A stretch of DNA of 49,016 nt from a virus, in IMG/VR virus record IMGVR_UViG_3300045988_021641; one strand, given 5' to 3'. The notes beneath the pieces were generated by a model. That model was not told where the DNA came from, did not search any database, and saw only the letters and a list, made by a program, of their open reading frames with translations. Of this stretch, positions 1-49,016 are shown piece by piece. Position numbers and translations under genes: made by a program. Every line of letters begins with the position of its first letter. Within the stretch, counting starts at the first letter, position 1.

Positions 1-89
1 AAACCGTTTGTCAAGAGTAAATGCACAAAAAAGCAAAAATATTTTTTAGGAGGCCAGAATGAGGGCGATTTCTTCCCGGAAAAGCTGCT
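1..89 (+). repeat. Terminal direct repeat, copy 1 (identical to 48928..49016)
   Basis: Base-by-base comparison: nt 1..89 equal nt 48928..49016. The repeat covers the 3' end and downstream flank of the IS30-type transposase gene. Confidence 0.95.
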
Positions 90-1092
90 CGGAGCACAGA
101 TAACCGAACATTTTGCGGGGGTAGTTGTTCAGCCAGTCCTCGATCCGCTTGGTCTCCTCGTAGGAGATCGTACTCAGGTCGGTGCCCTTCGGCAGGTGCC
201 GGCGTATGAGGCCGTTCTGGTTCTCATTGGATCCGCGCTCGCTTGGCCGGTAGGGGTGGCAGTAGTAGACCTCGGTGCGGGTGCCCTTGCCGCTGGCGCT
301 TCGTTCGATTCCGGCGGCGTCGGCAAACTCGCAGCCATTGTCGCAGGTGATGGATCTGAATACCTTCGGGAACAGGTCGCCGTACTTGGCCTCGAGCCCG
401 TCGATCGCAGCGACGACGCTGGCGGCCGTCTTGTCCGGCGACGGTATAATGAGCTCCCAGCGCGTTTTCCGCTCGGTCATCACGATGTAGGTGTTGCTGA
501 CGCCTTGGCAGCTTTCGACGCTGTCCATCTCCCAGTGTCCGAAGGTGCTGCGGTTGTTGATGTGCTCGGGCCGCTCCTCAATGCTCCGGCCGGCGGGCTT
601 GCGGGGCATGGATCCGGCCGGGCGCTCCGGCTGGTGGCGCTTGCCGTGCTGCGGCAGCATGGAGACGGTCAGCTCGTCGCCGAAGATCTCGCCGCGGATG
701 TAGTTGTAGGCGGTGCTCGCGCAGATGTGGGTCTTGAAGGGCCAGCCCTTGACCTCAGCCTCACCGATCGCGGCCTCCGGGCTGTACTTCTCGTCGCGGA
801 TCTTGGCGATCAGGTAGTCGGCCAGCTCGTAGTCGTTGCCGATCTTCAGCTCCGGCCCCTTGGCGCGGAGGTTGGCCTCATAGCGGGCCTGTGCGCCTTC
901 GGGGTTGTATCTGGTCTCGGTGGTGTAGTCGCTGTTGAGGTGCTCGTAGGTGCACCGCTTCAGCTCCCGGTAGATGGTCGTATGATGGACGCCGAGCTCC
1001 TTGGCGATGTCTGTCGGCTTCATTCCTGCGCGGATGAAGGCGTCGAGCTGGATGCGCTTGGTCGGCGTCAGATGGCTCCAGTGCTGTCCCAT
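46..1092 (-). CDS. IS30-family DDE transposase (348 aa)
   Basis: N-terminal HTH (LTPTKRIQLDAFIRAGMKPTDIAKELGVHHTTIYRELKR). Candidate catalytic-triad context HWEMDSV ... ITCDNGCEF ... RGSNENQNGLIRR. RBS GGAGGGG lies upstream of the ATG. Confidence 0.9.
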   Translation of the reverse strand: MGQHWSHLTPTKRIQLDAFIRAGMKPTDIAKELGVHHTTIYRELKRCTYEHLNSDYTTETRYNPEGAQARYEANLRAKGPELKIGNDYELADYLIAKIRDEKYSPEAAIGEAEVKGWPFKTHICASTAYNYIRGEIFGDELTVSMLPQHGKRHQPERPAGSMPRKPAGRSIEERPEHINNRSTFGHWEMDSVESCQGVSNTYIVMTERKTRWELIIPSPDKTAASVVAAIDGLEAKYGDLFPKVFRSITCDNGCEFADAAGIERSASGKGTRTEVYYCHPYRPSERGSNENQNGLIRRHLPKGTDLSTISYEETKRIEDWLNNYPRKMFGYLCSEQLFREEIALILAS

Positions 1093-1109
1093 TGTGTTCC
1101 CCTCCGTGA

Positions 1110-1141
1110 TAAAAGAAAAGGGGCGGCCCGCCGGCCGCCCC
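1110..1141 (-). terminator. Rho-independent terminator after the XRE gene
   Basis: Stem GGGGCGGC(C)/(G)GCCGCCCC followed on the minus strand by TTTTCTTTT. It sits directly after the stop at 1151. Confidence 0.6.
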
Positions 1142-1150
1142 TTCTGTGTG

Positions 1151-1414
1151 TCAGTGTTCCTCGTACTTTTTCAGGAGCTCGAGCGTCTCCTCGTCTGTGA
1201 TGATGTCAGCCAGCCTGCACTCCAGCGCGTTGCAGATCTTCAGCAGCGTCGGCAGCTTCGCGCCGTTGATGTCCCGGGCGCCGCGCTCGTACTGCTGGAG
1301 CACCTGCACCTTGATCCCGGCCAGATCGGCGAGCTGAGACTGAGACAGGCCGGCAGCCTTGCGGAGCTTTTGCAGCCCCTCGCTTTTGTAGGTCACTTTG
1401 ATCGAGATGTCCAT
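1151..1414 (-). CDS. XRE/Cro-CI family HTH transcriptional regulator (87 aa)
   Basis: HTH_3-like core GLSQSQLADLAGIKVQVLQQYERGARDINGAKLPTLLKICNALECRLADII. RBS GGAGGAA precedes the ATG. Confidence 0.85.
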   Translation of the reverse strand: MDISIKVTYKSEGLQKLRKAAGLSQSQLADLAGIKVQVLQQYERGARDINGAKLPTLLKICNALECRLADIITDEETLELLKKYEEH

Positions 1415-1428
1415 GTTGTTCCTCCCGC

Positions 1429-1458
1429 TTGACTTTGCCGTGGTTTCGTGGTTATAAT
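1429..1458 (+). promoter_or_regulatory. Near-consensus sigma70-type promoter (TTGACT-18-TATAAT) with no obvious ORF downstream
   Basis: TTGACT at 1429..1434, TATAAT at 1453..1458, 18-nt spacer. It points away from the XRE gene and is antisense to the small minus-strand ORF 1502..1615. Confidence 0.45.
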
Positions 1459-1501
1459 GAAAAGGAACGGCGGGCGGGATTTTTCCCGCCGTCCTTCGAC
1501 C

Positions 1502-1615
1502 TTACTGCTTGGGCTTTTGGTTCGGCTTTATTGTGATCGTAATGGTGGCAACCTGTTCACACTTTAGAGCCTGTTCCAGCAGCTCGAGCAGTTTTTTCAT
1601 CTGCTCAGCATCCAC
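1502..1615 (-). CDS. Small hypothetical protein (37 aa from GTG; 32 aa from ATG 1600)
   Basis: AGGAGG followed by 7 nt and then GTG. Product VDAEQMKKLLELLEQALKCEQVATITITIKPNQKPKQ. Too short to support by homology. Confidence 0.3.
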   Translation of the reverse strand: MDAEQMKKLLELLEQALKCEQVATITITIKPNQKPKQ

Positions 1616-1686
1616 GGCTTTGCCTCCTTTCCGCGGTTTTGTTCTCCTTTCTTTCTGTACTCGGCTATCCCTTGCCTGTGATTATA

Positions 1687-1708
1687 TTATAGAGCATTTG
1701 CTCTATAA
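1687..1708. promoter_or_regulatory. Perfect 10-2-10 palindrome TTATAGAGCA-TT-TGCTCTATAA (operator-like) with TATAAT boxes on both strands
   Basis: Read directly in an AT-rich intergenic island between the two XRE-type genes. TATAAT lies at 1704..1709 (+), and another TATAAT is present on the complement around 1683..1690. Confidence 0.5.
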
Positions 1709-1759
1709 TGTCAAGCATAATTCGGCGGATTTTCAACATTTTCCCGCGTTTTTTCACAT

Positions 1760-1796
1760 AAAAAAAGCCGCACGGCGTCGCTGCCGTGCGGTTTTC
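1760..1796. terminator. Bidirectional rho-independent terminator
   Basis: Stem CCGCACGGC (1768..1776) pairs with GCCGTGCGG (1783..1791). It is flanked by an A7 run on the left and T4 on the right, immediately after the stop of the ORF ending at 1797. Confidence 0.65.
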
Positions 1797-2033
1797 TCAT
1801 TCTTTCCCGAGCAGGTGGTTGATCGTGGTGCCGAGGGCGGTCGCCAGATAGTCCAGCTCGTAGTCAGCGACGACTCTGCTGCCGTTCTCGATGCGGCTGA
1901 TGACCTTCTGCGTGACGTCCAGTCCGATGATCTGGAGCTTGTAGGCGAGCTGTTCCTGTGATAGACCAGCCCGCAGCCGTTCCTCTTTGACTCGCTCCCC
2001 GGAGATGTTGCACCTGCCGTCTGGTTTGTAGAT
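1797..2033 (-). CDS. XRE-family HTH protein ORF lacking any ATG/GTG/TTG start (start assigned provisionally to ATC)
   Basis: Open frame 2054..1800. Translation ...ISGERVKEERLRAGLSQEQLAYKLQIIGLDVTQKVISRIENGSRVVADYELDYLATALGTTINHLLGKE is a typical HTH_3 protein. AAGGAGG lies at the 5' end of the open frame. The ORF is absent from the ORF track because it has no canonical start. Confidence 0.5.
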   Translation of the reverse strand: MYKPDGRCNISGERVKEERLRAGLSQEQLAYKLQIIGLDVTQKVISRIENGSRVVADYELDYLATALGTTINHLLGKE

Positions 2034-2079
2034 TTTCGACGCCCTCGCCTCCTTTTATCCTAAAGATGACTATGCAATA

Positions 2080-2117
2080 TTGACTTTACCAGTTTTGGCA
2101 TGGTAATATTATGCCAA
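2080..2117 (+). promoter_or_regulatory. Promoter TTGACT-18-TAATAT for the TM2 gene, overlapped by inverted repeat TTGGCAT(N9)ATGCCAA
   Basis: TTGACT at 2080..2085, TAATAT at 2104..2109, inverted repeat at 2095..2117. The promoter lies about 50 nt upstream of the ATG at 2159 and is divergent from the XRE-like ORF. Confidence 0.55.
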
Positions 2118-2158
2118 AGATGACTAAACGCTAAAAAACGCAAACAGGAGGTAACGGC

Positions 2159-2662
2159 ATGGGTACACGGTTCAGACGTAGTTTCAAAATTGCCCCGGGT
2201 GTCCGGGTAAACCTTAACAAGAAAAGCGCGAGCGTCAGCTTCGGCCCGAAGGGTCTGAAGCACACGATCAGCACGACGGGAAAAAGTCACACGACCGTCG
2301 GGATCCCCGGGACGGGCTTGTCTTATACGACGAGCTCCAGCGGGAAGTCCGGCGCGCAGCAGGGCGCGGTCAGCATCCCCGCAGCGCAGCGGCCGACGTC
2401 CCCGAAAAATAAGACGGTGGCGCTGCTGCTGTGCATCTTCCTCGGCTTCTTCGGGGCCCATCGGTTCTATGTCGGTAAAACCGGCACGGGCGTCATCTGG
2501 CTGCTGACGGCCGGGGCCTGCGGGATCGGCTGGCTGGTCGATATTTTCACCATCCTGCTCGGCGGTTTCTATGACTCCGAGGGCCGTGTGCTGCGGTTCC
2601 AGCCCACAGAGGCCGAGCTCGCCGCTGCCGGTGAAGCGCCGGATCCTGACGCCGAGGAGTAA
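2159..2662 (+). CDS. DUF4236-like N-terminus plus TM2-domain membrane protein (167 aa), moron-like
   Basis: N-terminus [40 protein letters not shown]2-like core [51 protein letters not shown]. It has its own promoter and terminator and is the only convincing plus-strand gene. Confidence 0.85.
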
Positions 2663-2676
2663 AGCCCCACATAACA

Positions 2677-2717
2677 GAAAAAGCCCGCCCGGGATCTCCG
2701 GGCGGGTTTCTGCTTTT
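2677..2717. terminator. Bidirectional terminator between the TM2 gene and the endolysin gene
   Basis: GC stem CCCGCCCGG / CCGGGCGGG flanked by an A-run and TTTCTGCTTTT. The two genes converge on it. Confidence 0.65.
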
Positions 2718-2727
2718 CTATGCGGTT

Positions 2728-3732
2728 TTAGAGTTTCGTGACGTAGTCCAGAGAGATCCAGCCCGCGCCGCTCTTGAGCTTGCCCCACTTGGTCGCGCCG
2801 GGGCCTGCGGCTTCGGCGACGATGGTGTAGATGCCCTTGCCCTTGATCTGGCCGGCGACGCCGTAGTTGGTGCCGGGGCCCTTGCGGATGTTCAGCACGT
2901 CGGCTGTCGTCCGCACGCGGTAGCTCGTGGTCGTGCCGGTGCTGCCGGTCGAGATGTCCGCAGCGTTTACCCAGCCGTAAACGGTGGAGCCGCCGCCGCT
3001 GATTGCCTTCAGGTGGTACGGGTGCGCCTTGCCGGCCGCGACGGCCGTGATGGTGGCCTTGCCGGGCTTGCAGATCTTGGCGTCCTTGGCCGCCGCGCTG
3101 GTGTAGTGCTGCGTGCCCTTGAAGTCGACCACGTCGCCGACCTTCAGGCCGGTCTCGGTGTTGCCGGAGGTCTGGCCGCCGGTGCTGCCGCCTGCGTCCG
3201 TGATGCCGAGGCGCTTGTTGACCTCGGCCGCGATCTGGCCGTGGCGGTTGTAGAGGTAGTCGCCCGGGCAGCTCTTATTCGCGTAGTCCCTGTGCACGGT
3301 CATGTTGCAGCCGTTCAGGTGGTTCACACGGTCGTTTTTGCTGGTCGACCAGACGAGGCGCTTGATGCCGTTGCGCTTGCAGATGTCGGTCACGAGATCC
3401 AGCAGCGCGGCGTATGCCTTCGCGGAGACGGGCCAGTCAGGCGCGCCGCCGTTGTTGGCGACTTCGATGGTGACGGCCCGCTGGTCGTTGGTGTTGGACG
3501 AGGTGCACCACGAGCGGTTTGCCTCGTCGACGTACAGGGCGATCCGGCCGTCGGTGCCGATGCCGTAGTTGCTGGACGCCTGCCGCGCAGAGTTGGCGAA
3601 CAGGTTGCCGCAGGTTTCGACGGAGCAGTTGCCGGCCATACAGTGGATCGTGATGGTGTCGATCTTCTTGGTGCGCTTGCCCGAGTGGTTCGGGCTGAGC
3701 TTGGTATAGACCACCAGAGGGCTGTTACTCAT
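2728..3732 (-). CDS. Endolysin: N-acetylmuramoyl-L-alanine amidase (Amidase_2/PGRP type) with C-terminal SH3-like wall-binding repeats
   Basis: TITIHCMAGN...SSNYGIGTDGRIALYVDE...AVTIEVANNG amidase-2 signature. C-terminal SH3_3-like LNIRKGPGTNYGVAGQIKGKGIYTIV...GWISLDYV. It follows the holin genes. Confidence 0.9.
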   Translation of the reverse strand: MSNSPLVVYTKLSPNHSGKRTKKIDTITIHCMAGNCSVETCGNLFANSARQASSNYGIGTDGRIALYVDEANRSWCTSSNTNDQRAVTIEVANNGGAPDWPVSAKAYAALLDLVTDICKRNGIKRLVWSTSKNDRVNHLNGCNMTVHRDYANKSCPGDYLYNRHGQIAAEVNKRLGITDAGGSTGGQTSGNTETGLKVGDVVDFKGTQHYTSAAAKDAKICKPGKATITAVAAGKAHPYHLKAISGGGSTVYGWVNAADISTGSTGTTTSYRVRTTADVLNIRKGPGTNYGVAGQIKGKGIYTIVAEAAGPGATKWGKLKSGAGWISLDYVTKL

Positions 3733-3829
3733 TGTCGTCTCCTTTCCCGCCGGTCAGCTCGTCGAGAGTCTCGTCTGTGATGGTCTCGCCGGGCTTCAGC
3801 TTGATGTCGTCGGTGTTCTGGTTTTTCAT
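3725..3829 (-). CDS. Small acidic peptide (34 aa) translationally coupled to the endolysin
   Basis: AAGGAGG followed by 7 nt and then ATG. Product MKNQNTDDIKLKPGETITDETLDELTGGKGDDNE. Its stop overlaps the endolysin ATG. Confidence 0.35.
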   Translation of the reverse strand: MKNQNTDDIKLKPGETITDETLDELTGGKGDDNE

Positions 3830-3850
3830 GGGTTTGCCTCCTTTACAAGC

Positions 3851-3877
3851 AAGAAAAGGGCGGGCCGGAGCCCGCCC
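3851..3877 (-). terminator. Hairpin terminator between the holin and the small-ORF/endolysin unit
   Basis: Stem GGGCGGGC-CGGA-GCCCGCCC followed on the minus strand by CTTTTCTT. Confidence 0.5.
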
Positions 3878-3883
3878 TCTCCG

Positions 3884-4198
3884 TTATTCAATGGTCAGGC
3901 CCTCAGTGTTGAGCTGCTTGACGATTGCCTCGATCGCGTTGACGACGCTTTCCTCGTCGACCTTGAAGCCCTTCTGCTTCAGGAAGTCGAGGACGTACTG
4001 CTTCTTCTCCTCGCCGCGGCCCTGTCCGACGTAGAGCTGCTCAGCGGCAGCGACGCCGATCTTTACCCACGCGGTCAGCTCCTTGCGCTGCGCCTCGGTG
4101 GTCTGCTTCTTCAGCCACGGGATCAGGAAAACGCTGACGCCGGCGCCGATCAGGGCGAGGGCTGCGTTGACGATGGGTGTGATGTCGATGGTGTTCAT
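3884..4198 (-). CDS. Holin, LL-H-like family (104 aa)
   Basis: A single N-terminal TM segment (IVNAALALIGAGVSVFLIPWL) followed by a charged helical tail, positioned just upstream of the endolysin. Resembles the Holin_LLH architecture. Confidence 0.7.
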   Translation of the reverse strand: MNTIDITPIVNAALALIGAGVSVFLIPWLKKQTTEAQRKELTAWVKIGVAAAEQLYVGQGRGEEKKQYVLDFLKQKGFKVDEESVVNAIEAIVKQLNTEGLTIE

Positions 4199-4503
4199 CC
4201 TTTTGCCTCCTCATTGTTGAGAGTGTTCCCAGACGGATCCGGGAGCGGGTTGCCGTCGGCGTCGAGCCCGTGGCGGTTTCGGCTGATTTTCTCGCCGAGG
4301 CTCTTGCCGGCGTATGTGATTAGATAGCCGACGCAGGCGGTGAAGATGGTGCCGGTCAGCTCACCGACCGGGTCGCGCCCGAAGGCAGAGAGCAGCAGAG
4401 AGCTGGCTGCGCTGAGCGTTGCCACGCTGGCCGCCCAGTATGCGAGCTTTTTGCTCGCCTCGATTTTCTTTTTACGCTTGCGCCGGCGCTTCTTTGCGGC
4501 CAT
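4195..4503 (-). CDS. Small 2-TM membrane protein with a poly-basic N-terminus (102 aa), possible holin or antiholin partner
   Basis: Internal start supported by GGAGGTG RBS. Product MAAKKRRRKRKKK... with two hydrophobic segments. ATGA overlap with the LL-H holin. The upstream part of the 175-aa track ORF is Arg-rich overprint. Confidence 0.55.
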   Translation of the reverse strand: MAAKKRRRKRKKKIEASKKLAYWAASVATLSAASSLLLSAFGRDPVGELTGTIFTACVGYLITYAGKSLGEKISRNRHGLDADGNPLPDPSGNTLNNEEAKG

Positions 4504-4516
4504 GCTGCTCACCTCC

Positions 4517-4882
4517 TTAGTCGATGATCGCGTGGATCCCCTGACTGGTGAGGAAGTCCTTCTGCGCGTGTTTGATTTTGGCAGCGTAGTCGAGGGCCGC
4601 GTGCATATCCCCGTTGCAATGCGCGTCAGGGATGCGTTGCACGGCCCGGGCCGTCGCCTCGCCGAGGGCGATGGCTGCCGACGTGCCCTGAATGGTGATG
4701 ATCTGGAGATCTTCACGGGCACGCTCTCGGGCCGCTGCCTCTTTCTGTCGTTTGGCCTCCTCGGCCTCCTTTTGCTTCTCGCGCTTCTGGATCCTGTGCT
4801 CGAGCATCCAGAAGCAGAAGCCGGTCACGGCCGTCGGGATCCCCAGAAGGACGACGAGCGCGCCGATGTTGATTTCGATCAT
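4517..4882 (-). CDS. Membrane-anchored coiled-coil protein (121 aa), lysis-cassette associated
   Basis: N-terminal TM segment IGALVVLLGIPTAVTGFCFWML followed by a KE-rich helix. RBS GAGGTG. Confidence 0.6.
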   Translation of the reverse strand: MIEINIGALVVLLGIPTAVTGFCFWMLEHRIQKREKQKEAEEAKRQKEAAARERAREDLQIITIQGTSAAIALGEATARAVQRIPDAHCNGDMHAALDYAAKIKHAQKDFLTSQGIHAIID

Positions 4883-4894
4883 TGTGTCACCTCA

Positions 4895-4927
4895 TAAAAG
4901 CCGGAGGGCCGCAGGACGCGGCCCTCC
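4895..4927 (-). terminator. Rho-independent terminator upstream of the lysis cassette
   Basis: Perfect 10-bp stem GGAGGGCCGC (4903..4912) / GCGGCCCTCC (4918..4927) followed by a T-run on the minus strand. Confidence 0.55.
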
Positions 4928-4939
4928 TTGTTGTTGGGC

Positions 4940-5071
4940 TTACTCCTCGACGTCGTCGAAGTAGCCCATGTCGACGAGATACTTGTGCACGCGGGCCTTC
5001 AGCTTCGCGGGGACGTTGTCCTCGGTGATGCGGCCCATGATGATCTCGCCTGCATACAGACGTACCAGCAT
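4940..5071 (-). CDS. XkdX/CD1375-like small phage protein (43 aa)
   Basis: MLVRLYAGEIIMGRITEDNVPAKLKARVHKYL matches the 'IYA..I..G..T.DDVP..LR..V' pattern of small post-fibre proteins. The internal ATG is supported by an AAAGGAGGAG RBS. Confidence 0.6.
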   Translation of the reverse strand: MLVRLYAGEIIMGRITEDNVPAKLKARVHKYLVDMGYFDDVEE

Positions 5072-5127
5072 TTCACGCTCCTCCTTTCCTGCAATTTTTA
5101 ATAATAGCCACGCGAGGGCCCGGGCGA

Positions 5128-5292
5128 TCATTCGCTCGCCCTTTCCTTCGCGGTGCCAGCGTTTGCGGCTGCCTCGATGGCAGCGATGGCGTCCTCGACC
5201 TGCTTGCGCAGCTTCTTCGGGACGTCGTTGATGGTCATGGTGGAGCCTTCGCGGGTCAGCTCCCTGACGTACAGCTCGACGATCTTGCTCAT
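5128..5292 (-). CDS. Second XkdX/CD1375-like small protein (54 aa)
   Basis: MSKIVELYVRELTREGSTMTINDVPKKLRKQVEDAI, a paralogue of 4940..5071. GGGGAGG RBS and ATGA coupling to the upstream ORF. Not in the ORF track (under 60 aa). Confidence 0.55.
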   Translation of the reverse strand: MSKIVELYVRELTREGSTMTINDVPKKLRKQVEDAIAAIEAAANAGTAKERASE

Positions 5293-5459
5293 GCTGTTAC
5301 CTCCCCTCCGTCGCCGTAGACCACGTCGGCCAGCTCCATGATGCAGCCCTTCAGCAGCTCGATGGTGTCAGCCTGCTCGGCGATGGTTTTGTCCTTCTTG
5401 GCCTCTGCGGCCTGTTCGTCGTTCAGCTTTTGGATGCTGTCGGCTCTGTGTTTAATCAT
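5289..5459 (-). CDS. Small coiled-coil hypothetical protein (56 aa)
   Basis: ATGA overlap with the stop of the DGR target gene and with the next ORF. Product MIKHRADSIQKLNDEQAAEAKKDKTIAEQADTIELLKG... Confidence 0.45.
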   Translation of the reverse strand: MIKHRADSIQKLNDEQAAEAKKDKTIAEQADTIELLKGCIMELADVVYGDGGEVTA

Positions 5460-7165
5460 GCAAAGTTACCTCCGATCGACTGGATGTAGCAGGTCTCCGT
5501 AGCAGAGCCGCGGAGTAGCTTGGCCTTAACCTTGACGCCCCACGCTGAGGCCGTCTTGGTCTTGTTTGTGAAGTAGTGCTTCTGGCCGGTGCGGGCCTTC
5601 TGCGTGATGTCCTCCCACGTCGGGTTCGCGTCGTTGCCGTTGTTGCAGATCCAGATCTGGAGCGTGCAGCCGGCCGGGAAATTGCCCTGAATGTTGACGA
5701 GGGCCTTGGTCGGCATGGCGTCGGCCTCCATAGCGAGGGTCTGCTCGAACTCGACGGACGTGACGGCCTTGGTGAAGGTCAGCGCGCGGGTGACGCTGGC
5801 GTCCTTGGCGTCGGTCGCCACGATCTTCAGGGTGTGGCTGCCGTTCACGACCTTCAGCCACGCCTCGGAGCCGATCGTCAGCGTGTTGGTCTGGCCGAGG
5901 GTCACGGTGTAGCTGCGCAGCGTGACGCCGTCCAGCATCTCCACGACGTCGACCTGATGGCCGTCGGCGTCGGTGACGGTGTACTCGTAGGACGGGGCCG
6001 CCGTGCTGAAGCTGCCGAGGGCGCCGTCCGTGCCGCTGATGACGGGCGGTCGGTTATTGGTGACGGTGCGGGTGGCGCTGGTGGTGTACGCGCTCTCCGC
6101 GCCGGCGGCGTCGTATGCCTTGACGCGGTACTGCACGCTCGTCCATCCGTAGGTGATGGTGTCGGTGTAGGTGCGCGCGGATCCTTTGTAGACCTGCGCC
6201 CATGTGCCGCTCCCGACCTTGCGCTCCAGAACGTAGCCGGAGAGGTTGCCGTCGGGGTCGGTGGAGGCCGCCCACGAGATGCGCAGGTTCTCGCCGCCGA
6301 GCACTTCGCTCGGGACAGTGATGGACGACGGCGCTGTGGGCGCCTGATTGTAGATCACTGTATAGCATCCATCCGAGTCGACGGAGTCGGAGATCAGGAG
6401 ATCAGAGGACAGATTACAAGCGGGGCGCAGGCCGCGGCCGCCGTAGTAGGCGTAGTCCCAGTACAGAGTGCCAACGGTGCCGACGAGGCGGGCGTCGCGG
6501 GCCGAGCCGGCATAGGCGTCCCGCAGCCAGTAGTACCACGCGGCACCAGAGCCCGGGTTGCTGGAATAGTTGGAATTGGCGACGCAGGAGGCCGTCACGG
6601 TGGCGATGCGGCTGTTGTTGTCGCTAAAGATCGCCAGCTTGCTGCCGCAGACGTGGTCGCCGCTCAGGCCGACCTCAGTGCAGGACAGGGGGAAGATCTT
6701 GTCCGTGCAGGTCTCCGTCCCGCCGCCGTCTGTGGAGCTCTTGCCGACCGTGATGGTGGTGTTCAGCAGAGCTGCCCGCTCGTTGGCGGTGAAGGCGTTC
6801 AGAAAACCGGCGAGGCCACTGTACGGGTTGACGCCGTTCCAGACGTGGGAGGAGTCCGGCGTCTGGTCTGCGGAGTGCTGTGCGGTGTACCACTGGCCGG
6901 CAGCCGCGGGGCTGTTGAGCCACTGGCGCAGGTTCGAGTAGATGTAGCGGTTGTTGCCGTAGCCGCGGCGGTCGCTGTTGCCGTTACTCGGTTCTGTCGC
7001 GTCGAAGCACAGCATCTTGATGATCTGGTTGGTCACGAGCGTGACGCTGTTGGAGGGGTAGCCTGCGTGGTTCTTATCGGCCACGATCCAGACGATCGGG
7101 CTGCCGTACAGGCTGCCGAACTTGACCTTCGACTTGTTTGCGAGGTTGCTCAGTTTTTGGGCCAT
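5456..7165 (-). CDS. DGR target protein 1 (569 aa): N-terminal DUF6273/CLec-like variable ligand-binding domain, then FN3, Ig-like domain and a C-terminal beta domain; likely tail-associated receptor-binding protein
   Basis: Contains VR1. WYYWLRD...GLRPAC signature. FN3 region ISWAASTDPDGNLSGYVLERK...YRVKAYD. RBS AAAGGAG. Sits in the tail-fibre module next to the RT. Confidence 0.9.
   Translation of the reverse strand: MAQKLSNLANKSKVKFGSLYGSPIVWIVADKNHAGYPSNSVTLVTNQIIKMLCFDATEPSNGNSDRRGYGNNRYIYSNLRQWLNSPAAAGQWYTAQHSADQTPDSSHVWNGVNPYSGLAGFLNAFTANERAALLNTTITVGKSSTDGGGTETCTDKIFPLSCTEVGLSGDHVCGSKLAIFSDNNSRIATVTASCVANSNYSSNPGSGAAWYYWLRDAYAGSARDARLVGTVGTLYWDYAYYGGRGLRPACNLSSDLLISDSVDSDGCYTVIYNQAPTAPSSITVPSEVLGGENLRISWAASTDPDGNLSGYVLERKVGSGTWAQVYKGSARTYTDTITYGWTSVQYRVKAYDAAGAESAYTTSATRTVTNNRPPVISGTDGALGSFSTAAPSYEYTVTDADGHQVDVVEMLDGVTLRSYTVTLGQTNTLTIGSEAWLKVVNGSHTLKIVATDAKDASVTRALTFTKAVTSVEFEQTLAMEADAMPTKALVNIQGNFPAGCTLQIWICNNGNDANPTWEDITQKARTGQKHYFTNKTKTASAWGVKVKAKLLRGSATETCYIQSIGGNFA
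6418..6512 (-). other. DGR variable repeat VR1
   Basis: 95 nt colinear with the TR at 8492..8586. By hand alignment there are 17 mismatches, all where the TR coding strand has A. Encodes AGSARDARLVGTVGTLYWDYAYYGGRGLRPAC. Confidence 0.9.
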
Positions 7166-8297
7166 GAGTTGTGTCTCCTTTCGGTGATGGTTTGAGCTCC
7201 GGGAAATAGCTGAAGAAATAGGCGTCCATGTTCTGCCGCAGGTGGTAGGTGTTGCCGTGTGAGATGTGGCCCGTCCAGCTCGCGTAGGATTGCACGACGC
7301 TGTCGAGTGTCATCTTGCCGGAGTCCACCAGCCCGCGGAACTTGCGGATCTTGCGCTTCATGTTGTCGATGCTCTTGGCTCGCACTTTCCTCACGACCTT
7401 GCCGGTCTGCGTGAGGTAGGTGTGAAAACCGAGGAAGTCGATGCCGTTCTTCAGCGGGAGGATCTGCGTCTTGCCGTTCAGCCGAAGGCCGAGCGGCTTG
7501 ATGTACGCCTCGATCTCCTTGAGTATCTGCCGGAGCAGCAGCTTGTCGCTGTGGATGATGTAGAAGTCGTCCATGTACCTGCCATATACGAGGCCGCGGT
7601 CATCCCTCAGCCAGTGGTCGAAGGCGTCCAGATAGAGCAGCGCGAGCAGTTGGCTCGACTGGTTGCCGATCGGGATGCCGGGGTCTGGCGTGCTGTCGAT
7701 TATGAGCCACAGCAGCCACTCAGCGAAGTCGATCAGCTCGGGATCCTTCAGCCACTTCAGGGCCCGGCGGGCCGTTTCGTAACAGTAGGAATGGAGCAGG
7801 GTGTAAAAGAACTTTGAAAAATCGCCCTTCAGTACCCAGCCGTCGGCGTAGTCCCACTCGTTCATCGGCCGGGGCGGCAGGCCGGCAGCCTTGCGGGCTG
7901 CTTCGTCTGCTGCCTTTCGGCTGAAGAAATAGTGGCGCATAGCCGCAGACAGACGGTCGAGGCCGTCGTGGGTGCCTTTGCCGATCTGGCCGGCGTAGTT
8001 GTCCCGGATGAAGCGCCGGGAGAACGCCGGCTCGAGGACGTTGTCGCAGAGCGAGTGCTGGACGACTTTGCCCTCGAAGTCGATGGCGAGGACGAGCCGC
8101 TCCTTGGGCTCGTACACCTTGAAGGGGTAGTAGGGCCCGAAGGAATAGTCGCGCCGCTGGAGCCTCTCAGAGAGGGCGACGGTGCGCTCGATGGCCTCCA
8201 TGCGGTAGCGCATGGCGGTCGGGTTGTCGCGCTTTCCGCAGCGGGTTTTGCGGTATGCTTTGTAGAGCGCGATGGTGCTGTTTACGATATTCTCCAT
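7074..8297 (-). CDS. DGR reverse transcriptase
   Basis: RT motifs including YMDDFYIIH and the DGR-typical IGNQSSQ motif (IPIGNQSSQLLALLYLD). Start taken at MENIVNST (ATG 8297). The ORF tail overlaps the target gene start by about 90 nt. Confidence 0.92.
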   Translation of the reverse strand: MENIVNSTIALYKAYRKTRCGKRDNPTAMRYRMEAIERTVALSERLQRRDYSFGPYYPFKVYEPKERLVLAIDFEGKVVQHSLCDNVLEPAFSRRFIRDNYAGQIGKGTHDGLDRLSAAMRHYFFSRKAADEAARKAAGLPPRPMNEWDYADGWVLKGDFSKFFYTLLHSYCYETARRALKWLKDPELIDFAEWLLWLIIDSTPDPGIPIGNQSSQLLALLYLDAFDHWLRDDRGLVYGRYMDDFYIIHSDKLLLRQILKEIEAYIKPLGLRLNGKTQILPLKNGIDFLGFHTYLTQTGKVVRKVRAKSIDNMKRKIRKFRGLVDSGKMTLDSVVQSYASWTGHISHGNTYHLRQNMDAYFFSYFPELKPSPKGDTTHGPKTEQPRKQVEGQVRQPVRQPDRLDRGR

Positions 8298-8491
8298 TGA
8301 AAAGTCTCCCCGCCGTGTATAGCTCCGGCCGCGCTTTGCGTGCGCCGCCGGGAGCATCGGCGGTCTTGTGTTTACCCATGACCGGGCCGGTCAGACGGCC
8401 GCGGCTGCGGGAGGGATATGCCTTCCTTGGATGATGGGGCACAGTGTTCGCCGTCCGTCTCCGGGCGGTTAATAAGTCGGGCGATCCATCG

Positions 8492-8586
8492 AAGCGGGGC
8501 GCAGGCCGTTGTTGCCGTTGTAGGCGTTGTTCCTGTTCAGAGTGCCATCGGTGTTGACGTTGCGGGCGTTGTTGGCCGAGCCGGCA
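8492..8586 (-). other. DGR template repeat (TR), part of the TR-spacer RNA upstream of the RT
   Basis: Non-coding position between avd and the RT. In the VR frame it reads AGSANNARNVNTDGTLNRNNAYNGNNGLRPAS, with ten AAC codons. About 25 adenines on the coding strand. The 3' end reads GGCCTGCGCCCCGCTT-C versus -G in both VRs. Confidence 0.9.
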
Positions 8587-8617
8587 CGAAAAAACAAGGC
8601 ATACCCCGAGGGCTGCC

Positions 8618-9016
8618 TCACTGGTGACGCTTCTGCGCGTCCAGCTTGGTGGCCCTCTCTTTATCCGTTTTGTACCATTTGGCGGTCTGGTTCTTCACGC
8701 CGGCCGCCATCTTCGCCCAGTATGCAAAGGCGTCATCGCTGAAGCCACTGAGGATCTCATGCGCGAGCTCGATGTGGTGGATCAGCTTTCGGCAGTTGCG
8801 AAGCGCCGACCGCTGCGCGCGATACCTGAGCTCACGCTCCTCGGGATCCGTCAGGAGCAGATCGTTGGTCTCCATCAGATCGGCGACGAGGTCGCTGGCC
8901 TCGTTCATCATCCTCTGCGCCAGACCGAGTCGCTCCTTCTTCGGGAAAACGGCCGGGTTTCTGGTCTTGATGTAGGTGTGTTTCTCGAGCTCCTTGGCGT
9001 CCGTGATGACCTGCAT
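8618..9016 (-). CDS. avd: Avd-like accessory variability determinant (four-helix-bundle protein, 132 aa)
   Basis: The size, the basic helical character, the FPKKERLGLAQRMMNEASDLVADLMETN motif and the position immediately 5' of the TR all fit Avd. Confidence 0.78.
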   Translation of the reverse strand: MQVITDAKELEKHTYIKTRNPAVFPKKERLGLAQRMMNEASDLVADLMETNDLLLTDPEERELRYRAQRSALRNCRKLIHHIELAHEILSGFSDDAFAYWAKMAAGVKNQTAKWYKTDKERATKLDAQKRHQ

Positions 9017-9029
9017 CTCGGGCAGTTTG

Positions 9030-9287
9030 TCACGGCCGAAGGGCGGGCTGCCTACATTGGCCCGCTCGTATGGCCGCGAGTGTCCGTTGCTTGCCGTAGT
9101 ATCTCACCTCCTCGCCTTTGATTGTGACGCGGGCGCTGCTGCCGTCGTAGGTCTTGCCCTGAATGACGATGACGCCGTCCTCCCGCTTGCAGCAGGAGCA
9201 GGGCAGGGCCAGCTCGACAAACAGGTGCGCGATGATGCAGGAGGCTTCGGCTGGTGGGATCGGGGTGTAGTTGTAGCAGTTTCCCAT
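9030..9287 (-). CDS. Cys-rich hypothetical protein (85 aa)
   Basis: Internal ATG overlaps the stop of the upstream gene (TGATG). Product MGNCYNYTPIPPAEASCIIAHLFVELALPCSCCKRE... No recognisable family. Confidence 0.4.
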   Translation of the reverse strand: MGNCYNYTPIPPAEASCIIAHLFVELALPCSCCKREDGVIVIQGKTYDGSSARVTIKGEEVRYYGKQRTLAAIRAGQCRQPALRP

Positions 9288-9505
9288 CAGCACTCGAGCC
9301 TCCGCTGCCCTGTGTTCCAGATGCCGGATCTCACGGTCAGCCCCTCCAGATCGTCGAATGTGATCTGGAAGGGGTTGCTCGTGATGTCCGTGCAAACGAA
9401 GTCCCACAGGGCGTCGACCTTCACCTTCAGAGCGTTGTCAGCCGCGTCGACATACTCCTTCGTCGTGATGTCCTTCGGGTCGTCGACTGCTCCGTAGTGT
9501 TTCAT
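9287..9505 (-). CDS. Small protein carrying the '...NPF.ITF.DL.G.T...GIWN....RLEC' module (72 aa)
   Basis: The C-terminal 45 aa are paralogous to the C-terminus of the 11537..12286 product. GGAGG RBS. Confidence 0.6.
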   Translation of the reverse strand: MKHYGAVDDPKDITTKEYVDAADNALKVKVDALWDFVCTDITSNPFQITFDDLEGLTVRSGIWNTGQRRLEC

Positions 9506-9517
9506 AGGCCGGCCTCC

Positions 9518-10744
9518 TTACAGTGCGATGCTTGTGATGATGACGAGGATCGGGTTGGAGGGCGCGGCTGCGAGCGTGACCGTGACTTTGCCGTTGGCCG
9601 AGGCCGTGGCGTTCTCGAAAGAGACGTCGCCGATGACCTGCTCCTTGGTGACGCTGTCGATCAGGATCACGCTGAGAATGTAGCCGGTGACGGTGAAGCT
9701 CTTGCTCGCCGCGTCGCTGAGGGTCTGGACGGTCTTGGTGACAGCCTTCGGGATCGCGGGCTTGTTCTTGATGAAGGTGTCACTATTGCCGTCCGTCTCG
9801 TTCCAGTCGCTCTGGACGTTCTTCTCGGCGTCGGCGGGAGCGTGGGCGCTCTGGCTGTGGTCGTATGCCGTCTTGCCGCGGTCGCCGCGGTAGGCGGTGC
9901 TCGCAGTCTCGCCGAGGGCGAGGTCGTTGCCGATGACGGCGTAGGTCGTCCCGCTCCAGCGGTACGTCTTGTTCTGGTACTCGCCTTCGCTCAGGATGAC
10001 GTAGATCTTGTCGGACTCAGGCGTCAGGGCGGCGCCGCCGGAGGTCTTACTCAGCCAGTCAGCACCGAAGGCCGTGGCGCCGGTGCGGATGTAGGCGTCG
10101 ACGACGTCGTCCACATAGCTCGGAAGCTGGTTGGCCGGCACCTTGCCGCCGCTGTCCAGCTCGGCCACGCCGCCGGCTGCGCCCTTTTCCGTTGCGGGGA
10201 TCGCGCCGACGTCAGCGGCAGCGGACGGGATCGTCGGCTTGTCGCTCAGATCCTTATAGCTGCCGGAGAAGGCCACGGTCTTGAGGTCGCTGAAGAACTT
10301 CAGCACCTTGCCGAGCAGGACGCTCAGTTTCTCGCCGGAGACTGGTGCCTCACGCTTGGCTGCTGCCTCGAAGGCGACGGTCACGTTGGAGCCGTCGCCG
10401 TCCGTGTTCAGCTTGCTGGTGTCCTTGGGATGGACGTGGTCGCCGCGCGCGAACGCTGTCTCGGAGCCGACGGCAGCGGTGCCGTTCATCTTCGGTGTGG
10501 TCGTGGATGCGACTGCGCCCTCGGGGACGTCCTCGGCCGTGATGAACTTGCTGTCGTTCTCAAGCTGCGAGATCTTAGTTGGCACAGGGATCCATTTCTC
10601 ACCTGTCCACAGGTACAGCGTCAGGTCGATGCTGTTGAAATAGATCTGGCCGATCTTCGGGTTGGCCGGAGGTGCAGCGAGCGGCTGCATGATGGCGTTT
10701 TGGATCTCGTTCTGTGAGAGATCAATGCTTGTCAGGAATTTCAC
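9518..10744 (-). CDS. Tail fibre protein (408 aa)
   Basis: N-terminus LDLSQNEIQNAIMQPLAAPPANPKIGQIYFNSIDLTLYLWTGEKW is the conserved fibre N-terminal motif. GDHVHP motif. Located in the fibre module. Confidence 0.8.
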   Translation of the reverse strand: MKFLTSIDLSQNEIQNAIMQPLAAPPANPKIGQIYFNSIDLTLYLWTGEKWIPVPTKISQLENDSKFITAEDVPEGAVASTTTPKMNGTAAVGSETAFARGDHVHPKDTSKLNTDGDGSNVTVAFEAAAKREAPVSGEKLSVLLGKVLKFFSDLKTVAFSGSYKDLSDKPTIPSAAADVGAIPATEKGAAGGVAELDSGGKVPANQLPSYVDDVVDAYIRTGATAFGADWLSKTSGGAALTPESDKIYVILSEGEYQNKTYRWSGTTYAVIGNDLALGETASTAYRGDRGKTAYDHSQSAHAPADAEKNVQSDWNETDGNSDTFIKNKPAIPKAVTKTVQTLSDAASKSFTVTGYILSVILIDSVTKEQVIGDVSFENATASANGKVTVTLAAAPSNPILVIITSIAL

Positions 10745-10756
10745 GGGTTTACCTCC

Positions 10757-11158
10757 TTAGTTGAAGTATGCAGTCCCGGAAAAGGCTGCGCAGAAGGTCA
10801 GGCGCACGGTGTTGTCGTCGAGGTAGTCGACCTCCCCGATGACCACAGTGCCGGCGCTGTCGACGACCGTGACGGCGGGCCGCTTTCCGAGGTTGTGGGC
10901 GACTGTCCACACCTTCGCTGCCTGCGCCTGCTTGTGGGTGTGGTGCCTGTCGTCCGTGATGCCGAGCTGCGCCGGCGTCATGTCGCCGATCAGCTCGTGC
11001 CCGTTGATCTTGGGCTTGTTGCGCAGGGCTTCGTAGTTTGAGGCGCTGCCGCCGCCCGTCTCCTTCATGGAGGCGGTCATGGAGGCAGGCGTCTCGGTCA
11101 TCTTCGCCCCGAAGGTCTCCGCGCTGCCAGAGAACGAGGCGTTGAAGTCGACGCTCAC
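10757..11158 (-). CDS. Hypothetical tail-fibre-module protein (133 aa)
   Basis: Well-formed ORF with an RBS, tightly abutting its neighbours. No family recognised. Confidence 0.6.
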   Translation of the reverse strand: MSVDFNASFSGSAETFGAKMTETPASMTASMKETGGGSASNYEALRNKPKINGHELIGDMTPAQLGITDDRHHTHKQAQAAKVWTVAHNLGKRPAVTVVDSAGTVVIGEVDYLDDNTVRLTFCAAFSGTAYFN

Positions 11159-11503
11159 TTAGATGACGCCGTCCTTCAGGATCCGGCTGAGCGGGGCGGT
11201 CATAATGTTGCTCGCAAACGCGCGCCCGTCCTCCGTCCTGCCGCGGATCTGCACCTCCACCTGTTGATCCTCGTCTGGAGACAGAGAGCCGAGCAGCAGC
11301 GTGTCGGCTTGCGTCAGGCTGACGGTGACGACCTTGTCGGTCGCGTCGACGCCCTCGTCCCCGAGGTGCTTGGTGACTTCCACCTGCTTCGGCGGGGCAT
11401 AGGTGGCGAGCTGCTGCGTGCGGAATGTTACCCACATGGTCACGAACTCGCTGACGTCGATGTCACAGTTGATGGTGATGGTTGGTGTGGTGCCTCTATA
11501 CAT
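11159..11503 (-). CDS. Hypothetical tail-fibre-module protein (114 aa)
   Basis: ORF with a GGAGG RBS. The sequence looks beta-rich. No family recognised. Confidence 0.6.
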   Translation of the reverse strand: MYRGTTPTITINCDIDVSEFVTMWVTFRTQQLATYAPPKQVEVTKHLGDEGVDATDKVVTVSLTQADTLLLGSLSPDEDQQVEVQIRGRTEDGRAFASNIMTAPLSRILKDGVI

Positions 11504-11536
11504 GGGCGGCCTCCTTTCTGGCCTTTGGCCGGTAGT

Positions 11537-12286
11537 TTAGCACTCGAGGCGCTGGAGTCCGCTGTTCCAGATGCCGGCCGTCAGGGTGATGCCCGTCAGG
11601 TCTGCAAACGTGATCCGGAAGGGGTTGGTCGTGATCTCGCTGAAAACGGCGTCCCACAGTGTTGCGATCTTGCTGGTGTTCTGGCCGACCGCGTTGCTCA
11701 GGTCATTCACTGACGCCTCGGCGGCCTGTGCGATTGCGATGGCCTGCCGGGCGAGCGCCAGAGCCTCCTCGGCCGTAGCCTGCGCGCCGAGGGCGATGGC
11801 CTTGTAGGTCTCGTAGTCCTCTTTGGTGGCGTAGGCGTCGGCGGGGATGTAGGCGGTCACGTTGGTGGCCGTGCCGATCGCGGTGACGATGTCGATGGTT
11901 TTCTCGACGATGGTGGCGCCGCCGGAGGGCGGGATCCACTCGGCCAGATCGCCGCAGTTGCCGTAGCAGTACAGCACCTCGCCGACCTCGGGATCGGGAT
12001 CTTCGGCATAAAGGCCGAGCTCGCGGTAGTAGAAGCCCTCGGTCTCGTCGCCGTTGGTGAAGATGCCGCCGACGGCCACGGTGCCGTCGCCGTTGATCTT
12101 CAGCTTCGTGATGTCGACGGTCGCCTTCGGGCTGACCACGCCGGTGAGGGTGCGGGGCGTCTGGCCCTCCTCGAGGTAGCCATCGCCGAGGACGATCTTG
12201 GTGTAGTTGATCTTCTGGCCGGCCACGCCCTTCGCCAGAACGATCAGGCCGGCGGTGGTGATGTCGTTGTTGATAAATGCAGCCAT
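11537..12286 (-). CDS. Tail-collar fibre protein (DUF3751-like N-terminus) with C-terminal RLEC module
   Basis: ITTAGLIVLAKGVAGQKINYTKIVLGDG...FYYRELGLYAEDPD...VLYCYGN is typical of P2 gpH-type N-terminal domains. Confidence 0.75.
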   Translation of the reverse strand: MAAFINNDITTAGLIVLAKGVAGQKINYTKIVLGDGYLEEGQTPRTLTGVVSPKATVDITKLKINGDGTVAVGGIFTNGDETEGFYYRELGLYAEDPDPEVGEVLYCYGNCGDLAEWIPPSGGATIVEKTIDIVTAIGTATNVTAYIPADAYATKEDYETYKAIALGAQATAEEALALARQAIAIAQAAEASVNDLSNAVGQNTSKIATLWDAVFSEITTNPFRITFADLTGITLTAGIWNSGLQRLEC

Positions 12287-12301
12287 GTCTATCTCCTTTC
12301 C

Positions 12302-12952
12302 TTAGTCTGAGATGACCGCCGCGTCGGTGCCGATGCTGACGGTCTCGCGGTTGTTGTCGTGGACGACGGCCGCGTGGTAGATGTGGATCTCGTCGCTGCC
12401 CATGACGTGCACCTCTTGGGTGTGATCCCTGACGGCCATGCCGGAATAGAGGAACATTTCGCCGGTCAGGCAGATCAGGATCGCGTCGAGCCACGAGCTG
12501 CGGCGCTTGACCGTCCGCAGCAGCTTCAGGAACAGGTCGAGGTTGCTGTTGACGAGGCTCGGGTTGTCGCTCAGCACCTTGAAGTGATGCGGCTGCCCGC
12601 CGTACTGATACCACTCCCTGACCTCGCCGGTGCCGAAGTAGTCAGCCACGATCTGCTCCACGGCGTAGGGGGTGCCGAGTTTCGCGTAGACGCGGTCGCT
12701 GTTGCGGATGACGGCCCGCTTGGCTGCGATGGGCGCGGTGCTGTCATACCACTGGATGTTCAGCTCCCACGCCATTTCGTCGAGCTCTGCGTCGCTGAGC
12801 TGGTCGATCTTGTCCCACCTGCTCAGGAGCTTCAGGCGTGCATAGGCGTCGCGGCTGATAATGTCGCAGCCGGTGGCGATGCCCTTGTCGCTGCCGTCCT
12901 CCTGCATCCACGCAGGCAGCAGTTTGACCATCTCGGTCTCATTGAGCCGCAT
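12302..12952 (-). CDS. Baseplate/tail protein I (P2 gpI family)
   Basis: LLPAWMQEDGSDKG...LSDAELDEMAWELNIQWYD matches the gpI pattern. It follows gpJ. Confidence 0.8.
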   Translation of the reverse strand: MRLNETEMVKLLPAWMQEDGSDKGIATGCDIISRDAYARLKLLSRWDKIDQLSDAELDEMAWELNIQWYDSTAPIAAKRAVIRNSDRVYAKLGTPYAVEQIVADYFGTGEVREWYQYGGQPHHFKVLSDNPSLVNSNLDLFLKLLRTVKRRSSWLDAILICLTGEMFLYSGMAVRDHTQEVHVMGSDEIHIYHAAVVHDNNRETVSIGTDAAVISD

Positions 12953-14362
12953 TTACACCACCTCGCTCTCGACCTTGTGGCTGACAGTCAGGTGGCCGCT
13001 GAATTTGGCGACTTGCGTGTCGTCGAGGGCCTTGTAGGTCGGCTTGACGACGTCCACGCGGAAGGCGCCGGTCAGGTTCTCGCCCCACGAAGGCGAGAGG
13101 ATCCGCTTGCGGAGCTGGTCGGGGTTGATGTCCCGGCCGAGGGCTGTGACTTGCCACTCGTTGTAGCGGTCGATCGCGCCGCCGGTGCCTTCGACGTTGG
13201 CGATCACCTCAGCCTCGCTCTCCGGCGTAGTGTAGTACACGATCTCGATGTCGTAGGTCTCGACCTCCGGGGGCACGGCGCTCACCTTGTCGGTGAGCGG
13301 CCGGATGTCCTTGGCGTTGACCACGTCCAGCACCTTCGCCAGCATGGCAGCGTCGGGGATCCCGCCGCCTTCCAGCAGGGGCACGATCTTGACGCAGCCC
13401 TCCAGCGTGCGGGTGATGATGATGTCGATGCTCTCGGCGGCCGAGAGGCTGCCCTTGAGCGTGATGGTTAGCAGGCCGTCGGTGTAGTCGACGGTGTAGT
13501 CCGTGTCCTTGGCCGCCGCCGCGCTCTGCCCGTGGGCCTTCACGACGAGGCTGTCGGTCAGAAGTGTGCCGCCGCCCTTGAAGGCTTTGCCGTCGTAGAC
13601 CGTGAGGGTCTCGCTGACGGTTTCCTTCTCGCTGACGGCCTTTGCGTCCACGATGGAGCTGTCGGCCGTCATTACCCAGTAGATGTAAGCCTGTTCAGGG
13701 CCCGCGGTGGATCTCTTGGCGGGTGCCAGACGGATCCGCTCGCGGAGGCGGTTGTCGCCCTCGGTGGTGTAGGGCTCGCCGTCATCGCCTCCGGCCGTTT
13801 CGGTCAGATTGGTGACGGACTCGATGTAGGGGATCAGGTCGACGAGGGTGGCGATCGTGCCGGCTGCGTAGCCGTTGAACTTCGTGCCGTTGCTCACGGC
13901 CGAGGTAGGCACCTCCACAGAGTAGGCGCCAGCTTGCAGCACAGCGATCTCGTCGGTCGCAAAATAGTTTTCGCTGTCCGGCGTCACCTTCGTCCACTTC
14001 GGAATGATGATGTTTCTCTCCTGCGGCGTGGAGACAGAGAAGCGCATGGTCGTCTTGGCCGGTGTACCTTCCAGTCGTTTCACGTCCTGCCGCTCGCCGA
14101 TGGCGTCCAGCACCTCGCCCCTCGCATAGCGGAGGAGCGTCTGCCGGCCGACGTCGTTGAGGCTGTTGTAGAGGGCAACGAACACGGGCACGAGAGCCTC
14201 GCCGAAGATCCGGCGCTCGTCGCCCGGGTAGAGCGGCTCGCCGGCGCCCTTTTCGAGCTCGGTGATGATGGTCTTGTATAGGGTGCTCGCGTCTGTCGTG
14301 GTGAGTTTGATGTCCTCGCCGTAGGTGTTTGTCGCGTCGCTCACGCTGTTCACCTCCTTCAT
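12953..14362 (-). CDS. Baseplate J-like protein
   Basis: Size, and position between the gpW-like and gpI-like genes with ATGA coupling. Conserved J-type segments. Confidence 0.82.
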   Translation of the reverse strand: MKEVNSVSDATNTYGEDIKLTTTDASTLYKTIITELEKGAGEPLYPGDERRIFGEALVPVFVALYNSLNDVGRQTLLRYARGEVLDAIGERQDVKRLEGTPAKTTMRFSVSTPQERNIIIPKWTKVTPDSENYFATDEIAVLQAGAYSVEVPTSAVSNGTKFNGYAAGTIATLVDLIPYIESVTNLTETAGGDDGEPYTTEGDNRLRERIRLAPAKRSTAGPEQAYIYWVMTADSSIVDAKAVSEKETVSETLTVYDGKAFKGGGTLLTDSLVVKAHGQSAAAAKDTDYTVDYTDGLLTITLKGSLSAAESIDIIITRTLEGCVKIVPLLEGGGIPDAAMLAKVLDVVNAKDIRPLTDKVSAVPPEVETYDIEIVYYTTPESEAEVIANVEGTGGAIDRYNEWQVTALGRDINPDQLRKRILSPSWGENLTGAFRVDVVKPTYKALDDTQVAKFSGHLTVSHKVESEVV

Positions 14363-14631
14363 GTGATGTTGTCGATGCTGGCCCGCAGCTCGAAGTCGCC
14401 GGCCTGAGCGGTCAGAGCCTTCAGGTCGGAGTCACTGAGCTGCACGCGGGGCTCGTAGGTTTCCACGAGGAACTCCACGTCGGCGGCCAGATCGGTCGCA
14501 GCGGTTTCGCTCGGCTTGTCGATCAGCGTGCGGTCGATCCCTTTGATGCGCTCATAGGGCACCTCCCCGCGGATGGTCTTGAGGAGGTTCTGCACACAGA
14601 TCTCGGGCGCTCCGTTGCCGGATGCTTTCAT
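14359..14631 (-). CDS. Baseplate wedge protein W / gp25-like (90 aa)
   Basis: Internal ATG with a GAGGTG RBS. ICVQNLLKTIRGEVPYERIKGID... resembles GPW/gp25. The long 467-aa track ORF upstream is Arg-rich overprint. Confidence 0.72.
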   Translation of the reverse strand: MKASGNGAPEICVQNLLKTIRGEVPYERIKGIDRTLIDKPSETAATDLAADVEFLVETYEPRVQLSDSDLKALTAQAGDFELRASIDNIT

Positions 14632-14645
14632 GGGATCACCTCGCT

Positions 14646-15200
14646 TTACTTGAGCTGTGCGTTGTTGGGTTTCTTCGCAGCCTTGTCGCTGCTGGATGCT
14701 CCGACGGTGACGGCGCTCAGACGCCGGCCGACGCCGCCAGAGGACGAGACGCCGGCCGCGGACGAACTCTTGCTCGAGCCGCCTGCGCTGGCCTTCTTGC
14801 TGCTGGCCTCCTCGGCGTATTCCGTCAGGTTGATCGTGATCTTGCCCTTCAGGATCCGGCCGAGGTTGTCGAGTGTGGTGTCTGAGAGGCTGACGCCGGT
14901 GAGCTGAAGATTGGCCGGGCCGAAGCGCCGGCCGGCCAGATAGAAGGGGGCGTACTGCCCGACCAGCGACGTCCACGACTCGAACTCTCCCCGGGCGTCG
15001 CCGCCCACGGCAGACGCCAGATCGAAGTCGAAGCTCATGCTTTGCAGCTTGAGCGCCTTGGTCTTGGTGGCCGGGGATCCGGCCTTGTCGTCGCTGTTTT
15101 CTGTGTCGAGCTCGACGCTGGAGGAGACGCCATTCAGGGCGGCGATCCTCTGGCTGGAGACGCCCCACGTCTTGCCGTTCCATGATGCCATGACGGCCAT
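14646..15200 (-). CDS. Tail/baseplate protein, possibly GpU-like, with a Ser-rich C-terminus (184 aa)
   Basis: Clean ORF between the spike and gp25-like genes. The family assignment is tentative. Confidence 0.55.
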   Translation of the reverse strand: MAVMASWNGKTWGVSSQRIAALNGVSSSVELDTENSDDKAGSPATKTKALKLQSMSFDFDLASAVGGDARGEFESWTSLVGQYAPFYLAGRRFGPANLQLTGVSLSDTTLDNLGRILKGKITINLTEYAEEASSKKASAGGSSKSSSAAGVSSSGGVGRRLSAVTVGASSSDKAAKKPNNAQLK

Positions 15201-15212
15201 GTCTATCCCTCC

Positions 15213-15623
15213 TTACTGCGGGCCAGAAGTGCCGCCTCCCATGCTGTCGGTGTGGGTGTGGCCGGTCAGGCTGATGCCCGTGGCGGTCACGTCTGCCGAC
15301 GGGACGCTGATGCCCTTGTCCTGCATCGTGAGCGCGCCCTTCTTGACGGTGATGTCGCCCGGGACGATACCGTCCCACTCTCCGTCCATGCGGGAGAGGA
15401 TGATGCCGGTGCCGTCCTCGAACATAGCATAGGCGACTTCTGTGCCGGGGGTCAGGTTTCCCATCTCTCCGCGCAGATACCACGGGATCGTCAGCGGCCG
15501 TGTGACCATGCTGTCGGCGGTGCTCGGGAGCACTCTGGCCGTAGTTTTGTCGCCGTTCCTGTCGGTCTTTCCCTCCACGCTGGAGATCTTGCCCTTCTGG
15601 ATCATTTGGTTGTTGCTGTTCAT
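15213..15623 (-). CDS. Baseplate spike / assembly protein V (Mu gp45-like, 136 aa)
   Basis: Internal ATG with a GGAGGG RBS. OB-like GKISSVEGK...ARV and C-terminal GHTHTDSMGGGTSGPQ motif. Confidence 0.75.
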   Translation of the reverse strand: MNSNNQMIQKGKISSVEGKTDRNGDKTTARVLPSTADSMVTRPLTIPWYLRGEMGNLTPGTEVAYAMFEDGTGIILSRMDGEWDGIVPGDITVKKGALTMQDKGISVPSADVTATGISLTGHTHTDSMGGGTSGPQ

Positions 15624-16543
15624 CAATATCCCTCCAGTGGCTTGCGGAGGTATAGCTTGCTCCGCGTCTTGACGTAGTCGTGCCGGATCCGGCTGATGAA
15701 GGCCGTGCCGTCCCACGACTTAACGCCTTCGGTCGCCAGCGTGACCACAGAGCCCGCCGCATAGTCTCGCAGCAGCGAGCCCGTCCAGAGGGTGCCGACG
15801 GTCGCGTTCTTGTTGGCGTCCCGGAGGAGGCCCTTGGCGAAGCGGTCGGCCTCGCTCTGGTCAGTCATGCGGAAGGGTAGGATCCGGCGCAGCACCTTGT
15901 CGCCGCCGTTCGGGGCTGCGAAGGTGCCGGTCAGACCGCCGTTGACGGCTTCGGCCGAGCCGTAGGCGTTGGCGCCCTCGTCGCGGTACTCGAAGTCATT
16001 GGCCGGGGTGATGGTGATGGTGTCGACGGGCTGCTGGCTTTCCATGTACGCCTCGTCGTAGACGACCAGCTTGCCGTCATACACCAGAAACGCCGCGCCC
16101 TCGAGGGTGCAGCGGTTTTGAAAAAATGCGAAGTCTGCGAGGTTGTTCTGCTCGACGTAGTCGTAGGTCTGGTCGGTGATCCCGTAGGTCTCGAGCGTCA
16201 GGCCGTGGCGGCCGGCGATCTCCTGAGCCAGTTGCAGGAACTTGACCTTTTCCCACGATTTGCTCCGCTTATCCTTCGCAGACTGCGGGACGGAATAGGC
16301 CCGCAGGGTGATGATGCCGGACTCGGGGACGACGCTCTCGACGAACATTTTGCCCGTCTTGGCAGCGCCGTCCTCGATGGCGATGGTGTCGCCCTTCTTG
16401 GGGTTCCACGAGTCCCACAGCTCGCGGGTGTCGTTGAGCTTGAGCAGCAGCTCGTCGCTCTGCTTTTCGGCGTACATATCGTGATAGCAGCGGTGGACGC
16501 TGACGTCCGGGTAGATGTCGACGCCTTCGTATAGGATCTTCAC
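15623..16543 (-). CDS. Baseplate hub / late control gene D-like protein (306 aa)
   Basis: Position after the LysM/X-like gene and before the spike. XkdQ/gpD-like sequence features. Confidence 0.72.
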   Translation of the reverse strand: MKILYEGVDIYPDVSVHRCYHDMYAEKQSDELLLKLNDTRELWDSWNPKKGDTIAIEDGAAKTGKMFVESVVPESGIITLRAYSVPQSAKDKRSKSWEKVKFLQLAQEIAGRHGLTLETYGITDQTYDYVEQNNLADFAFFQNRCTLEGAAFLVYDGKLVVYDEAYMESQQPVDTITITPANDFEYRDEGANAYGSAEAVNGGLTGTFAAPNGGDKVLRRILPFRMTDQSEADRFAKGLLRDANKNATVGTLWTGSLLRDYAAGSVVTLATEGVKSWDGTAFISRIRHDYVKTRSKLYLRKPLEGY

Positions 16544-16547
16544 GGCG

Positions 16548-16772
16548 TCACCTCCTCCACGGCGGCAGGGTCTCCGGCGTCTCCACGGTCTCGACGATCG
16601 GGATCCGCACAGCCTCGCCGCCCTCGAAGATCAGCACGTCGCTGAGGTCGGGGTTGGCCTCGATGATGGTGCTCGCCATGCGCTCCTCGTTATAGGCGAC
16701 GAGCGCGATGCTGTCGAAGGTGTCGCCGCCCTGCGCCACATAATCAATAAAGCCGACTGTCTGCTGTGACAT
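16548..16772 (-). CDS. LysM-domain tail protein X (74 aa)
   Basis: YVAQGGDTFDSIALVAYNEERMASTIIEANP...EGGEAVRIP is a LysM fold signature. Confidence 0.8.
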   Translation of the reverse strand: MSQQTVGFIDYVAQGGDTFDSIALVAYNEERMASTIIEANPDLSDVLIFEGGEAVRIPIVETVETPETLPPWRR

Positions 16773-18864
16773 AGGCGCCGCCCTCCCTTCTGCTGAGTGC
16801 CTCGAGGATGAAGTCGATGAACTCCGGCTCGAGGTCGCGGAGCTTTCGGATCAGGGCGTCCTCGTCGGTGTCGCCCTCGACCTTGATCTGAGGTGAGAAG
16901 GACAGGCCGCTCAGGTCATAGACCACAGCCGTGCCCGATCCGCTGCTGATGGGCTCGTAGTCGGCCTCGCTGGATGCGCCCAGCATCCGGCCAGCCTCGG
17001 CCCAGTAGGACAGGTTTTGCGAGCGGTACGCAGGGTTGAAGCTGATGACCGCCTCGGTCGGATAGCGCGGATCCTCGCCCGCGATGGACGGGCCACTCGT
17101 GAAGCCGCCGGTCGCATAGCCGGAGACGTTGGCGCTGCCGCCGCCTCCACCTCCAAACAGGCCCGCGATCTTGCTGATGACGCCGGAGCCGAAGCTGACA
17201 ATCTTCGATACCCAGCCGACGATCGTGCCGAGCACGCTTGCGATGGGCTCCAGAATAGCCAGCAGGGGCGAGAGGAGCGGCATGATCGCATTGAGCAGGC
17301 TCACGACCGGGGGCAGCAGGGCCTCGATCAGTTGCATCAGCGGAGGCAGCAGCGGCATGATGACGCTGTTGACGATTTGCAGGGCAACCTCCAGCAGCGG
17401 GGTGATGACCGGCAGCAGCGCGGCGATCAGGTTCGCCAGCACAGGCAGCACAGTCGAGATGATCTGCGTCAGCATCGGGAGCACGGTGGCAAGGATGCTG
17501 GCGATCGGCGGTAGAATAGCCTGAACGATCTGCATGAGCGGCGGGAGTAGCTGCTGTGCGAGGTCGAGCAGAGGCGGCAGGAACGAGCCCACGAGCTGAG
17601 CCAGTAGTGGCAGGATGCCCGCAGCCAGCTCCGTGACCATCGGCATGACCTTCTTCAGGGTGTCGCCCATGCCGACGAGGAAGTCCTGCACAAACGGCAT
17701 ACAAGCGTTGAGCGTGTCGGTGATGACCGGGCTGATTTCCTCGAAGGTGTCGGTCAGGATTGGGGCCAGCGATGTCAGCGTGTTGGCGATCATCGACGCC
17801 ATAGGCAGTAGGGCCACTTCGGCCGACCTCTTGACCGCCTCGAAGGCAGAGCCGAGGTCGTTGTACTTGACGTCGTTGATCTGCTGGAGCGCGGCGGCGC
17901 CGTCATAGGCTGCGGTCTCGATGTCACCGAGCACGGGCAGGATGCCCGCCTCCAGATCCTCGAACTGCGAGCCAAACAGTGCGACGCCGATCTCGTTGCG
18001 CTTGAGAGGATCCTCGAGCTTGTTCAGAGCCTCGACAGTGTCGAAAAATGCAGCCTGCGCGGTCTCGCCGCCGGCTGCAAAGGCCGCGAACATTTTGTCG
18101 GAGTTGAGGCCGAGGCCCTTGAAGGCTTCGGCGCTGCTGTCGCTGCCGTCTTTCGCTCTGATGTTGAACTCCTTGACGGCGTCGGCCACTTTGTCGATGC
18201 TGAACAGGCCGGCGTCAGCGCCTTCCACGAGGGAGCCCATGAACTGGTCGGCGCTCAGGCCGAGGGCCGCAAACTGCGCCGAGTATTCGTTCAGGGTGTC
18301 GAGCAGGTCGCCGTTTTTGTCTGCGCCGTTCTGTGCGCCGGTGGCGATTAGGCCGTAGGCTTCTTCGGCGCTGATGTTGAAGTTTTTCATCAGAGCCGAG
18401 GCGGCTCTGGCGCTTTCACTGATGTCGTAGTCGAAGGTGTCACGCAGCACGAAGCCGGCCGCGGTGGCCTGCTCCAGCGCTTCGCCGGCCAGATCGCTCG
18501 CTTTCTGCGTAGCGGCCAGCCCTTCGGCCACGTCGTTGAAGTCCTCGCCGAGGTTCTGCGCGTAGATGTTTTTTACACTCTCGCCCAGTGCGTCCAGCTC
18601 GTCGCCGGTGGCGCCGGTAGATGCGGAGAGCTGGTTCATGGCTTTGTTGTAGTCGTCGCCCAGCTCTGCCAGATACTTCCCGGCCTCGACGACCGCCTTG
18701 CCCGTCGCCACAGCGATGCCGCCCACGGCAGCACCGACGGCAACGGCCTTCCAGTTTACTTTGTCGAGGTGTCCCGCGACGTTGTCCATCGCCTTCCCGA
18801 GGGAGGGGTCGATGGTGCCGGCGAAGCTGACGACGGCCTGCATGATCTTGTTTTTGCCTGCCAT
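16744..18864 (-). CDS. Tail tape measure protein
   Basis: Long Ala/Leu-rich helical protein with internal LPPL/ILP repeat blocks, located after the G/GT chaperone. The ATG at 18864 is preferred (AGGAGGTG plus 6 nt) over the GTG at 18873. Confidence 0.9.
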   Translation of the reverse strand: MAGKNKIMQAVVSFAGTIDPSLGKAMDNVAGHLDKVNWKAVAVGAAVGGIAVATGKAVVEAGKYLAELGDDYNKAMNQLSASTGATGDELDALGESVKNIYAQNLGEDFNDVAEGLAATQKASDLAGEALEQATAAGFVLRDTFDYDISESARAASALMKNFNISAEEAYGLIATGAQNGADKNGDLLDTLNEYSAQFAALGLSADQFMGSLVEGADAGLFSIDKVADAVKEFNIRAKDGSDSSAEAFKGLGLNSDKMFAAFAAGGETAQAAFFDTVEALNKLEDPLKRNEIGVALFGSQFEDLEAGILPVLGDIETAAYDGAAALQQINDVKYNDLGSAFEAVKRSAEVALLPMASMIANTLTSLAPILTDTFEEISPVITDTLNACMPFVQDFLVGMGDTLKKVMPMVTELAAGILPLLAQLVGSFLPPLLDLAQQLLPPLMQIVQAILPPIASILATVLPMLTQIISTVLPVLANLIAALLPVITPLLEVALQIVNSVIMPLLPPLMQLIEALLPPVVSLLNAIMPLLSPLLAILEPIASVLGTIVGWVSKIVSFGSGVISKIAGLFGGGGGGSANVSGYATGGFTSGPSIAGEDPRYPTEAVISFNPAYRSQNLSYWAEAGRMLGASSEADYEPISSGSGTAVVYDLSGLSFSPQIKVEGDTDEDALIRKLRDLEPEFIDFILEALSRREGGAYVTADSRLY

Positions 18865-18869
18865 CAGTG

Positions 18870-19384
18870 TCACCTCCTTCTGTATTTCCTGAAGTTATTC
18901 CGGGGCATTGAGGCGGCCTTGTCGCGTTGCCGCTTGGCCTCCTCGGCTGCCTCGTAGTATTCCATCAGGAAGTCGGTCAGGCGTTCCCGTCGGAGCTCAC
19001 CGACTGAGGTGTGGAAGGCTCGAGAGTAGTCTCGGACGAGCTCTCCGAGCCGCTTTCCTCGGATTGTGCCGCCGACCTCGCCGTAGTAAAATTTCGGCCG
19101 ATCCTCATAAGCTCCATGACGTCGGGGCCGCTGATGCGCTCGAGGTCGCTGACGTCGATGTCGCTGTTGACGGCGACGATCGCCATCATGGCGAGATAGG
19201 CGTGCAGGGAGTAGTCGAGCTCACAGGCGCCGGCGCTGCCGCCGCCCTTGTTGGAGGTTGCGCGGAGCTTGCGGGCCTCAGCATCGGCAAACATTCCCAC
19301 GGTGATCGCGTCGGTGTCATAGGTCAGAGTCTTGACCTTTTTGCCGTTGATGGTGATGGGGTTCTGGAGTGTCAGCTTTTCCAT
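18870..19384 (-). CDS. Tail assembly chaperone GT, predicted -1 frameshift fusion product
   Basis: After A_AAT_TTT the -1 frame stays open as KFYYGEVGGTIRGKRLGELVRDYSRAFHTSVGELRRERLTDFLMEYYEAAEEAKRQRDKAASMPRNNFRKYRRR*. It ends at 18870, just before the tape measure ATG. Confidence 0.6.
18977..19384 (-). CDS. Tail assembly chaperone G (135 aa)
   Basis: Lies between the tube and tape measure genes. Has an acidic Ser-rich C-terminus and contains the slippery heptamer. Confidence 0.75.
   Translation of the reverse strand: MEKLTLQNPITINGKKVKTLTYDTDAITVGMFADAEARKLRATSNKGGGSAGACELDYSLHAYLAMMAIVAVNSDIDVSDLERISGPDVMELMRIGRNFTTARSAAQSEESGSESSSETTLEPSTPQSVSSDGNA
19088..19094 (-). other. -1 programmed frameshift slippery heptamer A_AAT_TTT
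   Basis: Zero-frame codons cgA AAT TTT fit X_XXY_YYZ. The location and the downstream open -1 frame match the conserved G/GT arrangement. Confidence 0.6.
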
Positions 19385-19397
19385 GTGTGTCTCCTTT

Positions 19398-19432
19398 CGA
19401 TAAATAGAGGGCGCCGCCCGGAGGCGACGCCC
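19398..19432 (-). terminator. Hairpin after the tail tube gene (weak terminator or attenuator)
   Basis: 10-bp GC stem with one mismatch, followed by TCTATTTA on the minus strand. Confidence 0.4.
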
Positions 19433-19438
19433 TTCTTG

Positions 19439-19951
19439 TTACAGGACGCTGCGGATGTCCTTGGCGTAGTCGACGCCGCCGACGCGCATGATGGTGTTGA
19501 GCTGGTCGATCAGCCAGTATTCGTTGCCAGCGACGAAAAGCTGGTAGCGGCTGACGGCCAGCGCGATCTCGTTCTCGCTGGCGTTGCCGGGATCCACGTT
19601 CAGGCCGGGGATGCCCTTGGAGACGCAGCGGAGGAACGCCTTGCAGCCTTCGGTCTTGGTGGAGCCGTCGGAGAGCTTGACGTCCTGCGCCCAGCGGATC
19701 TCGATGGTCTTGCTCGTCAGCTTGACGAGGCTGCGCAGGCCGAGGTCAATGCCGATCTTGGTGATGGATGCCTCCATCGCCTCGATCTGGCCGGGCAGCG
19801 GCGCCGTGTAGGTTCCCATCGCCTTGAAGTCAGCCGTTACAAGGTTGACGGGAGGCAGGGCGATGGTCACGTCCTTGGCGGCGAGAACGCCGTCCACATA
19901 GACGGTATCGGCGAGGATGGGGCCCTTCAGGTCGAGCCACAGGTTTGCCAT
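19439..19951 (-). CDS. Major tail tube protein (P2 FII family)
   Basis: 170 aa, immediately after the sheath gene (ATGA-type coupling). FII-like sequence. Confidence 0.85.
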   Translation of the reverse strand: MANLWLDLKGPILADTVYVDGVLAAKDVTIALPPVNLVTADFKAMGTYTAPLPGQIEAMEASITKIGIDLGLRSLVKLTSKTIEIRWAQDVKLSDGSTKTEGCKAFLRCVSKGIPGLNVDPGNASENEIALAVSRYQLFVAGNEYWLIDQLNTIMRVGGVDYAKDIRSVL

Positions 19952-21462
19952 TACTCGTCACCTCCTTCGTAGTAGACGGAGAAGCCCGCGTCGGTGTAGG
20001 CGACGTAGACGCTCGCAGACTTGAGGGGCGGGGTCGGGGTGACGGCGATGTCCCAGCGGAAGTCGCCATTCATCACGTCGGTGGTGCTGTTCTCGCTCTC
20101 GAGGAACAGGATCACAGGGGATCCGAGCAGCGCGCCCATGCTGACATAGCCGTCGAGCTTCTCCTGCTCGCGGTTGATGATGCGATCCTTCAGTGCGCGG
20201 GTCATGGGCCCGTCGATCTCCGGGCTCCACTCGCGCTGGAAGTCGTTGGTGATGTGCATGAGCATCCGCATGGAGACGTCGAAGATCGCGCGGGGATCCA
20301 CGTCTGCGCCGTAGGTGTAGGCGGCCGTATGGTCGCCCCACAGTACCCATTCGCCGCCCCATGCCACGGCGGTGCTGATGCCGTTCTGCGTCAGCTCCTT
20401 GCCGCTCTGCTGGTCAAAGCCGCGGTTTTTCGCGTTGGCGCCGAAATACTGCTTGATGACGGGGATCGCCTTGTTGCCGCAGGTCTCCATCGGGACGCTT
20501 TTGTGGCTGAAGTCGGCGCGCATGAGCTCGACCACGGCCAGCGTGCTCAGGTGGAACACGTTGCCGAGGTTGTCCACAGCCTGCGGCCAGTAGACCTTAG
20601 AGCGCTCGCCGGTGAAGGCGTTGGCCTTCTTCCATGCGATCGCCTTGGTGATCGTGTCGACCGCCTGCGCGGTGCTGTCCACGAGGGGCAGGTCGGCCAC
20701 GACGAAGGCGTCCCAGTGACCGTTGATCTTCTTGCAGGTCGTCAGCATGGCGTTGTAGACGGCAGGGCTGTGACTCCAGCCGGGGGCCGCGATCAGATTG
20801 CAGACCGCGAACTGCTCGGGATAGAGCAGCGCGATCGCGCTCAGGCCGCTGTACTCGCCGGAGGAGGTGACGCCGCCGATGATGTCGCTGTCTGCGATCT
20901 CAGAGTCGTCCACCTCGCTGAAGCTGGCCGTCAGGCTGCCGGCGAGCTGCGCGTCGTCCTTCAGGCTGGTGATGATGACCGTGCCCTTGGTGAAGTTATA
21001 GTCCACAGCGTAGTCGGTGCCCTCGACGTAGTTGCCGCTGTCATTCTTTGCGATGGTCAGGGTGTCGAGGATGATCTTGTCGCTGGCGAACTCGGCGCGG
21101 CCGCCGGTGAAGGTGAGGGCCTTGGTGGTGGCCGCCTCCTTGCGGTGCTTGCCCGCGGATGGGTCGAGCACATTGATGACGTAGATCGGGCCGATGTTCC
21201 CGAGGGTGTTGTTGAAATGCGCGTACACGGCCTCGCACAGGGTAAAAGTGCCCCAGTCGGACGAGTAGCCGATCTTCTTCTGCGCGTCGACCAGACTGGT
21301 GATCTTGATCGGCGCGTTGATGATGCCGGCCTTGCCGAAGTCGCGCACGAGGTTGACGGGTGCCGTGCCGATATAGACCGGCGTGGTGCCCGCCTGCACG
21401 GCGCTCTGTGCCACGGTCTCGCCGATGTGGCCGTAGGCGCCGTAGAGGTATTCGTTTGCCAT
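19951..21462 (-). CDS. Contractile tail sheath protein (FI family)
   Basis: 503 aa. The N-terminus YLYGAYGHIGETVAQSAVQAGTTPVYIGTAPVN is typical of sheath proteins. Confidence 0.9.
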   Translation of the reverse strand: MANEYLYGAYGHIGETVAQSAVQAGTTPVYIGTAPVNLVRDFGKAGIINAPIKITSLVDAQKKIGYSSDWGTFTLCEAVYAHFNNTLGNIGPIYVINVLDPSAGKHRKEAATTKALTFTGGRAEFASDKIILDTLTIAKNDSGNYVEGTDYAVDYNFTKGTVIITSLKDDAQLAGSLTASFSEVDDSEIADSDIIGGVTSSGEYSGLSAIALLYPEQFAVCNLIAAPGWSHSPAVYNAMLTTCKKINGHWDAFVVADLPLVDSTAQAVDTITKAIAWKKANAFTGERSKVYWPQAVDNLGNVFHLSTLAVVELMRADFSHKSVPMETCGNKAIPVIKQYFGANAKNRGFDQQSGKELTQNGISTAVAWGGEWVLWGDHTAAYTYGADVDPRAIFDVSMRMLMHITNDFQREWSPEIDGPMTRALKDRIINREQEKLDGYVSMGALLGSPVILFLESENSTTDVMNGDFRWDIAVTPTPPLKSASVYVAYTDAGFSVYYEGGDE

Positions 21463-21509
21463 CTGCTTATCCTCCTTTGCATGAAATTAGAGCAGCCGAG
21501 CGGCTGCCC

Positions 21510-22127
21510 TTAAAGCAGGTGTTGGTAGCTTTTCGGGTTGCGGGTCAGGGTCTCCTCGACGGAGAACTCAGCCCATGCAAACCAGTACGGGTAGAAGTCG
21601 GGGACGGCGTCTTGCTCCGTGACGGGGCCGAAGGTGATGCCCTTCTCCTTGATGACGCGGAGGTCGCCGAGGTACTCGGCGTTTTCAATCAGCCGGAGAG
21701 CTGTGTCCACAAAATTCCATGCGTCACGCCAGCCCTCTCCGTTCTTCACGAAGTAGGAGGCCGCCGCCTCGTTGTATTGCTGGATGTAGGTGCCGCTGCC
21801 GTCGCCCTTCGGCTTGAAGATGTCGGGCCCGTGGTAGCCGGGATCCCACGCTGAGAAGCAGAGCCGGATCTTGATGTCTCGGGCACTTTGGAGCAGGTCG
21901 TCGTCGCCCTGAACGATCTGCACGCAGACCGACGGGATCGGCGCGGCGATGTTCGGGGGCGTCCTGTCCTTCGATGGTACGAAAAGCGAGAACGCGGCCG
22001 GGTTTACCAGCTTGTATGGGTAGGAGGCGTCCGTTGCGTTGTCGTCGGGGAGCTTCAGCTTGACCAGAGGGCAGACCTCGGCGGTCAGCCAGTCCCGGAC
22101 GGTTTCGATGCTGTTGACGATGGACAT
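21510..22127 (-). CDS. Hypothetical neck/tail-completion protein (205 aa)
   Basis: Position between the head-completion genes and the sheath. No family recognised. Confidence 0.6.
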   Translation of the reverse strand: MSIVNSIETVRDWLTAEVCPLVKLKLPDDNATDASYPYKLVNPAAFSLFVPSKDRTPPNIAAPIPSVCVQIVQGDDDLLQSARDIKIRLCFSAWDPGYHGPDIFKPKGDGSGTYIQQYNEAAASYFVKNGEGWRDAWNFVDTALRLIENAEYLGDLRVIKEKGITFGPVTEQDAVPDFYPYWFAWAEFSVEETLTRNPKSYQHLL

Positions 22128-22137
22128 GGGGCACCTC

Positions 22138-22461
22138 CTACATGGTGACAGTCTGGCCGAGGGCCACGGTGGCGATCCCCATGTCCTCGCTCCAGTCGTT
22201 GACGATGTACTCGCGGCCGTCGACGTTGAGCCCTTCGCCCGCCGGGCGCCGAGCGGGCAGATCCTCGACCGCCGCGTAAAGCAGCAGAGAGGACTCCGCG
22301 ACGCTCAGCTCTTGCCCCCCTTGGCGTTCTTTCAGGGCGTTGTCGTCCAGCACGGCGGCGATGGCTCTGCCTTCGACGGTGTGCTTCTCACCGAACTCGT
22401 CGAGATTGAGAAACGTGCGCCGACGGTCAGCCTCGACCATCGCCTTGAAGCTGAAGGCCAT
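22138..22461 (-). CDS. Hypothetical head-tail connector protein (107 aa)
   Basis: Assigned by position. Clean ORF with an RBS. Confidence 0.6.
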   Translation of the reverse strand: MAFSFKAMVEADRRRTFLNLDEFGEKHTVEGRAIAAVLDDNALKERQGGQELSVAESSLLLYAAVEDLPARRPAGEGLNVDGREYIVNDWSEDMGIATVALGQTVTM

Positions 22462-22880
22462 CAGACGGGATCGGCGGCGCCGATCTGAGGGGGCTCCTCG
22501 TCGTCGGCACCGTCATCAGGCTGCTCGGCCTTGGTGGCCTCGATGGCAGCGATGACGTCGGCCTTCTTGCGCATAGCAGAGGCGTCCACGCCATAGCGCG
22601 TGGCCACTTCCTTCAGCTCGTCGAGCTTCATGTCCTCGTTGTACTCAGGGGCCTCGTCGGCCGCGGTGTTGGTGCTGGCAGGCTCGTCGGCGTCGTCGCC
22701 GGGAGCGGGTGCGGGCTGCTCGGCAGTCTCGCCCAGCTCGCCGATGTACTTGGCGACGCCTTCCTTCACCAGACGGGCCTCCAGCTCGTCGTCGAACTTC
22801 TGAGGGCCGTCTGCTTCAGTGATGGGGATCACCTTGCGGCCGTTATAGTAGCCGAAGGTGCCCTTGATGATCTGGATCAT
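22461..22880 (-). CDS. Head-associated protein with HeH/Rho-N-like domain (139 aa)
   Basis: MKLDELKEVATRYGVDASAMRKKADVIAAIEA is a HeH (SAP-like) motif. Acidic linkers. Confidence 0.65.
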   Translation of the reverse strand: MIQIIKGTFGYYNGRKVIPITEADGPQKFDDELEARLVKEGVAKYIGELGETAEQPAPAPGDDADEPASTNTAADEAPEYNEDMKLDELKEVATRYGVDASAMRKKADVIAAIEATKAEQPDDGADDEEPPQIGAADPV

Positions 22881-22902
22881 GCTCTGCTCCTTTCTGCTGC
22901 GC

Positions 22903-23973
22903 TCAGTCCGTCAGGACGTCCGCAACGATGAACGGGTTCTTGTTGTTGGGGATCATCAGCGGGCGGCTGGAGATGGTCAGCGTGCGGCTGTTGCCTTCGG
23001 CGCTGCTCACATACTTCGGCACGCGGCGGCCGGCGTAGGTGTGGAACTCGCCGTCGCTCTGCTCGACCTGAGAGACGGCGCCGTAGGCGGTGCGGCCAGC
23101 GCCGGGAGCGGTGAGGACGCACTTGCCGGACGGGATGTAGAGCTTGTCGTTGCCCTCGTCGTCGGTGTAGGTCAGGTCGTAGGAGATGACGCTGATGATG
23201 CGGCCGAGGACGTTCAGGCGGGCCACGATGGCAGCGCCGTCAGGCAGCAGCTCAGGCTCCACGTTGCCGATCTCGATGCGGCGGTTGTCGAGGAGCTTCT
23301 GCACGGCTGCGTCGTTGATGATGGTGTCAGCCACGTCCGGGGAGCAGACCAGATCAGAAGCGCGGAGGCCGCGCTTGGTCAGCATACGGATCATGGCCTC
23401 CAGATCCTTCAGGATCTTGCCGCCGGTGGCGTCCCACTTGGCCGTCGGGGTGTAGGTCGCGGGGTTGCTGGCCTCGGAGTAGAAACGGATCTCCATCTCG
23501 TCGGCCTTGTCGACGTCGTCGGCGATGTGCTTCATCACGCAGCCGTTGGTCAGCATGGTCTCGGCGGCCATTGCTTCTTCGCGGTTGGTGATGAGCTCGC
23601 CCAGCTCGTCAGCGTCGCGCAGGATGAGGGTCTGCTGGCGCTGCTCAGGGGTGAGCTGAGAGTAGAGAGCCTCGCCGAAGCCACGCTTGCGCAGCTCGTC
23701 GAGGGTCAGGACGCGACGGGGAGCCACGAAGGGCGGGGTGTAGCGTTCCATATTGTAGCCGGCGCGCAGGACGGTGACGCCGCCCTTGCGAGGGGCCACG
23801 AAGGGCGCCAGCTTCTTGCTGCCGTCACGGAACTCGACGAGCACGTCGTCGGTGGCGAAGATGTCGCTCGCGTCGTTGGTGGGGAAGTAGCGGTCACGCA
23901 GGAAGGTCGCAGCAGGGGTGAGCTGCTGCACGGCCATGAGCAGCGTGTGGGTGTCGTAGAAGTTAAAAGGCAT
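22903..23973 (-). CDS. Major capsid protein (lambda gpE family)
   Basis: 356 aa. N-terminus FYDTHTLLMAVQQLTPAATFLRDRYFP is typical of capsid protein E. It follows a gpD-like gene. Confidence 0.9.
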   Translation of the reverse strand: MPFNFYDTHTLLMAVQQLTPAATFLRDRYFPTNDASDIFATDDVLVEFRDGSKKLAPFVAPRKGGVTVLRAGYNMERYTPPFVAPRRVLTLDELRKRGFGEALYSQLTPEQRQQTLILRDADELGELITNREEAMAAETMLTNGCVMKHIADDVDKADEMEIRFYSEASNPATYTPTAKWDATGGKILKDLEAMIRMLTKRGLRASDLVCSPDVADTIINDAAVQKLLDNRRIEIGNVEPELLPDGAAIVARLNVLGRIISVISYDLTYTDDEGNDKLYIPSGKCVLTAPGAGRTAYGAVSQVEQSDGEFHTYAGRRVPKYVSSAEGNSRTLTISSRPLMIPNNKNPFIVADVLTD

Positions 23974-23991
23974 TTTGTTGTCCTCCTTCTC

Positions 23992-24399
23992 TTAGTATTC
24001 GATGGCGTCGGAGAGCAGGATGCCGGCCTTGCGCAGCTCCTCCTCGTCGGTCGCCTTCAGGGTGTAGCCGCTTGCGACAGCCAGCTTGTTGCGGGCGAAG
24101 TGGCCGGGGCGGGAGGCCAGCACGGTCACGTCCGCGGTGGTGCCGACTTCCACGTCCTCGGCGAGGATGCAGTTGGCGGTCAGGGTTTCGTTGGTGGTCG
24201 CGGTGGTGCCGAGGATCACCAGCTTGCCGTCGCCGGCAGTGCCAGCAGACAGGGCCAGCACGGTGCCGCGCTTATAGGTGGCTGCGGCGGTGGCCTCCTT
24301 GCGGATGGTCACGGTGAACACGTCAGCGACGGGCTCGTTGGCAACGATCAGGCCGTCATAGCCGACGCTGCCGAGGTTTTCGTCCAGTCTCTTGCTCAT
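23992..24399 (-). CDS. Head decoration protein (gpD-like)
   Basis: 135 aa, Gly/Thr/Ala-rich beta protein between the protease and the capsid gene. Confidence 0.8.
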   Translation of the reverse strand: MSKRLDENLGSVGYDGLIVANEPVADVFTVTIRKEATAAATYKRGTVLALSAGTAGDGKLVILGTTATTNETLTANCILAEDVEVGTTADVTVLASRPGHFARNKLAVASGYTLKATDEEELRKAGILLSDAIEY

Positions 24400-25619
24400 T
24401 ACTTCTTACCTCCGTTCTGAGACTTGGTGGAGTTGTAGAGGCCGACGATGGCGTCCACCTTTGCCTTGTCGTCGTTTTCGCTGCCTTCCTCGCCGCCGTT
24501 AGGGGCAGCGCCGACGCCGGCAGCGCCGGACTCGTCGTTGTCAGCCTTGGCGTCCTTCAGGTGCTTGGCACCGAGGGCCGCCTGCTTCTGCATAGCCTTG
24601 AGCGCGAGCTGCTCAGCGGTGCAGGGGGTCTCGCCGTACTTGGCGTCCCTGACGAGCTGCGCGTCGCCCACACTTGCGGCGATGCTGTCGATGGCCTCGA
24701 TGCGGGCGCGTTCCTGCGTTCTGGCAGTTTCGGCCGCCTGCTGCTCGATCTGAGCCACGACGTCGGGGTGCTGTGCTCTCATTTCTTCGAGGGTCATGGT
24801 CTTGTTGTCCTCCTTCTTGGGGCCGTCGTTCTTGGCGGCCGCGTGTTTATTTCCAGCCGCAGGGGCGGCGTGGATGCTGTTGTCGATGGGGATCGTCCCC
24901 GGGATGTGTCTGAAGCCCTTGACGTCGTGCCGGATGCCGGCGACGAGGAGCACCTTCTTGTCGGCGCTCAGGGCGACGTCGGGGCCTTCGTCTGTGAGCA
25001 GGGTGTCGGCAAAGCCGTTGTCAATGGCCTCCTGCCCGACCATCCACGTCTCGCGGGTCATCATGCTGCGGAGCTGGTCGACCTCGAGGCCGGTCTTGGC
25101 GTGGTAGATCTCCGCGATGGCCCGCTCGCTCGCGTCGAAGTCCTTCTGGAGCTTCTTCAGGTCTGCGAGGGTGTAGTAGTCGTAGAGCAGCCCGGCGACG
25201 CCGTGGATCATCACCATGCTGCCGGGATAGACCTGTACCTCGTCGCCCGCGCAGGCGATGACGCTGGCCGCGCTGGCCGCGATGCCTTCCACGACGACGA
25301 CCTTGTGGCCGGTCAGGCCCTTGATGGCGTTGTGGATGGCGATGCCGGTGTAGAGGTCGCCGCCGCAGCTATTGATCTTGATGGTGATGTTGCTCTTGCC
25401 CTTGACGGCCGCGAGATCCTCCATGAAGCTCTCGGGCGCGATGTAGAGGCCGGGCTCGGGCTCGCCCGTCCACCAGTCCACAGGCTGGCGGCTCACGACG
25501 TCGCCGTAGAGGGTGATCTCGCCCTCGTCGTCGCCGATGCTGGCGACGTTCCAGAACTTGATCGGCGTGCCCGCAGTCTGAGGCCCGGCGCAGAGCCGGG
25601 GAGTGTTATGCGTTCTCAT
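24399..25619 (-). CDS. ClpP/S49-type head maturation protease fused to a scaffold domain (406 aa)
   Basis: INSCGGDLYTGIAIHNAI...VVVEGIAASAASVIACAGD...MVMIHGV motifs. Internal ATG at 25619 with a GGAAGGAG RBS. Helical, charged C-terminus. Confidence 0.85.
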   Translation of the reverse strand: MRTHNTPRLCAGPQTAGTPIKFWNVASIGDDEGEITLYGDVVSRQPVDWWTGEPEPGLYIAPESFMEDLAAVKGKSNITIKINSCGGDLYTGIAIHNAIKGLTGHKVVVVEGIAASAASVIACAGDEVQVYPGSMVMIHGVAGLLYDYYTLADLKKLQKDFDASERAIAEIYHAKTGLEVDQLRSMMTRETWMVGQEAIDNGFADTLLTDEGPDVALSADKKVLLVAGIRHDVKGFRHIPGTIPIDNSIHAAPAAGNKHAAAKNDGPKKEDNKTMTLEEMRAQHPDVVAQIEQQAAETARTQERARIEAIDSIAASVGDAQLVRDAKYGETPCTAEQLALKAMQKQAALGAKHLKDAKADNDESGAAGVGAAPNGGEEGSENDDKAKVDAIVGLYNSTKSQNGGKK

Positions 25620-27258
25620 GCTTGTCTCCTTCCTTGATGCTTTTGATGGCCTCGGCGACGATCGCCTCCCGCAGAGCTGCGGAGATCGTGCCGCTGGCCG
25701 CTGTGCTCTGGTCGACCTGCCCCTGCGCTGCGCGCAGCTTCTCGTTTTCCCGAGTGAGCTGGTCGACGTTGGCGTCCCACTGACCGCCGTTGAGTCGGAT
25801 GGTCGCCTGTTCTCTGGTCGTGATGCCTTCGCCGATGGCGAGGATCTCGGCCGTGATCTCCTTCGTCGGGTCGAGCTGTCCCTGAGAGGGGCCGATCCAC
25901 TCGGCGCCGAGGTATGCGGCGCGGATTGCCGGATCTGCGAAGAAGCCCGGGGCGCTGATGCGGCCGCGGGCGACGGCTTCAGAGAGCCAGATCTCATATA
26001 CCGGCGTGCAGAAGTCATCGACAAACCACTTGCGCCTCATGCGGAACGCCTTCCACGCCTCCATCAGGGCGGCGCGGCTGGCGCTGTACGAGCTGTTGAA
26101 GCTCTTGAGCAGAAGGTCGGCCGGGATCTCGAGCGCGGCGCCCACCTGTTCACAGATGGCGCGCAGGAAGGTGTTGAAGCCACTGGCCGGCCGCTTGGGG
26201 TCTGCAAAGGTCACGTCCTCGCCGGGCTCCATGATGTTGATCTGGCCGGGGCCCATCTCGTACTCGTTAGGATCTCGGCTCACCTCCGGCAGGCTGCTCC
26301 CGACCTCGTTGAACGGGTTGTCGCCGGCGCCTGCCTCAGTCTTGATGAAGGCCGTGAAAAACGACTCGACGACCGCCGCAGTCAGCTCGCTCTCGGTGTA
26401 GCGGCGAAGCTGGAGCAGGGGCTCGATGACCTGCGCGAGATAGCTGACGCCGCGGTATTGATCCGGGCGCTCGCTCTCCATGACGTGCAGGATGTTCGGC
26501 AGGCCAGTCCGCTCGCCGTATGCCTGAACACGGGCCCACGTTGTCGTCGTGCTGCCGAGCTCGAAGGGGTAGGTGCTGCGGATGTGGTACGCCTCGATCT
26601 GGCCGTCGCCGTTCACCTCGACGCCGTCGTAGATGGTGTTGCCGTTGGCCGCCTTGCCGGTGGTCAGCAGCATCGGGGTGATGATGCCGGAGGTCGTTGG
26701 CGTGGCGACTCGGTCGGCCTCGATCAGGTGCAGGCGTAGCGAGTAGGGCGTGAGCGGCGTCGGCTCGTACTGCTTCACGACGGCGAACACGTCGCCGCTG
26801 ACCAGCCACGAGGAGAGTGCGAGCTGCTGCATGGCTGCGAAGTTGTTGACGCCGGTGGCGTCGCACGCCCTTTTGTTCTCAGACCAGAGAGCGAACTCAC
26901 GCTCGGCCTGAGCCTGCCATGCGTCGGCGGCCTCCTGTGTCATGCCGAGCGCCTCGCGGTCGATCCGACTCTTGAGCTGGAGGCCGATGCCGACGACGTT
27001 GGTGCGGTTGGTGCGGATGGCAGAGGTGGCGATCGGGGCCGCCATGTAAAGCATCCGGGCACGCTGCCGCAGGGTGTAGTTGTTGGCGTCGATGTCCTCC
27101 TTCGGGCTGCCGCTCATAGCTCTGAAGCCCTTGGTCGCCTTCTTGTGCCAGCTCGCGCCGGCGTCGCCGTAGCCCTTATTCACAGGGCGCGGCTGCTGCC
27201 GCCTGTTCTGTGGGCGGCTTCTGCTTTTTCTTTTGCTGATGGTGCTCACCTCCTTCAT
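25606..27258 (-). CDS. Portal protein (lambda gpB family)
   Basis: 550 aa, downstream of TerL and gpW. Lambda-type portal sequence character. The exact start is uncertain because the ATG has no clear SD. Confidence 0.87.
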   Translation of the reverse strand: MKEVSTISKRKSRSRPQNRRQQPRPVNKGYGDAGASWHKKATKGFRAMSGSPKEDIDANNYTLRQRARMLYMAAPIATSAIRTNRTNVVGIGLQLKSRIDREALGMTQEAADAWQAQAEREFALWSENKRACDATGVNNFAAMQQLALSSWLVSGDVFAVVKQYEPTPLTPYSLRLHLIEADRVATPTTSGIITPMLLTTGKAANGNTIYDGVEVNGDGQIEAYHIRSTYPFELGSTTTTWARVQAYGERTGLPNILHVMESERPDQYRGVSYLAQVIEPLLQLRRYTESELTAAVVESFFTAFIKTEAGAGDNPFNEVGSSLPEVSRDPNEYEMGPGQINIMEPGEDVTFADPKRPASGFNTFLRAICEQVGAALEIPADLLLKSFNSSYSASRAALMEAWKAFRMRRKWFVDDFCTPVYEIWLSEAVARGRISAPGFFADPAIRAAYLGAEWIGPSQGQLDPTKEITAEILAIGEGITTREQATIRLNGGQWDANVDQLTRENEKLRAAQGQVDQSTAASGTISAALREAIVAEAIKSIKEGDKHENA

Positions 27259-27313
27259 GGTGAAGATGGCCGAGTCGGGAGAAAAGGAGCGAAAACTCCC
27301 GGCGTCGGCCTAT

Positions 27314-27337
27314 GAAAAAAGCCCCTTTCGGGGCTTC
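27314..27337 (-). terminator. Small hairpin with a T-run after the gpW gene
   Basis: AGCCCC-TTTC-GGGGCT followed by T6 on the minus strand. Confidence 0.4.
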
Positions 27338-27339
27338 TT

Positions 27340-27606
27340 TCACCAGTCTCGGGGCACTACTCCCACAGCTTTTCGCGGCTTCTCGCCGTTCAGTGCGGCC
27401 TCGAGGGCTTCGATGTCTGCCTCGAGCTGTTTGATGGCGGCCCGGATGGATCCGAGGTCGGTGTTGTAGCGGGCCAGATTGCGCGAGCCGATGCCGTAGC
27501 TCTGGACGCCTCCGTCCAGCATCTCGGCCTCTCGCTTCAGGTAGAGCTCCAGCCGGTTCCTCTTGATGGAGAGCTGGTACTCGATTTGTTCGCGGGTCTT
27601 TCTCAT
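27340..27606 (-). CDS. Head-tail joining protein gpW-like (88 aa)
   Basis: Size, and position between TerL and the portal as in lambda. Helical sequence. Confidence 0.72.
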   Translation of the reverse strand: MRKTREQIEYQLSIKRNRLELYLKREAEMLDGGVQSYGIGSRNLARYNTDLGSIRAAIKQLEADIEALEAALNGEKPRKAVGVVPRDW

Positions 27607-27621
27607 TGTGGTCTGTCCTCC

Positions 27622-29544
27622 TTACCAGTCGTCGAAGGCGTCGGCCCGGTTGTGCCGTTGCCGCTGCCGTCGCTGCTGCGGGGCCCTCGGTTTTTCCTCC
27701 AGCCCTTGCAGGCGGCGCTCGATAGCGTCCATGTCGGGGTTGATGATCTTGAGGCCGGCGTTGGCGTAGTCGCGGCAGTCGAGGGCCTCGTTGCGGTTGT
27801 GCCCGGGCAGCTTCTCCCACGCCCAGCGGTCGCCGCGGCGCGTGTGCGTGAGCACCAGCTTCTCGGAGAGGAGCCCGTTGAAGAAATTGAGGTCATAACC
27901 GGCGTCGGGGTGCCGGTTGAAATGGCAGTATTTTGGCCCGGGCTCCTGCACCTTCAGATTAGCCATGATCGTCGCCTTGCCGGCGTCGACGCCGATGGTG
28001 TAGAGCCAGCAGGTGATCCGCTTGTTGTCGCGGATCGGCACCTTGCTCGGGGGCGAGACGAAGGGGATGCCGTCGCCGCCCTTGCCCTTGATTGCAAAGA
28101 CGCGCTTGCCGACGCGGGCCCGGCACGCCTCATAGACCTCTTGGGTGAAGTGGCCGCCGGAGTCGACGCAGGTGATGGAGATCTTCAGGCCGCGGCCGTT
28201 TTTGAACTTGTAGACGTGGTCGACCACGTCATCGAGCCGCTGCCAGACCTCCGGGGTGTCTGGTCGGCCCATGATGTAGCCCTTGACGACGCCCCACGTC
28301 TCGCCATATTTCCCGTGACCGACTACCTCGTATTCGAGGCGGTTGTCCTGAGTGTCGACGCCGCAGGTCAGCACGAGCACGCCGTCAGGCAGCTCCACAG
28401 GGGTGCCGTCCGGGCGGGTGCCATAGTCCTCACGGCGGGCGAGCATGGTGTCCTCGTCCTCGAGGTCGCCGCGATCTTCCCACAGTTGGCCGAGCAGGGT
28501 GTTGTAGACGACCTTGAGGCGCTGCGGGTCATCCTTGGCGTCGAGGAACTTGAGGACGATCTTCTCCCACGGAGTCCACGGGCTCGAGAAGGCATTGAGC
28601 CAAAAAGAACGGACGCCCTTCTTGTAGGCGTCCGGGTTGTCGGCGATCCACTTGGCCGGCTGCTTTCGCATGACGTCCTCGGGGATCAGGCAGCCGCAGG
28701 CCGGGCAGCTCCACGAGACGCCGCTCTTGAGGCTCCACGACTTTTTCCCGCGGATCCTCTTGGCCTCCGGGTCGAAGTGGATATTGTCGAACACGATCTC
28801 GCTGTACTCCCCACACTCGGGGCAGCGGTGGCACCAGCGTTCCTGCGTGCCTTGGTAAAAACTCGTTTCGATGTTGCTGTTGCCCTTGATGGTCGGGGTG
28901 GAGACCTCGACCGCCTTGGCGTTGTAGAATGTGGCCTGACGTGCTTCGGCCAGCGCCCACGGGTCGCCCTCGGTGCCGGCGCTGGTCGCCCAGCGGTCGC
29001 GCTCGTCGCCGATGATATAGCGGGCAGGCGTGGAGGCCAGAGCCGAGGCACTGTTGGAGCCGGTCAGGGTGAGCATCCCGCCCGGGAACGACTTCTGGAG
29101 GATCGTGTTGCCGCTGTCCTTGGCCTTGACGTCGTGCACCTTCGCCTTCAGGGGTTTGCTGTCGCGGATCATAGGGGCCACGCGGAGGCGGCTGAACTTC
29201 CGGGCGTCGTCGATGGTCGGGTGGACGTAGAGGATGCTGCCGGGGTCTTGGTCGATGATGTAGCCGATGATGTTGAGCTCGAGCTCAGACTTGCCGACCT
29301 GAGAAGCGGCCACCATGACTATTTTGTGCACCTTCGGATCCGTAAAGGCCCGCATGGGCTCCTCGAGGTACGGGGTGCGCTTGGTACGCCACGGGCCGGC
29401 CTCGGCTGAGCTTTCCGGGGAGAGGCGGCGGTGCTTGTCGGCCCACTCGTCCACGGTCAGGCTCTCAGGTGGGGCGAAGCGTTTGACCGCTCCGGCGATG
29501 GCGGTATTGAGCTTCGCGGCGGCTTTTTTAGTCGTCCGCGTCAT
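27622..29544 (-). CDS. Terminase large subunit (GpA family)
   Basis: 640 aa. Walker-A-like VAASQVGKSE and C-terminal nuclease region. Lambda gpA-like. Confidence 0.92.
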   Translation of the reverse strand: MTRTTKKAAAKLNTAIAGAVKRFAPPESLTVDEWADKHRRLSPESSAEAGPWRTKRTPYLEEPMRAFTDPKVHKIVMVAASQVGKSELELNIIGYIIDQDPGSILYVHPTIDDARKFSRLRVAPMIRDSKPLKAKVHDVKAKDSGNTILQKSFPGGMLTLTGSNSASALASTPARYIIGDERDRWATSAGTEGDPWALAEARQATFYNAKAVEVSTPTIKGNSNIETSFYQGTQERWCHRCPECGEYSEIVFDNIHFDPEAKRIRGKKSWSLKSGVSWSCPACGCLIPEDVMRKQPAKWIADNPDAYKKGVRSFWLNAFSSPWTPWEKIVLKFLDAKDDPQRLKVVYNTLLGQLWEDRGDLEDEDTMLARREDYGTRPDGTPVELPDGVLVLTCGVDTQDNRLEYEVVGHGKYGETWGVVKGYIMGRPDTPEVWQRLDDVVDHVYKFKNGRGLKISITCVDSGGHFTQEVYEACRARVGKRVFAIKGKGGDGIPFVSPPSKVPIRDNKRITCWLYTIGVDAGKATIMANLKVQEPGPKYCHFNRHPDAGYDLNFFNGLLSEKLVLTHTRRGDRWAWEKLPGHNRNEALDCRDYANAGLKIINPDMDAIERRLQGLEEKPRAPQQRRQRQRHNRADAFDDW

Positions 29545-30103
29545 CGGCGAGTTGCTCGCTCCAGCCTTCCCGATCCCTTACTCGCCGGGCGTACACCTCG
29601 GGATCGTATTTATAACCGGCCAGCTCCGTCAGGATCTTGTAGACCTCTGTGCGGATGATCTCAGACGCCTCGGCGGGTGTTGCTGCGCCGGTGACGTCGA
29701 CGGCCAGACGGCCCGGCAGGGCCACGAGCATCGACCTGATATTGTAGACGAGGTCGGTCATCACAGCCTCGACATCCTCGCTGCGGTGCATGGTGCCCTC
29801 GAGCTCACTGAGCTGGAGGGCGGCGATGTCTGCCTTGCTGCGCTTGAGGTCAGCCTCAGCCTCCAGACGCCGGCCCTCGATCTCGCTGTCCTTCTTCGAC
29901 GGCTCCCGGCCGTTGGCCTTGGCCGTCAGGTATCGGATGTACCTCTGGATCGTCGGCAGCAGGTCATAGCGGTTGGCGTTGCCTTCCTTGACCGCGGCGA
30001 TGACGCCATCCTTGGTGAGCTGCTGCACTCGGCGGGGCGTCATGTCGAACAGGGCCGCGATGGTCTTGCTGTCGACGAGCTTGTTGTTGGTTGGGTTCGG
30101 CAT
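29528..30103 (-). CDS. Terminase small subunit (Nu1-like HTH, 191 aa)
   Basis: Internal ATG with an AAAGGAGGG RBS. N-terminal HTH SKTIAALFDMTPRRVQQLTKDGVI. It overlaps the TerL start. Confidence 0.75.
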   Translation of the reverse strand: MPNPTNNKLVDSKTIAALFDMTPRRVQQLTKDGVIAAVKEGNANRYDLLPTIQRYIRYLTAKANGREPSKKDSEIEGRRLEAEADLKRSKADIAALQLSELEGTMHRSEDVEAVMTDLVYNIRSMLVALPGRLAVDVTGAATPAEASEIIRTEVYKILTELAGYKYDPEVYARRVRDREGWSEQLADDADD

Positions 30104-30119
30104 GGCGTTCCCTCCTTTC

Positions 30120-30355
30120 TGCCGCTCGGGCGAAACGAAACGGCCCGAAAAAAATTTTTCCCGGCTGCGCGTTTTTTGGGCTCGCCAGCACCGCAGGCCA
30201 GAGGGGCCCGTCACAGTACCTTGCGGCGCTGTGCGTGGCCGTGGAGGCGTCTGCGCGGCGCTGTGGCGCGCTCTGTGCGCGTCTGGCGGTGTGGGCCGGG
30301 CTCGGTGTCTGGTGCGGCTGTGGACGCGCTGTGCGGCGTTCTGGTGGGCTCTGGC
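30120..30355. promoter_or_regulatory. Candidate cos / terminase-recognition region
   Basis: 235-nt non-coding gap directly upstream of the Nu1-like gene. Contains A7T5 (GAAAAAAATTTTTC) and then about 130 nt of degenerate GCGCTGTG(C/G)G and TCTGG(C/T)G repeats with strong G/T skew on the plus strand. Confidence 0.35.
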
Positions 30356-31009
30356 TTAGAGGCCGAGGGCTCGCTTCATGTGGTGCTCGAGGCGCTTGCT
30401 GGTCTCGGTGTTGAGCCGGAGCATGATGGTCTCGTTGGTGCGGTCGCTGGTTATCATCTGCGGCACCGAGATGGTGGTCAGCTTCTTGATGTCGGTGCGG
30501 GTCTTGCTCATTCGCTGGAATGGGATCCAGCTCGTGCCGTCGCTCTTGGTGTTGCCTGTCCCCATGAGAATATTGTGCGATCGCTGCGAGAACGGGCCGC
30601 CCGGGGTTCTTGTGTTCAAATAGCGGCCAACTACCTTCTTCTGCCCCTTGAGCACCTGCGCCTTCAGCGTGTAGCTCTTGCCACGGGGCGGGGCCTTCGG
30701 TGTCATGCCGAAGTGCACGGGAGTCAGGAGCCTTCCCTTGTAGGTGATGGCGAGCTCCTCGATGGTCTCGCCGGTGATCTGGATGCTGCCTGCCATCTTC
30801 TTCGGCTTTCCGCTGCCCGAGGGCGTGATCTCCGACTTCTTGATGTTGTAGACGGCCGTGACCTCCTGAGCGATCCAGCCCGGGGCTCTGGCCTTGACGT
30901 CCTTGATGGTGTTGCTGATGGCCTTCTTGCCGCCGTTCTCGATTGCCTCGAGGTCAGCGACGAGCTGGTGCAGGTTGCTGAGCTGCGCCGAGATGCTGTT
31001 CTGCGGCAT
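30356..31009 (-). CDS. Virion morphogenesis protein, possibly minor tail protein Z-like (217 aa)
   Basis: First ORF after the late promoter and leader. The overall pattern resembles gpZ, but the function is low-confidence. Confidence 0.55.
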   Translation of the reverse strand: MPQNSISAQLSNLHQLVADLEAIENGGKKAISNTIKDVKARAPGWIAQEVTAVYNIKKSEITPSGSGKPKKMAGSIQITGETIEELAITYKGRLLTPVHFGMTPKAPPRGKSYTLKAQVLKGQKKVVGRYLNTRTPGGPFSQRSHNILMGTGNTKSDGTSWIPFQRMSKTRTDIKKLTTISVPQMITSDRTNETIMLRLNTETSKRLEHHMKRALGL

Positions 31010-31032
31010 GGCCGTCGCCTCCTTCCTATACG

Positions 31033-31072
31033 CAAAAAGAGACCGGCGGGCGTTGGTTCGCCCGTCGGCCTC
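31033..31072 (-). terminator. Intrinsic terminator within the late-operon leader
   Basis: 14-bp GC-rich stem (two mismatches) with a 6-nt loop, followed by TTTTT on the minus strand. It lies between the promoter at about 31164..31193 and the first late gene ATG at 31009. Confidence 0.6.
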
Positions 31073-31163
31073 TTGCCGTCGGTTGTTATTTGGTTTTCCT
31101 CTGGTCAGCCGCTCGGAATTGTCACGGCGTTGCCCGTGTGTCCGGCGGTCTTTTGCAGGATAT

Positions 31164-31193
31164 AGAATAGCACGGGTCGCTACTGCTTTTCAA
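31164..31193 (-). promoter_or_regulatory. Candidate late promoter TTGAAA-18-(TGc)TATTCT
   Basis: On the minus strand the -35 TTGAAA is at 31193..31188 and the extended -10 TGCTATTCT ends at 31164. Located in an AT-rich island just downstream of the sigma-like regulator gene. Confidence 0.5.
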
Positions 31194-31231
31194 TTCCTTT
31201 TACTTCCCTTTTGTTCCTTTTACTGCGTTTT
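31187..31231 (-). repeat. Five phased A4-tracts / (C)AGTAAAA(G) repeats with a 9-11-bp period
   Basis: T4 runs on the plus strand start at 31187, 31198, 31209, 31218 and 31228. On the minus strand these read GTAAAAC, GTAAAAG, CAAAAGG, GTAAAAG, TTGAAAAG, upstream of and overlapping the -35. Confidence 0.55.
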
Positions 31232-31727
31232 ACTGCCGCAGCTCAGGCAGGGGCTCCAGCTCGTCCAGCACGGCGGCGAGGTTGAGCAGGGCGCGGCCGT
31301 GGATCTTGTATGTCCTGTTCTGGTAGGCGTCCACTCTGTCGACGTAGTCCCGCCGATCACCGAACAGGACGCCGCAGGTGCTCTCCCAGTCAGCCCGGTC
31401 GAAGTAGCGCAGCCGGATGACGGCGCGCTCGTCGGGGTCGGAGAGCTGGAGGATCAGGCCCTCGATGGCGTTGCGCTCCCGCTTCTCCTCAGCCTTGAGC
31501 CGGTCGATCTGTTCCTCGAGCTCCATTTTCCGCTCCACCATCATGCCGGTGCGGTCGGATGGTGTGCCGGATCCGCGTGGCATACCTGTCAGATCAGGGC
31601 CGGGCGGCGAGGCCATCGTCATCTCCATGCGGTCGAGGCGTTCGAGCTGGTTGTCGATGTCCCTCAGCATGGCGGTGTAGGCCGCGAGCCTGTCCTTGAT
31701 CCGTTGTGTGATCGGCTTCTCGCTCAT
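31230..31727 (-). CDS. Sigma-70 region-4-like late transcription regulator (DUF1492/ArpU-RinA-like, 165 aa)
   Basis: C-terminal ERAVIRLRYFDRADWESTCGVLFGDRRDYVDRVDAYQNRTYKIHGRALLNLA resembles sigma region 4. Positioned before the late genes. Confidence 0.68.
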   Translation of the reverse strand: MSEKPITQRIKDRLAAYTAMLRDIDNQLERLDRMEMTMASPPGPDLTGMPRGSGTPSDRTGMMVERKMELEEQIDRLKAEEKRERNAIEGLILQLSDPDERAVIRLRYFDRADWESTCGVLFGDRRDYVDRVDAYQNRTYKIHGRALLNLAAVLDELEPLPELRQ

Positions 31728-31739
31728 TATGTCAGGGCG

Positions 31740-33128
31740 TCACTCCTGCTCACCTCCTTCCTCGTCAGGCTCGAAGATCGCGGCGATCTCCTCGCGCGGT
31801 AGCTCTCGGCCTTGACGGACGCAGCGCACGGTTGTCTTTCCTGTTATTCTGATGTACCTCTTGACGATCACGTCCGTGAAGGCGGGCGTCAGCTCCATGA
31901 TGTAGGAGGGCTGCCCGTATGCCTCGCAGGCGGCCAGCGTCGTGCCGGAGCCGCCGAAGGGATCATAGACGCCCGTGGCGAAGTCCGTGTTGTCGACCAG
32001 CTTCTCCAGCAGCTCGACGGGCTTCTGTGTTGGGTGCAGCTCATTCCCGGAGCGGGAGATGCTCAGGACGTTGCCGTAGCCCTTGTGGCCGTCGAAGTGG
32101 GTGGCAGCCTTGGCGCCGAACAGAATGAGCTCATGCTGCGAGCGCCAGCCGACGCCCATGCCCGGCGTGCCCTTGTCCCATACGATCTCAGACTTGACGC
32201 CGAAGCCGGCCGCCTCGACGAGGTCGAACAGATATACCCACATACGCCAGTCGGTGAAGATGTAGGCGTAGAGGCAGGGGATGTCGGTGAGCGCGCCGCG
32301 GATCAGGTTTTGGTAGCCGCGCGTGCTGAGGATGTCGTTGGCGATCTTCGGGGCCTTGCCGTTCTTTCTCTCGGTGCCGATGCTGCCGGTCGACTTCTGC
32401 GACTCCTTGCTGCCGCCTGAGCAGTATGGCGGGTCGGTCAGCAGGATCTCGGGCTTGTTGCCGTCGAGCAGCAGGGCGCGATCCTCCGGCCGGGTGCAGT
32501 CTCCGCAGAGGACGCGGTGCCGGCCGAGGATCCAGAGGTCGCCGTACTGTGTGACCGGCGCGGCCGGGGCCGGGATCTCGGCGTCGGGGTCGCTGCTCGG
32601 CTCCTTGGTGTGCAGCGCCTCAGAGAGGGCCGTCACGATGTTGCCGTAGTCGTCCTCGGTGTAGCCGCTGAGCATGAACGGGATCTCGCCGGTGTCGATG
32701 TCGGCGAAAACCTCGGCGAGCATCTTGTTGTCAGTGGTGGCGAGCTCCGCGATGCGGTTGTCTGCCGTCAGATCGGCCAGCTCCTCAGCCTCGCTTGCGT
32801 AGTCCTGATAGTCGACCGGGGCGTCGGTCAGGTCGTCGAGCTGCGCGGCCATGAGACGGCCGCAGCCCTTTGTGACGAGCCCGCTGCGCTTGCTGACAGT
32901 GATCGGAGCACGCCAGCCGGTCGCCCGGATGATAGAGGCGAGGAGCTTGATCTGCTCCGGCGGGTGCTGGTTGGGGTTCTTTGGGTTGGGCCGCAGATCC
33001 TTCAGCGGGACGATGGCGTCGTGTGCACAGAACACAGGGACGCTGCCGGCGTATGCCTTTGGCGTGGCCGTGGTGCTGTACTCCTCAATCTCGGGGCCGG
33101 TCTGCGGCTGCGGTTTGTCTTTTGCCAT
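31740..33128 (-). CDS. ParB/Srx-like nuclease domain fused to an N6A/N4C DNA methyltransferase (462 aa)
   Basis: N-terminal ParB-like region (LRPNPKNPNQHPPEQI). Catalytic DPPY (ILLTDPPYCSGG). C-terminal SAM-binding site DPFGGSGTT. Confidence 0.88.
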   Translation of the reverse strand: MAKDKPQPQTGPEIEEYSTTATPKAYAGSVPVFCAHDAIVPLKDLRPNPKNPNQHPPEQIKLLASIIRATGWRAPITVSKRSGLVTKGCGRLMAAQLDDLTDAPVDYQDYASEAEELADLTADNRIAELATTDNKMLAEVFADIDTGEIPFMLSGYTEDDYGNIVTALSEALHTKEPSSDPDAEIPAPAAPVTQYGDLWILGRHRVLCGDCTRPEDRALLLDGNKPEILLTDPPYCSGGSKESQKSTGSIGTERKNGKAPKIANDILSTRGYQNLIRGALTDIPCLYAYIFTDWRMWVYLFDLVEAAGFGVKSEIVWDKGTPGMGVGWRSQHELILFGAKAATHFDGHKGYGNVLSISRSGNELHPTQKPVELLEKLVDNTDFATGVYDPFGGSGTTLAACEAYGQPSYIMELTPAFTDVIVKRYIRITGKTTVRCVRQGRELPREEIAAIFEPDEEGGEQE

Positions 33129-33312
33129 GTTTGCCTCCTTTCAGCCTTCCGCTCCCTCCGCAGAGGTCGCAGGCGACTCGCGTGTCCTCGACGCGGACGG
33201 TCGGCCCGTTGATGTACCTCGCCATCTGCATCGCTTTTACTTTTCCAGATCCGAGGCATTTGGGGCAGACGCCCCCGGCTGTGATGCCGGTGTTTATGAT
33301 GATCTCATTCAC
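33085..33312 (-). CDS. Small DnaJ-type zinc-finger protein (about 75 aa, GTG start)
   Basis: Two CxxCxGxG motifs (CPKCLGSG, CDLCGGSG). AGAGGAGG plus 8 nt then GTG. Overlaps its neighbours. Confidence 0.5.
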   Translation of the reverse strand: MNEIIINTGITAGGVCPKCLGSGKVKAMQMARYINGPTVRVEDTRVACDLCGGSGRLKGGKHGKRQTAAADRPRD

Positions 33313-33568
33313 GGGCTCTGCCTCCTCTCTTGAACTGCCCGGCCTGCGGGCAGGTGGCCCAGTGTGGCCGGTATCCGGCGTCTGTGGTCTCAGCTCCGGG
33401 CACAATCTCGCAGCTCACGACCTCGCCCCGGGTGGTGACGATCTTGTCCTTCCCGCCGGGCGCCGCCTTATAGTAGACCGGCGCCGGATCGCACGGCATG
33501 GCCTTCCCGGCCGGTGTCTTGATCCAGACGATTGGAGCGCCGCAGCCCCGGCAGGTTGCTTTATTCAT
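33305..33568 (-). CDS. Small zinc-ribbon protein (87 aa)
   Basis: CRGCGAPIVW...C..., with ATGA coupling to the upstream gene. Confidence 0.6.
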   Translation of the reverse strand: MNKATCRGCGAPIVWIKTPAGKAMPCDPAPVYYKAAPGGKDKIVTTRGEVVSCEIVPGAETTDAGYRPHWATCPQAGQFKRGGRARE

Positions 33569-33906
33569 TGGCTGCGCCCCCTTTCTGCCTCGCGGATCAT
33601 TCCGTTTTCGACGTATCTGGTGTGCAGCCTTCCGGCCAGCCGTTCCAATTTTGCCTCCTCGATCTCCTCGGTGGAGCGGTGGAAGATGATGCGGAGCTGG
33701 TCGAGCATGATCTGGACGTCTGCCATCTCCTCGACCGCGTTCTCGAGCGCGGCCGCGACTTCCGCTGCGCAGCTCGCGCGCTTCACCTTGCAGATGGCCT
33801 TTGTCAGCTCGGCCATTTCCTCGACGGCCATGTCCATTTGTGCCGGTTCCCCGTAGAGCCTGATTGCGTGCTCCAGCAGGGCCCGGCGTGCTTCTGCGTC
33901 CATCAT
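33565..33906 (-). CDS. MazG-like nucleotide pyrophosphohydrolase (113 aa)
   Basis: EExxE-type motifs AVEEMAELTKAI and ENAVEEMADVQIMLDQL. Internal ATG with an AAAGGAG RBS. Confidence 0.65.
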   Translation of the reverse strand: MMDAEARRALLEHAIRLYGEPAQMDMAVEEMAELTKAICKVKRASCAAEVAAALENAVEEMADVQIMLDQLRIIFHRSTEEIEEAKLERLAGRLHTRYVENGMIREAERGRSQ

Positions 33907-34121
33907 TTGCAGGCTCCTTTCAGCAGCTCGCAGCAGAGCACGACCACGAGGCAGATCAGCAGGATCCCGACGGCGATGACGGCCGGGATCCAGAGCGGGG
34001 CCAGTACCCACAGCCAGCTCCAGTTGATGACGCCGGTGAGCTTCAGGACGATGAAGGTGACGGCGAGAAGGCCGCAGAAGCCGATCCCGCCAGCCGTCGT
34101 GTTGTTTCTTTCGTTGTTCAT
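33903..34121 (-). CDS. Small multi-TM membrane protein (72 aa)
   Basis: Almost entirely hydrophobic (GIGFCGLLAVTFIVL..., LWVLAPLWIPAVIAVGILLICLVVVL). Confidence 0.6.
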   Translation of the reverse strand: MNNERNNTTAGGIGFCGLLAVTFIVLKLTGVINWSWLWVLAPLWIPAVIAVGILLICLVVVLCCELLKGACK

Positions 34122-34136
34122 GTATTACCTCCAGTA

Positions 34137-34913
34137 TTATTTTCCGAGCCCCTTCAGCGCGCAGGCTGTGCAGGCGGTTCGGACGTCGGGCTCCAGTGCA
34201 AGGATCCGGCGGGCCGTGTCTGTCTGCCAGCACTCAGCGCCACAGACGGGGCAGGTGGTGAGCTGCCAGTCGTCCGTCGGAGGCTCCGGGACGTTATCGC
34301 GCAGCGGCATGGCGAGGATCCCGCCGTCTCCGGGCTGGTGGGGCGAGAGGATGGGCTCAGGCTCGTCGTGGATCATGGTGTCGAGGAGCTCGTTGTACTT
34401 CTTGAATATGGCCTCCGACGCTGTGCTCCAGCTCTCGCCGTGCTCCGTGTCCTCCGGGGTGGCGACGTGGGCCAGCTCGTGCGCCAGCAGCTCAGGGGCG
34501 GCGCTGATGGGCGCCTCGGCCGAGATGTAGACGATCGGCGTGCTGCCGTCGTCGGGAAAGATGGTCAGGCCGTAGGCGGTGCCGTTGGTCTCGTCCCGCA
34601 GGTCGGGGACGTACTGCGCGACGTACTCGACGCCGGGGTAGAGCTCAGAGAAGGCCCGGGCCACGATGGCCGTCGGGTCGTTGATGAAGGGCGAGGCCAT
34701 CGGGCCGATCTTCTCGTACTGCTTCAGGGCCGTGTAGGTCTCGCGCAGCATGGCCCGCACTTCGTCCTTCTTGATGCCGTTGATGGTGGGCCCGTTCAGG
34801 ATCAGGTCGAGCATCCTGTCGCTCCAGTCCTGCATCAGGTGGGTCTCCGGCATACCGCAGCCGAAGGGCACGACGTCGACCTTCTCACGGGTGAGGGTTT
34901 CGTATTCTTTCAC
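34137..34913 (-). CDS. Putative HExxH metallopeptidase-like protein with a C-terminal Cys4 zinc ribbon (258 aa)
   Basis: LLAHELAHV motif. C-terminal CPVCGAEC...CTAC. GTG start at 34913 with AAAGGAG plus 7 nt. Confidence 0.55.
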   Translation of the reverse strand: MKEYETLTREKVDVVPFGCGMPETHLMQDWSDRMLDLILNGPTINGIKKDEVRAMLRETYTALKQYEKIGPMASPFINDPTAIVARAFSELYPGVEYVAQYVPDLRDETNGTAYGLTIFPDDGSTPIVYISAEAPISAAPELLAHELAHVATPEDTEHGESWSTASEAIFKKYNELLDTMIHDEPEPILSPHQPGDGGILAMPLRDNVPEPPTDDWQLTTCPVCGAECWQTDTARRILALEPDVRTACTACALKGLGK

Positions 34914-34967
34914 GGTGCTGCTCCTTTCAGAAAAGCCGAGCGGGCCGGAGCCCGCCCGGCGCTCCAT

Positions 34968-35681
34968 TTACTGCATGACGACGACCTTGCCGGCGTCGAT
35001 CAGATCGCCCATGTTCTTCAGGAAGTAGTCGGCGATGTTCTTCTTGGCCTCGAGCTTCCAGATGCCGCCGTCAGCCTCGAAGAAGCCGATCCCCTCGTCG
35101 GGATCCACGCGCAGCAGGAACTCGCTCTCGGGCTGCTCCACCTCGAGGAAGGTGCGGAACGGCCGCAGCATGACGCGGGGCTTGATCTCGACGACCGCGT
35201 TGAGGGCGACGCCCTGACGTGCCTCGACGGTCTGCGTGACGCCGTTGTCGTTGGTGCTGACGCTGTTCTCGTTGGTCATGCGACTCAGCAGGTCGAGCAG
35301 GTAGGCCGTGCCCTCGTTGGGGATGCAGAGGCTCCGCAGCTCGATCAGAGCTACCTCGCGTCCCCTGAAGCCGGTGCGCAGGCCCGGGGCGTCAGCCTTG
35401 GCGCGGTAGAGCGTGTTGCGGGAGAAGTCGCTCAGGTAGGTGGTCATCACCTCGACGGTGTCGTTGCTCTTGACCTGCACCATGATGGTCGTGCCGACCT
35501 TCTCGAGCTCGGTGCGGATCAGCTTGCAGATGCTATCGAGTCCGCTGACGCTGATGCAGTCAGGGCGGTCGACGTGCGGCGGGATGCGGGTGAGTGATGC
35601 GTCGGCGTAGGTCTGGCCGTCAATCTCGAAGATCTTGGTCTCCTTCAGGCTGACGATTTTGTCGATCATTTTTGCTAGCAT
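34968..35681 (-). CDS. Hypothetical early protein (237 aa)
   Basis: Clean ORF; no family recognised with confidence. Confidence 0.65.
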   Translation of the reverse strand: MLAKMIDKIVSLKETKIFEIDGQTYADASLTRIPPHVDRPDCISVSGLDSICKLIRTELEKVGTTIMVQVKSNDTVEVMTTYLSDFSRNTLYRAKADAPGLRTGFRGREVALIELRSLCIPNEGTAYLLDLLSRMTNENSVSTNDNGVTQTVEARQGVALNAVVEIKPRVMLRPFRTFLEVEQPESEFLLRVDPDEGIGFFEADGGIWKLEAKKNIADYFLKNMGDLIDAGKVVVMQ

Positions 35682-35714
35682 TGTGTTGTCCTCCTTGTTC
35701 TGTGTTGTGGGTGT

Positions 35715-36086
35715 TTATCCGTGCTGGACGAGCTTCAGGAGCTTCGGGGCCTCCTGTTGCGTGCCGTCCATGTTCATTTGGCCGGGCACCTGCGGCACCA
35801 TCTCGGCGACGACGAGCTCGCCGTTGCCGTCAGAGGTGACATAGAGGGCCGTGGCGACGGGGTTGGTGGCCGCGAGCGTAGACTTGGCCGTCACGGAGAC
35901 GCCGATGGTGCGGCGCTCGTCGTCCGGGGTCAGCTCGATGGTGAGGGTGATCTTGCGCTTGGCCGTGGCCTTCGTGTTGGGGTCGAGGATGTTCTGGATC
36001 ACCTTGTCCATCTCATAGTCGACGCGCTCCTCGAAGGCGCCGCGGGCCATCGACATGATGCTGTCGCGCTGGTTCTGTTCGTTCAT
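35715..36086 (-). CDS. Hypothetical early protein (123 aa)
   Basis: Internal ATG with an AAAGGAG RBS and ATGA coupling with the upstream ORF. Confidence 0.6.
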   Translation of the reverse strand: MNEQNQRDSIMSMARGAFEERVDYEMDKVIQNILDPNTKATAKRKITLTIELTPDDERRTIGVSVTAKSTLAATNPVATALYVTSDGNGELVVAEMVPQVPGQMNMDGTQQEAPKLLKLVQHG

Positions 36087-36349
36087 GGGGTTGCTCCTTT
36101 CTCTTTGTCTCCGGCCGTTCCGTACTTCTCGAGCGTGTCCTTCAGGGCGCCCGCAATACACTCGGCCATGACTGTCGCGGTTTTGGTTTCGCTGCTCTTG
36201 GCAGCCTGTTCAATGGCTGCGTGGATCTCGTCGGGCTCATAGCCCGTGTTCTCATAGGCGGCGAGCTTCTGGACGAGCACCTCCTTGGTGGCTGCGCTCC
36301 AGTAGCCCGTCTTGATGCCGTTGACTCTCTCGTGGGTCAGACGTTCCAT
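36083..36349 (-). CDS. Hypothetical protein (88 aa)
   Basis: ORF with a GAGGAGGG RBS. Confidence 0.6.
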   Translation of the reverse strand: MERLTHERVNGIKTGYWSAATKEVLVQKLAAYENTGYEPDEIHAAIEQAAKSSETKTATVMAECIAGALKDTLEKYGTAGDKEKGATP

Positions 36350-36362
36350 GCTGGCCCTCCTC

Positions 36363-36731
36363 TCAGGTGGCCGATCCGAGCGTCATCTGCTCGGCCTCGG
36401 TCGGGTTGTCTGCGTAGGCTGCGGCCGTCTGGCCCGTGGGGCCTGAAGGCTCCGCTCTTGCCCACACGGCCTCGGTGGCGTCCGAGCGGGTGGCCTTACG
36501 GCGGCCGACCGTCGTGAGGATCCCGATCTCCTTCAGCTCTGTGAGCCGAGGGGCGACGTAGTTGCGGTTGAAGTACGGGATCCGGCCGGCTGCGACGAGC
36601 TCCTCAGTGATCTCGCTGGCCGTGAGCTCACGGTTGCCGAGGGTCTCGAGGATCAGGCGGCAGCGGGCGGCCCGCTTGGGGAGTACGGCGTCATAGCTGC
36701 GGCGCCGGGTCTCTTTGGTTGTCTGGTTCAT
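36363..36731 (-). CDS. Winged-helix DNA-binding protein (122 aa)
   Basis: RLILETLGNRELTASEITEEL...VAPRLTELKEIGILTTVGRR is MarR/ArsR-like wHTH. Confidence 0.62.
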   Translation of the reverse strand: MNQTTKETRRRSYDAVLPKRAARCRLILETLGNRELTASEITEELVAAGRIPYFNRNYVAPRLTELKEIGILTTVGRRKATRSDATEAVWARAEPSGPTGQTAAAYADNPTEAEQMTLGSAT

Positions 36732-37335
36732 GTGTTTCCTCCTTTCCGGCCAGCTCGACGCTGTCGGCTGGCGCGTCCTTGACTTCAGGCGTCGGCGCTT
36801 CGTTGCCCCACACGTCCCATCCCGGGGCAGCCTCTCGGGCGAAAAGCTCGATACGGGGCAGGTCTCCCATCAGCTCGACGATCCTGTCGCGGATTTCGGC
36901 CGGCTTTCTGCTGTGCCGCTGGAGCGGGGAGAGGACGATGCTGCGGACGCTGCCGCTGATGCGCTTCGGCTTGCCCTTGGTCGCCAGCAGGCAGATCTCT
37001 GAGTTGCTGCGCGTCCAGTTTCCGAGCCCCATGAAGATGCCGGTGCCGTTTCTGTTCTGCTTTACCCAGTTGAAGGCGACGGTCTTGTAGCTGAAGCCCC
37101 ACGCCTCGATCACGTCGAGAGCCTCGCGGAGCATGGGGAAGGTCGCCCACATGAAAAGCACGCAATCCTCGTTAGCAATACCCCCCCCCGCAGCTCCGAC
37201 GCCCATGCGCTTGATGTCCTCGATGGTCATGGTGTCGTAGTGCTTGGAGGCCGCCGCTCTGGTGCCGCGGTTCTGATAGCTCCACGGAGGATCGGCGTAG
37301 ATGATGCTGTACTTCTTGTCAGGGAGTGGGATCAT
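36691..37335 (-). CDS. MT-A70 family N6-adenine DNA methyltransferase (214 aa)
   Basis: DPPW catalytic motif (IIYADPPWSY) and WGF...W.K core. Contains the G9 coding-strand homopolymer. Confidence 0.88.
   Translation of the reverse strand: MIPLPDKKYSIIYADPPWSYQNRGTRAAASKHYDTMTIEDIKRMGVGAAGGGIANEDCVLFMWATFPMLREALDVIEAWGFSYKTVAFNWVKQNRNGTGIFMGLGNWTRSNSEICLLATKGKPKRISGSVRSIVLSPLQRHSRKPAEIRDRIVELMGDLPRIELFAREAAPGWDVWGNEAPTPEVKDAPADSVELAGKEETHEPDNQRDPAPQL
37181..37189. repeat. C9/G9 homopolymer inside the MT-A70 methylase ORF
   Basis: Nine consecutive C on the plus strand, coding ...GAAGGGI... in frame. Confidence 0.95.
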
Positions 37336-37936
37336 GGGCGTCCTCCTTTCCGAGCGTTTCCGACTCGATGCCGTGCAGGAACTTGATGAAGCCGGCCGTC
37401 GCCGGTACTTCGTAGTGGGAGAGCTCTGCGTGCGTCATGTACTTGCGGCCGTAGATCTCGGCCATATTGCGCCAGACGGGCCACGGCACGCGGTAGAAGT
37501 CTGTCAGGCTCACGGAGACGAGCACGAAGGCGATGGCGCCGAGCTTGTGATGGGCCTCGAGGTCGTCCTGCTGCTCTTGAGTGAGCCGGCGCTGCTCGAT
37601 GCGCTCGTCGTCGGTGTGCTTGGCCTCGAAGTAGATGCTCCGGCCGCCCTTCAGGGTGCCGCCATAGTCCGGCTGGGCCTGCTTGGTGTAGCAGGCGAGG
37701 AACTGGCCCTTGCGGTTCTTGGCGCCGAGGGGCTTCATGGGCTCCGGCGTCTTTTCGATCTTGGCGAGGCCGCGGCTGAGGTAGTAGTCGCACGAGGCCG
37801 AGATGATATTCTCGAAGTAGCCGCCGGCGACTCTGGCCTGCTTGCCGCGGATCTGCGCCATCATGTGTTTTTCGGCTGCGTATGGCGTCGGGTCGTTGTA
37901 GCCCTCCGCGTTCTTTCTCGGGTCGTACTTCGTCAC
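37319..37936 (-). CDS. RecU-like Holliday junction resolvase (205 aa)
   Basis: PDYGGTLKGGRSIYFEAKHT...QQDDLEAHHKLGAIAFVLV resembles the RecU/PBP-related factor A core. Confidence 0.72.
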   Translation of the reverse strand: MTKYDPRKNAEGYNDPTPYAAEKHMMAQIRGKQARVAGGYFENIISASCDYYLSRGLAKIEKTPEPMKPLGAKNRKGQFLACYTKQAQPDYGGTLKGGRSIYFEAKHTDDERIEQRRLTQEQQDDLEAHHKLGAIAFVLVSVSLTDFYRVPWPVWRNMAEIYGRKYMTHAELSHYEVPATAGFIKFLHGIESETLGKEDAHDPTP

Positions 37937-37941
37937 GGCGT

Positions 37942-38472
37942 TCAGCCTCCGATCTCGATGTGGACGCCCGGATCGGAGATCAGGCGGTCGGCGAGCTCGA
38001 GGATGACGCTGCCATCCAGCTCGATGCTGATGGGGCCGTGGTCGAGGTGCTGGTTGCAGACTGCCATCGCCCTGAAGGCGGGCAGGTGCAACGTGACGCT
38101 GCCGATGTCCGGCTTGTCCTCCTCGCTGTTTTCCAGCTCCTCGTCAGGCTTCAGCTCGCTGATGGCCTCGAAGCCGTTGCGGACGGGGATGCCGTGCGCC
38201 TTGGCGAGCTCGATCTCCGCGGCCATACCGGCCGAAGGGTGGTCAATGCCGAAGGCCCACAGCTCGGAGCAGCCGAGCACCAGCTCGCTGCCGATCTTCA
38301 GGGCCAGCTCACGCTCCTCGGGGACGTTGTCGTCCATGAACTGCGTGAGATAGATGTGCGGGGTGACGGGGATGACGCCCTTCTCCACAGCCGCGCGGCT
38401 GTACTCCTTGGCGCGCTGGATGTTGTTCTCGTAGTCCCCGCGGCACGGGGAGCAGATGTAAACCTTTTTCAT
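37942..38472 (-). CDS. DUF4406 / nucleoside 2-deoxyribosyltransferase-like protein (176 aa)
   Basis: MKKVYICSPCRGD...IPVTPHIYLTQFMDD...CSELWAFG...SAGMAAEIELA. Internal ATG with a GAAGGAGG RBS. Confidence 0.68.
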   Translation of the reverse strand: MKKVYICSPCRGDYENNIQRAKEYSRAAVEKGVIPVTPHIYLTQFMDDNVPEERELALKIGSELVLGCSELWAFGIDHPSAGMAAEIELAKAHGIPVRNGFEAISELKPDEELENSEEDKPDIGSVTLHLPAFRAMAVCNQHLDHGPISIELDGSVILELADRLISDPGVHIEIGG

Positions 38473-38963
38473 GTTGTTGTGTCCTCCTTCTGGTTCAGGG
38501 CTTTCGCCCATCGTTGTTTGTACTCGGCCGGCGGCTGCTTTGACGGAAAAAGAGAGAGCTGCACGGGCTTGGTGGCGTATCGTTCCTTGTTCCATCGGGG
38601 CTTTCCGGCTTTTGCGGCCTCCAGCGTCCAGCCCGCAGCCCTGAGACTCGTCCCGGGCTCGCTCTGGAGGATGAAGGTGATGATTTTGGCGTAGCCTTCC
38701 CGCTTTGCGCGTCTGGCGCAGGCTGCGTAAAGCGCCGAGCAAGCGTTCCGCGTGCCGTCCGTGCAGAGTCGTGTTACTTCGAGGGTGCTGCCGTTGTCGA
38801 GGTAGCGGCCGGTCGGCCTGCCGACGATTGCGACGCCGCAGAGGCGTCCGTCTTTGTAGGCTGCGAGGCTCCACTTGTGGCCGACGACTTTGCCGTGGTG
38901 CCTGTGCAGCTCCTCGACGTAGGCGTTGGCCTCTCTGAGCGTAGTCTCGCGGATCTCGATCAC
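38469..38963 (-). CDS. GNAT-fold 'XF1762-like' phage protein (164 aa, GTG start)
   Basis: HRHHGKVVGHKWSLAAY.DGRLCGVAIVGRPTGRYLDNGSTLEVTRLCTDGTRNACSALY pattern. GTGA coupling to the dnaC-like gene. Confidence 0.6.
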   Translation of the reverse strand: MIEIRETTLREANAYVEELHRHHGKVVGHKWSLAAYKDGRLCGVAIVGRPTGRYLDNGSTLEVTRLCTDGTRNACSALYAACARRAKREGYAKIITFILQSEPGTSLRAAGWTLEAAKAGKPRWNKERYATKPVQLSLFPSKQPPAEYKQRWAKALNQKEDTTT

Positions 38964-39925
38964 CTGCTGCGCCAGCTCTGGCCGGTGAGGGTGATGCCCC
39001 TGCACATTTCCATGAGCCGGTCGATGGTGGCCCGGGCCGTCATGCTGTCGTGGCTTTCTCGCGGCGTCATGCGGTCGATCAGGGCCTCGGTGTCGTAGTT
39101 GGTGGTCACTATGGTCGGCAGGTATGCCTCATAGCGGCCGTTGATGATGTTGTAGACCGTGGAGATCGCCCACTCGGTCGGCGGCTCCTTGCCGATGTCG
39201 TCGATCACAAGGAGCGGGACGGTCTTGTAGATCTTCAGGACGTCGCTCTCGCTGCCGCCGGTCGTGGAGTAGGTGCGCTTGATGCGCTCCAGCAGGTCGA
39301 TCATCGTCATGCAGATGACCGGCTTGCCTTGCGCGATCAGGTGGTTGGCGATGGCAGCGGCGAGGTGGGTCTTGCCGGTGCCCGGCGGGCCCGCGATAAA
39401 CAGGCCGTTGCGGCCGGGTTCCTGACGGCCGGGCTGCGGCAGCATGGCGTCGAAGCCTTCGGCATAGCGCCGGGCGGCCGCCGCTGCTCGCTTGTTGTCG
39501 TCGGTGAGCTGGAAAGTGGAGAAGGTGCGCCGCAGGAAACGGTCGCCCATGCCTGACTCGCCGACGATGCGCTTGATGCGATCCCGCATTTTCTTCTCCT
39601 CCTCAGCCTTGGCGGCTGCGGCCTCAGCAGCTTCGCGCTCTGCCTTCGCCTTCTCATAGGCAGCCACGGCCTCGGGGCAGGTGCATCGCTCGGCTCCGTA
39701 GGGAGGCCAGAGGATGCGGTTGCCGAGCGGGATGCCCTTGTGGTAGCGCAGGGCGCCGCAGAACTCGCAGGGGACGGGCTCGGGGACTCCGGGACGGCCA
39801 GCGAGGCGCTCGTCGTTGCTCCAGATCCAGTTACCGGCGTCACTCGTCGTCGGCCGGCTTGAAGCCCTTGCCCCAGTCTCGGCCGGAGCTGTCGGGCTGT
39901 TCAGGATCTCGCTGATTTTCTGCAC
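38960..39925 (-). CDS. DnaC/IstB-like AAA+ helicase loader (321 aa, GTG start)
   Basis: Walker A GPPGTGKTHLA and Walker B LLVIDDIG. AGGAGGTG plus 7 nt then GTG. Confidence 0.88.
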   Translation of the reverse strand: MQKISEILNSPTAPAETGARASSRPTTSDAGNWIWSNDERLAGRPGVPEPVPCEFCGALRYHKGIPLGNRILWPPYGAERCTCPEAVAAYEKAKAEREAAEAAAAKAEEEKKMRDRIKRIVGESGMGDRFLRRTFSTFQLTDDNKRAAAAARRYAEGFDAMLPQPGRQEPGRNGLFIAGPPGTGKTHLAAAIANHLIAQGKPVICMTMIDLLERIKRTYSTTGGSESDVLKIYKTVPLLVIDDIGKEPPTEWAISTVYNIINGRYEAYLPTIVTTNYDTEALIDRMTPRESHDSMTARATIDRLMEMCRGITLTGQSWRSR

Positions 39926-40700
39926 CTTCGTTCACCTCCTCGTTGTCCCAGTAGCCGCCGTTGAGCCATGTGCTCGGGTTCGGTATGTAGCGCCCGTTCT
40001 CCCGGCGCCACTGGTCGCTCCGCTTCTGAGCGTCGACCGCCTGCACGATCCTCTCGTGGAGCTCAGCGGTGGGCTTGATCTTGTTCCACGCCTTCAGAGC
40101 GTACTGCTTGCCGGTCTTTTTCGGGTAGGCTTTCCAGAACTCGAGAAATCTGGCCTCGACGAGCGACTTCGTGCCGCTGTCACTCCCCTCGTCAGAGGGG
40201 GAAGGGGGTGTATTACCTTCTCTTGTCTTATCTTCTCTACTCTGGTCTACTCTGCCTCCGGCTTTCTTGCGGCTGTTTGCCGGTCGTCCGGCAGTCGGCG
40301 TTGGGTCGTCCGGCGATGCGTCGGCAGACGCCGCAGCAGCGGCCCGGCGACTGCGGGAGCGCTCTTTCTCGGCTTGCCGCTGGTCGATCAGCTTGCCGGC
40401 GTACTCGTACCAGTCGTGGATCTCGAGCGTCCCGTCCTCTTTTTCGTCGATCCAGCCCGCCCGGATCAGCGTTTTCGCCAGCTTTTCGGGGTCTCCGTCC
40501 CACTGAGCAGCCCGCGAGATCATGCGCGGCGTGATGTCGACGAGGCTGCCGGTCGGGGCGTTGTCGAGGGCCCACAGCCAGAACGAGACGAGCAGCCCCA
40601 TCATGTGCGGCGGCTCGACTTCGAGCTGGTCAGCAGCGTCGAACAGTTTGCGGTGATCCTTGAGTGTCTGATGCACTTGCAGCCATGCCACGGTCGTCAC
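39840..40700 (-). CDS. Replication initiation / replisome organizer protein (286 aa; start at GTG 40700 or 40691)
   Basis: Located upstream of the helicase loader. Two folded domains are separated by a low-complexity basic/acidic linker. Confidence 0.68.
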   Translation of the reverse strand: MTTVAWLQVHQTLKDHRKLFDAADQLEVEPPHMMGLLVSFWLWALDNAPTGSLVDITPRMISRAAQWDGDPEKLAKTLIRAGWIDEKEDGTLEIHDWYEYAGKLIDQRQAEKERSRSRRAAAAASADASPDDPTPTAGRPANSRKKAGGRVDQSREDKTREGNTPPSPSDEGSDSGTKSLVEARFLEFWKAYPKKTGKQYALKAWNKIKPTAELHERIVQAVDAQKRSDQWRRENGRYIPNPSTWLNGGYWDNEEVNEGAENQRDPEQPDSSGRDWGKGFKPADDE

Positions 40701-40765
40701 CTCCTTTCTGTGGTCGTTTGTTTGTGGCCTGCTTTTGGTCGTCTGCCGGTCGTCCGGCGGTCAGG

Positions 40766-41188
40766 TTAAAATGGAAGGTCGCCATTGTCCTCGATCTCCG
40801 TGAAGTCGCCGGAGCCCTCAGAGTAGCCCGGATCGGCGAAGTCGCTGCCAGAGCTCTGGCCGCCGTCCTTCTTGCTGTCGCAGAAGTGGACGGAGTCGAC
40901 CGTGATCTCGACGGCTTTGCGGCGGTTCCCGTCCTTGTCCTCGTAGCTGCGGCTCGTGAGCTCGCCCTCGACGAGGACGAGGCGGCCCTTGCTCAGGTAC
41001 TTGCAGACGAACTCGGCCTGTGCGCGCCATGCGACGCACTCGATGAAGTTGGTGATCTTCTTGCCATCCTTGGTCTTGCGGCCGGTGTCGCTGGCGAGGG
41101 TGAAGCTGGTGATCGCCGTGCCCTGCTGCGTGTACCTGAGCTCAGGGTCGGCGGTTAGACGGCCTTGGAGGCCGGTGTGGTTATACAT
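40766..41188 (-). CDS. ssb: Single-stranded DNA-binding protein
   Basis: OB-fold N-terminus, a Gly/Ser-rich tail and an acidic C-terminal tip DNGDLPF. Confidence 0.92.
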   Translation of the reverse strand: MYNHTGLQGRLTADPELRYTQQGTAITSFTLASDTGRKTKDGKKITNFIECVAWRAQAEFVCKYLSKGRLVLVEGELTSRSYEDKDGNRRKAVEITVDSVHFCDSKKDGGQSSGSDFADPGYSEGSGDFTEIEDNGDLPF

Positions 41189-41979
41189 TAGGCGTTTCCT
41201 CCTTGCTGGTTATGCTGTGCGGCCGCATTGTCGAGGGACGTGCAGATCTCGTCGTACTCTTGGCGGGTCAGGGTGGCCGGATCCTGCTTTTTGTACTTCT
41301 CCACGATCCGGGCGTTGGTGCGCTCCTTGGTCATTCCTGCGGCCTCTGCCTTCTTGTAGAGGCGCGCGAGCTGCGCGTCGCTCAGACGGCCGGAGCCCTG
41401 CCCCTGACGGCCCTGTGTGGCCTGCTGGCGGCCTCCAGCGCCGGATCCTTTGCCCTGCGCGCCGAAGTCACTGTTGTCGGGGTCGTCCTCGCCTTGGTCG
41501 ACGGTGAACTTCTCGAAAAGGTAGTATTTCAGGGCGTAGGTGTGTGCCGCGCCCTTGGCCTTGGCGGGGTCATCGTTCCAGCCGACGGCGTGGACGGTGG
41601 CCTCGATGGTCTCGTCGTCGTTGTCGAGGTTCAGCCAGCGGATCGTCAGGTCGGCCTCGTAGAGGAACATGAGCTTGTCGCCGTTGCGTGTCTTGGTCTG
41701 CATGGTGATCCAGTAGACCGGGTCGCCGTTCTCGGCGTGGCGCGTGGCCTGCTCGCTGATGACGTCGAAGTCGACGCCGAGCTCGTTCATTATGGGGGTG
41801 ATCTTCTCCCACACGTCGTAGATCTTGGCGTACTTGTAGCTGACGCCGTCGCTGTGCTGCTTCTTGACGATCTCCGGGCAGGCTTTCCGCATTTCGACGA
41901 GCTTCTGCCGGAGCGTCAGGCAGGCGGCTTCAGGAGGTGCCGCAGCAGCGGCCGCCTCGGTTTTCTTGGTTTCTGCCAT
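41188..41979 (-). CDS. ERF-family single-strand annealing recombinase
   Basis: SYKYAKIYDVWEKITPIMNELG...GAAHTYALKYYLFEKF matches the ERF core pattern. Adjacent to SSB. Confidence 0.8.
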   Translation of the reverse strand: MAETKKTEAAAAAAPPEAACLTLRQKLVEMRKACPEIVKKQHSDGVSYKYAKIYDVWEKITPIMNELGVDFDVISEQATRHAENGDPVYWITMQTKTRNGDKLMFLYEADLTIRWLNLDNDDETIEATVHAVGWNDDPAKAKGAAHTYALKYYLFEKFTVDQGEDDPDNSDFGAQGKGSGAGGRQQATQGRQGQGSGRLSDAQLARLYKKAEAAGMTKERTNARIVEKYKKQDPATLTRQEYDEICTSLDNAAAQHNQQGGNA

Positions 41980-41991
41980 GTCGGTGCCTCC

Positions 41992-42624
41992 TTACACGTC
42001 GACTGTGAAGATGCCCGGGGTCTCGTAGACGGTGACGCCCTCCACGATCTCGCCGGTCTCGGTCAGGGTTGCGATGTCGCCGGTGTAGCTGAGCAGCTTC
42101 TTCAGATCGGCCCAGCGGGTCGACTCCTCGACTTTTACGAGCTCGCCGTAGCCGTTGGCCTTGAGCCACGGCACCAGCTTGGTCTCGTCGAGCTTGGTCT
42201 TGGTGGTGCCCTTCTTGAAGGTCAGTGTGCCGGAGAGGAGGCGGTACTTCTCCGTCGTCTTGGTCTCCTTGTGGGGGACGGTGGCGAAGAAGTCGGCCAG
42301 ACAGCTCGTGAGGTACGAGGTGCCGTTCTCCATGCGCTTGCGGGCGGCGGCGACTTTCTCGTTGATGGCCGCGATCTGCTCGTCGGCCAGAGCCTTCAGG
42401 CGGTCGTACTCGCTGCGCTCGTCGGCGATCTTGCGGATGGCCCAGTCGGCGCAGCGGTCGTCAGTGATACGGAACGGGGCGCGCTCGCCCTCTGCGACGG
42501 TGCCGAGGTCGACCTGCTCCAGCTCGTCCAGCGTGGCAGCAGGCAGCAGCTTGGCCTCCTGCGTGGTGGTGGCCTCTGCGTCTGCCTGTTCGGCAGCGAG
42601 GGCCGCGGTGGTCTTATCGCTCAT
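41992..42624 (-). CDS. Host-nuclease inhibitor Gam-like protein (210 aa)
   Basis: FRITDDRCADWAIRKIADERSEYDRLKALADEQIAAINEK resembles Mu Gam-like proteins. Located in the recombination module. Confidence 0.55.
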   Translation of the reverse strand: MSDKTTAALAAEQADAEATTTQEAKLLPAATLDELEQVDLGTVAEGERAPFRITDDRCADWAIRKIADERSEYDRLKALADEQIAAINEKVAAARKRMENGTSYLTSCLADFFATVPHKETKTTEKYRLLSGTLTFKKGTTKTKLDETKLVPWLKANGYGELVKVEESTRWADLKKLLSYTGDIATLTETGEIVEGVTVYETPGIFTVDV

Positions 42625-42763
42625 TGTTGTGCTCCTTTCTTTCGGTGACGTTGAAGGTGAGCATCACGCCGCAGGTGACAGGGGTGACGCTCTCGAGCTC
42701 GAGGTCGCGGCCGCTGCGGAGGTGCAGGGTCTCGCCCGGCTTCATTTCGGTGAGGTGTTTCAT
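42611..42763 (-). CDS. Small hypothetical protein (50 aa)
   Basis: ATGA coupling to the upstream gene. Product MKHLTEMKPGETLHLRSGRDLELESV... Confidence 0.35.
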
Positions 42764-43440
42764 CTGGTGCTCCTTTCTGCAAAGAAACGGTGCCCGCCTT
42801 CCTCGATGACGAAGATCTGGCTCTCGTGGAAGTCGCTGGTCACGAGGGTGGGGTTGTAGAAGTAGAGGATCGGCTCGTCCACGACGGTCTCGCCTCGGTC
42901 GAACACGGCCGCGACGGCGTCCTTGACGCGCTGTGTGGGATCCGGCCGGCTCTTGGTGTAGCTGTAAAGGACGACGGCCTCAGAGGGATCGACGCCGCGC
43001 TTCTCGGCTGCGTTGAGGATGCACTGAGCGACGAGCATCTGGCCCTCGAAGGACTCCCCGCCAGCCTCGGCCATGACCACGCGCTCGACGACGTCGCGCT
43101 CGGCGTCGGTCAGAGGGTAGCGCACGGCGGGCTCGGTCGGCTCCACGGTCTCAGCGGCCGGGGCGGGGGTGTCCGGGATGTATGTGCCGACAGTGGTGGT
43201 CGGCGGCAGGATGTTGGTCTCCTGCTTGCTGCCGGCCGGGGTGGTGAAGATTGCCACAGAGATGCCGCCCAGCAGAAGGACGGCAGCGGCCAGCGTGGCA
43301 GCTCTCAGGGCTTTCCTCTTGGCACGGCGGCGCCGGCGTGTTATACTTGCGGTGCGGGATCCGTATGCTGGCAGGCTGCTGGATCTTCTCGCGTGGGTCG
43401 CCCGGTCGCAACGGGCGGCCCTTTCTTTTGTGGTTTCCAT
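42760..43440 (-). CDS. Membrane-anchored SleB-like cell wall hydrolase (226 aa)
   Basis: Basic N-terminus plus a TM segment (ATLAAAVLLLGGISVAIF). Hydrolase_2-like core ERDVVERVVMAEAGGESFEGQMLVAQCILNAAE. Confidence 0.72.
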   Translation of the reverse strand: METTKERAARCDRATHARRSSSLPAYGSRTASITRRRRRAKRKALRAATLAAAVLLLGGISVAIFTTPAGSKQETNILPPTTTVGTYIPDTPAPAAETVEPTEPAVRYPLTDAERDVVERVVMAEAGGESFEGQMLVAQCILNAAEKRGVDPSEAVVLYSYTKSRPDPTQRVKDAVAAVFDRGETVVDEPILYFYNPTLVTSDFHESQIFVIEEGGHRFFAERSTR

Positions 43441-43452
43441 TGGTTTCTCCTT

Positions 43453-43716
43453 TCACTGAGCCCGTGCGACAGTCAGATCACAGAGGGCGTGAGTGAGGTC
43501 GCTGAACTCGGTCTCTCGGACGGTGTCAGCGGTCAGCAGCACGAGGTAGTCGTTGTCGTAGTAGTCGATCTCGGGGTACCGCTGCCGGTTTACTTCGTTT
43601 TTGTGGCGGGCGTAGGGCTCGGCACGGTTCCAGACGTCGTCAGGGATCCAGCGGTCGAGGCGATCCTCGACGCGCTCGCGCAGCTCCTCGCTCGTGATCG
43701 TGATCTCCGGGCTCAT
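43453..43716 (-). CDS. Hypothetical protein (87 aa)
   Basis: Clean ORF with a GGAGGTG RBS. Confidence 0.6.
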   Translation of the reverse strand: MSPEITITSEELRERVEDRLDRWIPDDVWNRAEPYARHKNEVNRQRYPEIDYYDNDYLVLLTADTVRETEFSDLTHALCDLTVARAQ

Positions 43717-43744
43717 GCTGTCACCTCCTGAGTGCGCCTATCGC

Positions 43745-45397
43745 TTATTCGAGCGCGATGATGTCGCAGTTGTAACGCAGGTTTTCCTCGTCGATGATGT
43801 GCAGTTTTTTCCTTTCGGCGAGAAGCTCAGAGAGCTGGTCGACCACGTCGAAGCCTTCAGGGGGCGGGGCGGGTGCGGTGCTGTCCTTCTCCTTCAGCGC
43901 TCGGTCGTTTTCGATGATCTGCTCCTTGATTTCTTCGGGGGCGTCCGAGAGGTCTGTCGTCTGGTCGGGGCTTTCGGGTGCCTCAGCCTTCTGCTCTGCG
44001 GTGCGCTCGAAGCGTTTGCCGAGCTCCCAGTCGTCGCGGCGAAGGTCGAAGGCGTCACCGAGCTGAATGATGTCGGGATAGTTGCTGAGCGCGACGGTCA
44101 TGGCGGGCTTGTCGATTTCGTAGGCGTAGTAGGTTACATTCGTAAAGCCCATTTTGTCGAGGCAATAGCGCCCGGTGCCGATGCCGTCATACATGGAGAG
44201 GACGACGATCTCCTCGTCCCTCGGCACGTCCTTCAGGGCTCCCGCGAGGATGTGGATGATGACCTCAGCCGTCCAGCCATTCCCGAGCCCGCGGTATCTT
44301 TGCGTCGCGCTGACTGCCGATGTGTAGCCATCAGGAAGGGTCTGGAGCCGTTCGCACTCCGTCGGCGTGAGCTTTCGGATGACGTAATAGCCGTCCGGCA
44401 GCTTGATCGGGTACTTTTTGCCTTTTATCTCGATCTCTCCGTTGACCACCTCATAGACCGGCAGATCTTCGCCGTTTTGGTTAGTGACGACAAGCCTGCT
44501 CTGATGTCCTGATGCTGTGAGGGCGTTGGCTTTGCCGTCGGTTCTTACCTCGTATGCAGAGCCATCGTCTCGACCGCGCCACGCAGCACCTTGAGCCTCT
44601 CCTGCGGGGTAGGCATAAAGCCCAGTCTCAGGGCCGCCCCCGTTGGGTCTGGCGCATAGTGCCACAGCTTTGCCGCTCGCGTCGTAGATCCTGTGAGCTT
44701 GTCCTCCAGTAACCTCTCCGTCTGCGTTTGGCATGGTGCCGACTCTTACCGGCGCGGCGTAAAGCCCCGTTTTCGCTCCGAGCCCGCCGCCCTCGCCGCA
44801 CAGGGTCGTTGCTTTCCCTTCGGGGGAGTAGACTCTGTACTGCTTGGAGTCATGGCTCTGTTTCTTGGCGCTGTTCTCGATGGTGCCGATCCTGATTGGC
44901 TCAGCAACCATGCTGTCGGTCTGCACAGTCGTCAGGGCGTTGGCTTTTTCAATCCCACTGGTCTCGAAGCGTCGGTACAGTTTTCCGTCGTCCTCGCGGC
45001 GGTTCCTGCATCCGACTCCGACCGCCGGAGCTCTGAGCTCGTACCCTTTTTCGGAGGTTGCCGTCTCGAGGATGTCCTTCAGCATGATGCCGCGATCCGC
45101 GGGCTGGTCGACGTTCCAGTTGAAGGCGTAAAAGCGTTGACGGTTCTGTGCGCTCACGAGGGCGCTGTTGATGTGCATGAGATCCACGCCGAGCTCGTGG
45201 CTGATTTGGTCTTTAATTGGCTGTGCGGCGCTCTTGTTGTTCTCATAGAGGAAAAAATCAGGCTTGAATTTTTCCTTTGCAATCAGGTAGTTTCTGAACA
45301 GCTCCCAGCCGAGCCCCTCAGCTTCGACCTCTCGCCCCTTTTTCTGTGCGACGCTCCAGTAGGTGCACGGAGAGCCGCCGATCAAAATCTTTATCAT
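43745..45397 (-). CDS. DNA (cytosine-5) methyltransferase with permuted motif order (IV-VI-VIII-TRD repeats-IX-X-I-II-III), 550 aa
   Basis: Motif IV GGSPCTYWS at aa 7-15; YENNKS (VI); QNRQRFY (VIII); LTPTECERLQTLPDGY (IX); LGNGWT (X). Only after these come LSMYDGIGTG (I), YAYEID (II) and LGDAFDL (III). Confidence 0.85.
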   Translation of the reverse strand: MIKILIGGSPCTYWSVAQKKGREVEAEGLGWELFRNYLIAKEKFKPDFFLYENNKSAAQPIKDQISHELGVDLMHINSALVSAQNRQRFYAFNWNVDQPADRGIMLKDILETATSEKGYELRAPAVGVGCRNRREDDGKLYRRFETSGIEKANALTTVQTDSMVAEPIRIGTIENSAKKQSHDSKQYRVYSPEGKATTLCGEGGGLGAKTGLYAAPVRVGTMPNADGEVTGGQAHRIYDASGKAVALCARPNGGGPETGLYAYPAGEAQGAAWRGRDDGSAYEVRTDGKANALTASGHQSRLVVTNQNGEDLPVYEVVNGEIEIKGKKYPIKLPDGYYVIRKLTPTECERLQTLPDGYTSAVSATQRYRGLGNGWTAEVIIHILAGALKDVPRDEEIVVLSMYDGIGTGRYCLDKMGFTNVTYYAYEIDKPAMTVALSNYPDIIQLGDAFDLRRDDWELGKRFERTAEQKAEAPESPDQTTDLSDAPEEIKEQIIENDRALKEKDSTAPAPPPEGFDVVDQLSELLAERKKLHIIDEENLRYNCDIIALE

Positions 45398-45402
45398 TCA
45401 TT

Positions 45403-46113
45403 TCACTTCCTTCCTGTGCGGGCCGGGAGCGTCTGCTCGGGTCTGGTCAGCCCCTTGCTGAAGCTCTGCGGCTCATATCTGACGCCCACGATCCGGCGGC
45501 CGCTGACGCCGTACTTGGGGTTGTAGCCGAACAGGTTGACGTAGCTACCGAGATCCTCGCGCTCGTCGTCCATCGCCTTCAGCACCTCGAACAGGGTCAG
45601 CACGTCGTCGATGGCGCGATGGCTGTTCTGCACCTTGCCGGTGAGGTCGTAGGCGATGATCGCGTTGGCGAGCTTGTGCGGGTAGGCCCTGCGGTCTTTG
45701 TAGACTGTCAGACTGTCCAGCCAGTCGATCCGGCCGACCTTCTGGCCTCGGAGCAGGCCACGGAGGAAACAGGCGTCGAACTGTGCATTGTGGGCGATCA
45801 TCAGGGTCGGGCCATTCTGCATGAGCTTGGCGATCTGGCCGGCTGCCTTGACCGGCTGCACGCCCTCGGTCTGGAGCCGCCCGTCGGTGATGCCGGTCAG
45901 GCTGACGATGTTCTCCGGGAGGGTCTCGCCCTCGGGTAGCTTGATGAAGGTGTCCATCTTGCCGGCGATCCGTAGGCCGCCGGTTGCCGTGCGCTCCACG
46001 CGCAGGGCGGCGAGCTCGATGATCTGGTCGCTGTCGAAGTCGAGGCCGCTGGTCTCGGTATCAAACACGACGAGGGCCTTGTAGCGGTCGAACAGGGTGG
46101 AGAGGTTACTCAT
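45403..46113 (-). CDS. DnaQ-like 3'-5' exonuclease (DEDDh, 236 aa)
   Basis: Exo I VVFDTETSGL, Exo II IAHNAQFDACFL, Exo III HRAIDDV. Confidence 0.88.
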   Translation of the reverse strand: MSNLSTLFDRYKALVVFDTETSGLDFDSDQIIELAALRVERTATGGLRIAGKMDTFIKLPEGETLPENIVSLTGITDGRLQTEGVQPVKAAGQIAKLMQNGPTLMIAHNAQFDACFLRGLLRGQKVGRIDWLDSLTVYKDRRAYPHKLANAIIAYDLTGKVQNSHRAIDDVLTLFEVLKAMDDEREDLGSYVNLFGYNPKYGVSGRRIVGVRYEPQSFSKGLTRPEQTLPARTGRK

Positions 46114-46810
46114 GCCGGGCCTCCTTCTCGCGGGCAGCTCTCAGGGTGCCGAGCATAAACGAGAGGGCTGTGGTCAGTTGATCCTCGGTGGCGAAGGTGC
46201 CGCCGAACTGCTCGGCCAGCGCCGCGATGATCTCGCCGGCGTGCTCCGGCGTGACGTCGTCGGTGGCTTCGTCGTCCTCGATGGAGATCAGGAGATCGGA
46301 GTCCAGATAACAAGCGGGGCGCAGGCCGTAGAGGCCGTCGTAGGCGTTGTCCCAGTTCAGAGTGCCGCCGGCGTAGACGCTGCGGGCGAGTGACTCGTAG
46401 CCGTTAGACTTCGTGCTGAAGGCGGTGGACAGCCACCACCAGTCGTCTGCGTTCGAGATGACGTCGCGGTTGCGCCGGTACTGGTCGACCGTCAGCAGGA
46501 AGATGGTGACGGTGCAGGTGCCGTAGTCCTTCAGGCCGTCGTCGGTGGTCAGGTCGAGCTCCGTGGTCAGGAAGGCGTTGGGGCCGTTCACGTCCTCGAG
46601 CAGGTTGTCGAGGTAGGCGCCGTTGAGGTATTCCTTGCTGCTGGCGACGGCGAAGTTGTTGCAGTTGCCCTCGTCAAAGGCTCGGGTCTCGATGATGTCC
46701 TTGCTCAGGCAGAGTGCGCGGCCATCATCATTCTCCAGCAGGATCCAGCTCTGGCCGGCATAGTCGAAGGCCGTGCCGCGGGCGGCGTTCTTGAGTGCGA
46801 TCTTTTTCAT
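46106..46810 (-). CDS. DGR target protein 2: stand-alone DUF6273/CLec-like domain protein (234 aa) in the early region
   Basis: Contains VR2. Homologous to the N-terminal domain of target 1 (WWWLSTA...GLRPACYLDSDLLIS). No signal peptide is evident. Confidence 0.88.
   Translation of the reverse strand: MKKIALKNAARGTAFDYAGQSWILLENDDGRALCLSKDIIETRAFDEGNCNNFAVASSKEYLNGAYLDNLLEDVNGPNAFLTTELDLTTDDGLKDYGTCTVTIFLLTVDQYRRNRDVISNADDWWWLSTAFSTKSNGYESLARSVYAGGTLNWDNAYDGLYGLRPACYLDSDLLISIEDDEATDDVTPEHAGEIIAALAEQFGGTFATEDQLTTALSFMLGTLRAAREKEARHE
46312..46388 (-). other. DGR variable repeat VR2 (remote)
   Basis: 77 nt colinear with TR 8492..8568. There are 10 mismatches at TR adenines plus one non-A mismatch (46367). 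The 3' GC-rich end GGCCTGCGCCCCGCTTG is identical to VR1. Homology decays 5' of 46388. Confidence 0.85.
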
Positions 46811-46986
46811 GGGGTTGCTCCTTTCGTTCTCTGCGGCCGAGCCTTCTGGCTGGCCTGAATGTTCGGCAGGGTCTCGCCGGCGCGGAGCCGGCTCTCACAG
46901 TGCGGGCAGATGTAGCCGGTGCGGGGGATCTTCTGGTAGATGCTGACGTTCCAGTCGAGCCCGCAGCCGACGCACTTGGCTGTCAT
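46807..46986 (-). CDS. Small zinc-ribbon protein (59 aa)
   Basis: CVGCG...CPHC. ATGA coupling on both sides. Confidence 0.5.
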   Translation of the reverse strand: MTAKCVGCGLDWNVSIYQKIPRTGYICPHCESRLRAGETLPNIQASQKARPQRTKGATP

Positions 46987-47714
46987 GGGCCTCCACCTCC
47001 TTCCGCAGCCAGAGCCTCGAAAACGTAGCGCCGGATGCGGTTGCGGTACTTCTTCCGGGTTCTGGCTTTCTTTGCGTGGGCCGCGAGGTGCAGCCACTTC
47101 GGCGGCACTCCGATGGCCCTGACCGATACCTTCCAGAGCTTTTTGAAGGCAGAGAGCACGGCGTTGATGACCGGCTTCATGGCTTCGGCCAGCTTGGCGG
47201 CGATTTCCCGCAGCGCGTCGGCCAGTCTATCGAGGGCTTCGTGGGCCTGCTGCATCTTCTCGTGATCGGCGAGCGCCATGCTGCCGTCGTAGACGTAGGG
47301 GCTCAGCTCGTCATCGCCGCCGTCGGCCAGACGCTCGCAGAACGGGAGGCCGGCAGCTTCAGCAGCCTTGCGGCCCTCCTCGAGGGCGTCCCGGCCTTGC
47401 GTGACTTCGCAATAGTCCGCGAGGCGGTTGTGGCCGCCTTCGTAGTGCCAGCGGATCCCGGCGGCGATCTCGTCGATGGTCATGCTCTCACCGAAGTGGC
47501 CGCAGTAGTAGCCGTTGACGATGACGGCGTCCGGGTCTGCCTTCAGGATCCCGATGGCGTCGTTGAGATCGTCGGTCTCCCACTCGCCGTTCCAGATGTC
47601 GCTCCAGATTGTCAGGGCGTTCCACGAGCGGCCGGTGCGATACACGATTGTCCAGCCGATGCCGTCACGGATCTCCGCGGCGAAGTCTCGGGCGATGTCT
47701 CTCAGTGCTGCCAT
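46983..47714 (-). CDS. Hypothetical early protein (243 aa)
   Basis: Clean ORF; no family recognised. Confidence 0.65.
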   Translation of the reverse strand: MAALRDIARDFAAEIRDGIGWTIVYRTGRSWNALTIWSDIWNGEWETDDLNDAIGILKADPDAVIVNGYYCGHFGESMTIDEIAAGIRWHYEGGHNRLADYCEVTQGRDALEEGRKAAEAAGLPFCERLADGGDDELSPYVYDGSMALADHEKMQQAHEALDRLADALREIAAKLAEAMKPVINAVLSAFKKLWKVSVRAIGVPPKWLHLAAHAKKARTRKKYRNRIRRYVFEALAAEGGGGP

Positions 47715-48088
47715 GCTGGCGCCTCCTCTCTGGTGATATGCACGACGGTGACGAGGTCGTCGATCTCGTGCTTGGTGGTGTATGTGTCCCGCTCGTCGAG
47801 CCCGATGTGCCGTAGCAGCGTCTCGGGCCCGTCCAGCAGGAAGGCGGTGACGGCCACGGTGTTGAGCCGGTAGACCGTGACCTCCACGGTGCAGCGGGCG
47901 CCGTCCTCGTCCAGCGTGGACGGGAACGAGGCCCGGCAGATGGGGCTCGCCTCGTATCTGAAGGCGGTCGCGCGGTTCTCGCCGGTGATGATGTCCTTCA
48001 CAAACTCCTCGAAGGCTTTGCGAGGGATCGAGCTGCGGTACTTGTCCAGCGTGACGTCGGCGAGCTGCCGGATGGCTTTGGTGTTCAT
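47702..48088 (-). CDS. Hypothetical early protein (128 aa)
   Basis: Clean ORF with a GGAGGTG RBS. Confidence 0.6.
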   Translation of the reverse strand: MNTKAIRQLADVTLDKYRSSIPRKAFEEFVKDIITGENRATAFRYEASPICRASFPSTLDEDGARCTVEVTVYRLNTVAVTAFLLDGPETLLRHIGLDERDTYTTKHEIDDLVTVVHITREEAPAWQH

Positions 48089-48092
48089 GCGA

Positions 48093-48299
48093 TCACCTCC
48101 CGCGCTGCTCGAGCGGGGCGATGATGATGTGGTCGACGCCGCGGCGGCTGAGGCGGCTGGCTTCGCTGTCTGCGTCGCTGCGGTTTACTCGGCAGCCGTG
48201 GCAGGCATACGTCCCATCAGGGCGCTCGGTCAGAATGGCCCAGTTATAGGCGTGGGTTTTGCTCGTGCGGATCAGTTGGTCTTTGTAGTAAAATTTCAT
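48093..48299 (-). CDS. Hypothetical protein (68 aa)
   Basis: ORF with an AAAGGAG RBS. Confidence 0.55.
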   Translation of the reverse strand: MKFYYKDQLIRTSKTHAYNWAILTERPDGTYACHGCRVNRSDADSEASRLSRRGVDHIIIAPLEQRGR

Positions 48300-48349
48300 G
48301 GTGTGCTCCTTTCGTCTTGGCCCGGCCGGAGCCGGGGATCTTGGCGTTT

Positions 48350-48541
48350 TCAGCAGCAGGCGAAGATCGCGGCGATCTGCGCCTTGGTTGCTCTCTGGTA
48401 GCTGGAATAAAAAACACGACCGCCGACTTCTTGGTTGATGGCATAGTGGCCGTCGGCGTAGCGCTTAATGAGCCACACTTTGCGAGGGTTCCACTTGTCA
48501 ACCTTGCGTGTCAGGGTCGTGTTGTTTCTTCTGCTTCTCAT
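48350..48541 (-). CDS. Small basic hypothetical protein (63 aa)
   Basis: Internal ATG with an AAAGGAGAC RBS. Confidence 0.5.
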   Translation of the reverse strand: MRSRRNNTTLTRKVDKWNPRKVWLIKRYADGHYAINQEVGGRVFYSSYQRATKAQIAAIFACC

Positions 48542-48845
48542 GGGGGTCTCCTTTCTTCGGCCCGGCGCTGCCGGGTGTTCTTGGCTTCTGTGCGGCCGGT
48601 GCTCGTTTACCTCTGCGCTTGAAGCTCTCACGCAGCCGCCTCTCGGCGAGCTCTGCGCTGTACCCTTCGCGCTGGTTGGCGTCCAGCGTGCCGGTCGCGC
48701 CTCGCTGGAGCTCCTTGTAGATCGTGGTGTGGTGGACGCTCAGGCGGGCCGCGATGTCGACCGGCCGATCTCCGAGCAGATGCCACGCCTCGATCTTCTT
48801 CCTGTCCTCGAAGGTCAGGTAGCGGTACTTTCCCGTCAGTCTCAC
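48498..48845 (-). CDS. Orphan IS30-type N-terminal HTH protein (about 113-115 aa; start at GTG 48845 or CTG 48839)
   Basis: YRYLTFEDRKKIEAWHLLGDRPVDIAARLSVHHTTIYKELQRG aligns with the N-terminus of the transposase at 46..1092 (HLTPTKRIQLDAFIRAGMKPTDIAKELGVHHTTIYRELKR). No DDE domain. GGAGG overlaps or precedes the candidate starts. Confidence 0.6.
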   Translation of the reverse strand: MRLTGKYRYLTFEDRKKIEAWHLLGDRPVDIAARLSVHHTTIYKELQRGATGTLDANQREGYSAELAERRLRESFKRRGKRAPAAQKPRTPGSAGPKKGDPHEKQKKQHDPDTQG

Positions 48846-48876
48846 CTCCGTCCTATGGGGTTGTAGTAAAGAAAAA

Positions 48877-48912
48877 ACGCACAGCCGACTCAGTTGAGTC
48901 TCTGTGCGTTTA
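48877..48912 (-). terminator. Strong rho-independent terminator
   Basis: Nested hairpin ACGCACAG..GACTCA..TGAGTC..CTGTGCGT followed by T6 on the minus strand. It lies downstream of the (repeat-copy) transposase 3' end and upstream of the orphan HTH gene. Confidence 0.7.
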
Positions 48913-49016
48913 ATGATAACGGACGGCAAACCGTTTGTCAAGAGTAAATGCACAAAAAAGCAAAAATATTTTTTAGGAGGCCAGAATGAGGGCGATTTCT
49001 TCCCGGAAAAGCTGCT

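Follow-up and report, generated by a model that had tools for sequence, protein, structure and literature searches.

A two-target diversity-generating retroelement in an nd4-like gut phage, with adenine-restricted repeat variation and a covarying RNA around the template repeat

The window analysed here, a stretch of 49,016 nucleotides of viral DNA (IMG/VR virus record IMGVR_UViG_3300045988_021641), carries on its minus strand the accessory variability determinant gene avd (8618..9016, 132 aa), an adjoining template repeat (TR, 8492..8586), a reverse transcriptase gene (RT, 7074..8297, 407 aa) and a first target gene (5456..7165, 569 aa), the start of which is overlapped by the last 92 nt of the RT gene. 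A first-pass annotation had described this region as a complete diversity-generating retroelement (DGR), and the RT, the Avd protein, the adenine-restricted TR/VR pair and the IMH-like repeat end were each checked and found. It had also placed the element in a tail-fibre module, which is correct with regard to position (baseplate and tail-fibre genes upstream, holin and endolysin genes downstream), but the PHROGs label of the target is 'Hoc-like head decoration', and thus the tail-fibre neighbourhood does not fix the location of target 1 in the virion.

The RT contains the YMDD motif (7577..7566) and the DGR-typical IGNQSSQ motif (7670..7650) noted before, and matches phrog_1423 (E 2.4e-115) and Pfam RVT_1. 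Its best PDB match is the Bordetella DGR RT (8ub7_A, E 8.7e-36) in two stretches spanning most of the protein, the K-x-R-L fingertip motif lines up with bRT, as does the I-G of IGxxxSQ, and judged from the rank of the PDB matches it appears to group with the Bordetella enzyme. The protein could instead come from a retroelement of a different kind or from a defence system (retron, group II intron, Drt or Abi), with the TR and VR being a paralogous repeat shaped by ordinary divergence, as Pfam sees only the generic RVT_1 and there is weak NCBIfam similarity to group II, Drt3a, retron St85, Drt2 and Drt4 models. However, the NCBIfam scores are far under the cut-offs (group II 79 vs 300 bits, Drt3a 45 vs 200 bits, retron St85 32 vs 235 bits), group II RTs match less well than 8ub7 by 24 orders of magnitude (best in the PDB: E 4.4e-12), and Rfam gave no match in 5000..9500, retron and group II RNA included. 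The RT clade, which had been named as a point to check, therefore came out as DGR-like.

Searches with the 132-aa protein, previously described as Avd-like and helical, gave zero matches in Pfam, NCBIfam and the PDB by sequence, whereas PHROGs gave phrog_3206 ('Avd protein of DGR', E 6.3e-26). The AlphaFold2 model (pLDDT 92.5) has four helices arranged as a four-helix bundle, which Foldseek matches to the BPP-1 Avd 4dwl (TM 0.73/0.87, rmsd 2.0 A) and also to 8ub8_C, 2gsc and 2rld, and together the profile and the predicted fold identify the protein as an Avd.

The TR is 95 nt long, with 25 adenines and ten AAC codons, and is colinear without a single indel with VR1 (6418..6512, minus strand), which encodes aa 218-250 of target 1; these coordinates and lengths were reproduced as first given. 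The computed alignment agrees with the earlier claim that all mismatches between the two (17/17) are at TR positions with T on the plus strand and A on the minus strand, the coding one (P = 4.2e-13 for 17/17 on 25 A among 95 nt, hypergeometric), and the earlier translations of both repeats were right as well, with the TR frame reading ...AGSANNARNVNTDGTLNRNNAYNGNNGLRPAS and the VR1 frame ...AGSARDARLVGTVGTLYWDYAYYGGRGLRPAC. Both repeats share the GC-rich end GGCCTGCGCCCCGCTT, as had been observed, after which VR1 has G and the TR has C, with the homology ending at that point. The second repeat, VR2 (described below), has the G too, and the difference is of the IMH/IMH* type used to recognise DGRs. 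The IMH-like end GGCCTGCGCCCCGCTTG is present in both VRs (6433..6417 in VR1 and 46327..46311 in VR2, minus strand), and has a putative role in directing homing.

Target 1 consists of an N-terminal DUF6273 domain (Pfam, aa 39-253, E 4.5e-39), with the diversified loop at its C-terminal edge, followed by an FN3 match (aa 274-363) and C-terminal beta domains (match at aa 357-484). It matches phrog_10993 over its full length (E 1.9e-254), while its PDB matches are the 9qa6 NTD, FN3con and a tail-fibre protein. As defined in PMC10743442, members of the tentaclin family have an N-terminal DUF6273 (C-lec) domain with the VR and then one to four Ig/Fn3 domains, and the Ig-like domain that serves as C-terminal anchor has a consensus motif of seven residues. 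Target 1 has this domain arrangement, and the region is 98% identical to that of phage nd4, the founding member, so that target 1 can be called a 'tentaclin'. The DUF6273 domain is called C-type-lectin-like in two papers; the one match from a profile search of the PDB was to the DUF6273 domain of an IgA protease, and the C-type-lectin fold of the targets was not reproduced, with an AlphaFold2 model of low confidence for target 2 (pLDDT 39). By arithmetic, the number of theoretical peptide variants is up to ~4e14 for the loop of target 1 and ~2e12 for that of target 2.

The first-pass annotation confined the element to 5456-9016, and while all components it named are indeed found there, the second target lies outside these limits and had been overlooked. 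Target 2 (46106..46810, minus strand, 234 aa) is located ~10.8 kb away around the circular genome, and has DUF6273 in its C-terminal half (Pfam, aa 83-171, E 2e-9), an acidic helical tail, and a match to phrog_9958 (E 5e-77). Its 77-nt VR2 (46312..46388, minus strand) matches TR positions 19-95 with 11 mismatches, of which 10 fall on A (P 3e-6) and the remaining one is a T to C change. The gene neighbours in the window encode a DnaQ-like exonuclease, a C5 methylase, an LPD15-domain protein and a zinc-ribbon protein, and in nd12, a distant phage (31% genome identity according to PMC10743442), a Dam methylase and a protein with a weak MazG-like match flank the gene, with the nd12 target 2 itself having an N-terminal DUF3310 domain. 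In both the nd4-like window and nd12 the target 2 gene is thus found amid early, DNA-modification and replication genes rather than structural ones, and no hydrophobic signal-peptide-like stretch was seen by eye at the N-terminus of target 2. The hypothesis published for target 2 is that of an Mtd-like receptor binder (PMC10743442), and the literature passages searched contain no report of virion proteomics. That target 2 is an early-expressed intracellular or non-structural binder diversified by the DGR, and not a virion receptor-binding protein, seems to us rather unlikely; if true, its diversification might be aimed at, for example, a variable host factor or defence protein.

The population test which the first-pass annotation had proposed came out positive in a comparison of related contigs, with an invariant TR and VRs which are hypervariable at A sites. 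Phage nd4 has the exact 95-nt TR, as do 24 IMG/VR contigs, and these genomes are 96-99% identical, yet nearly every VR is different; VR1 is represented by 29 distinct sequences in 30 related loci, and VR2 by 83 in 86 loci. When VR1 was compared with its own TR in 27 distinct cognate pairs, 409/671 A cells (61%) differed vs 10/1894 non-A cells (0.5%), and for VR2, compared with the TR of the window, 58% of A cells and 2.9% of non-A cells were changed. Ordinary divergence cannot put 17/17 changes on adenines (P 4e-13), nor can it explain why the copies that code for protein vary and the non-coding TR stays invariant, and the adenine-only mismatches, the 8ub7 match and the cognate TR/VR counts together effectively refute an RT of the retron, group II or defence type, which we regard as having practically no chance of being correct.

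The same comparison bears on whether the element still works. The repeats might record past mutagenic homing by a DGR that is no longer functional in this genome, as activity was deduced purely from sequence, namely from differences between genomes, and some related phages keep both targets without a DGR (preprint 10.1101/2024.10.15.618418). Decay does occur in the clade, since in L037 (Lachnoclostridium sp. An14) the TR itself shows A-to-N changes and differs from its VR at 11 non-A sites. Against such a relic stand the intact ORFs of avd, the RT and both targets, the presence of the RT catalytic and fingertip motifs, and the combination of a TR identical to those of the 24 contigs and nd4 with VRs that nearly all differ, which leaves it highly improbable. 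The region is almost certainly a functional DGR, carried by a temperate myophage that is nd4-like and infects gut Clostridia (Oscillospiraceae and relatives), and judged from the VR differences it is evidently active, rewriting a putative binding loop in two proteins of this human-gut phage.

Most of the 'non-A' changes in the VRs copy TR alleles (positions counted from 1 in the 95-nt TR). Alleles such as G10T and T46G, and others, recur in the cognate VR: L026 has G10T in both TR and VR1, and the VR has G46 in 7/7 loci with G46 in the TR and a detectable VR, which lends indirect support to RT-dependent transfer from TR to VR. Four loci have T at TR position 46 but G in the VR, a mismatch that would have to be explained by recombination or by homing long ago. 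PMC10743442 reads non-A VR changes as independent of retrohoming.

The TR is bracketed on the minus strand by a long-range RNA duplex of 12 bp, in which the 5' strand GGGGUAUGCCUU (8596..8607) pairs with 8424..8413. This 3' strand is part of a structured spacer (Sp) RNA directly 3' of the TR (8413..8491), which also contains a stem of GAUGG (8490..8486) with CCAUC (8437..8433) and a GAGA-capped hairpin (8468..8451), and which is followed by an invariant GGUAAACACA (8376..8367). An equivalent 12-14 bp duplex with compensatory changes was found in 17/21 related loci tested beside the window, and its length in those loci was matched by 0-3/100 shuffles. For the spacer, RNAalifold and pair counting in 22 clade members gave 91.5% of cells paired vs 33-49% with slid partners, and a covariation score of 0.372 vs at most 0.09 in controls (0/500 shuffles reach 0.372), while no Rfam family matched the spacer RNA. 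The duplex around the TR is, by analogy, the likely counterpart of the 'cPRT stop' duplex of BPP-1, and RNA elements of these kinds are reported to be conserved across 207 DGRs (10.1101/2023.10.23.563531).

Downstream of VR1 and VR2 there was no significant fold (z -0.78 and +0.66), with only a 4-bp GATC stem. A GC-rich hairpin or cruciform a few bases 3' of the VR is a feature of the BPP-1 and Legionella DGRs; to our knowledge it is not universal among DGRs, and its absence therefore does not rule out DGR membership. In the closest relatives and most of the TR-RT-target clade a GC-rich hairpin 3' of the VR is likewise absent, with 5-6 bp stems only in the most distant members (L084 and L087), whereas stems of 7-10 bp, capped by CTTGT-type loops, occupy this position in relatives of canonical gene order.

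By analogy with BPP-1, avd, the TR, the spacer and the RT would be transcribed from the minus strand, and the RNA from ~8607 to ~8413 would fold such that sequences on either side of the TR, upstream and downstream, come together in the 12-bp duplex, while the TR 3' flank pairs with the spacer in a stem, with a GNRA-type hairpin between. The RT and an Avd pentamer may then bind this RNA, and cDNA would be primed in cis at the TR 3' end, the TR being copied faithfully except opposite adenines. The mutagenised cDNA would replace the VR of each target (VR1 and VR2), presumably directed by the shared GC-rich GGCCTGCGCCCCGCTT plus G, while the TR, with C at the last position, would be spared. The layout of the element, the RT and Avd homology, the covarying RNA and the adenine-restricted diversity of natural VRs beside an invariant TR are observed here; we infer the priming in cis, the exact priming nucleotide and the route of cDNA integration, and likewise the ligands of the two targets.

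Phage nd4 (OR777945) is 98.2% identical over 5456..9016 and ~97-98% over the rest of the genome, and shares with the window the order avd-TR-RT-target1 and the same 95-nt TR with 25 adenines. It also has the same 569-aa tentaclin target 1 (DUF6273, Fn3 and Ig-like domains) and the same 234-aa DUF6273 target 2. Apart from their VR sequences, the two elements show no more than minor differences at strain level. The two-target DGR of nd4, its 'tentaclin' target and the VR diversity were published in 2023 ('Tentaclins', Int J Mol Sci, PMC10743442), including A-restricted diversity of VR1 and VR2 in 54 TR-sharing genomes. In the GenBank record OR777945 all DGR genes are annotated as 'hypothetical protein'. 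As the same element was described for a 98%-identical phage, the DGR of the window is a confirmation and not a discovery. The small additions made here are the RNA elements, the finding that non-A VR changes are mostly TR alleles, and the observation that target 2 has a conserved place in the early module; the available passages of PMC10743442 make no mention of RNA elements flanking the TR, of non-A changes as TR alleles or of target 2 being among early genes.

Compared with the DGR of BPP-1 (mtd-avd-TR-brt), the window has in common the homologous RT, an Avd with the same four-helix fold, adenine-specific mutagenesis, and a GC-rich VR 3' end differing from the TR just beyond. The BPP-1 RNA has an upstream-downstream duplex, a post-TR stem-loop and a duplex of the TR 3' flank with the spacer, to which the elements in the window may be equivalent by analogy. 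Unlike BPP-1, the window has two targets and no post-VR hairpin, VR1 is internal (aa 218-250 of 569) whereas the BPP-1 VR is C-terminal, and the DUF6273 target domain has no detectable sequence resemblance to Mtd of BPP-1. The BPP-1 target is also upstream of avd, whereas in the window it is downstream of the RT; the first-pass annotation was right that the order avd-TR-RT-target differs from the BPP-1 paradigm, although this is no peculiarity but the rule in this RT clade, with the VR downstream of the TR in 43/43 TR/VR pairs of close RT relatives. The order falls within the published DGR architecture B1 of Wu et al. 2018 (PMC5758913), which has the same avd-TR-RT core and a variable target position. 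Non-adjacent targets within one prophage are reported there as common, and the element in the window is one instance without a difference in kind. A similar target layout is found in the Faecalibacterium phages (Lelie, CP11; Toutatisvirus), where a large DUF6273 target is accompanied by a small one, the VR lies at that domain's C-terminal edge and the second target is many kb from the TR (PMC11792537; 10.1101/2024.10.15.618418). These are other phage genera with other hosts and distant sequences, and the second target of Toutatisvirus is reported 17.5 kb upstream of the TR, unlike that of the window.

The region's genes are all encoded on the minus strand, and in the direction of transcription they follow the order of a 132-aa ORF (avd, 9016..8618), the template repeat (TR, 8586..8492), the reverse transcriptase (RT) ORF (likely ATG start at 8297, end at 7074) and a 569-aa ORF (target 1, 7165..5456), which contains the variable repeat VR1 (6512..6418). 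Direct comparison confirmed that TR and VR1 are 95 nt each, in register and without gaps, and the computed comparison placed 17 of 17 mismatches where the plus strand of 8492..8586 has T, i.e. at coding-strand adenines, as the first-pass annotation had counted by hand; the probability that 17 random mismatches would all hit the 25 adenines of the 95-nt TR is 4e-13. The earlier translations of both repeats, including ten AAC codons, were also correct, as was the common repeat end GGCCTGCGCCCCGCTT, followed by G in VR1 and C in the TR. A repeat search of the whole window located a third copy, VR2 (46312..46388, minus strand), which corresponds to TR positions 19-95 but differs from them at 11 sites (ten A sites and a single T-to-C change), ends with the same GGCCTGCGCCCCGCTTG as the other copies and is contained in a 234-aa ORF (target 2, 46810..46106, minus strand). 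The components of the diversity-generating retroelement (DGR) described as complete at 5456-9016 were all found, but the VR2 target lies outside these coordinates.

The window ends (1..89 and 48928..49016) are identical over 89 nt, and the related contig L033 crosses the junction with a single 89-nt copy, which indicates a circular or terminally redundant genome of approximately 48.9 kb; because of this, following transcription across the window ends, VR2 is only ~10.8 kb away from the RT. In L027, a 143-kb Clostridiales contig of UMGS1263, the homology ends at position 4 of the window, so the copy there is an integrated prophage, and together with the single copy in L033 this makes the junction look like a phage attachment or end site. 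Adjoining the junction is a gene for an IS30-like DDE transposase (46..1092, minus strand; phrog_4646, E 6.7e-135), and a second ORF with the same N-terminal HTH is present at 48498..48953 (minus strand). Since the distant phage nd12 likewise encodes an IS30-family transposase, this gene may represent the integration enzyme rather than an inserted IS element. Copies of the RT with 99-100% identity, one of them on L027, come from MAGs and assemblies under the labels Clostridiales, Oscillospiraceae and Gemmiger, and relatives with 84-88% identity in Butyricicoccus pullicaecorum DSM 23266, Lachnoclostridium sp. An14 and Oscillospiraceae 44-34; there are also matches in Collinsella and Alistipes MAGs, but most of these contigs are short (2-18 kb in the loci retrieved), and we take the matches to be binning errors.

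The best solved relative of the RT is the Bordetella phage DGR RT 8ub7 (E 8.7e-36, in two stretches covering most of the protein), with group II RTs reaching only E 4e-12 at best. Assignment as a group II, retron or Drt enzyme was rejected, as the NCBIfam models all scored far below their cut-offs. The YMDD and IGNQSSQ motifs noticed at first reading are present and align with catalytic and template-contacting residues of the BPP-1 enzyme bRT. While none of the DGR-specific RT or Avd models in NCBIfam and Pfam scored on the window proteins, and the 132-aa protein had zero sequence matches in Pfam, NCBIfam and PDB, its designation as Avd-like was borne out by phrog_3206 ('Avd protein of DGR', E 6e-26). 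An AlphaFold2 model based on 30 homologues gave a four-helix bundle (pLDDT 92.5) which superposes on BPP-1 Avd 4dwl (TM 0.73 by query and 0.87 by target, rmsd 2.0 Å), on 8ub8_C (Avd in the DGR ribonucleoprotein), and on both 2gsc and 2rld, presumably Avd-like four-helix proteins. The placement in a tail-fibre module also stands, with baseplate and tail-fibre genes upstream, and holin and endolysin genes downstream. Just upstream of avd, 9289..9421 and 11539..11671 form direct repeats of 74% identity, encoding the C-terminal ends (...NPFxITFxDLxGxTxxxGIWNxGxxRLEC) of a 72-aa ORF and a 249-aa tail-fibre protein, which is suggestive of a fibre tip that has been duplicated or can be exchanged, or of a chaperone-like module.

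Both targets contain the Pfam domain DUF6273, and in each of them the VR is located where this domain has its C-terminal edge. In target 1 this domain is followed by an FN3 domain and further beta domains, and the protein has a full-length match to phrog_10993 ('Hoc-like head decoration'). The RT ORF extends 92 nt beyond the target 1 start codon (7074..7165), and target 1 has its own AGGAG ribosome-binding site; this overlap is present in the close relative L033 and absent in the more distant clade member L051. Outside the repeat the two target genes can barely be aligned, with the exception of the 36 nt after the GC-rich, IMH-like 3' end of the VR (6381..6416 vs 46275..46310; GTWATCTGNNNTCYGATCTCCTGATCTCC...), which are ~86% identical between VR1 and VR2 and encode the conserved C(N/Y)L(S/D)SDLLIS end of DUF6273; this similarity could reflect coding conservation or a cis-acting homing signal. 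Target 2 is surrounded by early-type genes, all on the minus strand, encoding an LPD15 'large polyvalent-protein-associated' domain protein (46983..47714, E 1e-38), a small zinc-ribbon protein (46807..47097), a DnaQ-like exonuclease (45403..46113) and a 550-aa C5 cytosine methylase (43745..45397, with the Pfam match in two stretches), while in nd12 target 2 adjoins a Dam methylase and has a DUF3310 domain fused to its N-terminus. This setting leaves room for a non-virion role of target 2. A target 2 protein search gave matches of at least 82% identity throughout the best 120 listed, and an AlphaFold2 model from 30 close homologues reached a pLDDT of 39, too low for a fold search. A profile of 16 diverse DUF6273 target domains matched only the IgA protease 9qa6 in the PDB, and not Mtd, TvpA or FGE, so that this search gave no sequence link from DUF6273 targets to Mtd-type lectin domains. 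Because of the low model score and this missing link, the presumed C-type-lectin-like fold of the targets is taken from published models.

The first-pass annotation had proposed testing for variation in VR1 restricted to A sites with an invariant TR, and this is what the related contigs display. An exact-match scan found the TR in 24 IMG/VR contigs, and GenBank holds two near-identical records; the VR1 sequences of relatives sharing the TR are nearly all distinct, with the differences on TR adenines. Comparing VR1 with its own TR in 27 distinct pairs, 409/671 cells at A sites were changed (61%) vs 10/1894 at other sites (0.5%). For VR2, compared with the window's TR in 86 loci (most of which came from a second scan using the VR2 flank), 58% of A sites and 2.9% of non-A sites were changed, and 83 distinct VR2 sequences were present. 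Taken together, the sequences describe a genuine and complete element with evident activity in natural populations.

The recurrent non-A changes (from loci L003, L009, L014, L018, L026, L033-L040 and L049) have a recognisable source: TR alleles of sister lineages, i.e. T46G, C7G, T40C, C34G/T and C36A (coding strand, counted from 1 in the 95-nt TR), reappear in their cognate VRs. All seven loci with G46 in the TR and a detectable VR have G46 in that VR (7/7), and L026 carries G10T in both TR and VR1. An RT error hotspot was considered as the cause of the recurrent T46G in VRs, and was ruled out as sister-lineage TRs carry G46. Judged from these alignments, most non-A VR changes represent inherited TR alleles rather than RT errors, and the shared alleles appear to show directly that sequence information passes from TR to VR at sites other than adenines, whereas the nd4 paper (PMC10743442) takes such changes as independent of retrohoming. 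Four loci have T46 in the TR yet G46 in VR1, which needs either recombination between lineages or a VR not rewritten since the TR changed. In L037 (Lachnoclostridium sp. An14, NZ_NFLE01000004.1) the TR of the prophage has itself undergone seven A-to-N changes when compared with sister TRs, differs from its own VR at 11 non-A sites, and looks like a decayed or overwritten template. Five target 2 homologues (P0131, P0144, P0147, P0151 and P0216, alignment A3) have a 10-17-aa in-frame insertion within the VR, and at least four of these (14-17 aa) read as a further copy of the TR-encoded ARxVxTDGTLxxxx with its own, independent A-site mutations. The 9-mer AACAACGCC occurs twice in the TR, 42 nt apart, and thus misaligned cDNA integration could yield 14-codon duplications; at the DNA level, 78 IMG/VR loci contained no VR insertions and only one 3-nt and one 1-nt deletion, and the insertions in the database proteins may be assembly artefacts of the hypervariable region.

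For gene order we used 78 loci encoding RT relatives from bacterial genomes, and searched for TR/VR pairs with an A-tolerant diagonal search. Next to RTs with at least 40% identity, every pair has the TR upstream of the RT and the VR 500-800 nt into the next gene downstream. The VR is downstream of the TR in 43 pairs in total, whereas the canonical order (VR upstream of TR) was found in 11 pairs, all beside RTs with at most 32% identity. The avd-TR-RT-target order does differ from the canonical one, as noted before, but it is no oddity: since all pairs beside RTs of at least 40% identity share it, it is a stable character of this clade. It fits architecture B1 of Wu et al., in whose survey non-adjacent targets are common within prophages (PMC5758913).

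An alignment of the RNA that begins at the TR 3' end and runs in the direction of the RT, made from 22 diverse members, revealed conserved helices with compensatory changes: a stem of GAUGG just past the TR with CCAUC ~50 nt downstream, a hairpin enclosed by it and usually closed by a GNRA-type tetraloop, and more stems, after which comes an invariant GAUAAACACA-like block. Paired cells made up 91.5% of this alignment, vs 33-49% with partners slid by 1-3 columns, and the covariation score of 0.372 (controls ≤0.09) was reached by 0/500 shuffles. In addition, a long-range duplex joins 12-14 nt at a distance of 15-40 nt upstream of the TR to spacer nucleotides 56-79 nt downstream of it (in the window 8607..8596 GGGGUAUGCCUU with 8424..8413 AAGGCAUAUCCC), with many compensatory changes across the clade. 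A terminator-like hit at 8608..8595 more plausibly represents one strand of this duplex. A sigma-70 promoter scan found no promoter, and Rfam gave no match on 5000..9500 at E up to 1. The BPP-1-type GC-rich hairpin after the VR is absent downstream of both VR1 and VR2, and likewise from most of the TR-RT-target clade, whereas in distant relatives of canonical gene order the VR is followed by stems of 7-10 bp with CTTGT-type loops.

DGRs yield very large targeted protein diversity, which in gut phages probably serves to adjust how they attach to bacteria, mucus or host cells. With one target 2 cluster holding >33,000 member sequences from public sequencing runs, the element is widespread and therefore a good natural system for one template serving two targets. 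It is already known and described for this phage species: the DGR region of phage nd4 (OR777945) is 98.2% identical to the window (rest of the genome ~97-98%), and while its GenBank record annotates the DGR genes as hypothetical, the nd4 paper reports targets of 569 aa (DUF6273, Fn3 and Ig-like; 'tentaclin') and 234 aa, a TR with 25 adenines that is identical in 54 genomes, A-restricted variation in both VRs, and AlphaFold models of a C-type-lectin-like domain in which a beta-hairpin carries the VR (PMC10743442). Similar two-target DUF6273 DGRs are reported from Faecalibacterium phages and Toutatisvirus (PMC11792537; 10.1101/2024.10.15.618418), and tentaclins are also treated in a 2026 preprint (10.64898/2026.05.08.723808). 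The value here is thus a fully verified, well-annotated example of a known element, with three small additions, two of them being the clade lacking a hairpin downstream of the VR and the TR-allele origin of most non-A VR changes. The RNA elements of the window have counterparts in the cryo-EM structure of the BPP-1 ribonucleoprotein, i.e. the TR:spacer template-primer duplex, the Avd-binding stem-loop and the upstream-downstream 'cPRT stop' duplex, the latter two being reported as conserved in 207 DGRs (10.1101/2023.10.23.563531), and this correspondence suggests that reverse transcription would be cis-primed and Avd-assisted, as in BPP-1. As a guess, priming might take place on the last nucleotide of CCAUC (8437..8433) or on the A next to it. 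The third small addition is that a BPP-1-type RNA scaffold, with covariation, has been kept in a clade with another gene order and VR position.

Follow-up and report, generated by a model that had tools for sequence, protein, structure and literature searches.

The window analysed here, that is, the whole 49,016-nucleotide stretch of viral DNA, contains the target-2 gene (tgt2; 46106..46810, minus strand), the orthologue of nd4_tgt2. The ORF encodes 234 amino acids and matches Pfam DUF6273 (2e-9) and, over its full length, phrog_9958 (5e-77; residues 1-203, profile positions 2-209/210). Directly upstream lie the genes for a basic Cys4 zinc-ribbon protein of 59 residues (46807..46986, minus strand; pI 9.6, 4 Cys; phrog_6107 4.5e-24, with weak treble-clef matches) and for a protein with the polyvalent-protein-associated domain LPD15 (46983..47714, minus strand; Pfam LPD15 1e-38). 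On the other side tgt2 is followed by a DnaQ-like 3'-5' exonuclease gene (45403..46113, minus strand; Pfam RNase_T 4.6e-19; phrog_192, the PHROG "DNA polymerase exonuclease subunit"). The ATG of tgt2 overlaps the zinc-ribbon stop codon as ATGA and its own stop overlaps the exonuclease start as ATGAGTAA, the complete order being LPD15, zinc ribbon, tgt2, DnaQ exonuclease, C5 MTase, Gam, Erf and SSB. A sigma-70-like promoter (TTGACA-17-TATCAT; 48913..48941, minus strand), predicted from a near-consensus match only, is located about 2.1 kb upstream of tgt2, and a search for minus-strand terminator-like sites after it, down to position 40000, gave none. The initial annotation had placed the gene in an early/replication operon, coupled to the zinc-ribbon and exonuclease ORFs. 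The Pfam/PHROG gene content, the promoter-like site and the two overlaps confirm this placement and support the assignment of tgt2 to a predicted early replication/recombination operon, in which it would be translationally coupled on both sides. A membrane-anchored cell-wall hydrolase is encoded in the same operon.

The DGR comprises a reverse transcriptase gene (RT; 7074..8357, minus strand; Pfam RVT_1 1e-10; phrog_1423 2e-115), whose translation contains the IGNQSSQ and YMDD motifs, the gene of the accessory protein Avd (8618..9016, minus strand; phrog_3206 "Avd protein of DGR", 6e-26) and the template repeat (TR; 8492..8586, minus strand), which has 95 nt, 25 of them adenines, and is identical in sequence to the nd4 TR. 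All three are intact, and both genes adjoin the TR. The target-1 gene (tgt1; 5456..7165, minus strand; Pfam DUF6273 4.5e-39; phrog_10993 2e-254) encodes a tentaclin, or "Hoc-like" protein, with DUF6273 as its N-terminal domain and Ig-like domains after it. It carries VR1 (95 nt; 6418..6512, minus strand), whose 17 mismatches to the TR are all at adenines. Tail-fibre genes separate from tgt1 and tgt2 are also present in the genome. Because bases 1-89 are 100% identical to bases 48928-49016, forming a terminal direct repeat of 89 bp, the contig corresponds to a 48927-bp circle, which is permuted with respect to phage nd4. Measured across the junction of this circle, about 11.0 kb separate the TR from VR2 (11.7 kb in the terminase-first linear map of nd4), and the distance of 38 kb from the RT first given for this target is thus an artefact of linearisation.

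VR2 (46312..46388, minus strand) spans 77 nt and codes for residues 141-166 of tgt2 (LARSVYAGGTLNWDNAYDGLYGLRPA). In the minus, coding sense it aligns colinearly and without gaps with TR 8492-8568, with 11 mismatches, ten of them at TR adenines and the remaining one a T->C change at TR 8547. The hypergeometric probability of such an adenine bias (at least 10 of 11, on 21 adenines among 77 positions) is about 3e-6. VR2 draws on the 3' 77 nt of the TR alone, and is a shorter VR because nothing in it corresponds to the 18 nt at the 5' end of the TR (8569-8586). VR1, VR2 and the TR have a common 3' end, the 16-nt GC-rich GGCCTGCGCCCCGCTT (46312..46327 in VR2, minus strand), directly after which the VR-specific and TR-specific sequences part; in the VR2 alignment it occupies an IMH-like position and is invariant in 74 orthologues. 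By the BPP-1 paradigm, this GC-rich end may be regarded as a putative IMH. The colinearity, the adenine-centred differences and the 3' end in common with VR1 had all been noticed at the outset and were reproduced by the ungapped alignment. The 5' limit of VR2 is fixed inside CGCCCGC, and the 21 TR adenines that it covers correspond to 12 codons; in both target frames, the TR adenines are found only in codon positions 1 and 2. VR2 is a true second target of the single DGR of the genome.

The diversity of VR2 was assessed in public viral contigs, where 76 colinear IMG/VR loci gave 74 distinct orthologues with a unique VR2. Among these 74, the minor-allele fraction is 0.52 at the 21 TR-adenine positions, 0.008 at the other VR positions and 0.011 in the flanks, and conservation reaches about 99% at the 56 non-adenine VR2 positions and 240 flank positions. 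Of the mismatches to the TR, 882 are at adenines and 34 elsewhere. Three close orthologues of tgt2 differ almost solely in VR2. When tgt2 relatives are clustered at 90% identity, clusters contain up to 33,878 member sequences, and the VR-length variants contain partial VR duplications. Polymorphism of populations at adenine sites, set beforehand as the test of whether the repeat is active, was therefore found, and VR2 is diversified actively or very recently at the lineage level.

The tgt2 protein contains a DUF6273/C-type-lectin-like domain (aa 1-178) and two C-terminal helices (188-201 and 209-233). Its AF2 model has a pLDDT of 91.6 and was built on a diverse 102-sequence alignment, a shallow alignment of close orthologues having given a pLDDT of 41. 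In the model, VR2 residues 141-166 form a β-hairpin (141-155, with strands 141-145/151-155) at the C-terminal end of the lectin-like domain; surface exposure of the VR in nd4_tgt2 has been reported by Baykov et al. (PMC10743442). Foldseek searches with the model retrieved DUF6273 proteins (E <= 1e-8) and the IgA-protease N-terminal domain 9qa6 (E = 2.6e-7), and matched the C-lectins Lcl and CD94 weakly. The protein is acidic (pI 4.3) and its maximum KD19 is 0.75; neither a hydrophobic N-terminus nor a TM segment was found in its sequence, and neither an Ig/Fn3 nor a fibre-anchoring domain was found by Pfam or in the AF2 model. Pfam, Foldseek and the structure prediction, which had been suggested as a check, thus agree with the first description of a small stand-alone lectin-like protein with no obvious virion-anchoring domain. 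The missing signal peptide had been used as an argument for intracellular action; it has no discriminating power here, since virion proteins have none either, nor does tgt1.

The block formed by LPD15, zinc ribbon, tgt2 and exonuclease is conserved in more diverged lineages, the zinc-ribbon gene being directly upstream of tgt2 in all those in which that flank was recovered. Nd4-like loci containing the exonuclease and devoid of tgt2 were sought and none was found, 19/19 additional loci keeping tgt2 in the same gene order wherever flanks were recovered. A synteny survey, also proposed initially, revealed that a neighbourhood of replication/recombination/MTase type recurs in four phage lineages. 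The neighbours are Dam, Mom-like, zinc-ribbon and MazG-like genes in nd12, MTases, SPFH, Rep and Q around the small target of Toutatis/Lelie, and RtcB, SPFH, HTH, zinc-ribbon and Rep genes in a Petralouisia prophage. The stand-alone small DUF6273 family comprises 603 clusters at E < 1e-10 (50% identity), mostly of 180-310 aa, and the C-terminal helix pattern of tgt2 is conserved across lineages. In a set of 102 representatives of the family, some proteins are fused to Lar-like, MazG-like or DUF4406 domains, and Cys4 zinc ribbons are present at either end in 7-8; Ig-like domains are found in only 3 and a long hydrophobic stretch in 1. The nd12_tgt2 protein has an N-terminal DUF3310 domain (2.5e-16). 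Some of the fusion proteins may be gene-calling or assembly artefacts. Proteins of 293 aa resembling a fusion of the zinc ribbon and tgt2 result from an indel at the ATGA/A-run junction and were not counted as fusions, because they may be assembly errors. Assignment of a host from genome contigs was set aside, as the close matches in MAGs labelled Collinsella, Gemmiger, Oscillospiraceae, Alistipes and others look like binning noise; one related prophage has been reported in Flavonifractor plautii (Baykov et al., PMC10743442).

The best explanation as a whole, to which we give a probability of roughly 0.55, is a DGR with two targets, the second of which encodes a cytoplasmic, non-virion binder. 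One DGR (Avd 8618-9016, TR 8492-8586, RT 7074-8357) serves both VRs: the TR RNA is converted into cDNA with adenine-specific errors, which replaces VR1 in the adjacent tentaclin gene and, in trans, the 77-nt VR2 about 11 kb off on the circular genome. The tract replaced in VR2 extends from the common GC-rich 3' end up to the CGCCCGC limit, randomising 21 adenines (12 codons). The product is a soluble, acidic protein, in which one DUF6273/C-type-lectin-like domain presents the VR as a β-hairpin, probably at the surface, and is followed by two helices. It would be made from an early, host-promoter-driven replication/recombination operon alongside the coupled basic zinc-ribbon protein. In this role tgt2 would be a diversifiable binding module for counter-defence or host take-over, and not a virion receptor-binding protein. 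We see about an even chance that two parts of this explanation hold jointly, namely early operon expression with the zinc-ribbon protein and action within infected or lysogenic cells, directed against a variable factor of the host or of a competitor. Several observations count against a cytoplasmic protein. The place of a gene in the genome does not by itself establish when or where its product acts, the operon includes the membrane-anchored hydrolase, and the same TR also feeds a presumed virion protein. Furthermore, DUF6273 proteins of known location are always extracellular or virion-associated, as are the tentaclins, the N-terminal domain of a secreted IgA protease (PMC12402451) and a Mushuvirus tentaclin found in the secretome (bioRxiv 2026.05.08.723808). 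The non-adenine T->C change of the window's VR2 relative to its own TR was also counted against the explanation.

According to the published idea, tgt2 would be an Mtd-like receptor-binding protein or accessory adhesin in the virion, perhaps attached via its C-terminal helices, and the DGR would retune adsorption. We consider this possible, though unlikely. The fold class is the same as that of Mtd, RBP and tentaclin domains, and the VR repertoire is rich in residues that are typically seen in binding sites, namely aromatic ones, Ser and Asp (PMC10743442); moreover, the VR, like that of Mtd, sits at the C-terminal edge of the lectin domain, the conserved C-terminal helix pattern could be an attachment element, and virion proteins normally have no signal peptide. 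However, the N-terminal β-prism/β-sandwich of Mtd type was not found in tgt2, for which Pfam gives DUF6273 only and AF2 one globular domain plus two helices, and an Ig or fibre-anchoring domain is likewise missing. A sequence-profile search of the PDB with the tgt2 family returned the IgA-protease DUF6273 domain only and no Mtd chain at E <= 1. Four lineages have the gene in replication/recombination/MTase neighbourhoods instead of a tail module, the adjoining genes with which it is translationally coupled encode a Cys4 zinc ribbon and an exonuclease, and the genome has separate tail-fibre genes. Two DGR target genes are present in only 39/54 nd4-like genomes, the tentaclin target being always kept (PMC10743442). 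The early-operon context in four lineages, together with the fusions of relatives to cytoplasmic-type domains (zinc ribbons, SaV-like, Lar-like, MazG-like and DUF4406), favours a cytoplasmic binder over the Mtd-like idea, and this survey of context and fusions shifts the balance towards the cytoplasmic explanation, short of proof.

A soluble lectin that acts outside the cell and apart from the virion, being released at lysis or during lysogeny and binding cell-wall glycans, mucus or immune molecules (lysogenic conversion or decoy), appears improbable. Such a role would have a parallel in the DGR-diversified DUF6273 tentaclin of Mushuvirus prophages, which was detected in the bacterial secretome without particles (2026 preprint, bioRxiv 2026.05.08.723808), and would suit both the closest solved structure, the N-terminal domain of a secreted IgA protease (PMC12402451), and the presence of the cell-wall hydrolase in the operon. 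Against it, tgt2 has no signal peptide or TM segment, 101/102 relatives are without long hydrophobic stretches, and the recurrent fusion and adjacency to Cys4 zinc ribbons argue for a reducing, cytoplasmic setting.

It is very improbable that VR2 is a mere relic, in the sense of a paralogue of VR1 which received TR sequence in the past, has decayed and no longer serves the DGR as a substrate. The single non-adenine mismatch (TR 8547) and the absence of homology to the 5' 18 nt of the TR could be read as decay, and a search for a BPP-1-like hairpin 3' of the VRs gave only weak, non-conserved stems (z = -1.7 for VR2, -2.1 for VR1). Nevertheless, 74/76 orthologues have a different VR2 with the changes confined to the 21 TR-adenine positions, a confinement of hypervariability that marks VR2 as an active target and leads us to reject the relic at the lineage level. 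The same pattern is seen in two further diverged lineages of 66-69% identity, within each of which the proteins are near-identical outside the VR. The 5' boundary of VR2 is identical in all orthologue sequences, so that the short VR2 is a stable design and not a product of decay, and VR2 positions 22 and 28 have non-adenine polymorphisms that recur with many different adenine patterns, in keeping with TR variants. As for chance or plain DUF6273 paralogy without a DGR, tgt1 and tgt2 are indeed paralogous around the VR (LRPAC.L.SDLLIS), but 55/56 non-adenine positions of VR2 match the non-coding TR while the paralogous flanks diverge, and the adenine bias and the population pattern reduce this origin to a negligible probability and exclude it.

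To our knowledge, every phage DGR that is understood from experiments retunes virion proteins in contact with the host exterior. Were tgt2 to act within the cell, the reach of DGRs would extend to phage counter-defence or host take-over, and small DUF6273 proteins would offer a ready scaffold for binders that work intracellularly. A broader statement, that the DGR of a temperate gut phage randomises, besides a virion adhesin, the binding hairpin of a cytoplasmic, early, lectin-fold protein, which with a zinc-ribbon partner would be an evolvable, "adaptive" recognition module of the phage for counter-defence or host take-over, and that this holds family-wide in the early regions of Clostridia phages, is more tentative and may well prove too wide. 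The finding mainly confirms the published work on nd4_tgt2; what is added here is the comparative evidence that questions the published Mtd-like assignment, namely the early-operon context, the adjacency and fusion to zinc ribbons, and the fusions of SaV, Lar, MazG and DUF4406 type.

Judged by its sequence, tgt2 is the already published nd4_tgt2, described as target 2 for the DGR of the gut phage nd4 (OR777945; Baykov et al. 2023, Int J Mol Sci 24:17324), and the novelty implied initially does not stand. The nd4 genome is 97-99% identical to the window, with an identical TR, and nd4_tgt2 has 234 aa, is 95% identical to the protein described here and carries the same short VR2 with 21 adenines. 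Both phages have the DUF6273/C-lec fold with a VR hairpin and a tentaclin as target 1, and they differ only in the VR2 sequence and a few SNPs, apart from an extra tail-fibre cassette in the window (9409-11539). The nd4 paper (PMC10743442), in which the Mtd-like role was proposed, does not discuss the early-operon location. The Faecalibacterium phages Toutatis, Lelie and CP11 (bioRxiv 2024.10.15.618418; PMC11792537) have, as in the window, a single DGR with a large "Hoc-like" DUF6273 target by the RT and a small stand-alone one at a distance of kilobases, 17.5 kb in Toutatis; the small target is gp24 in Toutatis and orf58 in Lelie. Like tgt2, the small target has its VR at the C-terminal end of DUF6273 and a non-structural neighbourhood; in contrast, these proteins are only about 30% identical to tgt2, their neighbours are MTases, SPFH, Rep and Q instead of a zinc ribbon and an exonuclease, and the phages are siphoviruses, not myoviruses.

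An intracellular DGR target had been presented as an uncharacterised role, yet a distal non-structural target had earlier been put forward for Quimbyvirus (Benler et al. 2021, Microbiome 9:78, PMC8008677), which has one DGR and two C-lec targets, one of them by the tail genes. The distal one lies among conflict-related non-structural genes (DNA-modification enzymes, tRNA ligase) in a defence/counter-defence island and was read as non-structural from its context only, which makes it a conceptual precedent for the intracellular idea. It belongs to another phage family with a Bacteroides host, the target is on the opposite strand, and the likeness is one of description. Mtd of Bordetella phage BPP-1 (PDB 1YU0) resembles tgt2 in its C-type-lectin fold, the VR at its C-terminal end and the AAC-codon design of its TR, but it has 381 aa with a β-prism and a β-sandwich, is trimeric on the tail fibres and is encoded beside the DGR in the tail module, all of them features that tgt2 does not share. 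Tentaclins combine an N-terminal C-lec domain with Ig-like domains, including a conserved C-terminal Ig anchor, which tgt2 lacks. Finally, the DUF3310 domain of nd12_tgt2 provides a likeness to the SaV (sensitivity to AbiV)/DUF3310 proteins of lactococcal phages. SaV is transcribed early and acts inside the cell (PMC8306868), whereas the tgt2 of the window has no DUF3310, and the link consists of a domain fusion in a relative only 24-40% identical.

The diversity-generating retroelement (DGR) is complete, with a reverse transcriptase (RT; 7074–8357, minus strand; Pfam RVT_1; phrog_1423, 2e-115), the accessory protein Avd (8618–9016, minus strand; phrog_3206), a template repeat (TR) and two variable repeats (VRs), which a repeat finder grouped with the TR as one family. 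VR1 (6418–6512, minus strand), inside the 569-aa ORF adjoining the RT (target 1), differs from TR 8492–8586 at 17 positions, all 17 at adenines. VR2 (46312–46388, minus strand) lies in target 2, a 234-aa gene (46106–46810, minus strand) surrounded by genes of the same strand, and its coding-sense alignment to TR 8492–8568 is ungapped, with 11 mismatches. As initially annotated, ten fall on TR adenines, the remaining one being a T→C change at TR 8547. The pattern is far beyond chance (3e-6 for at least 10 of 11 mismatches on A, with 21 adenines in 77 positions). The GC-rich 3′ end reported for both VRs, GGCCTGCGCCCCGCTT, is indeed common to TR, VR1 and VR2, whose sequences differ beyond it. The 5′ 18 nt of the TR have no homology in VR2 (seven non-A mismatches), which is therefore a shorter VR. 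TR adenines are restricted to codon positions 1 and 2 in both target frames, mostly in AAC codons.

The orthologues in the window, phage nd4 (OR777945) and MT836645 are nearly identical over the whole gene, except for VR2. Searching IMG/VR for exact matches to the invariant sequence directly 3′ of VR2 gave 89 stretches, and variability was counted in the 76 that are colinear around it. Different VR2 sequences are present in 74 of these loci. The minor-allele fraction averages 0.52 over the 21 positions with a TR adenine, against 0.008 over the 56 non-A VR positions and 0.011 over 240 flanking ones; of the mismatches to the TR, 882 are at A and 34 elsewhere. Target 2 is thus an active second DGR target at the lineage level, where the differences among loci, confined to TR-A positions, rule out an inactive relic. 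A second scan, anchored on the exonuclease gene, recovered more diverged lineages, with target 2 proteins 66–69% identical and, in each lineage, nearly identical outside the VR, bar a few sub-lineage substitutions. In a database of 5.8 billion proteins, related 90%-identity clusters number 980, some holding thousands to 33,878 member sequences.

Recurrent non-adenine polymorphisms occur at VR2 positions 22 (window 46367; T/C) and 28 (46361; T/G). They are retained across many unrelated A-patterns and therefore probably stem from sub-lineages with variant TRs; the single non-A change of the window is the C at position 22, where its own TR has T. Four database orthologues (P0011, P0024 and P0031, 248 aa; P0096, 252 aa) carry a 14–18-aa partial tandem duplication within the VR, repeating ARxVxxDGxLxxxxA, as expected for misaligned cDNA integration, which suggests that VR length can change during homing.

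The 38 kb reported between the RT and VR2 proved to be an artefact. Bases 1–89 of the window equal 48928–49016, an exact terminal direct repeat, so that the assembly is circular (48,927 bp), with TR and VR2 about 11.0 kb apart over the junction (11.7 kb in nd4). The window is 97–99% identical to nd4, in reverse-complement orientation and with a circular permutation that places nd4 position 1 (terminase end) at about 30189. In the gene order obtained from the nd4 map and PHROG annotation, terminase, head, tail and fibre genes are followed by Avd, TR, RT and target 1, then by holin and endolysin, a divergent gene, a Cro-like HTH gene and an IS30-like transposase, and finally the early operon. 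The IS30-family DDE transposase (46–1092, minus strand; phrog_4646, 7e-135) occupies the place expected of a lysogeny integrase, near the Cro-like gene (1151–1414, minus strand) and the divergent ORF (2159–2662, plus strand). An IS30 transposase is found at the equivalent place in phage nd12, and integration may rely on the transposase in these phages, in place of a tyrosine or serine recombinase. A 2.1-kb segment of the window (9409–11539) is not in nd4 and brings an extra tail-fibre-like gene (9518–10744); direct repeats 74% identical (9289–9421 and 11539–11671), the C-terminal ends of two adjacent fibre-like ORFs, suggest duplication or exchange of a fibre cassette.

Target 2 is, as described, coupled between a zinc-ribbon ORF and a DnaQ-like exonuclease: its ATG overlaps the stop of the 59-aa basic Cys4 ORF (46807–46986, minus strand) at ATGA, and the exonuclease start overlaps its own stop (ATGAGTAA). 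Directly upstream of the pair is a stand-alone LPD15 protein (46983–47714, minus strand), kept there across lineages at 50–64% identity; elsewhere, this domain occurs in giant "polyvalent" proteins encoded by phages and conjugative elements. The survey of related phages found the LPD15–zinc ribbon–target 2–exonuclease block retained in diverged lineages wherever flanks were recovered. A near-consensus sigma-70-like promoter is predicted 2.1 kb upstream of target 2, and no same-strand terminator-like site was found after it. Downstream of the exonuclease come a C5 methyltransferase, a membrane-anchored cell-wall hydrolase, Gam, Erf and SSB. The hydrolase-like protein (42760–43440, minus strand; 226 aa) combines a basic N-terminus and a single TM helix (KD19 2.3) with a C-terminal domain resembling cell-wall hydrolases. 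The early operon is an odd location for a wall enzyme; the early region of nd12 also encodes a Hydrolase_2 protein.

The description of target 2 as a small stand-alone lectin-like protein holds. DUF6273 is its only Pfam domain (2e-9), and it matches phrog_9958 (function not annotated) over its full length (5e-77). The AlphaFold2 model, built on a diverse alignment (pLDDT 91.6, pTM 0.78), has a globular domain (residues 1–178) followed by lower-confidence helices (188–201 and 209–233), the VR residues 141–166 forming a β-hairpin (141–145, 151–155) and the stretch that leads into the strand after it. Foldseek retrieved viral DUF6273 proteins (best E 1.7e-10), the N-terminal DUF6273 domain of the IgA protease from Thomasclavelia (9qa6; E 2.6e-7) and, weakly, the C-terminal domain of Legionella Lcl and the CD94/NKG2A C-lectins; the family profile matched 9qa6 alone among PDB sequences, with no match to Mtd. 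The protein is acidic (pI 4.3). Neither a hydrophobic N-terminus nor a TM segment was detected, in line with the reported lack of an obvious signal peptide; the same is true of target 1, so this feature alone is no argument against virion association.

The proposal that target 2 binds an intracellular partner is plausible and somewhat strengthened here, with a probability of roughly 0.35–0.5. By guilt by association, genomic context and domain fusions point towards a binder that is cytoplasmic and expressed early, perhaps in partnership with the zinc-ribbon protein. DUF6273 was matched in 100 of 102 family representatives. Of the 102, seven or eight bear a fused Cys4 zinc ribbon, at one terminus or the other, three have Ig-like domains, only one has a long hydrophobic stretch, and rare members carry Lar-like (above Pfam's threshold), DUF4406 or MazG domains. 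Zinc ribbons and such enzyme domains are, as a rule, cytoplasmic. Independent relatives (P0190, P0215, P0242, P0254, P0257, P0255, P0264, P0266) fuse unrelated Cys4 ribbons to the DUF6273 domain. Several 293-aa database proteins (P0005/P0008) join the zinc-ribbon ORF and target 2 in frame through an indel at the ATGA/A-run junction; these represent assembly errors or else genuine fusions. The nd12 target 2 has an N-terminal DUF3310, the domain of SaV, which is a lactococcal phage protein made early and acting inside the cell (PMC8306868). The published alternative, an Mtd-like receptor-binding protein, was proposed with no discussion of the gene's location (PMC10743442). We consider it somewhat less likely than the intracellular role. 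Two points count against a cytoplasmic binder: DUF6273 is extracellular or virion-borne in every case of known location, and a cell-wall enzyme is encoded in the same operon.

Target 2 is not new, contrary to what had been implied: it is the nd4 target 2 of Baykov et al. 2023 (PMC10743442), who described two-target DGRs in nd4 and nd12, with target 1 as the 569-aa "tentaclin", and A-site variation across 39 nd4-like genomes. The tentaclin gene (5456–7165, minus strand) and the RT ORF overlap by 92 nt in their longest forms (7074–7165), and the nd4 annotation has a later start (542 aa, versus the 569 aa quoted). At least three phage groups are documented to share the general two-target architecture. 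Toutatisvirus pairs a large "Hoc-like" target with a small distal DUF6273 target, a core gene 17.5 kb from the TR, and Lelie and CP11 carry the same pair (bioRxiv 2024.10.15.618418; PMC11792537). The non-structural setting of target 2 recurs in other lineages. The small target neighbours Dam, Mom-like, zinc-ribbon and MazG-like genes in nd12, and methyltransferases, SPFH, Rep and antiterminator Q in Toutatis and Lelie. A Petralouisia muris prophage (NM01_1-7b; 2212–3444, 6001–6537) encodes a stand-alone DUF6273 homologue (178 aa, 41% identical) near an RtcB tRNA ligase, together with SPFH, HTH, zinc-ribbon and Rep neighbours. The idea of an intracellular-type target also has a conceptual precedent in the Quimbyvirus DGR, whose second target, in a defence/counter-defence neighbourhood, was termed probably non-structural (Benler et al. 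2021, PMC8008677); the RtcB neighbour in Petralouisia recalls the tRNA ligase beside that distal target.
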